The notes under the pieces: model-generated
The model's input: only the letters and a program-made list of their open reading frames with translations
The model's database searches: none
Told to the model about the DNA's origin: nothing
Position numbers and translations under genes: made by a program
Shown here: positions 1-60,000 of the stretch, in pieces
Layout of the letters: each line of letters begins with the position of its first letter
Position numbering within the stretch: position 1 is the first letter of the stretch
Source: Lytechinus pictus
Lineage: Eukaryota
Reading direction: 5' to 3'
Assembly (NCBI RefSeq): GCF_037042905.1
Contig: NC_087251.1
Location: forward strand, 39,000,001 to 39,060,000
DNA: 60,000 nt

Positions 1-2139
1 CGATTCCATCCAGTTGTATTCATTGCCAGTAATACCATAGTACTTAAGTTTTGCAAGTATAAAATTGTGAGGAATAACATCAAAAGCTTTGCGTAAGTCC
101 AAGAAAATACCACCAGTAACATGTTTTCGGTCCATTTTATCATACAAAAAGTCTGTAATCTCAGTTAGACAAGTGGCAGTAGAATAAGACGGTCTGAAGC
201 CAGACTGACAATTTGCAAGTAGATCATTTACATTTAAGTACTTATACAATTGATCATGTATGGCTCTCTCTAGTATTTTGGACAGGACTGGAAGCACAGA
301 AATTGGTCTATAATTGTCAATATCAAATGATCCTCCCTTGTGTACAGGAGTAATTCTTGCTGTTTTAAAATCTTCTGGAATAACACTAGTTTGTAAAGTT
401 GCATTAAATAAATGGGTTAAAGGGCCAGCTATACTCTCTGCTGCCAGCTTAAGAAACTTAGGGTGAATGCCATCTACTCCGACCGCTTTCGAACAATCAA
501 TATGTAATAGTTCTTTCAAAACATACTCCTTTTTTATTGCATAAAATTTAAATTCACAATCTGGAATAAACAGAGTTTGTAAATTGTTTAATAAATCTTT
601 CGAGAAATTACCCGAAGCGGCTTGCAACCTTGAGCCGACTTCATTAAAGGCTTTGTTTAGAACGTGAGCTATTTCATTGTTAGGTATTTGATCATTATCA
701 ATTGTTAATTTAACATCATGACTCGTGGTTTTATTTTTCTTAGGTATAAGCTTCGATAAAATGTTCCAGTTCTTTTTTATGTCATTTTCGCAGTCCTTAA
801 ATTTGTCCTGATAATACTTCTTTTTCAAATTTTTAATCAAGTTATTAGCTCTGTTACGGGAAAACTGAAATTTATTCCACCAATAAATTAATCTTGTTTT
901 TCTAAATTGCTTTCGATAATAATCCCTTTCGCGGGCTAACACCAAAAAATCATCATTTATCCAAGGTACCCCTCTTTGTTTTTGCCGCACTGATATCACG
1001 GGGGCATGCCTGTCACAAATGTCCAGGAGTGTGTTTTTAAAGTAGTGCCACAATTTTTCAACGTCAGTCCCACAGGAATAAAACTCATGCCAATCAACTT
1101 TCCTTACATCATCTTTAAATTTCTCACTGTCAAAGTACTTGAATGAACGACATTTAGTTATTTTCGGAGAAAGGGATTGATGTTTCCCTTTAATTGCAGT
1201 AAAAATCACAGAGTGATCACTAAGTCCAGCTGACTGCACTCCTGACTTAATAATATTGTCAACAAGTGCATCAGAAATACATACCAAATCGATTACTGAC
1301 TGGCTATGTGGTGAAATTCTAGTGGGTTCAGATATAACCTGTGTCATTTGCATTGTAGTAAGGAGACTGGAAACTTTTCTAGAAAGATTATTTATGGTTT
1401 GCATATTACAGTTAAAATCACCAAGAAGGATGACGTTGTTTGTAACTGTATACAATTTCTCAAGATTACTTTCAAGACTGTCAAAAAAATCTAAATGATT
1501 ATCCGGTTTTCTATACAATATACCAATAAATAATGAGCTACTATTGCTACGTTGCAACTCCAACCAAATTATTTCTAAGGCAACAGATTCAAGATCCAAT
1601 CTCCTTATATACGATAAATTTTCTGATATAAAACATCCCACTCCACCTCCATGAGTACATCTATCCTTCCTCTCAAACTTATAACCTTTAACAGAAATCA
1701 AGCTATCAGAATGTTCTTTTGTTAACCATGTTTCTGACACTCCTAGTAGATCATAAGGGTTATTATTCAGCCAACATTGTAAATCAGCAACTTTATTAAC
1801 AATGCTTCTGACATTAAGATGAGCTAATTTTATACCTTTAATATCTTTTAGAGCAAAATCATTAGTTTCGGTTGACCTATCATCATGTGCGTCGACAGAA
1901 ATATTATTACAGTTATACACGACTTCAGTAGATAGATCAGGATCATTCCAAAAAGGTAATACACTTTGGAGAATACATTTCGGGCACTGCCAATTTTCAA
2001 ACAGTTCATCTGAATCATAGGTCTCTCTTGAGACCCCGCCACAAACTATATGCACCCACTGTGAACATACAGTGCATAACAAAGCCTTTTGATTTATTTT
2101 AACAGATTTATTACAAATTGAACATAGGTATTTAATCAT
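1..2139 (-). mobile_element. CR1/L2-clade non-LTR retrotransposon ORF (PHD finger + AP endonuclease + start of reverse transcriptase), truncated by the window edge
   Basis: Uninterrupted 713-codon frame from ATG at 2139 to base 1. PHD finger: CSICNK...CTVCSQWVHIVC...WQCPKC. APE motifs: HLNVRS, GVSETWL, GGGVG, ILLGDFN, IDL, SDH. RT N-terminal motifs: KAVGVDGI, NYRPISVLPVLSKILER, QSGFR, FLDLRKAFD. Absent from the ORF track, probably because it has no stop in the window. Confidence 0.95.
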
Positions 2140-2963
2140 TAAATCTTATGTTGAAATTAGGTTGAGATTTTACTTCCTCCACTCTAAGCAATTTATATAC
2201 ATTAATCATTTTAATCATCAAATATATATACATGAAAAATCCGAATATGTGCAAAATTGCAACAGCAACCATAACAATAAAATGTAAATTGTCACACTTC
2301 AAAACAAGTGAAAAGTATTACGTGTAAGTAATGAATGTAATTTTATACAAATATTCAATAAAATAAGAACCAAGTTCTAGTGATTAACGTTATTAAAAAC
2401 AAATCGTATATTTAATAGTGCAATTTAAAGCAAATAGTAAACAGGAATTCGCCTGTGTGCTCAAGCAGACCAAGTATTACAGTTCAGTGAATTTGATTGA
2501 TTGGGGGTTGGGGGATTTTTTTTTTCAAGTAAAAAATAAAGGAACAAAAATTGAAGAGATGGGGGGGGGGGGGTGAAGAGTAGAGTAATATAGGTCTGGG
2601 CCCTGGAACTGATCTTTAATACCCTTACTAAACAGAAAAAAAAGACTTCACCATTAAGTTATCTCTCTCACCGCCCCACCCCCCTCACAGAATATCCTGG
2701 CGCCTTCCCTGTATGGGCAACACGGGGTTAAACGTGCAATACCCATATGCTTGTTAATATCAAAACAGATTTAAAATATTTTCGGGACACACCCCCCCCC
2801 CAACACTATTTCTATTTAGTAAATAATGACCTCGTACGATCGACTACGATTATCACTATCTGACTTAAAAAAGAGCATTTTCAATCATTGGTGATTGATT
2901 AGTTTCCTCAGACTCATATAACGGCGGGGTGTTTATAACGAATTATTATCTTTTCAATTTCAG

Positions 2964-5900
2964 GTTGAAGAGCATGACCCTGATCCAGAGATGACATTGC
3001 TCACTTACCTAAGAACAAAGTGTATCCTCAACCAACAAAAAAAATATTAGCAACATAAAAGTGTAAAGAAGCCAGTTTCGTATTTCTCCTAACTGGAGAA
3101 AGTCTAACATAAAATTTTTAACACTTAACAATGCCATTAATATTCATAGTATATATGTATACTTACAAAGTATATGGGACACCTTGAGGGAAGTTCATAT
3201 TCCTAGTATTATTCTTACCAATCCACGCACCGGTTCTGCAGAATATGAAAACACGACGCCGGCACTGCCTCATGGACCAGAGGGGGCATCTCTTCTCGAG
3301 ATATTAAAAATTGATAATGAAATTCCTCTTATACAAGCTTAAAAAAATATTTGCGTGTTTTTTCACGTTCAGGGAAAATAATTTAATACAGAAACGCAAA
3401 AGTCTTGAAATTAGAATAGGTGCGATGGATAGAATGAACAAAAAATAAAATTAATGAAAAGTAAACGTGGAATATATTTTATCGAATCCTTTTGTCAAAT
3501 AAGATAATTACGGCTTGATCAAAGTCAAACGTGTTCATAAGCTTGTACAAGTAGATCGAATTTCATTTTAAATTTTAATAAATATAAAAAGTTGATTTGA
3601 CGTCATTTTTTTTCCCTACATCACAAAATGATTTTTAAATTGAAAATGACGAAATATTTCAGATTTCCTTACTACAAAACAAACATGAATTCAGTGGGTC
3701 TAACAGGCACGAAGTCCGGCTGTTCTGAAGGAGGATGCGGGGCATGTACGGTGATGGTCTCCAATTATGATTCAAACTTGAACGTGATCTTGTATCCTTT
3801 TCATGTCAATTTGTGCTGACAATAATGTGCTTCACGGTGTCACATGATGATATTTGTGGTTGTAATGATAGAAATCACGATTTTATGTTCTTATGTTTTT
3901 GTTATATGTTATAGTTTTGTTTTTATTACTGTTGCTTTTGTTGTGACATTTGACATTGATTGATGATGCTTGTCGTTTTCTTTGTTTTCTTCAGCAAGTA
4001 ATCAAATATATAGGCCTATATCAAATAATAGTGGTAATCAAAATGGATATTAGAATATTAGTTATGCAAATGTTAATAGTGAGGATGAAGATATTATATC
4101 GGGAGTGATCTCTAACATAATAGTAATAAAGCAATAACTTACTTGAATACTTTTTAAATAAATTTAGTAAGCCTAGGCCTACTAAAGGCTCTATAGTCAC
4201 TAAGCTGGCTCCTATTGTAATTATCTTTAACATTGTCTTGAGAGTATATTCATTTTAATATGAAAAGTGTGTGACTAAAAGTGTGTGTGGGGGATGTGTG
4301 CGTTATGCATTTTGGAACCCTCAGACCTATACACGTATGCACTGCTCTGTATTTTGTGTAGTAAGATTAAAATCAGAGAAATAAAAAAATATATCAACCC
4401 ATGCATAGTAAAGTCGTACAGAACAGTTTTGGATTCTTGACACACAAATTCTAACATCACGAAACCTCTTCTATCTCTGCCTGTGTAGCCATCGTGCAGT
4501 GAATGCTTGTCTTGCCCCTGTTTGTTCAGTCCATGGCGCAGCCGTCACAACCGTAGAAGGTATAGGGAGCACAAAGACAAAGTTACACCCCGTACAGGTA
4601 AGAAAAATTGCCATATTCATTTTATTTTATAACCCATCCCACCGCTCACGCTATCACTTCTGCTGGAAAGTGTTTACAATGTGTTCACAGTGCGTTTACT
4701 ACATGTTTAAAGTGTGTTCAATTTTTTTTTTCACAGTGCGTTCACAGAGTGTTTACAATGCGTTCACAGTGTCATTTCAAAATGCTCACATTAAGCGTGG
4801 TGATAACTTCACATTGTTGACTGTAACAGCGGTAGTGTTTACAGTGTGTTCAGATAGTGGAATGTGTAAATGAGCTCCCCACGATTAAAATGCTCACATT
4901 TAACAGTGTGGAAATGATTTTACATTCTTGACGTCTCTACAGTGGGTGTGTTCAGATAGTGGAATGTGTAAATGAGCTCCCCACTATTAAAATGCTCACA
5001 TTTAACAGTGTGGAAATGATTTTACATTCTTGACGTCTCTACAGTGGGTGTGTTCACAGTGTGTTCAGATAGTGGAATGTGTAAATGAGCTCCCCACTAT
5101 TAAAATGCTCACATTTAACAGTGTGGAAATGATTTTACATTCTTGACGTCTCTACAGTGGGTGTGTTCACAGTGTGTTCAGATAGTGGAATATGTAAATG
5201 AGCAACCACTTTTAAAATGCTCACATTTAACAGTGCATGAGTGTGGAGATGATTTTACATTGACATCTCTACAGTGGGTGTGATCATAGTGTGTTCAGAT
5301 AGTGGAATATGTAAATGAGCTCCCACTTTTAAAATGCTCACATTTAACAGTGTGGAGATGATTTTACATTGTTGACATCTCTACAGTGGGTGTGTTCACA
5401 TAGTGGAATATGTAAATGAGCTCCCCACTTTTAAAATGCTCACATTTAACAGTGTGGAGATGATTTTACATTGTTGACATCTCTACAGTGGGTGTGTTCA
5501 CACAGTTGAGTATGTGAAGATGTGCTTTAAAAACTGTTAAATTGCTCAAAGTTAACGGTGTGGAGATAAATGGATATTGTTGACACCTCTTTAGTTTAAG
5601 TATTTACAGTGTATTTTTGCCGTCTTCAGGAACGTATACTGTCGAAACGTCGAGATTTGGTGCTTCTTTTCAAGACCAAACATACAGTATGCCCACAGAA
5701 GAATACACAGTGTCCATCTACCGTAAAGTTTTCATACTTATTCATTCTTTGGACATTTTCAGAAGTTATTTGGTTTTATTTTAAATTTTTACGACAAGGA
5801 ACGGATTGCTCTGGCCCATGGTACTCAATGTGGTTTCTGCACTCCAGGGATGGTGATGTCGATGTACACGCTCCTAAGAAATAATCCTCATCCTTCTATG

Positions 5901-8900
5901 GAAGACATTCAAGCAGCACTAGGAGGAAACCTATGTAGATGTACAGGTTATAGACCAATCCTCGAAGGGTACAAGTCATTTGCTAAGGTGATGATAGGGG
6001 TTTTCCAACTCGATAACAGCCTTAACAGGGAAGAAATTTCTTGACAAATGATTTATGATGAACGAAAAAGGGCAGTTAAAATACCACATTCTATTTTTGA
6101 TCAATTGCTCAAGGTATCCAGAATGAAAAAAAAAATCCATATTTATAAATTAAACATTTAAACACAAGATTTGATAATGCATTGAAGTATTCACGAAATT
6201 GGTTTTACTAAACTGTTCTTTCATTAGCGAAAGTTTATTTCTAGAAAAATTATCAGAAAGTTTAAGTCGTGAGATTTCATCACAAGACTTGTTTGTACTT
6301 GGAAAGCGACTGTGTAGATGTTAGTAACGTAAACAACCGTTACACTAAATTATGAAAGAAGGTCAAAAGACCAATAAGGAACTCTAGGAAGATGAAAATC
6401 GTTATATCAATGAATCATGCATTCCAAGTTTTAAGTATTGGGAGCGGTGCCATTCTGGGGGCAGAGGTGTGGGCGACCACACCAATATTTTTTTAATCTG
6501 ACAGTGAAAAGGGGAGGGGGAGAATAAGAGGAAGAAAAATGAATAAAGAAGATGTCAGGGATGTGTAACTCCATAATAACCGTTATGTAATTTAGAAGAA
6601 CGCCTCGTCTTTCCATCATAGCAATACATCTTGTCATCGCCTTGTTAAAAATTTTAAAGATATTAACCTATCATTTTCATAATTTCCTTTTCATTATTCT
6701 ATTGTTTTTATATACTGTAAATCAAACTAAACCAAACCAAAACCCAAAATCACAATTATTTTTTTTGCAGGATGGTGGTTGCTGTGGAGGGCAGTGTGGG
6801 CAGCGTAACGACACTGATGAGGTAAGCACACCTTGAAATCAAGGGTGTTAACAATGACACCAGTTGGTTTCCCTAGAGGTCCGCACCCTGATGTGTTACA
6901 ATTTCACCCTACAGTCAGTTTGAACATAACACCTGTGTAATAGTAAGAAGGGCAGAAATCTCTCCCCAAAGGTAGGGGGGACAAGGGGCTGGAAAAGCCC
7001 CCCCCCCAAAAAAAAAAAAAAAAAAAAAAAGGTTATTACCCCAAATGTAAGGTCATTTAAACAAAATAAATTTGACAATAAAAAAAGTTAACACCAAAAA
7101 GTAAGGTCGTCTCGCCCAAATACATGTTTTATTTCGATTTTGAATGATGTATTTCTTTCTATCATAAAATACCAAAAATAGTAGGGGGACATTTGATATT
7201 GTGTCCCCCCTACTATTTGGGTAGGGGGACGCGTCCCCCCTGGGATTTCCGCCCATGAATAGTAACAAACAACGGTGTTGTAACAACACCCATGTGTGTT
7301 TAACTAATAAAATCTTACCTCGAATTGGAATGCTTGGTGTACTCTGAGTACAATATGTTAACACCGTAGTTTTTGTTGTGTAAACTTTAATACGAGTCGC
7401 AGATTACACCGAATGAATTCATAACATAAAAAAGATTCTCAATGGTGAATAAACAAATACAGAAATGTAGTGATCATATAACTTTGACTTTAGATGTTTA
7501 ACTCTTGCTCTTTTTACCGAAGTAAATAGTCGGCCAACAAATTCGACATGTTATAGTACAGACAATGAAATGCTGATTTTATCTTAATAAACAAATGCAT
7601 GTACATTTATTGTCATTGTGCAAAGTCCGGTAGACAGTGTGAACCTTGATCTCGGTAATGTGATACACCTACTTAGTATAAAATGCAGAGGCAATGAACA
7701 TGACACTAGATATGATGACTTTAAACTTAAGGGCCCGTATTCTGAAGTCGGGTTTAAGTTAAACTCAGGTTTAAAGTTGTGGTGTAAGTATGGGAAGCCA
7801 AAAGTATCAATTTTTTTATTAAGTTGTATGTTTCTTATGTTTACTGTGCTCTTTCCTGATACATCGATGGTGGACACAATCATCTATTTATACTTCCTAG
7901 ACAATTATGAATGATTTGAGAGCCAAATGAGCTGAAGTATGATATATCTACTGTTAGTGATTTATGTAACAATTGGCTCGCCATACTTAAACCGCAACTT
8001 TAAACCTGAGTTTAAGTTAAACCCGACTTCAGAATACGGGCCAAGATGTTAAGATGACATCGTTTTGTCTTTTGAACGGCGACGGATCCAATATCGAAGG
8101 GAGGGGGGGGGGGGCACCATCCTGGGATGATCTGTCAGTTTTTTCTAAAGTGTGAACGAGAAGGTACCGTATCCCTGCTCCTTGAATGACCATCATGTCC
8201 GTTATAACCTTTTGTTAAAAGCCTGTACATATTATGTAAAATTTTGTACTAGTAACTTTTTGTCAATTTTTTTAAAAGCAACAATGAAGTGATTTTTGTT
8301 CTACGAGAACAACAACAATAATTGTATGAAGATGGATCAGTTTTCTGGGAGCTCTCGTTTGGCCCCGCATTTATGTCATCCGTTGCGAATTTATACTATG
8401 CGATTGAATTACAGTTCACCATACAACTGATTGTAATTACCACGAAACGTTATTTGTTTAAAAAATATTTACAATAAAGATAGGTATCACTTTAGTGCTT
8501 AAATCGGAATGGATTAAGATATTTATTTGTTTAAAAAAATTTCGACTTGATTTTACAGGTACCTTGCCGATTATATGATCCAACCACATTTACACAGTAC
8601 GACCCAACGCAGGATATCATATTTCCTCCAGAGCTTTTGGTATTTACTTTAAATTTTGTCCTTTTTCGTCAATAACTTACTCTGAACAACTAAAGAGATA
8701 ATACATATCGCATAAAACTGAGTGAATAGTACACTTACATATTCGTGAAATAAAAACACCATACTATTTGATCAATTTGTATTGTATTTATTTTCCATTC
8801 TTAAAAAACAAGCAAAATACAAAATGAATACATATGAATGGCTGGATTGCCCACTCAGAGTGGTAATTATTACCACTCTGTTCTGTCTAGTGGTTCAGAA

Positions 8901-11900
8901 CGTAATAAATGATAGATCAAACTGTATTATAAACATCTTCAACAAGCAGAAAAGAACGACATTAAACAAAATATAGAGTAATGAAAACTAGACAATAGAC
9001 AAAATTTAAAGTTATGAGTTCAAGCTACAAGCAAATACCCCCCCCCCCCCTTCCCGGCAAAACATAGCGTTGCTCAGAGATCAATGTAATTTGAAATCAG
9101 AGAGCTCAAAGAAGTAATAAATGTAGTATTTTTTTGATAAATTAAAGTATATATACATATATATATTGCCTTCTTGCCCCCAAAACGGGGATAATGTAAA
9201 TTGCACCAAACCACGAAATTTGAAATTGTGGATGAGGTTCATTAACATCTATCAATTAGCAACGCCGCAAATCATAAACGCTTTTTTTGTAACCGATATA
9301 AAACTAAGCATGAGGAAACGCGGAAAGACAAACGTATGAAGATATTCTTTAACATCTTTTCCATGCTTATAATTATAAATTCATACCAAAATATTTGACA
9401 TAAAAGTAAACCAGACGCTCCACTCTCATAATTGAATAGAGTGAGAATTACAATATTTACCAGGTAATACGCATTTGGGCATCTGACAGTAAGAGATACG
9501 TGACAATTCATATCATTTTTTTTTCAAAATATTAAGCTATCTACAGCGAAAGAGAATAAGAGTTCACTGACCTTTGTAGGAACGAGGGTGACCTGGCATC
9601 GACCTTTGACCTTGAATGAACTGCTTGACCTGAAGACAAAACACCCGACCGCAAAGTTGATTGGTGGAAATACTGAGATAGGTAATATTTCAATGATTTC
9701 TAGATGAACTTGATATCATTGTCACCAAATTACTCAAATGGACAAGTAAATGGAAGATAGTTCTACGAAACATGCACGTTGGAATGTATCAGGAATATTA
9801 ATCAATATCCTGCTTTAAAGGCTGCATAGGCCTTTATCACATTATTCTTGTTTATAATACGTCTGAAATGTATTTCCTACTCGATGAATATTAATGTATA
9901 TTTCAAAAGATTGATGCAACTCAGGGTTTTAGTATTTTGGTTTATTTATGAGTAAACGAACAATTATCTATGAGTAAAATATGTAATTGAAAAATCAACA
10001 ACACGAACAAAGGTAGGCCCTAATTTGACAAGTTGGTAAGTGCAATGATTCGTATGTACATGCCACAATTTCCGTATAATTTTCTTTTTTTATCGAAGGT
10101 ATTGAAACCAAGTTTGGAAACAAACTTTATCCCATACTGATTGACGTCAACCACATCAGAGAATTGAAGGAGTTAACGGTTAAAGGTGATGGTGTCTTGA
10201 TTGGTGCTGGCGTCACTCTTAACGGAGTGGATACCTTTTTGAAAGAGATCATCACTCGTGAACAAAGTAAGTAACAAAAAGCAAAGAAAGAAAGAATAAA
10301 TAAACATATGAATAAATGAATAAACAAATGAATAAATACATAAATGAATGGATTAATAAATAGGTCGATAAAAAAGAATAGGCCTGAAAGCTGATATGGA
10401 TTTATTCGATTGATCAAGCAAACATTTAAATGTAAATGAAATAATAAATGAATAAGGAAAGAAAACAAGCCATCTATTGGAGATCATTTTCCAAGCAAAT
10501 GCTATCTGGTGAAGATGTGAAGTTATTGATATTGAATAGATTCTGTGATTTTTGCCAATAAAGCCTAAAGAGCTCATTCTGAGAATATGATTTGTGAGAA
10601 ATGTCCAAGTTTGGACAAAATAGGTGTATCGATATCATGATATGAGATCTATATCATGTAATACTAAATCATGCATTATTCATACAAATTTACAGTGCTA
10701 AATCTATTCCTCTCATTCTCTCTCTCATTTTCTAGATTTCAAGAAAATAGCACTTGAAGCAATAGTTGAGATGCTCCGCTGGTTTGCTGGTCGACAAATT
10801 AGAGACGTGGCTGTAAGTACTAATTTTTTTAATGAAAAGAGACCGTTCCCAATGACCGATCTTACGAATCATTACACAACTGCAATTACCCGTATACTGT
10901 TTTAAGCCTGCTCTAACAAAGGAATAAAACACAAATCTTTGCCATAAAAAGAACAAAAGGGAATATCTATAGATGAATAGAAAGTAAGTTTGAAGTAATT
11001 ATTTTGTTAGTAATGAATATTGATTAACGGAGATAAAACCAAGTATTGCATAAAACTGAGGATTATAATTGCTTAATTTTGGCTAAAACATTGGTTAAAA
11101 TATGAAGTTATACATTATAACTGAAATGTAATCAATATTTTCACGACTGCCAACATCATTACAGCATCACAACAGCATTTCCGCTACTACCGCCATCATC
11201 CAGAGGCGTCGATCATGGGGGGGGGGGGGGGGGCAGGGGGGCGATCGCCCCACCAATGAAAATATTGGGGATGGGGCAAGCATAGCGTTTTGCCCCCCCC
11301 CCAATAATTCCGTAAGTGCAAAAAGAAAATACAGTATAAAGTTACACATAAATTGGCAAATTAACCAAATACAGTATAAAATTAGTTTTTTACATCTATA
11401 GTACAATACAGAATTATAATTTTCCGCACGCTCCGCCGGCGTTCCAAGCTGGGGGTCCGTGTTCGATTCCCGGCAGAGACATCTTTTCGGCATCACCTAT
11501 TTTTCCAAAGGGCAGATAGCTCTCGGGAACCTTGATTTAAGCTACGCCTACCACTGTTCTCTTCATCCATTTCTTTCACAAAATATTTAAATAAAAGAGT
11601 TGCCAAAGCCGTTGTAAATGTATAATTTCTCACATTTATATATATATATATATATATATTTGCATATGTGTGTGAGAGTTTGTTTGTTTTGTGTGATCGA
11701 GTTCCTTTGGAATGTAGATTCATGATTTTGCCCCCCCCCCCTCATCTGAAAAATGGATCGACGCCCCTGCCATCATCATCAACCCCCACAACAATCACCA
11801 TTGTCATCACAATCATCACCAACACCATCACGACCACCACCATTATCTTAATCATCACAATCACCACCATCACCATCGTCATCATCACCATCATCTTCAT

Positions 11901-14900
11901 CTTCATCATTTTCATCATCATCACCATGATCGTAATCGCCATCATCACCAATCACAACTGTCGCCACCATCACCGTCACCACCACTCCATCCCACCATCC
12001 TCATCATCACCATCATCATCATCATCATCATCGGAACCCTTCCACTACCCTTTTCATCACTTTTTAACAACTAGATTTATTATTTCAGATGATTGGCGGG
12101 AACATCGTGACTGGTAGCCCTATATCAGACCTCAATCCAATTCTCATGGCATGTAAATGCACCTTGGAATTGGTATCACAAACAAGAGGTAAAAAATCAC
12201 ATAAAGAACAAATATGTTTGAATTAAATTGAAAGCACGAGATTTGTCGTATTTTGTCAATTTTCTTTGTGTTGTGTTTTTTTAATCATTGTGAATCATCA
12301 AAGATTTGATTTTTATTTTTTGTGACTTAGAACTTAATTAATAAGTAATAACTAATATTTCTATTCTAAGAATGATGATAGTTTCGTTTATGTTGTTGTT
12401 GTTCAGGTAACATTGTCCTTTTAGGATTTTTTTTTTCACCAGCTTGGGGGAAACGATTTATAATAAAATTTCATGTTATATATAGAAAATTTCTTATTAT
12501 TTAGAAAAAAAGTCTTATACATTCATCACCATTTCAGGTACTCGTTTTGTGTTTATGGATGAACATTTCTTTACTGGCTACCGAAAGAATGTTATAGAAT
12601 TAGACGAGGTGTTGAAGTCGATCACAATTCCATTCACTAAAGAGGTATGCCCACCAAGACTTCATGGCCCTGGAAAGCGGGGGTGCTGGATTGCCTTGGG
12701 GTGCTGCGTGTAGTATTCTCCATTGGCAGCACCCCAAAGTATTCTGGAAGATGTGTAAACATTGGAAAATTTAATCAAAATCACCTTCATTTCGTAGTGA
12801 AACCCCCCCCTTTTTTTACTTTTCAAATTTATCGCTACCAATTAGACCATTATTTTGTAGTGAACATCAGCACCCCACTTAAAAAATCCTTCCCAGGGCC
12901 CTGCAAGACGTTTTGTAATACAGTGCGTCTCAGATAAAAGGAAACCGAGATTCAGTGTAATTTTTTCACATCATCATCATAAATTTGCTAAATGAAAGTT
13001 ACATGAATGGAAAAATAGTGCGTCTCAGATAAAAGGAAACCGAGATTCAGTGTAATTTTTTCACATCATCATCATAAATTTGCTCAATGAAAGTTACATG
13101 AATGGAAAAATATGTTTCTCCTCTTTCATTTGAATTCCATCTCAACGTTCATAATGCACGCATGACTGAGTTAGAATAATGGAAAGTGGTGCTACCAAAT
13201 TTTTCATTTGCACGAGTAAATTACGATTTTGAGTGAGGTTTTATGGCATTTGCAGCTTTCTATTCGGAAAACAAATGTCAGAACTTAAATATCCATCTTC
13301 TCCTCTACCACATGAGATCTTATGCATGAAATATGAATGAGGCATGGTCGAGAAAAAGTTGCATGAAAACATGCTTAATTTCTACCAATTCGACGAATCG
13401 TTGAAAACGAGCATTTCGTTTTTCCTACAAAGCGGCAGACAATAACCATGCTTATGGTGAATGTTATTCAGACTAGGGAGGGATACCCGTTTATTGCTGC
13501 CGACTGGAGTCTATGGCTATGGGAATTCAATGTTACAATATTAATAATGTAATTTTGATCTCAAACTTCTCTCACTCGTTTCATTTGTCGCTATATTTCA
13601 CAGGGGAGGCGGAACGTGTTTGGTGGGGGGGGGGGGGGGCAGGGCGAAGCAGAAAAGGGGTACATCACTTTTTCTACGTGCAAAGGAGAAAGCCATTTTT
13701 TTATCTGAAGGTTGTTTTTCTGAAACTTGGTCACCCCACCCCATCCAACATTTTGCTGCCCTGCCCCATCTAACCATTTATCATTTTAAGCAATAGTTAC
13801 AAGTTTTACAGAAATATTTTTTATAAGCCAATTAACCACAAAATCACACTCATTGCGCAGTCACCGGTAGCCCATTGTTTGCCACTTTGATGGAAATGCT
13901 TGTTTTTTAATGTCTTTTCACTATAGCTAGAATTTATCGACCATGTGTCAGTCATATTTTGCGCACAAGGTTTCAAGATGAAAAAACGGACATTTAAATT
14001 ACGAACTTTGCTTTCCGAAAAGATACCAGTAAAAGCCAGAAAATTCACTTAAAATCATAATTTGCTCGTGCAAATGGAAATTTACTACCACCTTTTTCCA
14101 TTGTTCTAAATCAGTCATGCCTGCATTATAAACGTAGAGATGGACTTTAAGTGAAAGAGGGGAAGCATATCTTGCCATTGATGTACATCTCATGAAGCAG
14201 GTTTGTGTTTATGATGTCAAAAAGTTACACTTAATTACGGTTTCATTTTTTCTGGGACGCACTGTACATCACCATGAAATAAAATAAAGAATTAGGCCTA
14301 TGTTTTTTTCGTCAAAATTTTCTTTCTTTTATTTATAGAAATATCAGATGACTCGAATGTGTATTTGTACTTGAGAGTAACCAAGCTGAATAGATGAATG
14401 CTCCATACTTCTTTATTGCAAATTGAATAATGGGAAATCGCAGAAAACAAGGGAAACATTAATGATTTTGTTTTATAACCTTTTACAATGTATGGGGAAT
14501 GTCAACATAATGCCCCATATTGTATCATTATTTACTTTAAAACAAAACATATTAGCCCTAGGTTTAAAGCACAGTATGATACTGATTGACTAGCTGCTTA
14601 GAATACAATACGTTCCCTGTCACCGTATACATTATCTGAGTTTTGTAACGGAATCGGCATGTTTTTCCATTCACGCAAAAACCCTCTTCCCCAAAAAATA
14701 TCCGAAATGTTTTGTCGACATCACTAAAATTGATATTTTATGTTGACCTATTTGCACGCTTTCTCTACCAAGAATGAATACGTCTATGGCTTCAAACAAT
14801 CTCCTCGTCGTGAAGACGACATCGCTATCGTTAACGCTGGATTGAGAGTGGCTTTCGATCACGGCACTGACGTCATCAGTGATATTGCATTGTCTTACGG

Positions 14901-17900
14901 AGGAATGGCGGAAAGTTCGGTCCTTGCCACAAATACTATGCAGAAATTAGTGGGAAAGTTAGTTGAATTTCAAAAAAGCCAAACTTTGTTAAAATTTAAA
15001 TGTTATTTTAATATTCTATGTTTAATTTATGATTATAATTCAATCAATCGTTAAATAAAATCATACGTAGAAAAATAGGTTGCAGTTATTAAGGGTTATT
15101 GGATTTATAAATATAAAGGCAGGATAATACTTACTCGGAGAAACATTTTCTTCTTGTCTCTTATTCTGCCTTCAAAACCATTCCATTGGCTAAGTTTTAT
15201 CACATGCAAACTGGGTAACACACATGAAGTTTGGAAATTAAAAGATGGAAGCCATTATCCAAAAGGGTCAGTGCTATTTTCTTACTGTCGTTATTTTGCC
15301 TTTTTACCTTTGCCTTAGAATCATTCATATTTTTCTGAGATAATATTCATATTGGTCAAAAAACCCTATTTGACAAAAATGAATATATCAAGATATTTTC
15401 ACCCTTGAATATACATTATTTCTAGGAAGTGGGACGAAACAATGTTGGAGATAGCATTCACATCCCTGGCAGAAGACTTTCTTCTTCCCGCTGGAGCTCC
15501 TGGTGGGATGGAAACTTATCGAAAATCGTTAGTCGTAGGATTCTTCTTCAAGTTTTATATTTTGGTCCTTCAACAGCTGCAATCTAAACAAGTGAGTTTA
15601 AACGGTTCTGTAGGTTATTATTGCACGATCAAACAAGAATAAACCTTATATTGATTAACATACGAATATGATTTTCATATTGAAGTAAACATCAAGGTAA
15701 AAAAGAAACAAGACATATTTTGATGAATTTCTTAATGAATAAATTTTTAGGCAAATAAAATTTCCATTTGCATTATAAACCTTGCTCAGGGGCCGGTTTC
15801 ATAAAAGACATACAACTGTTGTAACTTTATGTCAACTACCATGGCAACGGGGATCAGTAGCCAATCACAATCAAGGATATGATGACAGTTTTCATAGTTA
15901 AAAAGTTAAATTTATATAAATATTTATGTACGGACCACAAAAATATGGCAGTAACAGTGCAGGAAATGTTATACTTTGTAATAATATATCTTCTTATTAT
16001 TAAAAAAAAATCTAACTCGTTATTCAAAGTGCAGACTTGTGTATTGTGTATTTCATATTTTCTGGTCAAAATATAGATGAACCTTCCTCCTGAATTGACG
16101 TCATCCATCGACACGAGTGCCATAACTGTATTTAAAGATGGGCCTGTTGAAGGTGTTCAATTTTTCCAGGTTAGTCACTCTATTAACGCAAGTACAACCC
16201 ATTTCTGGCATATACTTATTATTGACATTTCTACTGTCGGTTCAAGTAATTTGACGAAATTACATCATCCATCGTCACAAGTGCCATAGCTCGGTAGAAA
16301 GATCGGTCAGTTAACGAGGTGAAATTCTTCCAGGTGGGTCACTATTAATGTAAATACCACGCATTTCTTTTACACGATGATTGAAAATAATTGCTGTAGC
16401 AATTTGACGCGATGGAGTCAAGAATCTCTTGGAAAGATTTCATTTTTAGAAGTTGCGCCTGTGAAAGGCATCTTCCAGGTAAGTCACTCCATTAATGCAT
16501 GTACCATTCATTTCTGTTATACGATAAATTACATTACTACTGTGGGTTCAAGCTTGTTGATGCAACATATTGTAGTCTCTTGAAGTCAAACGCATTCGAT
16601 TCTTTGAAGCTGAGCCCGTGAAAGGGTCCAGTTCTTCCAGGTTAGTCACTCCATTAATGCACGTACCATTCATTTCTGTTATACGATAATTTACATTACT
16701 ACTGTGGGTTCAAGCTTGTTGATGCAACAAATCGTAGTCTCTTGAAGTCAAACGAATTCGATTCTTTGAAGCTGAGCCCGTGAAAGGGGTTCAATTCTTC
16801 CAGGTTAGTCACTCCATTAATGCACGTACCATTAATTTATGTTAAACGATAATTTACATTACTCCTGTGGGTTCAAGCTTGTTGATGCAACAAATCGTAG
16901 TCTCTTGAAGTCAAACGCATTCGATTCTTTGAAGCTGAGCCCGTGAAAGGGTCCAGTTCTTCCAGGTAAGTCACTCCATTAATGCACGTACCATTCATTT
17001 TTGTTATACGATAATTTACATTACTACTGTGGGTTCAAGCTTGTTGATGCAACAAATCGTAGTCTCTTGAAGTCAAACGCATTCGATTCTTTGAAGCTGA
17101 GCCCGTGAAAGGGTCCAGTTCTTCCAGGTAAGTCACTCCATTAATGCACGTACCATTCATTTTTGTTATACGATAATTTACATTACTACTGTGGGTTCAA
17201 GCTTGTTGATGCAACAAATCGTAGTCTCTTGAAGTCAAACGCATTCGATTCTTTGAAGCTGGGCCCGTCAAAGGGGTCCAATTCTTCCAGGTAAGTCACT
17301 CCATTAATGCACGTACCATTCATTTTTGTTTTACGATAATTTACATTACTACTGTGGGTTCAAGCTTGTTGATGCAACAAATCGTAGTCTCTTGAAGTCA
17401 AACGCATTCGATTCTTTGAAGCTGGGCCCGTGAAAGGGGTCCAATTATTCCAAGTAGTCACTCCATTAATACACGCACCATCTATTTCTGATACTCTTAT
17501 ACAATGATTAATATATTAATGTATGTGCAAGCTTTCAATTTTGATAGAAGATGGGCATGTTAAAGGGGTCCAATTCTTCCAGGTAAGTCACTTCATGAAT
17601 GCACGTACCATATCTCTGTCACACTATAATTGACATTATCACTATAATTGACATTATCACTGTAGGTTTGCGTTATTTGATGCAATAAATTCAAGAGCTT
17701 CTTAAAAATGCATTCAGTCCTAAGAAGCCGTGCCTGTTAAAGGGGTCCAATTCTTCCAGGTAAGTCACTCCATTAATGCACGTACCATCCATTTCTGTTA
17801 TACGATGATTGGCATTACTACTGTGCGTTAAAATAAGTTGATGCATTATTTCCGAGAGTCTTTTGAAGACACATTTAATTCGCAGAATGGTAGATGATTT

Positions 17901-20900
17901 TGGGTACATTTTACATACCATAAGAATCCATTAACATAATCGGTCTAAATAATCTACTGGTAAACATGTGTTCGACAGCAAATAAGGAAAAATCAACCAA
18001 ATTCATGGTATACTCCAATCAATGCTGTGATTTATTTGCAGTGTTATTTGATTAAATTTGATGTTAAAAAAGAGGGGGGGAATGTAAATCTACGATATTA
18101 TTGTTAAAATCAGTTAATATATGTATATATATATATATATATAACTGACCACAGGTACGTCACATTCTATACCACTTTAGGAAGTATCCTCTGGCCAGCC
18201 AGACCACGATCCTGTGGGTCGTCCTATCAGTCACAAGGCTGCCTACCAACACGCCACGGGGGAGGCAGTATACATCGATGATATGCCTAGAATTTCGGGT
18301 AAAATATACTCTCTAAAACCATCTTCTAAACGGCGAAATCATAACTTAAAGAGTGAGAGTGTATTTAGAATAAGGAGTAAAAGTGCACTTTCGAGGAACA
18401 TTTTCTGAATAACAAAATTAACATTCACTCCAATCGAATGATCATTGATTTCACTTCTTGGGAAGTGAAATAGAGTAACTGATTCATTTAGTTCTCTCTT
18501 TATCCAAACATTAGTAAACTAAAATGTTTGTTCAATGCCACGAGGGGAACATTGATGATTTTATACATGTGTATCTATCTTCATCTTCTTCAAATACCAG
18601 CGTAATCGGTGTTTTAAAGTGTATGAGACGAGTCTTTGATATTAAAAATTTGTAATCCTCTTTGGCAGGAAGTCATAGAAAGGTGAACTTAATTTTGATA
18701 CAATTTCCTTTAAGTTGTTGTACGTATAAATGTAAAATATCTAAAAAATAATTCAATATCATATATGCGATTCAATCGGAAATGGTTTATTAAGATATAA
18801 GACAATAATCCACCTATGATGGCGGTGTGCAGCAGTATGAAAAGGAGTTGAATTTAAAAAAATCTTAATTTGAGAAGGCACAGAGTTATAACGAAAAGTG
18901 AAGATACATGTAGATGTAGTATGATTTTACTGGATGATAAAATACATCAGGCTGTGAATTTTCATTTGAAAATGCTAACAACGCGGACAAGGAAGATAAT
19001 TAGGTACCAACCTTAACATAGTTAATGAGTTCTTAAGCAAAGAAAATAGAATCACAACACTGAACAGAAGTGCATGGTAGACATTGAGCATGCTTTATCA
19101 TTTTATTATTATCGGTATTCGACATGACTCTCATATTAAATTTCTTTTCAAAGGTGAACTTCACATGGCATTTGTCTATAGCGGGAGAGCTCATGCAAAG
19201 ATCATGTAAGCACATCCTTTATATTTCAAGGTATACCTATTGCACACCTGCAATGATAATATGGTATTTTTGCATAGGACTACTCTGACACTAAAAGAAA
19301 CCATATAAAACAAACTAGTCATAATAAGATACATTCTGGGCATTAACTGATAAGTCATTTGAATTAATTAAGTGTAAAATCCTCAGAATGAAATTAGAGC
19401 ACCATTCAGTTTGCAGAAACTTTATTCCAAATATCGAACCTCTTGGTTTATATTAAAAAAAACCCATCAAATTGTATGGCTTGATTCTCTGTTCACGGGG
19501 CTAAAATGTTCATATATATCTTGAAATACACTATCAGAGCAGTATATTGTTCATTTTTGGTGCAGTTCACGATATCCCAGTGGAGTTATTTATTATTGAA
19601 ATGAGAATTGAAAGCTATTCATGAATCTTCACGAGACTCCTCTGTTACTGGGTGAAAACTGCAAAGAGGTCTTTATAAACAAAACTTTTAATATTCTCTT
19701 TATCTTTGAGATCTATGCTTGCCATTAATCGCCTTAAAGGTATAGAAAAGAATAAATAGAAATAATAATCCTAATCATTCGAACAATTTCGGGATATTTT
19801 GGGAAATTCTATGAACCTACATTTTTCAAGATAAATAATTTTGAAAAGTGTAAGCATTTATAACAAAACCTTTTTATTTCTTATCTATACAGATCCATCG
19901 ATCCATCTAATGCATTAGCCATGGATAGTGTTCATGACTTCATATCTGCTGAAGATGTTCCTGGTAGTAACTTTTTAGGCCCCATTATTCCTGATGAGGA
20001 ATTGTTCGCTACTAAAGAAGTAATTGTACCAACTTAGAAGAACTAGAAGATTTTGGACATTACTTGTTGTGTATTCTATAGCATCGTTGGAGTTCGTTTC
20101 TGTGTTACTGTCTTAAAATCTGTGTAAACTGAATTTGAAATGATTAATTGTAACTACGGCATGCAATGAATTCTCTTATGATAAAGTTTACATTTTATCT
20201 CATCAAAGACACATTTTCATATAATTTTACTGTACTTTCATCATGCCTCAAATTAATAGTATTCTTTTACTTTCACAGTCAAATCTGAAACATGATAAAT
20301 TATTGTGAACTAGTTTAGGACACTTATTTGCGAAACAATATGAGAGAGATGTCACATTCTTAAACTTTTTTATTCCTTCAGGTGATGCATATTGGCCAGA
20401 TCATCGGGGCTGTTCTCGCTGATACCAAGGAGCAAGCCCAACGAGCAGCCAAGGAAGTCAACGTCGAGTTCAATGATCTCGAGGCGGTGATCACGATTGA
20501 GGTACGTATATGACACTGTTATGGGATGAAAACATGCAATCAAATTTCACACGCAAATCCGCAACATCAGAGTTATTCACTTTAAATGATAGTACTTATA
20601 GCTGTGATATCTTTTTACAAACTGCGTCTAACATAAAACATTTCAAATCATTTTAACTCTGAAGAGAGAATGAGGAGGTTATGGGAATGGTAGACCTTGG
20701 AAAGTAAAACGACTTTCATTTATATTTTTCATAATATTAATATCTAAAGCTCAGTTGTGTTACCACATCATTCATTGTCATTTAATGCCAAGAGCTTATT
20801 TACTTACTTCTCTATTTTTTGCAGGACGCAATTGCAAAGGAGTCCTTCTTCGACTTCTCAAGAGTTATTGAAAGTGGTAATCTTTTAGAGGCTTTCGAGA

Positions 20901-23900
20901 AGTCTGACTACGTCATTGAAGGAGAATTGAAAGTTGGAGCTCAGGAACACTTCTACATGGAAACCCAGTGCGCATGCGTGGTACCAAAGGGGGAGGATGG
21001 GGAGTTTGAAGTATTCTGTGGTACTCAAAATCCTGCGGCTGTGCCGGTACGTTCCAACCAATTATTGTTTATCAGTTTAGATTCATGTGAAATAAAAATG
21101 ATGTCACGGTGTTACAGGGTTAAAATTGTCCCACAAGGGATACACAGTCACACATCTTTACTATCATACACCTTTTAGGTGTCTATTTATATCATGTGAG
21201 CTAAAAATATCCGACAGCTATTTATGCAGTATTACATTTCAAAAATCACATACTCTAAGATAGAAAAAAAAACGAATCTCGACTGATAAAATATGAACGC
21301 ACCAGCATTTAGATTTAACTGACAGAGGTATGTAATTGTGAAGAAAAGTTTTTTAAAAGTTGGTAATTTGATATTTCAACTAATCTATCGATTCTTATGC
21401 GAATCGACTAAGAGTGTATCTATCTAGAAGTATTTACAAATTTGATTCGGTTGCTCATTTGATGAATCAATCTTTTGAATTCAGACCTTCGTTTCTTCTG
21501 TCCTTGGAGTTCCATGTAATCGGATAACCGGTCGTTTCAAGCGGTTAGGTGGTGCCTTTGGTGGAAAACAGTATCGGTCGGCGATTCTCGCTGCCCAATG
21601 TGCTGTTGCTGCTAACAAGTAGGTATTTAATATAATTAACGTTTTAAACTACACCCTTAATCAACGGGTTCATCAATTTTTGACTAGCTCTTCGCCAATG
21701 TTGGGTCATATACTGTCCAACACACATTTTTGAAATTTATTATCTTGCTCCGGTTGGTCAACTTAGTCAACTAATACTTTGTGTAAATTTTCTATACCTA
21801 ACGTAAGGTGATCTCTCAAAATAAATTTTAAGCCTGTGTTGATCCTATATGCTACTGGGGTATTTATTAATCAATTGCATAACTTAAAGAAATTGCCCAA
21901 CTGTTCGGTCACAAGTTTTTTTTATCATTTATCATATTTTGTCGCCCTTATTTCCGAATTATTTCACGTTTGTCTATCCAACCCTATCCAGTTTTCGAAC
22001 TTGTTTTTCCTCTGCAATTTCTGTTTGGGCTCTTTCATCTGTTTGGGACTGAGATCGGATGCTAGCGATTACAGTTATCTCGCGTTTGACGCAATAAACT
22101 ACAAAAATTAAATGGAAATAATTTTGTTTTTGAAAGAAAATGGGATGCAAACATAATACTTTGGTTATCATTGATATATGCCCACATGACTGCGCTACAA
22201 ATTCGGTATTGAAGACTGTGATTTCATATAGTAGCACTGATGAAGAGTTTATCAGGGATATTAAGGAACAGTGTCGATTTGAATAAGATAACTCATAGTT
22301 AAAAGTGATATATCCATTAATGAGGAGAGAAAGCCAGATCAATTCCAGTCTCTGATCTCAAATACATGCGTTCTTTTAAAGGATGGCTCTTGTAAGGGTG
22401 CTTATAACGCTTTATGATAGGTCGTGATGAGGATATAGCATCAACAGGGACAAGGCATCGTTCTTAGGTCGCTATAAGGTCGGACTTATCTTCAAGTCTC
22501 TGATATCATTATGATTGTGTTCTCTTGGTCTCTAGGGTTGGTCGTCCAGTGCGTTTTATGTTAGATCGGAATGAAGACATGAAATCGACAGGGACAAGAC
22601 ATCCGTTCTTGGGTCGTTACACGGTCGGTTGTACCAAGGATGGAAAACTCGTCGGTGTTGACATCAAGATGTTCTCCAACGCTGGCTTCTCTTATGATGT
22701 TTCTACTGCGGTAAGTATATACAGGGTCTCGCAACATAAAACAATTGATCATGGGGCTGGTTTCTATGATTGATTGCATCGACTATTGTGTATGATCAAT
22801 CATAAAAAAAACCAAAAACCATTCGCTTAGCATTATGTAACGGGACCAAGGATACCGATCATTTTTTCCTGACAAGAAGGGGTAGATTTTATATAGTCAG
22901 AAATTTGGAAGTAACATCAGACAGTATTACAAAGCACAAACATTCGCAATTATGTTGTGCTATATCGGCCCCATTCTGCTTTCTTACGTTTAAACACGTT
23001 AATCATATTACGAATACAGTAATTTAGATATTAAAGTTCTGATTAAATTTAACCTTTTGCTCACAAACCCAAGTACTATCCGAAGAATTACCTCGAAATT
23101 TTCGGCTGCTAACTGCTGCCTAGATAAGTTCTTTTTAGAAAATGAGGAAAAGTCCAAAAAATTGCCCACAAAATTAGCTACTCAAAATTATGTTTAGGCC
23201 TAAATCCTGAGACATGCTTTTCGTTCTTCTTGATAAATTAATTAGTATCTTTTTAATATCAACATATTTTTTAAAATTGATATAAACATCATGTTACTTA
23301 TCTTCTTCATTAGATGCCTGCATATTCTGGAGGAGAATCTTTTAGAATTACAGGAGTTTTTATATATATTTCATAATAATAAAACATTAAATATGTAAGA
23401 AGTTTACATTAATGTCATAAAAGAAGAATTTTGAAGAATTATATGTTTTGGATAGAAACACGAAGAAACCGTCAATATCAATTTAGCTTTACCTAGACTA
23501 CAGGAAAATATTTTAACTTATTTCTTCGCATAAAACTTCCATACTACAGGTGATGGACAAAGCGATTCAGTATTTTGACAACGTATATCGGTTACCGGTT
23601 TTCCGGGTTGAGGGCCGAATTTGTCGTACCAACCTCCCGTCCAACGTAGCATTCCGTGCATTTGGAACACCACAGGCTATGATCATTACTGAATCACTCA
23701 TGGATGATGTCGCAGTCAAGTGCAGGATTCCTCAGCATAAAGTACGACATAAAAGTATTTACAAATACTTCAAGTTCTAATATTTTTTATGAAATTCTAT
23801 TTTGGGTGTATAAAATTGGCAAAATATAGGGATTGCTTTTATGGCTTCAAGAACTATTGATTGCAAAAGTAAATAATCATCACCAATGATGACCATATCA

Positions 23901-26900
23901 TTTCGGAAATAGTAATTCATTGTTTAATTTTGTTGAAAGCTGATCAAGGTGTAAATATCATGTGTATGGACACTACTCACAATTAATTTAAAGACAAATG
24001 TAATGTGCTGTAACTACGAGTAAATTCATTAAGAACCGATGGGCATTTTGATCTCCAGTTTCAGACATCGGTTAGAAAAGTGGTGGAGTGTTCATGATGT
24101 TTCAGACCCACTCTTGTGTGTGTGTGGGGGTGTGCGTATGTGTATCATTTAAAAGAACAGAGTGAGAACGTGTGAGAAGGGTACTGTATGTGCGTGAGAG
24201 TATGTGTGTGTGGGCGGGTGTGTGAGAGAGTGTGGGGGTGTGGGAGAGCGAATGAGACAGAGAGGTAGAAGGGGTATGAATGACTTGTTGGAAATTATGT
24301 ACACTGTTAAAAAAACCTGATTTTACAGAAAGAAAAAAAAAGATTTTGCAGAAAGCAATAACAGAATCGTTCTGTAAATTCATAAAACAGGATTTTTTTC
24401 TGCAATTTAACAGAACAGGTCTGTTTAAAAGGGGAAAAAGATGTTTTCTTTAAGGAAATTTGTAAGGTTCCATACACCAAATACCAATTTCCTGTAAGAT
24501 TACGCAATCTGGTAAGATTACAGGTGTTCTCGAGACTCTGCTGCAGGAACTTCTTTTATTTTAAGGATAAATTTTCTAACAGTGTAAGGGTTAAGTACAA
24601 GAAACAGACATCACTATTTCATCAAAATGTACATCTGTATCGAAATGAGACAAGCAATTTTTCAAGGCTCTAGACCTGTTTTTATCCTAAATTAAGTGTT
24701 CTGCCTTTGATAAAGACTGCCTTATTACAAGCAGTAGTTAGACCATGTATCAAATTGTGAATGGCAGAACAAGTCACCAATTATATGTTATGTTTCATTT
24801 ACCTATTTTCTCTTTCCTACGATTATCACTTTTTATGTCGTTAGGTAAGAGAGATGAATTTCTACCAGGAGGGTGACATCACACCTCAAAATCAGAAAAT
24901 CGAGGGGTTTATGTTGCCTCGCTGTTGGGATGAATGCTTGACCAAAAGCAACTTCGCCAGCCGCAGGGAGGCTGTGGACATTTTTAACAGGTGCATTTAA
25001 AAGTTTGTGTTGAAAATATTATGATTTTTTTTCGATCACATAAAAAACTCAATATTTACAGGATGTTGATACCGTTTGGATTAAAAAGAAGCAAAAGATC
25101 ATGTGTTGCTTTATTTGGGATATTATGTTTCATCGTGTTTAATGCTTACATTTTGAAACGTGTATTGCTGCGTTTTTTAATACTTGAACCCTCTTAAAGA
25201 CAATTCACCGGGGGCAGCTTCGCCAAAAGTTTTAGGTTTGAAGATTGTACCAAGATAAACTTCCATGCCAAATATTCGTATAATTTTCTACAATTGAGAA
25301 GGTATTGTTTATAGCTAATATTCTGCATCAGATGAAAGTTGATTCACATGAACATAATAAAAGTTTGGTAGCAATAGATTTTAGCAAAATAACAGATGGA
25401 GACCGAATTATGACGTCACAAATCGTCATCCTACGACTCCTGGTTTTAACCTCTTGAAAGTAGCCTTAATGTCCGCAAATTCAATGATTTCTAAGAAGAA
25501 GAGGAGGGAAGAAATGAGAGTATCAAAATGAGAAGTCTTGCTCGCATAGCTCTATTACCCCTATAATTCAATTGGCAAAAGAATAAAGTCTCTTCAAGTT
25601 GTCTTGCCCCCCCCCCTCAAAAAACTCTGCTCCGCCCCTAAACGTGACCGGCTAGAACAATCACTATGTTATGACAAAAGACTGACGTCACCACTTTTGT
25701 ATTCTATCCACCTGACTGTAGAATATGTCACCAAAATTGAAAATGTGTGTGTGCGAACATTTAAAAAATGTTGTTGTTACTTTATTGCATATATGATCAT
25801 TCCCAAGGGACGAGGTGGCCGAGTGGTTAAGGCGATGGACTGCTAATCCATTGTGCTCTGCACGCGTGGGTTCGAATCCCATCCTCGTCGCGACTTTTTT
25901 CTCTCTCTTTTAAGCATTGAAGAGAAATTTCGTATTTTGCATTATTGAACTATAATACCGTTGGAAACTGCAGAAATGGAAAAATGAAGATACATTAATT
26001 TTTAATGGTCATAAGTCAAATAATGTTCAAGTAAGAAAATAAACACTTAAATAATCAGAACAACAAATTTGAATGTTTGACAACATACACAAGACTGATT
26101 CTTTAATGGTTTGGAACCGTGTTTTATCGAGTTATTAGTAAATACAATTTATAGCACTATGGAAGTGAAATCTGGAAAAAAAATTTTTTTAGCAGATTAT
26201 GCAGTACTATGTTCACAATGATTATGTATAAAATTTGAAACTTTAATGACGTAAATTATATTTTTATTATTTAAAAAATGTATTTACCTGCGTAGGAATA
26301 ATCGCTGGAAGAAGAGAGGACTTGCCATCATTCCTGTCAAGTACGGCGTTTCCTTTCACATACTACACTTAAATCAAGTAAGATCGTTGTTTTTATATAC
26401 GAGGAGACCATGTTTTGATGGTCCATTTATAGGTAATGATAATTATCCCAAAATGAAAATGATGCTGAAGCATGATTTATTATTCAGAATATCAGAAAGG
26501 TCTTCCAGCTTTCACCCCTCTATATATCTGTCTCTTTCACTCTCGCTCCCTCTCTCTTCCATGCACAAACAGACATTCACACACACACCCACCCACACAC
26601 GCGCATAATTGCACGCGCACACAACCACACACACACTCCACTTGCACCTACACACGTGTGCGTGCGCACACACCCTCTAACTCTATTTCTCTCATTCACT
26701 TCCTGAATTTCTCGCCACCTTTTTTTTTAGTAAAGCTCGAGGGGTCCTTGACAATTCGTTGAAAACTGCCAGTTCCCTTCTAGGCCTTCATCATTATAAG
26801 AACATCTTCTATTCACTGTGGCGACCTCCTTCGATTATACATTATATGCCTATACATTCCATTTTTATTTGTAATGTTGACTGAACGAAAATGAAATATT

Positions 26901-29900
26901 ACTCACACTCTAAATGCATGTTTGATGGTGTAGGCCGGTGCCCTAGTCCACATCTACACCGATGGTTCCGTTCTTGTCACACACGGGGGCATTGAGATGG
27001 GCCAGGGTCTACATACCAAGATGATTCAGATTGCTGCTAGGACTCTTGGGATACCTCAGGCAAAGATCCACCTTACAGAAACAAACACTACTAAGGTACC
27101 GAATGCATCGGGAACGGGTGCCAGTACAGGGACAGATCTCAACGGACGGGCAGTACAGGTGAGAATGTAACCTAGAAATGATGCATGCTAATTGTCATAT
27201 TCCTTATCATAGGGCACAGACACAGTCATACTAATCCTTTGGATAGATGTTTAATATTCTTAATACCTATCTTTTGAAATTAAAGAGTTTTATGTTTACT
27301 ATTCCATGTTTGTAATCATTATAAGTGGAGCAGAAGGCTTACTGTAATAGGTATTATAATTTTTATTTCTGCCCCTGGCATTCCAGTTGATTTCTACTAC
27401 GTATGTATTGCTAATTCTGTTCTCTAGATTGTTGTACATGTATATTCTTAATATTGTCTTCATTTTCTGAATGAAAGAAGATGATGATATTTACGATGAT
27501 GATGATGATGATAATGATAATAATAATATTGCAATTTACTTACGAAGTTTTTGATTAAGTCTCACCACGGAAAATGGCTTTTCTGTTATTCAGACCTCAT
27601 ACTCTCATATTTGTTGGATAACTATTGTCTTTATATCTTATTATTTAAGAAAGCTTGTGAGACTCTGAAACATCGACTAGAGCCATACATGTACGCCGAC
27701 CCAAAAGGCGATTGGAACACTTGGGTAAGATGAATGTTCTGTTTTTTTTTGTTCTGACCGATTAGGCCACTTTTTCTTAAATGTTTTCAAATTACAGTAT
27801 CAGAATTAACTTTGAAAAAATATTTTCATATAATTATGTTCGATGATATTTTGTTTTTTTCTTTCATATAAAGATTTTATTCAAAATCAAACACGAAAGC
27901 AATTCAATTTACAGAAAAATCAAGAAGCGAAAATGTTTGCAACAACTGCACATGCGTATTACTATCTAATGATAAAACAAAATTATGAAGTTTTTGACCG
28001 AGAACCCTTTCAATTTCACAATAGCGTTTCAATACATTCGAACTAAAAGACAACCGATCACCCTTACAACGTGTCGAAAAAATGAAATATTTAGCGTGAA
28101 GAATATAACGGTTTATAGTAGAGTATTGATCGTCTGGGCAACCAAACAAAAAAAAAAATATTCAAATACACGTCATTGTTAAAAAAAGAGGTTTGGATCG
28201 AAGTTGTGAATAAATTGCTGAGTTACAGGGCAGTCAAAAACAGATACGAAATACTTTATTTTGATTAATGCAAAACCCTGAAAAAAACATAACTTCATCC
28301 AAAGTATACAAAATGATTTTAAGAGACTTGGCCTCATTTATATAAGATGTTGTGTCATCTGCATAAGAGTTAAGCTTAGTTTCTATTCCATTCACCTTTA
28401 ATATCAATGTTTCCCCTGATCCATAAACACATAATTTCATTGCAAATGATGTAAAGAATAGGAATAGAAAGGCAGCCCTGCCTTACTCAACATAAAATTT
28501 GAAAACATTCTGAAGCTTATTCATTATTCAAAATACAAGAATATATATCATTGTACATAACTCTAATCCATGATATCAAAACTTCACCAAATTTGAAATA
28601 TTTCAAAGCTTGAAGTAAAACAGACCATTCTAATTTATCAAATGCCTATTCTATGTCGGTCATTAACATAAAACCTGGAATATCAATTTCATTTGTAAAT
28701 TCAATCATATCTAAGGCTAACTGAATATTTTCACCAATATACCGACCATGTAAAAATCCTGTCTGGTCATTATCAATAATACTGCCTAACGCATTCGCAA
28801 TCTCAAAGCCAAACATTTTGCCAGAAGTTTATATGCGGTGTTTAGAATAGAGATAGGCCTCCAAGTCTTTTTGGTCTTTTTTATGAATAAGGTGAGTAAT
28901 TCCACTCCTCCGATCCAACGAAAATTTACCTTGTATAAAGGAATAACTAAAACTATTAATCAAAACATCTCCTAATTCTTTTAATACAAATTTGTAGAAT
29001 TCACATGGGAATCCATCCGTTCCTGGTGTCTTGTTGTTATTCATTGATTTCAGAGCATTAACACATTCTTCATTGTTATAACACCTTCACATTTCTTTTG
29101 TAATTCTGATGATGAAATATTTCATTCATCACCCAGAGGTAAAATATCATAAAGATCAATTTGAGACAGATGAGATGATGTTGATAGAGATTGATAATAG
29201 TCTCTGATAGCAATTAGTATTTCTTTTTGTGAAGTCACAATTATATGATTATCAATTTGTAATTTAATTATGACTTTTTGTCGTTGAATTCTCTTTTGAA
29301 GATTTATAAAATAACGTGTATTTCTTTCACCATTTTCGATCCAATTAGCTCCTGCTCTTATAATTGCATCTGCTGCCTCTTTCATATAACATCTCAAGAT
29401 CCTCTTTGCAAGATTTCATCTCATTTTCAACTGATTCAGATTAATTCTGGGAGTAACTGCACTCCAGGGATTTGAGTTTAGCTCGATAATGTTGGTGTAT
29501 TTCATTATTTAACGATGCCATAAAATCGTATTATTGTATTTTTGTTTACTTATTTACTTCATTCTAGAAATAAATGCAATCGTTAATGAAATTATTGAAT
29601 GCTACAAGTAATATGTGGACTGTTTTGTGTCTATCAAGGCATTACGTAATCATAACTCTAGTCAATGATATAAGTTCGTGGATCATAAATAATATAAGCA
29701 TGGACTGTGTCTTCCGACAAATAGATTATTTATCGCACTCACGTAATCTGATATGTTATATCGTCAGGTGGTAGCAGCTTATAACGATCGTGTAAGCTTG
29801 TCAGCAGCTGGCTTTTATAAGTAAGTCACAATGAAGACTTCTAGTAATTATGCCTGCAATATGCACACCATGACTAAAGAAAATAATTATTTTAATGTTC

Positions 29901-32900
29901 CAAATGGTATTATGATGATTTCGAATGAGTTATTGAGAAAATATCGTTTTGACTCAGCGAAGAATTTAAGTCATTGTAACATTTATATTATTTCAGTTAA
30001 AATTTATTTCTGTCAATCAATCCAAGATAAACTAAGTAGACTCATATAATTTCGAACTTTGCTTATATCTTTGACCCAAAAAAATCACAATCAATAAGAA
30101 AGTTTTTCTTTAAACAATTCTTGACAAGTTGATCCTCTCAAAAGTTGTTCTTTCAAAATCCTGCCACTCAACTGATTGTAGTTTTTAAAATATCGTATTA
30201 TTTTTATTAATAGGATATGCCTCATGGTCCATGTAACACTGAAGAAATGTACTAATAAAATTGGAAGTTTTTGATTACATTCATAGTTTTGTATCCTACG
30301 TTCCGCAGGAGAGACGACTTGAATTACGATAAAAAGAAGAACGAAGGAAAACTATTCCCTTACAACACGTACGGTGTCGGGGTCTCCGAAGTGGAGATCG
30401 ACTGCCTTACAGGTGATCATCGAACTCTAAGAACCGATATCGTCATGGACGTCGGAGAAAGCATCAACCCCGCTATCGACGTTGGTCAGGTTAGATAGCT
30501 TCCTTTTTGCCCTCGAGGATTCTTCAGTTAGAAAACTCCTTGATTGTACAGACATCATTGCGCCATGCAAAATCTGTAAATCATCATTGTCATCAAGAAT
30601 TCTCCCGAATTCATATAATTATAAGAGTTAGCTTAATATCATATTTTTCATTTTGATAATTAAATTTTAACAGAATTTTACATTGATGTTTGCTTTCTTA
30701 TATTTTATATTTACACCTGCTATGAGACTCTTATCTTTTTTTTTCTTTTCAAAGAAAGACTTTATTCACCTTTTCTCCACAAATCATATAATCAAATGCA
30801 ATATGCATGTAAATACATAACAAATATATTATATCAATATAATCAATATCTGCAATAAACTTAAGTTGTTGTAAATTCATAATGCGTTCTTAATTTTAAT
30901 TTCTTTTGAAACGAGGAATATGATAATTAACCTTTTAAATATCGAGTAGAAAATATATATAATGTTTAGCATATAATATCAAAATTAAAAGAATGATAAT
31001 TTCTGCCTGGTATGCCAAATACAAAATCATTAAAAGATAACCTAATTGCACTTTTAAGAATGAATTTTTCAAAATCAACTAAAAACCGACGAGAGACGGG
31101 GCGTTACCAAAATAAATGAGCAATGTTTTCAGAGTGTTCTGAACAAAAGGAACACAAATCAGATTGTAATAAACCTACAGTTTTCAAATATTTTATTGAC
31201 ACCAATGATATTATGAAAATTTTATACTGAAAATATCTAAGCTTTGTTGAAAAAGAACATTTAAAAAGAATCATATAAAATCTATCCCAAGTAGCAATTG
31301 GTTTTAAAATAATGCCTCTCCAGTTGTTTTGTGAAATAGGAGTTTTAAAGATTTTCTCGACACGCTTTTTTTATGAATAAGTTTACATACTTTCGTTACC
31401 TTGTTCATACTATTTATAATTTCGTCCTGATAATTGTAATTTTTTTAGGAGGATCTTCACAATTTTTTTCCATTTAACATATAGCAGATATGACACAATA
31501 ATAATTAAGAAAGTTACATTTAATATCAAACTTACGAACGAAATGCAAATGTGTAAGAAAGTTACCATCATGCTTCAGCAAATGAGATATTCTAAAAACA
31601 CCTATATCTATGCAATCTTTTCAAAAAAGTAAAGAGTCTTCTTTTTTTATACAAGAGTTATTCCATATAATTGATTGTGAATAACCTCATCAGGAGGATG
31701 TTCATTAAAGGTTAAATCACACCAAGACTGAAAAACTTCTACGACAAAAATATTATCTATTTGTAAATTTTGTTCATTGTTACTGATATTGCAATTGAAA
31801 AAAAAATTATCACCAAGACCATTCAGGAAGTAATTAAACAAGCACTTCCATTTACCTTTGTAATTATCATTCAAATTCTTTTAACCCTTACAATTTTCAG
31901 GCCCATAATAATCATATAATTGACTGTATATGTAACATTTTAAAGCCACCTACATTATAATCTCCAATAATAGTCTTGCGGTTAATTTTTTTCAGGTTTT
32001 TGGCCCATATAAATTAAAAAATAACCGAGTCCAATTCGTGCAAAAAGATTTAGGATGTTTTGGAAGTACAGATAACAAAAATATAAGTTGGGATATACCC
32101 AGACTCTTATCTTAGTATCATTCATAAATGTAATATGTTCGTACATATTTTTATACAAAGAGATGAAAAAAGTATAGTTTCTTAATTCGTTTGTTAAGGC
32201 ATTAGAATCTAATGACCTGGGTCCCGTTGCAGAAAGAGTTGTGCTTAAACGCAAGTCAAATAATCAATCGCAAGTCAAAAATGTGCGCTGTTGATTGGTT
32301 GAAAATCAAGTTGCGCATGATTTTTAGAGTTGCGATTAATTGCAACTCTTTCTTCGACGGGCTCAAGGACAGTTAGTATAAAACACTTAATAGTATTCTG
32401 ATTATAAACTTATTGTTTTGGTCGGATTAAGCCATTAGGCGATAACTAGGATTTTTCCTGTGATAATATTTTCCTATAATAATTTAGGTCTAAAAATACC
32501 TTCATGGTAATTTAACACTTTATTTTCAATCATTTGTATTTTACTGTTCCAAAAGAATCAGTGACGCCTGTTTCCTAATGAGGTCCGAATGCACAACTGA
32601 CTTTTTTTCCCTACCGCTTGGCCAAGGTATTTCATTCTTACTCTTGTATGGATGTTGCAGATAGAAGGTGCCTTTGTCCAGGGTTATGGTCTCTTTGTCA
32701 TGGAGGACCTGAGATGGTCACCTGATGGTCAGCTCTTGACCAATGGCCCTGGCTACTACAAAATACCTTCGTTTGGTGACGTACCCCTGGAGTTTAACGT
32801 TACTCTACTGAAGAACTCATCTAACCCTGCCAATATCTGTTCATCGAAGGTGAGTAGTTTTAATGACAGAATACATTTTCTCTGAAATATGTTGGAAGTT

Positions 32901-34304
32901 ACTGAAATCCTTGTGCGAGTTGACCTGCAACACATTGTCAGTGAAGAACACTGAAATCTGAAATCATTTTTTTTTTTACTACTAGTGGAACTAGAGGAAA
33001 TTGTTAGTACATCCCTTCCTGAAATAGGCATGTGAGCTGGTAAAATAAAATCTAGCATGAATACATGTACAATCAGTTTTGTCCTGACTACTCTTGTCAT
33101 TACCTAAATCACCGTGGCACGGTACAATTTCACTGGAAGGCCAATAATTGGCGAAAAGACAGATGAAAGACTGTGCATTTGATAAAAATCTGTTAACTAA
33201 ATGTGGATTTGTGTGCGCTATGAACGCCTAGCTTAGCCGGGTAATACAGGAGCGCCTTGAGCACCTAACAAGGTGGATATGTGCGCAATATAAATACCCT
33301 ATATTATTATTATTATTATTTGTAGTTGTATATTATGTACTGTAACTGGCGCTACTTACTAAAGGAAATAAGCGAGCTCTGCAAAAGCTTCTGTAACAGT
33401 ATGGTCATTTCTAAGTGCAGATTAGGACATTAAAATACTAAAGAAATCTTGAAATCATCTACTTCTAGACTGCTAAAATTTGCTATTCTTTCGCCTTTTA
33501 CATTGGGATCAACCGGACCTTATTTTTTTCTTCTTTTCCATAAAGGCTTGTGGGGAGCCACCCTTCTTTTTAGCCTCATCAGTCTTTTTTGCTATCAAGG
33601 ACGCCATGATGTCAGCCAGAGCAGATGAAGGTTTGACTGGTATCTTCCGGTTAGACAGTCCCTCGGTCGCTGAAAGGATTCGACTCGGCTGTGTGGACAA
33701 GTTCACCAAAATGGTAGGTACTCCATACAAGGGAAAGGCTTTTAAGGTCGTCGCACCTTTGTCTTTCTTCCAGCTGTTCGTAATTTACAACGACTTAACG
33801 AACGACTAGTGATCCTTATTAAGGGGCGAAATCAGCACCATTGAATATTTGATGCATAATGTAGCGGGAAAATGCCAACGTACTGTACGTGTGGCCAGCC
33901 ATTTTCTCCTTTAATCCATTTCTTGATAATATCAAGAAATTGTGAAGAATTGATTCTGTTGTCAACAAAGACAATACTTGATATAAGCAAAGGGATTAAG
34001 AAAACGGCTAGCCATAGCCTACGTAAATCAGCGATAATGTTTATGGGTGACAGCCCCATATCTCTCCAGAGACAGATTATGATAAGGGTTGAAAAACGTT
34101 GTATTAGATGAGATTTATTATCTTTGGATTCTCACAATCCCAATCCTCCCATTCTTTTATTCCTGCTACATATCCTTTCATCTCCCCCACTGAATCTTTC
34201 CGTTTCTTTTTATCTATGCTCCCTATCTCTATCTATGTTCTCCTTTTTGTTAGTTCCCATCACCTGAGCCGGGTACCTTCAGACCATTCTTCGTCCGACC
34301 ATGA
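2964..34304 (+). CDS. XDH: Xanthine dehydrogenase/aldehyde oxidase family molybdo-flavoenzyme (XDH-like), multi-exon; first exon lies upstream of the window
   Basis: 31 GT-AG exons join in frame to 1311 codons + TGA: 2964-3021, 3695-3791, 4489-4597, 5799-5987, 6771-6821, 8559-8639, 9537-9681, 10099-10266, 10736-10812, 12089-12188, 12538-12644, 14773-14957, 15426-15591, 16077-16169, 18181-18298, 19154-19205, 19893-20019, 20382-20501, 20825-21046, 21485-21618, 22536-22710, 23550-23741, 24845-24990, 26296-26377, 26934-27158, 27650-27724, 29768-29820, 30309-30489, 32661-32849, 33546-33713, 34254-34304. 2Fe-2S motifs [33 protein letters not shown] motifs GGNTEIG, FFTGYRK, RREDDIA; Moco motifs [20 protein letters not shown]. 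Confidence 0.95.
3022..3694 (+). other. U12-type (minor spliceosome) GT-AG intron in the XDH-like gene
   Basis: 5' splice site GTATCCTC; branch-like TTTCCTTAC at ~3664-3672, about 22 nt before the CAG acceptor; no polypyrimidine tract. Confidence 0.85.
3792..4488 (+). other. Second consecutive U12-type GT-AG intron in the XDH-like gene
   Basis: 5' splice site GTATCCTTTT is a perfect U12 consensus. The branch candidate AATTCTAAC at ~4447-4455 is weaker. Confidence 0.8.
4780..5590. repeat. Intronic minisatellite, ~102-117 bp unit, about 7 copies
   Basis: Recurrent unit gtgttcagatagtggaatgtgtaaatgagctccccactattaaaatgctcacatttaacagtgtggaaatgattttacattcttgacgtctctacagtggg, degenerate at both ends. 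Confidence 0.9.
6947..7257. mobile_element. hAT-like non-autonomous element (MITE) with 8-bp TSD
   Basis: Imperfect TIRs gaagggcagaaatc / gatttccgcccatg, flanked by AATAGTAA at 6939-6946 and 7258-7265. Confidence 0.7.
7732..8042. mobile_element. MITE with long terminal inverted repeats (PIF/Harbinger-like termini)
   Basis: Left ggcccgtattctgaagtcgggtttaagttaaactcaggtttaaagttgtggt matches the reverse complement of right accgcaactttaaacctgagtttaagttaaacccgacttcagaatacgggcc; aag on both flanks. Confidence 0.85.
11201..11769. mobile_element. hAT-like MITE with 8-bp TSD, carrying a tRNA-like fragment
   Basis: TIRs cagaggcgtcgatc / gatcgacgcccctg; TSD CCATCATC at 11193-11200 and 11770-11777; subterminal poly-G/poly-C. 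Confidence 0.8.
11770..12060. repeat. Degenerate (CAT/CAC)n trinucleotide repeat
   Basis: Long run of catcat/caccat units just upstream of exon 12089. Confidence 0.9.
12663..12903. mobile_element. hAT-like MITE
   Basis: TIRs catggccctggaaag / cttcccagggccctg; 7/8 TSD match caagactt / caagacgt. Confidence 0.7.
12921..14264. mobile_element. Tc1/mariner-type non-autonomous element with TA TSD and long degenerate inverted arms
   Basis: ta|cagtgcgtctcagataaaaggaaaccg ... cggtttcattttttctgggacgcactg|ta. Internal arms ~13100-13300 and ~13985-14175 are degenerate reverse complements. 95-bp tandem duplication at the left end (12922-13016 / 13017-13111). Confidence 0.8.
16092..17830 (+). repeat. Tandem array (~162-163 bp unit) derived from the 3' part of XDH exon 16077-16169 plus its splice donor and intron start
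   Basis: The junction ...TTCCAG|GT(A/T)AGTCACTC recurs with exon-side ends at 16169 (real exon), 16333, 16478, 16640, 16803, 16965, 17127, 17290, 17453 (degenerate), 17582 and 17759. Confidence 0.92.
22345..22490 (+). pseudogene. Degenerate partial duplicate of XDH exon 22536-22710 directly upstream of the real exon
   Basis: cgctttatgataggtcgtgatgaggatatagcatcaacagggacaaggcatcgttcttaggtcgctataaggtcgga aligns with the exon's cgttttatgttagatcggaatgaagacatgaaatcgacagggacaagacatccgttcttgggtcgttacacggtcggt, with a 1-nt deletion. Confidence 0.8.
24300..24586. mobile_element. MITE with TACACTGTTA termini; second, truncated copy at 42267-42496
   Basis: TIRs tacactgttaaaaaa / ttttctaacagtgta; ~230 bp nearly identical to 42267-42496. 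Confidence 0.8.
25809..25890 (+). tRNA. tRNA-Ser-GCT: tRNA-Ser (anticodon GCT), intronic in the XDH-like gene
   Basis: 82-nt GACGAGGTGGCCGAGTGGTTAAGGCGATGGACTGCTAATCCATTGTGCTCTGCACGCGTGGGTTCGAATCCCATCCTCGTCG: acceptor stem GACGAGG/CCTCGTC, A and B boxes, GCT anticodon, long variable arm. Confidence 0.97.
25895..25900 (+). terminator. RNA polymerase III terminator (T6) of the tRNA-Ser gene
   Basis: TTTTTT four nt after the tRNA 3' end. Confidence 0.8.
27860..29430 (-). mobile_element. Decayed L1/Tx1-like LINE fragment (RT region)
   Basis: Minus-strand pieces [31 protein letters not shown] and [10 protein letters not shown], broken by stops and frameshifts. Confidence 0.85.
30736..32100 (-). 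mobile_element. Decayed L1/Tx1-like LINE 3' fragment with A-rich tail
   Basis: Minus-strand pieces [20 protein letters not shown] and [18 protein letters not shown] (C-terminal zinc-binding region); T-rich tract at ~30736-30750 is the tail. Confidence 0.75.
33200..33320 (+). mobile_element. Probable SINE/LINE 3' tail fragment
   Basis: agcgccttgagcacc...ggtggatatgtgcgcaatataaat followed by an (ATT)n tail. Confidence 0.45.
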
Positions 34305-37300
34305 ATATACCAAGAACAACCATCCCTCAAGAGCACGGAAGGCATCATAAATATGTATTCGATTGACTGGACTGCAATTTTGAAGACCCTTTTTATGAGT
34401 TTTGTTTTCTACAGGATATCCGAACATCCAATGCAATATTTGTTCATGTATAGATTTCAGTGAAAATATTTTCCGTTGTTTTGTAGGTACTTTTCGACGA
34501 ACGTAGAGGGCGTCAAGTGCTGTGCCGCTGTGCCCCAGAGCTGTGCCCTATACGTTCGTTGATATTTTTGTTTTTATAAATTTGAATATTTAATTCAATC
34601 TGGTTATATGACGTAACAATTCCATTTCTTCGTTTAACTGAGTTAGAACTTAAGGATATAGAAAATGAGAATTCTGTTTACTTCCCACTCTGTATAGGGT
34701 ACTCAATATCAACATTGTCCAGTTTTTCTTTTCTCTTGTGTGCGGAGCGGACAAACAAAACACATACTTTTTGATATTTCATTGATATGGTGCATTGTTT
34801 ATATAAATGTTATTTATCAAAGCGAATGTGTTAACGTCGGATGTATATAGGCAATCAAACTTTGTTATTTATATTTTTCTATGAATCCATGGTGTGTATG
34901 GTAAAATCCTATACATTAAAAAACATGCTTAGGATATTTTTTTATGCTTATAATACAATGCTTTTAAATAAATATAGATACTTTAGCATGTCTCATTTGC
35001 AGAGTTTTTCTTTTGAGAAAATCATTCTATTCATTGCCAAATATACGAGGATAAACGAAATAGTATATAAATAACAATTTGACTTATTACACAATTATAT
35101 TGATGTAATTTGTTGAAATATGTTTCGTTACAATGGGGAGAATCGTAAAAGAATATTGAATGCACAAAAAATGTTTTCGCGTAAAAACAAACAGCTCTAC
35201 ATATGCCTATTTCTTATTTGCATTGATTATCATTGTGATATGTGAAATAAGTGAATCATTACGTTACGATGATGGTGTGGTCTTATTTGTAATAAACTTC
35301 CAAAATGCTTTATTAGAAATAGATTGCTGGGAATAAAGCCTTTGACAATCAATCATTATGGTGATTAAGTTTGCCGATCAAATTTGGAATGTATAAAGTA
35401 AATTCAGAATGATATGAATAGAATGAAAATTGTAATGTTGAAAGTATAAATGCAATTAGTCATTTTTAAAACCAAAACTGTCACTTGTGTGGATTGTTTG
35501 GTATCTTCTTAACTGACGCCTATATTTTCATGTAAATTGATTAAAAATTGTTAACACTGATTTCTTGCCTGGTAACCTAATATATGTCAACATAGTCTTT
35601 TTCTACTTAGCTAGCTTTTGTATTGGTATTAATTTTCCATATCACAACATTAATAAAAATACAAAGTAAATAGGTGTATATACATAATGAAATATGTAGG
35701 CCTGTCATGAACGGTTGAATAAACCCAACTCAGCTTTGTAATTATGCGAAAACAGTTCTTCCGTGTGTTCCAGGAAATATACAGTGTACATTGATTTATT
35801 GATTTTTTTTTTGCTGTAAATATTCACTACATGAATGTGATCATTTTTGTGATAATGTATTTCCCATTATTGAAAAAAATAAAAATCATGCTTACTTTTT
35901 AACGTAAAACATTTTTTAAAAATATTACAGAATTGTTGGTATTGCTATCGGATGGATTAAAACTAAATTTATCTTAATAACAATAGAAGAAGCCGGGTTT
36001 GAAGATTTATATGGGTGTTTTCCTCTTGACCCCCTGCCACCCCCTTTTGCTGACTATCGAGAAAAAATGAATCCGAATCCAGAGAAGTCTTATGGCGGTC
36101 CTGGGGGGGGGGGGGGGCATCCAATGAATAACAAAAAAAAACTTCCAATAGATCAGTATGCAATGGGACAGGTGCGTTGCTATATCCTTTGTTAGTCAAG
36201 AGAAAGTCATTCAACTTTTGTCTGTACAGATGATGGCATTTTATTCTGAGTAAAGAAACTATTAGTCGATGGAGTATTTTTGTTTAATTTCTTTTTTTTT
36301 TCTGCGTTCAAGGAAAGCAATGATTAGATGTTATAAAAGATAAACAGTAGCAAGAGCTTAAAGTAACTGAAAAAAACGTGATGTCGAGTACATGATTTAA
36401 GTCATGATTCAATTGAAAATATATGCAGTGTGGAAAGCAGGAAACCGCCATCGCGAGTGGTAAGGGTTGAATATAGATATGTGTTGCATTGGCATTGGTA
36501 TGTCCATAACTGTAATTGAATTTTTAAGAATGATTAATTTCAATGTATGAGGAATTTATGTATCATAATTATTATAACACAATTAGTACTATTATTGTCT
36601 TATATGAATGCTCGTTACGAGCAGGGCAAATGACAGCCTTGTTTAATGAAAACAGCGTCGGTGGTCATTCACTTTGCCTTTGTCTCATAATGATTGATCT
36701 AAACTTGACATAATTATGAGGCCACGCATACACGCACCACTTCCAATGATTTTTTTGGGGGTGCCTGAGGCACCCCCGCTTACCAGGGCCATGTTCTAAG
36801 CCCCGACTGTACTCCAAGCCACTCCTATAGTACCAATGAGGTCCAAACATTATATGTATGCTCCAAGCTGAGGTCTATCCGCCCTCTCACACGGTACCAA
36901 AATCGTAATTTGAATGACGATTCCAGTGAAAAATAATTCTAATGACAAATTTCCAGCAGGTGTGAAACCAAACTAGAATCCTGAACGCCAATCACGAATT
37001 CAAATTCTACTCCGGTTTCACTCAAATTACGGTACGAAATTTACGACCTGCAAAACAACTGTTGAGGGGCGGAGCTTACCTGACATTTCAAGCACTTCCG
37101 TATAGATAATACAATTGTCATGCACTCATCGTAATTTCTTTTTTTTTTTCAATGCAGTGCTTTGATTGGGTTTGATTGACAAATCACAAAGGACACAATA
37201 CCGCCTTCACTCAGGAATTCGAATTCAAAAAATCAGTTTTCGAGTGAACGTGTGAATGGTACACTGATTCTAAATACAAATTTCAATCATTACAAAGATG

Positions 37301-37399
37301 ATTCAAGATTCTCGTGTGAAAAGGCCCTAGGTTGTATTGGAATGTAGCCTTAGAACGATCAACGGAGATTTGACGCATTTACTCCGGAGAAACTCTGCA

Positions 37400-37619
37400 A
37401 CGCATCGATTCCTTTGAAAATGCAATTAAAATCACAATTGAGAGCTGAGAGGCTTTTGTCGAAATTTGGTGGACTGGGACAGCCGATCATCCGAAGATTT
37501 GCACCAGACGAACAATTGCAAATTTTGTCGTTTTCCAGAGTCAATGGATTCCGATTTCGACAAAAGCCTCTCAGCTCTCCTTTGTGATTTAACTTCCATT
37601 TTCGAAGGAATTGGTGCGT
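37400..37619. repeat. Inverted repeat / hairpin (probable decayed MITE), also present in copy 2 (~55997-56215)
   Basis: Perfect 26-bp core gagagctgagaggcttttgtcgaaat / atttcgacaaaagcctctcagctctc inside ~65-bp imperfect arms. Confidence 0.75.
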
Positions 37620-37869
37620 AGTAAATAAGAAAAGTATGGATATAAATTCAATTGAATATATTTGGAGAAAGCCGAATCAAGGAAAATACACATTAAAAAC
37701 AGATCGATCGAATATTTGTACTCTCTTAATACGAATGATCTAATCTGGTCCCTATAATCACACTCGTCTCGGTGTGAGATGATCTCACTCCTTATGAAGT
37801 GAGTTTTGCATCTTTTGAGACTGGAATAAAGGATGCACAAGCAATATTCACTCAAAAAGGAGTCATAAT

Positions 37870-38376
37870 CACTAGCGTACCTACGGGGGGGGGGCAGGGG
37901 GGGCACTCTGCCCCCCTGACGAGCCACAACCCATACAAAATACATATCACTGCCCCCCTAACGAGCATGAAAGACCTTTTATGCCCCCCCTGACGAGCTT
38001 GAAGACCTTTTATGCCCCCCTGACGAGCTTGAAGACCTTTATTGCCCCCCTGATGAGCTTGAAGACCTTTTTTTTTTTTTTCTTTTTTTTTTCTTTTTTT
38101 TGCTTGTCAATTTTTTTTCTGGTACAATAACCGTTATTTTTTATTGAAGACCTTTTTTTTTTTTTTTTGCTTGTCAATTTTTTTTCTGGTACAATAACCG
38201 TTATTTTTTATTGAAGACCTTTTTTTTTTTTTTTGCTTGTCAATTTTTTTTCTGGAACAATAACCTTTATTTTTGATTGAAGACTTTTTTTTTTTTTTTT
38301 TTTTTTTTGGCTTGTCAATTTTTTTGGCGGCCGATTTTGCCCCCCCCCCCCGTGGAAAATCCTAAGTACGCCACTG
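37870..38376. mobile_element. hAT-like MITE inserted only in duplication copy 1
   Basis: TIRs cactagcgtacct / aagtacgccactg; TSD GTCATAAT at 37862-37869 and 38377-38384; single empty GTCATAAT at 56468-56475 in copy 2; internal tandem gcccccctgacgagcttgaagacc units. Confidence 0.9.
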
Positions 38377-38771
38377 GTCATAATGCACTCTAAATGATGT
38401 GTACAGTTCACTTCAAAGGGATTGGTCCCTGGTATCACTCCGAGAGGAATGTGATAAGGGACCAAACAGATCCTTTCCATTTAGAGACAACAAGGAACAT
38501 GCCATTGGCGGACCAGGGGGAGGGGGCAAATCTGGCTCGTGCACCCCCCCCTCCCCCTGTGGGTCATTAAATGAAATATTTGTAGAGGAAAATGTTAGGG
38601 AAGCGCAATTGAAGACCTTTTTATTCTTTTTTTTTTTAGCTTGTCAATTTTTCTGAACAAAAATACCCCCCTTCTAAAAAATCCTGAATCCTCCCCTGAT
38701 TATCGCTTATATAACCTCTCATCCATTTCCAAAGTGGCTACTGCGCTTGGACCGCCCATCATTTTTTATGA

Positions 38772-38911
38772 GAGCGCATGCATTATTACGTCACTCCTAA
38801 AGCGTGCATACGTCATCATCTAAGTGTAAACCGCTTGCATTGTTACGTCACTCGACTAATGCGCGCATACGTCAGTAACTTTTGTATTATATAGTCCACG
38901 TTGCTACCAAC
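38772..38911 (+). promoter_or_regulatory. Putative proximal promoter of the TMEM145-like gene: clustered CRE-like TACGTCA sites, GCGCATGC-like motifs and an X-box-like element
   Basis: Four TACGTCA motifs in a duplicated ~57-bp unit, and GTTGCTACCAAC at 38900-38911, 110-250 bp upstream of the ATG; mostly retained in copy 2. Confidence 0.45.
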
Positions 38912-39018
38912 TAATCACAATTTTTTCAAGCTTTTCATCGATCGGAACAAACGTTAAGTTCAGCATGTAATTCGCAAGAAAATCAAGTGAATAAAGCTGA
39001 TTTACCGAAAGATCGACT

Positions 39019-42000
39019 ATGGAACTTGGAAAATTCTTCGTGCTGGTTTTGGCCTGCATTTTGCTCGTTTCGGGCAATGCAGATGCCAAATTCAAACGCG
39101 GAGAAATCTCTACGGAACAGGTGAGTTGTAACAGGAGTGGGGTTATTTTTAAAGAAGAGAGGGAGGGATACTGATGTAGAAACATCGGGGTGGATATGGG
39201 GCTAAACCTGTGAATGGAGTTTGGATGTAAAATGTTCATTGACATGATGGGGAGTGTGTGTACACATACCATTGTATACTTTTTTTATTCTTCTACAAAC
39301 AGAATATTGAGAGGGACCGAAGCGAGTGAAGATCAATTTTAGAAAGTCATTTGAAAAATTTACAAGCAAAGTTTCATCAATTTTTAGTACAAAATGTTAG
39401 GAAATATTATAAAGAACAAAATAGAAGATGATTAAAACTATTGAATTCATATTTTTAGTGTAATCCAAAAACAAAATAGAAGGCTTAAAAAATATAAAGT
39501 GTCCGAACTGCCGACCCCCCATCCTACAACAAAATATATTTTGTGATAATTATAGAAATAATAATCAATATTAATAATAATAACACTAAGGTTAATGATA
39601 ATAAGTGTAGGCCTATACGTTTATATCATATCAGTAGCGTAAGCAGTATTTTTGAAGGGGGGGGGGCTTTCAAGCTGAATGAAAAGTTTAGAAGAAAAAA
39701 AGCGCCTTTGCCCAAAATTTGAGGTCGTTTCGTACCAAACAAATTTATTACGGGGGCTGGGAACCCTTGTGACCACATCCCTGCGTACAAAATGGGTTTT
39801 AAAGAGGGTTGAACCCCTGTGCTGTAGCCCCCCCCCCCCCCACTTCCCCTGCGTACGCTACTGTATCATATTATAAAGAATATGATTAGATTTCATCAGG
39901 TCATTGATAAAAAACAGCTTTTTGCTGATCTTTTGTATCTGAATGAATATATTGTAATAAATGAATAAATAAATTTCTACACGCTTTAGCCCTGGGCAAA
40001 GATTGAACACAACATCCCCACCTGGAATTTTCTTTTGGATGCTCCCCCCGCTATTTTCGTTCTGACAAAGAATGAAGAAAAACAATGAATATGGTCTCGC
40101 CAGATATACCTGGGTTCCGTTTCATAAAGATTTTAAAACAACATTTACACAACTTCTATAACGGGTTAAATATCAGCCAATCAAATCGAATGATTTTAGT
40201 AGCTTTAAACTGATATTGCAAATGTCTTATAGTAACAAGTTTTATGAAAAAGGCACCAGGACTTTTTAGAATAAAGATTCTGTGCAATATTCAACGGTAG
40301 TTTTGTATGGTAGAGCCTCAGCAAATGAGTGTTGAAAGCATGCTAAAATTTTTCTAGAATGCGTTTAGGATTTTACATTTTCATTCATTATAAAAAAAGA
40401 GAGTAATCTTTAAGAATGAAACGGTTAAAGCGCAATGGTAAGAAAAAGGAGCCATTCACAAATGCGTTTTGAAACTGGGGATTTGATAATGATCCCCATG
40501 TAAAACACAAGATCTAAAACCATGAAAACAGTGTTTAACATTTGAAAATGGAAAAAAAAACGAAAATGAAAAATGTGAAATATTATATCTTAATGTATCA
40601 AACATTATCAAAAGTTGGCCAAAGGAAAAAAAAGGATTAAAATAAATAAAAGGAAAAGGAATGTCTTCAAAAAACCTAAATCAACGAAAAAATATCAAAA
40701 CGTTGGACATAGATTTTTACTTTAAAAGGCTAAAAGTTTATTTCGCGATTGAGAGAGCGCTTGCCTCATTACCCCATGCCGAACAGGTTTGAAAAAAGCT
40801 CCGTCCTCTTTTATTAAAGACTAGACTTGTTTCAAAACTACTCATAAAGCCCGAAACAAAATTTCGTTTGCATCTTGGCATAGTAAAAGAAAATATTCCA
40901 TTTAGATGCATTAATGATGTACATATCGAAAATGATCTATTTCAATAAATGTACAATTTTCTCCAAGGAAATTACTTTTGCTCAAATAACTTTATACGCT
41001 ATTTAATGTCCCCTCTCTCTCTTACTTCCACCTTTCTTCCATATAGGATATGGCCTTCCTTGGGCAATTTTATTTCCAAAACAGGGAGGACAACATCCTA
41101 AACTTCACTATCACATACCCCGCTGTAAGTAATCCTCTTTTAAAAAAAATTAATGGTATACCGGAACCGGGTTTAAATTTTATCTCAAGTTTAGATTGGT
41201 CTGAATTCACATTTCTAAAGACCACCGCACACCTTACGACTGGTCAACAATCCGATTTAGGAACAAAAATATAATTTTGATCATTTTCTGAAAATGTGAA
41301 TAAGATGTATCTTTATTTGAAGTACAGATTAAGTGAAAGAATATTAATATAACAATTTTGGATGACTGTAAGTCTTTATTTTGTAGGAGAGTCCAAATTA
41401 GTTTCAAATTATAGCCAATCGTACGATTGTTAAGGCGTTTTAATAGTAGATATTAAATTCGCTTTTATTTTAATAAGGATGATGATAGCATTGTCACAGA
41501 TTTTAAACATAGATATTCATACGATGATTTAGAACATTACACAATGAGATAATCCATGTCCCAATATGATTATGAGCATCAAATTCTATTACGTTTTATT
41601 CCAAAATTGGGTAGCAGACCAATCGTAAGGTATATGCAGTGGCCTTTAAGCACGCACTTCATTTTATCTCCAAACGAAAAAAAGAAGAATTAACAAATTC
41701 TATTAGACAACGTAAATTTCAGTACGAACCATATATATATTTTTAAAAGAAAAAAATATATTCCGATTTTTTACATATATGGCATGAAGTTAATAATTAT
41801 AACGTAAATAATCTCTTTGGGTCATACAGGTTTGTATATTATGTTTTAAATAGAGAGATCGGTAAGTCAACAACTTAAATCGAGTGATGATAGATTCCAC
41901 TCTTGTATTGTACGTCTTATCATTATTTGTGTTAATTATTAATATATGTAAACAAAAACAAAATGTGTTTTGTACAGGACCAATGCTGCTATCGACTCGT

Positions 42001-45000
42001 CATATTTGATGAAAGCTATGGACAGTGGGGAAGTATACGACCGAACGAAGATAGACTGGTAATGAAATATCATAATCATTTTTTTGTAATAATCATATTA
42101 AGATGATTGTCGCGGATCAAGTCAGTAATGACCTGTAGTTTTCAATTGATAAAGGTTATTTAATGCCCGCCTCTTTATCCTGGTAGGAAACTCATAAGAA
42201 TGTCTAGAATGTAACAAATACAATTTTTTCTGGAGAAACTGAAAATAATCACCTTTATTTACTCTTAATAACAGAATCATTCTGTAATTTTCATAAAACA
42301 GGAATTTTTCTGCAATTTAACAGAACAGGTCTGTTTAAAAAGGGAAAAGGGTGTTTTATTCAAGGAAATTTGTAAGATTCCATACACCTAATACCAATTT
42401 CCTGTAAGTTTACGCAATCTGGTAAGATTACAGGTGTTCTCGAGACTCTGCTGCAGGAACTTCTTTTATTTTAAGGATAAATTTTCTAACAGTGTAGGCA
42501 CAGTCTTATAGTGAAAATACGTTCAAACTCCCAATAAATTTCTTTGAGCAAATAGCCAGAAATTTACCATTTTTCTTTTGACACAATCCTGGCAACTTGC
42601 TGCATTATTCTTTACCGTATCATGCTTTTGATACAATACTTTTTAAGGTTTTAATGATGTTTTCATCGTTAAGTTGAGTCTTTAATAATTTTTACGCTAT
42701 TTTCAGCGTAAAATTGAGCCAGAAAATTACGGTGTCCAAGTAAAAAACAAAACGAATAATGTTTTATTATTTTCTAACAAATCGTGTTTCTCCTTTTTCA
42801 CCCATTAGACCTGTCGGGGTAAAATCGATAAGGTGAAGGATCTTGAATATAAAATTAAATTGACTGGCCTTGATCCTACTTGTCAGTTGATCACTGATGA
42901 CAATGGTTTCAAAGTAAGTAGTGTGTTGTAACGGCAGTACACTCTCATTATTTTGGGTAAATTTCGTTCGGCAACACATTGTTGGTTATAATTTTGCCCC
43001 AAACTGCTCAAATTATTCCCGAACATTTTGACCAAACCGTGCAAAGAAAGTGCTGCTCAACTATATACCAATCGAATTCTTACCAAAAGTTGTCACATCG
43101 ATATTAAATCTACGTCTCCGCTAAATTTTGGTAAATTCTTTGAAGTATCTTAATTTTGTGTGAATGTATGTTAATTATCGGTCAAAGAGAAACAACACAA
43201 TTTTCAATTACTGTTTGGTTGTTCTACTTACCAACACAGCTTTGACATCAAGTTCTTTAATGTTTGATGGACAGAATAGGCTTAAGACCCAAAGTTGGTT
43301 ATGGATTGGTTAAAACATTGACCAACTATTTTAAGAGTGTACGACCTATATCCATTCCTTTGGAGAAATACTAAGTGTTACTTCTTTGCTACGTGTATAA
43401 TTTGTACAGTTTAACAAAAGAATACGTTAGACCTGTTCTAGTAATTGTTATCAGCATCATCCTCGGATCATTGTTATCAACATCATCATCATCATAATCG
43501 ATATTATCATTATTATTCGTGTAATAATCAGTAATAGAAGTAGTAAAAATATTTCAGTAGAAACAATAGAGGTGATATTGCTAACTTTCCTCCTTTCCAA
43601 ACTATTCTACAGGTATAACAACTGATATAAACGCAGACCAGATGAAACAATAAACAAATTAAAATCAGTTTCTTTTTTCTTATTTTATTATATAATTATT
43701 TTCATTATATTTCTAGACAATACCACATTATTAATATGTTTTCATTATTTTGTTATTCAGTGGCTTGTTTGTCAAGATACCATCACCTTCGAATCCCGAC
43801 AGCGACCACAGCACTACTTCGTACAGTTGGCAAATTGTAGGAGTAATAGAAAGGGATTGAGGAATGTCTCGTACACCTTACATATGACCAATGGGAAAAA
43901 TGGACTCTGGACGGAATTTGCGGAGAACCAGAAGTGTAAGATTTGTCATCAGGTTTTTTAATTGATTTATGGCGTAAGGTTTGCCTCATTATAAGGTATA
44001 TACAAAATAAATAACAGGATTTTTTTTTTACTGATTAAAAATATCGATGACGTACATAAACTTATTAATCACGAAGGTTGACATTAATTAGAAAAGAAGG
44101 CACGAGGTCTAATTATCAATGAAATAAAATAATTCCTATAAAAAGGAGAATATTTTATTATTATCAATATCATGTCTACCTTATCTATTTTCTGCTATCA
44201 CGGGAGTCTTAACAGCATTGACGTCATACTCATTCCTTTCTCATATATATGATTTTTTTTAACAGTCATGATGGAGACTGACTTGGCCTTCTTTCTTGGA
44301 TACGTGGCGATGACTATCGTGGCTACTCGATTCAGATGTACGTATATAACTATTTTATAAATTTCAGTTAATTATCATATTTCCCCCTTACAGCTGTAAG
44401 AGGAATTAGTCTATTCTCTCTCATGTCTACATTTAACTTCCAGAGGTGGTGTCTACCGTTTTATTACAAGATTTTGAGGGAATACAAAATCAGACCCTAG
44501 TGTAAATTTTCACACTTTCATTTATCTTTTTTTTTTTAATTCTTTTTCTAGACGTCTTGTCATTGAGGAAACTACTGCACCTAACCTATCGGTTATTCTA
44601 CAGCAGTCTGTTCTTCAAGACAGTGTGTCTTCTACTCCTAAACATCGATTTATCGAGGTTTGCCCGGACCGGACTTGAAATGACTAAGATGCAAGACGCT
44701 GGTAATTGAAGCTTATATATCAACAATTAAAATATCGATCTCAAATTTTCAATCTCCTAAAATGATCCATTATTAATTTTTTTTTAAATATACCAAAAAA
44801 GTGATTATAAAGAATAATAAAGAAAAGTATTATTATGTATAAGTTTTTTGGCATTGAGGAGCATATCAATTGGTTTGACTTTATTCATCTGGTTTCTTTT
44901 TTCAGCTGAGGTATTCTCGTGGCTGTCTACGGTTTTCTTTGTGTGTGTTCTGCTGCTTGTGTCAAAGGGGTTCTCTGTCACCAGGTAAGTACAACCTCAC

Positions 45001-48000
45001 ACAATGTCAAGATAAATTAATACGTATAAGAGCCCACATGTTAACCCAGTGATTCAAACTTGGAAGTTTCTTTCCATCACACTATATAGGAAATGAAGGA
45101 TCAAGATTGCACCTTAAATGAAACACTAGTAGCACCTTTTGCGGTGTCATCTTGCACCCTAAGTGAAAAAATAACTTCTTGGGTAACATTTTGCACCCGG
45201 ATATGCAAGTCTGCACCAAAAGGTGCAAAGCTGCATCCTTTACGTTAACATTGTTAATAAGGGTTTTAAATTGGTTCCTTCCTGAGATGGTTCAGCTCTG
45301 CACCATCTAAGTTGCACAGTGTAGCTAAATGCACCCATTTAAGGTGCATCATGTGTATATTATAGCACACATGAGCAACCTGTTGTGCTGCTATTTTACC
45401 AAAATATAGGGTACATTTATGGATCCCTATTAGTGTGAATGAACATTGTCATAAGCTATTTCTTCGTCTTAAAAGTAATGAATAAGCTTTGATACTTGGA
45501 ATACGGTTTGTTATTACTTGTTGTCATATCTGGTAAGCCTCTGGCAAACTATCAGGTTGTAAACAACAATACTTGTTTGAAAAGTATACACACAATTTGA
45601 AATATTTGCAATCAGGTCGATCGAAGATAGGCGCTGTCGCGATGGTAGTATTGATGAAGATGGAGTTGTTGATGATGTAGATGGAGATTATTACAATGAT
45701 CCAAATGATGAGGAGGAGAGGGATAATGATTATATATTTTCTTTTTACAGATCTCAGATAAGCCTACCTGGAACAGTGAAGACAATAGTGTTTGGTGCGA
45801 TCTACTTGACCTTCTACACAATCATCTTATTTGACCAACGTGTGTTCCTTGACCCCCAAGACATCATTACTAGTATGACGTCACTATCAGCAAGCGGTTT
45901 GATTGGCTTAAAGTTTACAGGTAAGAGAATGTTCTTTTATATCAATAAGGTAAAAAAAAACCTGAATGATTGTTATGCTACGGTACTGATCATGAAATTT
46001 GTTAGCAAAAAGAAATTAATTTATTGGCAATCTGATTGATATTTGGCCACTACAAAAATACGCTTAAAATAAATCGGAATGTCTCTAAGTATATTGTCAC
46101 CCACTCTTTTTATAGTAAGATAATAACAAAATGTATCGTTTTATCTTACTATTTCATTCTGTTTCTCTCTCTTCAGGCGCTATCATATTCGTATACGGCT
46201 GTATGGTGACGATCAAGAACCACCCAAGAAAGGTGCCCTTCTATTTACCATTCGCTATCTTCTTTAGTGTTTGGTTTGTAGCTGAGCCTACCTATCGACT
46301 TCTATCCTTGTACGTCTACCCAGTTCTGAAAAGGTATTTAATATTTTTTGTTCCTATTCATAAAAAGGAGAAAATGTGCTTTACTTCATGATCAGAAGAA
46401 AATTAACCTGCGTGGAAAACACATTACAAGAATATTCCGTTTACAATCTTGTCGTTTTAAAACAAAAACCGAGAACATGCCTTCTCAATATCTCGATAAA
46501 GACTTTCTTTTAAATTTCGTGTACACAAATAATCAAATTAAATTTTAAAAAATCAAATTAATGGTAGAATCTTATCACGTTAATCAATACAATGGGATAC
46601 ACAATCCTCAATATTCATCTGTTTAAAAGAACGTTCATGTAGGTGTACATATTAATTATTGATAGTTTAGGCAAATCTCAAGGTATCCTCCATTGTGTCA
46701 TGAATAGCATTTGTATATATACAAAGAGATATTCAAAATGCAATGTCTCATTAATGGGTATATTTTGTTTGCAAACTCACATACAGAAATGAAATGATGT
46801 GACTATTCAGTAAGTAAATGAACCCAAATCCAAACTAATTCACATATATTACCAGTTAATCTGCATCACACTTTTCTTTTATTTTTTTTCACAGTCCGAA
46901 TATCTGGAATGGGATTGACCTGGCTTTGTCTTTTGCTGGACATGCCTATTTCCTGTATTTAACGCGACCGGGCCGTCTTAATAAACGGTTCCCTTTCCAT
47001 TTGCGAGCAGGCAAGGTATACATAAAGGCTATTTTTTTATTATTAGTTTTCAATGTTATTCATTTATTTATTCACTTTTTCCCGTCAACATCATGTATCT
47101 ACGATTTAAAAACAGATGAGTTCTGGTTACACTGCCTTCTCGTAAAAGACTCATATGAACTATCTTAAATAATTTACTTGAAAAGAAAAGTTCAGAAATG
47201 ATTATTACATTTTTGCTGAAATAAAAGAGAAGAACGTAAAAGTGTAATGATAAAAATATACATATTGGCCTTTTGATTTTTTGTGATTTGTTATTCTTAA
47301 CCTAGGTTTCTTTCCGTAATATCGATGAGAACGTAGAAGATCTCTATGCTCCTTCGAAGGACTTTTATTCAGTTTTTCAAACTGGAAAGAAATCGAATAC
47401 CAGAACTGGACCGGCGTTGACTATTCCCGAAGAACACCAGCACTTCGAAACACCTGTGGTAGGCTTTTTTTTAATCTAGAATTCCATATAAATTTTTCAT
47501 AATTAACAAGCTATGAAACAAGTTATGAAACATGAATGACAATTAAAATTAAATTGAATAGAATGTTATTATGTTCTTATGTACAACGTACCCCCGAAAG
47601 TAAGAAAATACTGTACATTTAACAACTAACCGGCCTGAAAAAAATCAAAGACAAACACTACATTTTCCTTTACGTGTTGTTCGGAATTCAATTTTCTTCT
47701 AAATTCAGGTGGCTTTCAACGCACCTTCTGAAGAGTGCCTGGCTGTTCTTCCTCGACCATCCTCACCTGATATACCAACCGTGTCTGCTACTGTCGACCT
47801 GTCGTACCGAACACCCTCACCGGTTATACCAACGGTATCTGGTACTGTCCAGAAACATACACCTGCAACGTCCTCGGTATTTGTTTCCATGCCGTCCGTA
47901 ATGGCTAGGCAGTCATTTAAGATCACTCCTGCTGTCTCACCAACCTGTAAGATACGCATGGAACAAATTCATGAGGAAGACAGGACGGCAGTTGAGATAT

Positions 48001-51000
48001 CCACGGTAGGTTGGAAAAGATTATTCATTTTAGATTTTTTTTTTTGATCTCTCATGGACACCGAGCTCTTTCAATCGTACAAATTGCAATTTAAGTATTT
48101 CATATGATGTTTTGTCACTTTTGCAAATTTTGTCTAGGTTAGCTAAGAGTAAATTTATCGATTCCTTGTGTGTTCAAGAGGTTGTCAATCAATATTTACA
48201 TTTTTATTTACTTTTTATGATATGATGACATGAAAAAAAAAAAATTGTTATTTAACAACCGAATACATTAACAATCAACGCTTTTAAACTCAACTTTATC
48301 GAGATCGAGCTTTGTTTTAATCAATTGAAAAATATTAAATACACACAGTTTCATTTACTTATCTTTGATACAGGCTTCTGTTCCTAATGGAGGGTTCTCT
48401 GTATTCTGCGTCCAGAAACAACCGGTGAGTACCTTTAAGATTTAAAGTTAATAATACAATACAAATAATATAAACTTTAGGGTGTGTTCTCTTTTGTTTA
48501 CTAACGATAATGTATGTTTATGTTTATTCGGTGAAGCAAATAAAAAAAAATTATAAATAATTATTTTAATGCCCAAAAGTGCACTTGTATTTCGAATTCC
48601 TTGAAATTTGAACCATTATTAAGCGAACTACAGAGCTATCTAATGAAGATGTTAACATCGTGTACTTAATACAGGACACTGGAACTTCTCCTGTATATGA
48701 TTCCATCACAAAGGAACACAAGGATACATTACAATCTGACGAAAAGGTATAGTATTTTATTGATCTAAAAATTTATTTTAGCTTTAGAGCAAAGAAACGG
48801 TTCATAGTGAAGAATTCGCCATTTAATGTGGTTATGAATAGAATAATGATTTTGATGATGATGATGATAATAATAATAGTAACAACAAAAATAATGATAG
48901 TGGGTTCGTACATATATATCGCTCAGGTCTGTCAGAGTGTCAGATATAACTCTCAGGGCACTCCACGATTTTTTTTTCTTCTTTAGCCTAACTGTCTAAA
49001 GGGCGCTTTAGCATTTCAAGGAATCAATTCCTGCCGAATCTCTATTTACCTCAACTGAGTCGAAAGGGGCATAATGTAGATTGATCAACTTAAATTATTT
49101 GATATTTTAAAGATCATATTTTCTCCTTGATCCTAAAGTTAAGTGTTTGGTACATAGAAGGACAATTATACATAAAACGGACTACAACGACGTAAAGAAT
49201 ACATAAAGTAATACGATGTTGCATACACGATCCAAGAATTATTCCAATATAACCTTCACCGTCAAGAAAACTGTTGTCAAAGTTTACACTTCTTACATAT
49301 AAATTCATATAACCTTATTTTCATATCAAATTAAGTTTGCTTTTATTTCTTTTTTCAAAGCTTGTTGCTCCAAAGGGAGGATATTCGATCTTCTCTGTGA
49401 ACAAGCGACCGGTAGGTATCTCAGAATGTATGATCGTAGTTATTATAAGATGGATTTTTAAAATCTTTATAATGGAAAATATTATCATACATTAAAGGAA
49501 CATGAATTATATTCTACTGAATATGATTTTTACCAAAATCTGATTGAACATGAACATGAATATACATACTTCCAATGATTCCGTTTACATTAATATGACG
49601 AGTTTACAAGTTAATGTAATTTTTGTTTTATTTTATAAGGACACACTGTCTTCTTTCAAAAACACTGGCATGGATGTAACGGATCAAACACAGAACAATT
49701 CTGTGAACAAGGTAATCACACATTGCACAAAATATACTAAATCAACTTATTTGAAGTTTCTCAGAGTTTCATTAAATTTGTTTGAGGCAATTTACCAATA
49801 TATAAATATGTTTTGTTTGCACAGTTAGCAGTTTTAGTTTCAGTTTTATGAATTGGTTTTAGCAGGGTATCTCCTCCATGGCTATTAATATTACACTCGT
49901 ACTTTAGGTAATGTTATATAGTTGCATTTTGTTGTAAGAAATGAAATTTCATTTTTCATTTAAAAAATGAATATGAGTAAACATAGTTTGATAGTTCTTT
50001 CTATTGATTTCATTCCTTGCAACAGGAGCAACCCAGTGGTAAGAATGCCTGCAGCTTCCTGCCAAGGATCACACCATCCATCGAATCCAGTGTTTTATCT
50101 TCTTCTTACATCATCAAAGGATCCGACTCTGATGCCAACTGTCCTCTGGAGAATCTGCCAGCGACATGCAAACCCTATCAACATCAAGAGCCTCTGAAGA
50201 CCAAGGCTCCTTGGGAATCTGTATCTGATGATAAGGTGAATGAGACCAGAGTTGCTGAGAATCCTAAACAGATTGCCATCAGATCAGTGGATGACTCTGT
50301 CTTTCAATCTAAAGACACAGATGAAACCGAATCATATAGCCAGGTCAACGGCGGCACCAAAGTGAGGCTAATTCAAGTGCGAACAGCTCAACATGCCAAC
50401 TCGCCGTTAATGAACACTGGAGAATCCGATTCTGATTCTGAGGTACCTGAGATCCAAAGCCAGAATAACAGCGGCACTCCAAATGTGAGGTTAATTCAAG
50501 TAAAACCGGCCAACGACCCATACGTGAAGATCGCTACTACCAGGCAATCTAGACCTGCCGATCAAGCTTTGGAGAAGAGTTCAACTAAGGAATGCAACAA
50601 CACCGTCAACAGTGCACGCTTCATCACCGTAAAACCAGTGCACGAGCCTCTGCCAACCTTGGCTAATCGTGTATCTGCTGCTCTAGTCCAGAAAGCCCTT
50701 GATGCTACGAATGAGACCGTCCCAGAAATAAAATCAGTTTCTGACGATATTACAATCTCCCAGCCAGAGTCTTCTTCCTTGGCAACGAATGACGTGCTCC
50801 AGATCAAGAATCTCGGACCTGTTGTAGATTCTCAAACGTGGCAGTACCCGGTTCCTCCCCCTAAGATCCAGAACTGGACCACCGAGCCCCTGGAGCAATC
50901 AAAGAGCCAAGTCACCAACATCGGACAAGGAAAAGTTTCTGACGAAAATTTCCTCAATCTAGACAATGGTCATCCAACCTGTCCAAGTGAAACAGATATT

Positions 51001-51830
51001 GCTTCAACATCTGGGGATCACGCTCTTGTTCCTGTGGCAAATGGAGGGGACTTTTCGAAGGTGATTTATGATTTTTTTTTTCTTCAAATGTCAGGCTTTT
51101 ATTCTTTTAACGTCACTTTACATAATATTTAACTAAAAAGTACTTCTGGGCTTTACAAGAGACGCCGTGAAATTCTCTTTTGTACTTGAAAATATTTATT
51201 TATCTAGTTTTTTTTTTCTCACATCCTCTATGTAGCCTTCTAAAAAGACCCGGAAGGAGCCTTCACAAAGACGATTCCCCAAATCAACCAACCCGGGAAT
51301 GACAACGGATACCTCTTCTCATAACCAAAAAATGGTAATTACACAATCCGAGTCTATTCAGTGTATTTTCATATGAATTTGTTTCTTTACTGTTAAGTGG
51401 TGACTCTATAAAAGATATAATTATTTCAATACATGTTTAAAACAATCCAAAACATCTAAAACATTTCGATTACTAAAGATTATTGAAACCTAAACTTTGT
51501 TTAGAAAGGTTTGAAATAATCTTACAATGCTGATTAAACATTGGAAAAATTGTGTGATTTTGATGATGTCTTTATGTAACACGTGTCGGTCGTCAATGCA
51601 TGTACCATGCAACCAAATATATTTTAAATATCAAATTTCTATACCATGTTTTTGTATGGTATTTCATTTTTTTCCAGCAACTCACCATTTTGAGATCTTC
51701 TTAATCTCTTTTATTCCTTTTCATATTTCCTTGTCTTTAGGCTATGGATTCAAAGACAAAGAAGAAGAAGCTCAAGAAATTCCTAAAGCTCGCACGCAAG
51801 CACAAGAACAAGCCTGCGAATGAGGATTAG
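39019..51830 (+). CDS. TMEM145: TMEM145-like (GPR180/TMEM145 family) multi-pass membrane protein with long C-terminal low-complexity tail, ~1069 aa
   Basis: 20 GT-AG exons in frame: 39019-39120, 41047-41124, 41978-42058, 42809-42913, 43761-43935, 44266-44337, 44552-44701, 44906-44984, 45751-45920, 46177-46333, 46895-47015, 47306-47458, 47709-48005, 48374-48424, 48675-48746, 49361-49411, 49640-49711, 50026-51060, 51236-51334, 51741-51830 (TAG). Signal peptide MELGKFFVLVLACILLVSGNADA. Family-like motifs YTLHMTNG, METDLAF, RKLLHLTY, SKGFSVTR, HPRKVPFYLPF, LTRPGRLNKRFPFHLR. The tail exons are supported only by splice sites and phase. Confidence 0.85.
39632..39863. mobile_element. hAT-like MITE with perfect 8-bp TSD, shared by both duplication copies (57740-57980)
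   Basis: TIRs cagtagcgtaagcag / ctgcgtacgctactg; TATCATAT on both sides. Confidence 0.85.
40109..40260. mobile_element. Short MITE (related partial copy at ~15789-15905; duplicate at ~58217-58369)
   Basis: Imperfect TIRs cctgggttccgtttcataaa / tttatgaaaaaggcaccagg with internal agccaatcaaatc. Confidence 0.55.
42267..42496. mobile_element. Truncated copy of the MITE at 24300-24586
   Basis: Near-identical sequence ending in ttttctaacagtgta. Confidence 0.8.
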
Positions 51831-52434
51831 GAACTAACATATCACTTCAACTATACTGCAATGATTGAAAAACAAACCGGATACCTTTGGGCCATAAACA
51901 AACCTTCACTTCACCTAGTATATTATCCCATAAGAAAAAAAAATGGGCATGTCTTTGGATCATTTACCGAAACTGAAAAAAAAAGAATTTTCAATAAGTC
52001 TTAGTTACGAACTCTAAAATACAATTTATTTTGTTTAGGAAAAACGCTAAATATGCAACAGGTCATATATAGAGAGCCACTATTAACTGAAGCAATCAGT
52101 GGGCTTTAATTTCATTAAAAACTGGCAGAGTTCTGAATGATGGTTACAAACAAATTCAGGCTTATTCATTTATTTCCAAAAGGATAATGGTATGTTATAT
52201 TCTAATCATAGAAAACTTTATTTCAGGTTTGATTTTCAAAGAGAATTTATTTTGCAGTTTGAGGAGTCCATTGTCATACTCTTCAACCACTAATGATTAG
52301 TTACTTAAAAAGTCATATTGAAATAATTAAATGACGAATCTTGAACATACTTGAAAATTGAATTCATTTAACTTAATGAAACAAGAATATTGTCAACGAA
52401 ATGTAATTTTGAGAAGTATGCATACCTTATTGGA

Positions 52435-52513
52435 AATAAAGCTCTAAAACAATCTGCAGATACTGACATGCCATACAATGAATCAAGCTTTGTTAAGTCT
52501 CATTCTCAATAAA
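52435..52513 (+). promoter_or_regulatory. Candidate polyadenylation signals of TMEM145-like copy 1
   Basis: AATAAA at 52435-52440 and 52508-52513, followed by GT-rich sequence. Confidence 0.4.
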
Positions 52514-55500
52514 GAAATATTGAAATAATCAACGTTTAAAACGTTCTTGTTTCTGAATGTGTGAAGTAAGCGCATAATGCGAGTGTGTGTGTGGTTATGT
52601 GGGTGTCCGACCATGAATATACCAAGAACAACCATCCTTTAAGAGCACGGAAGGCATCATAAATATGTATTCGATTGACTGGACTGCAATTTTGATGACC
52701 CTTTTTATGAGTTTAGTTTTTAACAGGATATCCGAACATCCAATGCAATATTTGTTCATGTATAGATTTCAGTGTAAATATTTTTTGTTGTTTTGTAGGT
52801 ACTTTTCGACGAACGTAGAGGGCGTCAAGTGCTGGTGCTCTCTACGTTCGTTGATATTTTTATAAATTTGAATATTGATTTCAATCTGGTTATATGACGT
52901 AACAATTCCATTTCTTCACTTAACTGAGTTAAAAAAGGTAAGGATATAGAAAATGAGAAAGTTGTTTACTTCCCGCTCTGTATAGGGTACTCAATATCAA
53001 CATTGTCCAGTTTTTCTTCTCTCTCGTGTGCGGAGCGGACAAACAAAACATATACTTTTGGATGTTTTATTGATTTGGTGCATTGTTAATATAAATGTTA
53101 TTTATCATAGCGAATACGTTAACGTCGAATGTAGGCAATCAAACATTGTTATTTATATTTTTTCTATGGATCCATAGTGTGTATGTTAAAATCCTATACA
53201 TTAAAAACATGCTTAATAAGATATTTTTGATGCTTCTAATACTATGCTTTTAAATGAATATTGATACTTTAGCATGTCTCATGTGCTGAGTTTTCCTTTT
53301 GAAAAAAGCCTTCTATTCATTGCCAAATATACGAGGATAAACGAAATAGTATATAAATAACAATTTGGACTTCTAACACAATTATATTGATGTAATTTGT
53401 TGAAATATGTTTCGTTACAATGGGGAGACTCGTTAAAGAATATTGAATGCACAAAAAATAATTCGCCTAAAAACAAACAGCTCTACATATGCCTATTTCT
53501 TATTTGCATTGATTATCATTGTAATATGTGAAATAAGTGAATCATTACGTTACGATGATGGCGTGGTCTTATTTGCAATAAACTTCCAAACTGCTTATAA
53601 GAAATAAATTGCCGGGAATGAAGATTTTGACAATCAATCATTATGGTGATTAAGTTTGCCGATCAAATTTGGAATGTATAACTTATAAAGTAAATACAGC
53701 CTGATATGAAAGGATATGAAATGAAAATTGTAATGTTGAAAGTAAAAAATGTAATTAGTCATTTCTAAAACCAAAACTGTCACTTGTGTGGATTGTTTGA
53801 GAGCTTCGTAACTGAAGCCTATATTTTCACGTAAACTATTAAAAACAATTGATTAAAAATTGTTAACATTGATTTCTTGCCTGGTAACCTAATGTATGTA
53901 AACATAATCTTTTTCTAGTTGGCTAGCTTTTGTATTGGTATTAAATTCGATACCACAGCATTAAAAATAAATAGATGTATATACACATAATGAAATCTAT
54001 AGTAGGCCTGTCGTGGAACGGTTGAATAAATCCAACTCGGCTTTGTAATTATGCGAGAACAGTTCTTCCGTGTGTTCCAGGAAATATACAGTGTACATTG
54101 ATTTATTGATTTTTTTTTGGCTGTAAATATTCACTACATGAATGTGATCATTTTTGTGATAATGTATTTCCCTTTATTGAAAAAAAAATCATGCTTACTT
54201 TTTAACGTAAAACATTAAAAAAAAAATATTACAGCACTGTTGGTATTGCCATCAGATGGATTAAAACTAAATTTATCATAATAAAAATAGAAGAAGCCGG
54301 GTTTAAAGATTTACATGGGTGACCCCCTGCCATCCCCTTCTGCGTACTACCACGGCTGACTATTATATATCGAGACAATAAATCCGAATCCAGTGAAGTC
54401 TTGGGGGGGGGGGGTAGGGCATCCAATGAAGAACAAAAAACTTCCAATAGATCAGTATGCAATGGGACAGGTGCAATGCTATATCCTTTGTTAGTCAAGA
54501 GAAAGTCATTCAACTTTTGTCTGCATAGATGATGGCATTTTATTCTGAGGAAAGAAACTATTAGTCGATAGAGCATCTTTGTTTAATTTCGTTTCTTTTT
54601 TCTGCGTTCAAGGAAAGCAATGATTAGATGTTATAAAAGATAAACAGTAGCAAGAGTTTAAAGTAACTGAAAAAAAAACGTGATGTCGAGTACATAATTG
54701 AAGTCACGATTCAGTTGAAAATATATGCAGTGTGGAAAGCAGGAGACCGCCATCTCCAGTGGTAAGGGCTGAATAGATGTGTGTTGCATTGGCATTGGTG
54801 TGTCCATTACTGTAATTGAATTTTTAAGAATGATTAATTTGAATGTATGAGGAATTTATGTATCATAACTATTATAACACAAATAGTACTATTGTCTTAT
54901 ATTAATGCTCGTTACGAGCAGGGCAAATGACAGCCTTGTTTAATAAAAACAGCGTGGTCATTCACTTTGCCTGTGTTTCATAATGATTGTTCTAAACTTG
55001 ACATATGAGGCCAAAATCGAGGTATATCATCGATGAATTATCACCATGTTAGTTTTTTTTTTCCTGATGACGAATTTGCCCTATCTCAGTTAATCAGTTT
55101 TTTCTGACTGCAAGCTTTTTTCTCATTACCCTTTTTTTCCGATATACGGAGTATCTGGTCTTTTGTTCTGAGCCAGGGCCCTGGGAAAGATTTTTTTCAA
55201 AAAAAAGTGAGGATGTTGAAGTTAATTTTGAAAAGCCCCCCAAAAAGTCTTTTAAAATAAAAATAGAAGTCAAATTGGTACCGATAAAATTTGAAAGCCC
55301 CCCCCCCAAAAAAAAAGGTTTTATCTATTTTGGTTACATTTGTCTTTTTTTACACATCTTCCAGAATACTCGGGGGTGCTGCCTATGGAGAATAATACAC
55401 GCACCACTTTCAATGAATTGTTGCTTAACAGGGCCATGTTCTAAGCCCCGACTGTACTCCAAGCTGAGGTCTATCCGCCCTCTCACACGGTACCAAAATC

Positions 55501-56614
55501 GTAATTTGAATGACGATTCCAGTGAAAAATAATTCTAATGACGAATTTCCAGCACGTGTGAAACCAAACTAGAATCACGAATGCTAATCATAATCACGAC
55601 AAATTCTACTCCGGAGGTGAATTCCAGTTCAGTTTAACTCAAATTACGGTACGAATTTTACGTCTGGAAGGGTTGACCTGCAAAACAACTTTTGAGGGGC
55701 GGAGCTTACGTGACATTTCAATCACTTAGTTTCTTTTTTTCCAATGCAGTGCTTTGATTGGGTTTGATTGTCAAATCACAAAGGACACAATACCGCCTTC
55801 ACTCAGGAATTCGATTTTAAAAAATCACAGTTTTCGAGTGAACGTGTGAATATGGTACAATGATTCTAAATACAAATTGCAATCATTACAAAGATGATTC
55901 AAGATTCTCGTGTGAAAAGGCCCTAGGTTGTATTGGAAAGTAGCCTTAGAACGATCAACGGAGATTTTTCGCATTTACTCCGGAGAAACTCTGCAACGCA
56001 TCGATTCCTTTGAAAATGCAATTAAAATCACAATTGAGAGCTGAGAGGCTTTTATCGAAATTTAGTGGACTGGGACAGCCGATCATCCGAAGATTTGCAC
56101 CAGACGAACAATTGCAAATTTTGTCATTTTCCAGAGTCAAGGGATTCCGATTTCGACAAAAGCCTCTCAGCTCTCCTTTGTAATTTAACTTCCGTTTTCA
56201 AAGGAATTGGTGCGTAGTAAATACGAAAACTATGGATATAAATTCTACTAAATTTATTTGGAGAAAGCCGAATCAAGGAAAGCATTCACGTCAAATACAC
56301 ATTAAAAACAGATGCGATCTAATATTTGTACTCTCTTAATACGAAAGATCTAATCTGGTTCCTAATCACACTCGTCTCGGTGTGAGATGATCTCACTCCT
56401 TATGAAGTGAGTTTTGCATCTTTTGAGACTGGAATAAAGGATGCACAAGCAGTTCACTCAAAGAGGAGTCATAATGCACTCTAAAACGATGTACAGTTCA
56501 CTTCAAAGGGATTGGTCCCTGGTATCACTCCGAGAGGAATGTTATTAGGGACCAAACAGCTCCTTTGCATTTAGAGTCAAGGAACATGTAAATTGACTTA
56601 CGGATTATAATCAC

Positions 56615-56802
56615 CATTGGCGGACCAGGGGGAGGGGGCAAATCTGGCTCGTGCACCACCCCCCCCCCCCCCCTGTGAGTCAATATTTGTAGAGGATAAT
56701 GTTGGGGATATGCAATTGAAGATCTTTTTATTCTTTTTTTTTAGCTTGTCAATTCTTCTGAAGAGAAATACCCCCTTCTGGAAAATCCTGAATCCGCTCC
56801 TG
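56615..56802. mobile_element. hAT-like MITE shared by both copies (copy 1 ~38503-38698)
   Basis: Termini cattggcggacc / aatccgctcctg; flanks ataatcac / attatcac. Confidence 0.6.
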
Positions 56803-57118
56803 ATTATCACTTATACAACAACGTACCTCTTACTTGGACCGCCCATCATTTTTTGTCATAAGAGCGCATGCATTATTACGTCACTCATCTAAAGCGTGCA
56901 AACGTTCATCATCTATCATCTAAGTGCAAACCGCTTGCATTGTTACGTCACTCGACTAATGCGCGCATACGTCAGTAACTGTTGTATTATCTACTCCACG
57001 TTGCTACCAACTAATCACAATTTTTTCAAGCGTTTCATCGATCAGAACAAACGTTGAATTCAGCATGTAATTCGCAAGAAAATCAAGTGAATAAAGCTGA
57101 TTTACCGAAAGATCGACT

Positions 57119-59228
57119 ATGGAACTTGGAAAATTCTTCGTGCTGGTTTTGGCCTGCATTTTGCTCGTTTCGGGCAATGCAGATGCCAAATTCAAACGCG
57201 GAGAAATCTCTACGGAACAGGTGAGTTGTAACAAGAGTGGGGTTATTTTTAAAGAAGAGAGGGAGGGAGGGGTGGAGACTGATGTAGAAACATCGGGGTG
57301 GATATGGGGCTAAACCTTTGAATGGAGTTTGGATGTAAAATGTTCATTGACATGATGGGGAGTGTGTGTACACATACCATCGTATACTTTTTTATTATTC
57401 TACAAATAGAATATTGAGAAGGACCGAAGCGAGTGAAGATCAATTTTAGAAAGTCATCTGAAAAATTTACAAGCAAAGTTTCATCAATTTTTAGTACAAA
57501 ATGTTAGGAAATATTATAGAGAACAAAATAGCAGATGATTAAAACTATTGAATTCATATTTTTAGTGTAATCCAAAGACAAAATAGAAGGCTTAAAAAAT
57601 ATAAAGTATCCGGACACCCGACCCCCCATCCTACTACAAAATATAATTTGTGATAATTATAGAAAATAATAATTGATATTAATAATAATAACACTAAGGT
57701 TAATGATAATAAGTGTAGGCCTATACGTTTATATCATATCAGTAGCGTAAGCAGTATTTTTGAAAGGGGGGGGGGGGCTTTCAAGCTGAATGAAACGTTT
57801 AGAAGAAAAAAAACGACTTACCCAAAATTTGAGGTCGTTTCGTACCAAACAAATTTATTACGGGGGCTGGGAACCCTTGTGACCATCTCCCTGCGTACAA
57901 AATGGGTTTTATAGAGTTAAGGGGGTTGAACCCCTGTGCTGTAGCCCCCCCCCCCTCCCTTCCCCCTGCGTACGCTACTGTATCATATAAAGAATATGAT
58001 TAGATTTCATCAGGTCATTGATAAAAAACAGCTTTTTGCTGATCTTTTGTATCTGAATGAATATATTGTAATAAATAAATAAATTTCTACCCGCTTTAGC
58101 CCTGGGCAAAGATTGAACACAACATCCCCACCTGGAATTTTTTGGGATGCTCCCCCCGCTATTTTCGTCTTGACAAAGAATGAAGAAAAACAATGAATAT
58201 GGTCTCGCCAGAAATACCTGGGTTCCGTTTCATAAAGATTTTAAAACAACATTTACACAACTTCTATAACGGGTTTAAATATCAGCCAATCAAATCGAAT
58301 GATTTTAGTAGCTTTAAACTGATATTGCGAATGTCTTATAGTAACAAGTTTTATGAAAAAGGCACCAGGACTTTTTAGAATAAAGATTCTGTTCAATATT
58401 CAACGGTAGTTTTGTATGGTACAGCCTCAGCAAATGAGTGTTGAAAGCATGCTAAAATTTGTCTAGAATGCGTTTAGGATTTTACATTTTCATTCATTAT
58501 AAAAAAGAGAGTAGTCGTCAAGAATGAAACGGTTAAAGCGCATGGTAAGAAAAAGGAGCCATTCACAAATGCGTTTTGAAACTGGGGATTTGATAATGAT
58601 CCCCTTGTAAAACACAAGATCTAAAACAGTGTTTAACATTTGAAAATGGAAAAAAAAACGAAAATAAAAAATGTGAAATATTATATCTTAATATATTAAA
58701 CATCAAAAGTTGGCCAAAGGAAAAAAAAAGGATTAAAAAAAATAAAAGTAAAAGGTATGTCTTAAAAAAAACTAAATCAACGAAAAAATATCAAAACGTT
58801 AGGCATAGATTTTTACTTTAAAAGGCTAAAAGTTTATTTTGCGATTGAGAGAGTGCTTGCCTCATTACGCCATGCCGAACAGGTTTGAAAAAAGCTCCGT
58901 CCTTTTTTATTAAAGACTGGACTTGTTTCAATACTACTCGAAAAACCTGAAACAAAATTTCGTTTGCATCTTGACATAGTAAAAGAAAATATTCCATTTA
59001 GATGCATTGATAAAATGTACATATCGAAAATGATCTATTTTAACAAATGCACAATTTTTTCCAAGGAAATTACTTTTGCTCAACTAACTTTATTCGCTAT
59101 TTAATGTCCCCTCTCTCTCTCACTCTTACTTCCACCTTTCTTCCATATAGGATATGGCCTTCCTTGGGCAATTTTATTTCCAAAACAGGGAAGACAACAT
59201 CCTAAACTTCACTATCACATACCCCGCT
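57119..59228 (+). CDS. TMEM145: Second copy of the TMEM145-like gene, exons 1-2 (partial; rest outside the window)
   Basis: Exon 1 57119-57220 is identical to 39019-39120. Exon 2 59151-59228 differs from 41047-41124 by one synonymous change (GAG/GAA). Splice sites are intact. Confidence 0.85.
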
Positions 59229-60000
59229 GTAAGTAATCCCCTTTTCAAAATGGTATACCGGGTTTAAATTTTATCTCAAGTTTAGATTGGTCTAAAGTCA
59301 TATTTCTAACGACCACCGTACACCTTACGACTGGTCAACAATCCGATTTTGGAACAAAAATCTCATTTTGCTCATTTTCTGAAAATGTGAATAAAATGAG
59401 GTTCAAATTAAGTAAACGAATATTAATATAACAATTTTGGATGACTGTAAGCCTTTATTTTGTAGAAGAGTCCAAATTAGTTTCAAATTGTTATGACGAT
59501 CGTTATGACGTTATTAGGATTAGATATTAAATTCGCTTTTATTCTAATAAGGATGATGGTAGCGTTGTCACAGATTTAAACATAGATATTCGTAAGATGA
59601 TTTTTAGAACATTACACAATGAGATAATCCATGTCTCAATATATGAGCATCAAATTCTAACTACGTTTTATTCCAAGATTGGGTAGCAGACCAATCGTAA
59701 GGTATATGCGGTGGCCTTTAAGCACGCACTCCAGTTTATCTCCAAATGAAAAAAAAAGAATGAACAAATTCTATTAGACAATGTACATTTCAGTACAAAC
59801 CATAGATATTTTCTAAAAAGAAAATTGTAATATATTCCGATTTTTGACATATATGGCATGGAGATAATAATTATAACGTAAATAGTCTCTTTGGGTTATA
59901 CAGGTTTGTATATATGTTTTAAATAGAGAGATCGGTAAGTGAACAACTTAAATCGAGTGATGATAGATTCCACTCTTGTATTATACGTGAAGATTTATCA

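Follow-up and report, generated by a model that had tools for sequence, protein, structure and literature searches.

Tandem copies of an exon end and its splice donor in a sea urchin xanthine dehydrogenase-like gene: a probable junction-spanning minisatellite

The window analysed here, a 60,000-nucleotide stretch of DNA from the laboratory sea urchin Lytechinus pictus, carries a xanthine dehydrogenase (XDH)-like gene. Its exon at 15427–15591 matches, with 100% identity, RefSeq XP_063958717 (P0001), which is xanthine dehydrogenase/oxidase-like and comes from the same species. P0001 as a whole matches in 31 exact pieces running from 2964 to 34304, with no match within the 60,000 nucleotides for residues 1–17 (exon 1). 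Positions 1–2145 hold, on the minus strand, a non-LTR retrotransposon ORF that is truncated at the edge of the window and encodes a PHD finger, an endonuclease and a reverse transcriptase. Because XDH exon 1 must lie beyond it, this element probably sits in XDH intron 1. The two L. pictus RefSeq versions of the protein, P0001 and P0011, differ at 31 of 1328 residues, with P0011 often agreeing with L. variegatus, and they could be either very divergent alleles or recent paralogs. The assembled contigs described below also contain a second sequence form, 6–9% different in two exons. Isoform X2 (P0009 and P0007), annotated at 1122 amino acids in both Lytechinus species, leaves the reading frame near residue 1115 and does not have the C-terminal 200 residues.

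Several other repeats were seen in the window. A second intronic minisatellite of the XDH gene lies at 4775–5615, with about six copies of a 102–113 bp unit that contains an acceptor-like ..CTCTACAG, and it matched no exon or junction of the XDH gene. At 22408–22483, in the intron just upstream of the exon at 22552–22628, there is a 77-bp, 78% copy of the inside of that exon with a 1-bp deletion, and this fragment keeps Asp and Lys, as do the L. variegatus proteins, where P0001 has Asn and Thr. A 7.5-kb segmental duplication (34293–41915 and 52605–59988, 87–90% alike) starts at the XDH stop codon, so that the 3’ end region of XDH is copied at 52605. Matches to the N-terminus of P0002, an L. 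variegatus gene model, occur in both copies of this duplication (at 36370 and 54669), suggesting that the first exon of that model is a mis-annotation. Between the duplicated blocks are GPR180/TMEM145-like exons and a 374-codon ORF with no Pfam match (44506–46388 and 50008–51129).

The feature of interest begins at exon 16077–16169, which codes for residues 529–559 and is in phase 0 on both sides. The original prediction had assigned it to the linker between the FAD and Moco domains with a counterpart of mammalian Phe549, and the alignment agrees: F547 aligns with human XDH F550, equivalent to F549 in bovine and rat, a residue that the available part of PMC4832347 places in the linker and in an Arg/Trp/Arg/Phe cluster. 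In the alignment to human XDH, the mammalian cluster Arg335/Trp336/Arg427/Phe549 has predicted counterparts in R331, W332, R423–R424 and F547. There is no equivalent of Cys535, as urchin residues 500–600 contain no Cys, and the position of Cys992 is occupied by Arg; indeed, the best match was a rat C992R mutant chain with the same Arg. From these residues the urchin enzyme is predicted to lack the mammalian-type Cys535/Cys992 disulfide switch of XDH/XO interconversion. Because both cysteines are missing, any tie between the array and dehydrogenase/oxidase conversion would be weak, though the cluster residues align. The Diadema setosum model P0004 is without the linker exon, which could reflect either a gap in the gene model or true skipping.

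Downstream of this exon lie 10 extra copies of its end and donor, on the one haplotype we analysed (Table 1). The 11 junctions of the original prediction are all there, ending at 16169 (the real one), 16333, 16478, 16640, 16803, 16965, 17127, 17290, 17453, 17582 and 17759, with successive donor-to-donor spacings of 164, 145, 162, 163, 162, 162, 163, 163, 129 and 177 bp. The real junction, used as a query, matched all 10 copies with E values from 2e-7 to 1e-16, and none of the other junction queries from the gene’s 31 exons gave a multi-copy match. TRF reported a tandem array at 16471–17490 with a 162-bp unit, 6.3 copies and 95% identity. The core units are homogeneous in length (162–163 bp) and 93–97% alike to the first of them, and the edge copies are 57–82% alike over positions -78 to +86 relative to the junction, compared with 49 ± 3% for random pairs. 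Beyond the last donor, a partial twelfth copy without a donor extends to about 17880.

Table 1 Features of the array intron and its flanking exons (positions in the window)
Feature	Position	Strand	Basis
Upstream XDH coding exon, aa 474–528 of XP_063958717 (P0001)	15426–15591	+	Exact protein match; contig joins to 16077 in 4/4 runs
Real FAD-Moco linker exon, aa 529–559; F547 = human F550; donor CAG/GTTAGT	16077–16169	+	Alignment, exact protein match, contigs; acceptor weakest of 27 scored
True intron start and first copy, which includes 78 nt of exon at 73% identity, has a stop codon in place of Phe and ends in donor CAG/GTGGGT	16170–16333	+	Sequence comparison
Old shortened edge unit, 145 bp, ending in CAG/GTAAGT	16334–16478	+	Sequence comparison
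Homogenised core, six 162–163 bp units; donors 16640, 16803, 16965, 17127, 17290 and damaged 17453; contains the proposed 65/66-nt cassettes	16479–17490	+	TRF, unit comparison
Old edge unit with deletion, 129 bp donor to donor; donor CAG/GTAAGT	17491–17582	+	Sequence comparison
Old edge unit, 177 bp, with internal 18-bp duplication at 17622–17661; donor CAG/GTAAGT; 50-bp run identical to the 17290 core copy	17583–17759	+	TRF, run comparison
Best-scoring candidate pseudo-exon, 94 nt, early stop, frameshift; absent from the original prediction	17666–17759	+	Acceptor score 7.4; translation
Intron part of last donor and truncated, donor-less twelfth copy	17760–17880	+	Sequence comparison
Downstream coding exon of XDH, beginning at aa 560; highest-scoring acceptor of the array intron	18181–18298	+	Exact protein match; acceptor score

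The donor motif is largely retained across the array. Six of the 10 copies carry CAG/GTAAGT, two carry CAG/GTTAGT like the real donor, one carries CAG/GTGGGT and one, at 17453, is damaged; the GT is kept in all 10 copies and CAG/GT in nine. The motif AG/GTRAG occurs six times in the array intron versus once in 28,099 nt of the gene’s other introns. The exon part of the copies is less complete. It had been proposed that cassettes within the array derive from the linker exon, and this is correct downstream of position -39; upstream of it, recognisable exon sequence was found in the 16333 copy only, where 30 of 39 bases agree in register, and the other nine copies gave local scores within those of shuffled sequence (p = 0.28–0.86). 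Similarly, the aligned Phe codon is kept in the core as was claimed, but not at the edges, where there is a stop at 16333 and 17759, Ile at 17582 and Leu at 16478. We considered RNA structure in the core unit and rejected it, as the folding value (-27.7) was no better than that of 100 shuffles (-30.8 ± 3.1). The minus strand of most units contains TACGTG, which we take to be hypoxia-element-like, although a 6-mer alone is no proof.

We scored the splice sites with matrices built from the XDH gene itself, the donor matrix from its 27 other donors (2 of 30 donors and 4 of 31 acceptors, whose edges were not fixed, were left out). The six CAG/GTAAGT copies score 12.6, compared with 9.7 for the real donor, bearing out the statement that several copies fit the consensus better; the nearest pseudo-donor, at 16333, is not among the strongest. 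The acceptors present a different picture. By the matrix from this gene, the 27 true acceptors range from -3.3 to 12.6, and the cassette acceptors, at -5.0 and -7.7, lie below all of them and below 72–86% of 1240 intronic AGs. The acceptor at 17666 (7.4) is second only to the true one among the 98 AGs of the intron. The real acceptor of the linker exon is itself the weakest of the 27, although the 20-nt matrix undervalues a T-rich tract further upstream. The cassette lengths given previously (66 and 65 nt) are right: the three 66-nt core cassettes are in frame, stop-free and in phase 0, with Phe in register with F547, and three of the six core units frameshift through a 1-bp deletion. The stop predicted at 16287–16289 for read-through past the real donor is present as well, and every extension of the exon, like the 94-nt pseudo-exon, contains a stop.

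Splicing was examined in shallow contigs (depth 3–20) from four runs of one study, which we guessed to be RNA although none of the runs listed is on record as such, over the region 14300–16640. The runs hold 6–7% of the words of 13000–20000, which we estimate to be about what the exons alone would give. In all four runs, contigs join 15591 to 16077. Among the records listed (32 of 151 pieces), seven fall on the linker exon; one ends inside it, and all six that reach the donor end their match at 16170 and continue for 23–284 letters elsewhere. A match ending at the G of 16170 fits exon 18181, which begins GA; it fits neither a cassette, which would continue with T, nor read-through or the exon at 17666, both of which would continue with GT. 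The partner of the first donor is thus inferred to be 18181. The main mRNA form thus leaves through the authentic first donor. Two sequence forms, eight letters apart in the linker exon, both show the join of 15591 to 16077, and the form found in X1 and X3 also exits at the first donor. The listed contigs contain the normal join only and no cassette inclusion, and none of the four runs covers 16196–16640 (two edge copies and one core unit), an absence that carries no weight because contigs drop rare forms. None of the six RefSeq Lytechinus proteins in the cluster (four from L. pictus, two from L. variegatus) has an alternative linker, X2 differing at the C-terminus only; both contigs and RefSeq models would miss rare or NMD-sensitive forms. 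In the upstream intron, a short interspersed element at 15787–15878 was matched by many unrelated contigs, with a summed depth of 1500–3000.

It had been suggested that donor positions in a neutral array would mutate like the rest of the unit. We compared five segments, four old units and one core unit, leaving out the true intron start and the other five core units. The part that U1 reads behaves as suggested: the donor 9-mer has 3 departures from the majority in 41 letters, compared with 30 in 301 for its flanks (p = 0.78). The larger surroundings of the junction do not. The near half of the unit, 79 nt around the junction, shows 33 departures in 342 letters versus 79 in 359 for the far half, roughly a twofold difference in favour of the near half (p about 1e-5; 0 of 2000 in a best-window permutation). 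These figures overstate the effect, since indels add to the departures of the far half, the segments are not independent of one another and it was by their junctions that the copies were identified. In G+C the two halves differ little, with 44% in the near half and 37% in the far half. Furthermore, among the copies at 17290, 17582 and 17759, whose overall similarity is only 66–79%, there are perfectly identical stretches of 31, 35 and 50 bp, each of which crosses the junction; these three of the 15 copy pairs tested gave runs that were reached in 0 of 5000 shuffles each. Even allowing for the overstatement, the 50-bp identical run is hard to dismiss. A conversion event between the real junction and the 16803 copy was considered as well and is not claimed, since the shared run is 17 bp, p = 0.03 is uncorrected among 15 pairs and one site disagrees.

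No coding constraint was seen in the copies. Comparison of the real exon with the copy majority (three synonymous and two non-synonymous changes) first suggested coding selection on the copies, which we rejected because the copies decay freely among themselves: four separate copies show five synonymous versus 10 non-synonymous changes, with 20% synonymous expected if all changes are equally likely, and the copies also include the 1-bp deletion in three of six core units and stops in two edge copies.

The closest match to this array that we found is the amphioxus “mirage” minisatellite, described in globin genes BflGb6 and BflGb9, Adh3, troponin C and PGBD5 (available parts of PMC3087553 and PMC3902484), and in particular that of BflGb6. 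From what could be seen of these reports, the amphioxus and urchin arrays have in common tandem copies of an exon-intron boundary, a homogenised centre, excluded edges and normal splicing. The globin units measure 150–160 bp; the mirage copies are 81–100% alike and keep their splice signals in many but not all units, as in the urchin. The urchin array differs in its echinoderm host and its 10 extra copies, and copy-number instability has been shown in amphioxus, whereas the urchin is represented by one haplotype. Junction-centred identity runs in old copies are seen in the urchin array, and the accessible portions of the two amphioxus papers make no mention of them.

A second close system is the human F7 IVS7 37-bp VNTR, together with CBS IVS13, IFI6 (6–16), LMNB2 (100 bp) and PDGF (81 bp) (PMC1557585, in the portion seen, as for the further statements from it). 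In F7 and in the urchin alike, the repeat starts with a unit that runs across the exon end, further donors follow within the intron, and splicing takes the first donor even where those behind it are the better match to U1. In F7 minigenes stronger downstream pseudo-sites are unused, and removing or adding units changes nothing; human IFI6 and CBS make some use of their nearest pseudo-sites. The urchin array differs from F7 in its longer unit, its much larger share of exon (39–78 nt) and its old, diverged edge copies.

No related DNA turned up in metagenomes, whether scanned for a 24-base motif of the array or for the upstream exon, and our search, which most subscription journals lay outside, found no literature on the XDH locus in Lytechinus or on such arrays in sea urchins. 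Tandem exon duplication can give alternative or mutually exclusive exons. The urchin array is like such duplications in having exon-like, phase-0, in-frame pieces in the intron beside the parent exon, but it differs in that the duplication came without an acceptor, shows no coding constraint and has no inclusion seen.

We therefore read the locus as a junction-spanning minisatellite, of the mirage or F7 IVS7 type, that splicing ignores, with a probability of about 0.8, in line with the neutral minisatellite that the original prediction had kept as a fallback. Four of five features that define such arrays are found on this haplotype, namely a first unit over the true boundary, a repeated donor, use of the first donor, and a homogenised centre with diverged edges; the fifth is a copy number that differs from allele to allele. 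A microhomology of 8–9 nt at the seam of the first copy (16093–16100 versus 16248–16256) suggests that a local duplication took in about 78 nt of the exon and 86 nt of the intron. Such a duplication of the exon end and adjoining intron, probably at this short microhomology, would have placed a second donor behind the first; unequal exchange would then have multiplied the unit, with the middle homogenised recently and the edges left to decay. The copies may be old. Nine of the 10 carry a Lys codon at a site that is Glu in the linker exon 16077–16169 and in its L. variegatus ortholog but Lys in the paralog P0002, and on the simplest reading the copies keep the older Lys state and would predate the species split. 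In the proposed mechanism the spliceosome would define the exon from its own acceptor and take the first donor, and the later copies, because they are without a usable acceptor, would stay intronic. In their main form the mRNA and the protein are normal, and the copies would be tolerated rather than used.

Neutral turnover alone does not explain why the kept part sits on the junction, which counts against the mirage reading. For the identical runs, gene conversion is a likelier explanation than selection, judging from the one haplotype, because these runs extend far beyond the length of a splice signal and two of the donors are decayed; short conversion tracts would have kept the junction parts of some old copies identical. 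It is conceivable, but unlikely, that the junction itself and not the whole unit is what is kept, either because a process tied to splice sites, such as co-transcriptional breaks or RNA-guided repair, aims the conversion tracts, or because selection retains the silent donors as U1 landing pads in support of a weak exon. In its more specific form, the latter holds that U1 snRNP binds the repeated donors, which stay uncut, and so contributes to the definition of an exon with a weak acceptor, a natural counterpart of exon-specific U1 rescue, and that selection keeps the junction parts of the copies. The low matrix score of the real acceptor and the junction-centred conservation both agree with this, and exon skipping can be rescued with an engineered U1 that binds downstream of a donor, according to the available parts of PMC3349419 and PMC4822034. 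However, the 9-mer read by U1 shows no better conservation than the sequence on either side, the two decayed donors include the nearest one, the T-rich tract may make the acceptor better than its score, and unit deletion in F7 had no effect (PMC1557585), so that we regard this as very improbable.

The array might instead be leaky, with a few transcripts using a downstream donor or the 94-nt pseudo-exon at 17666–17759 and being destroyed by NMD, so that array copy number or sequence trims XDH output, as reported for the CBS VNTR. Six pseudo-donors stronger than the real one, a good acceptor at 17666, a stop in every product of this kind and the use of near pseudo-sites in human CBS and IFI6 (PMC1557585) all speak for it. 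We nevertheless hold it to be quite unlikely, as the first donor was the exit in all six listed contigs that reach it, the nearest pseudo-donor is not among the strongest and the stronger downstream sites of F7 do not compete (PMC1557585). Still more doubtful is the proposal that the 66-nt units serve as alternative linker exons, spliced instead of or after the real exon and altering the FAD-Moco linker and the dehydrogenase/oxidase balance. The three in-frame cassettes with Phe in register, and the alignment of R331/W332 and the Arg pair 423–424 with the mammalian cluster residues, are what such exons would call for. However, their acceptors fall below all true ones, half of the core frameshifts, the first half of the cassette (its first nine or so codons) is not detectably exon-derived, no such isoform is annotated among the six RefSeq proteins, and the listed contigs leave at the first donor. 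The enzyme to be switched also has no equivalent of Cys535 or Cys992, and chicken XDH never converts (PMC4832347, in the part available). We thus abandon this part of the original prediction as highly improbable.

If the locus is a junction-spanning minisatellite that splicing ignores, it matters little as one more mirage array, but it supports first-donor choice outside vertebrates and amphioxus. The gene provides a natural construct for competition between donors, with a weaker first site winning over six stronger ones. Should the junction-centred runs hold across many arrays, they would point to a bias of mutation or selection that is tied to splice sites.
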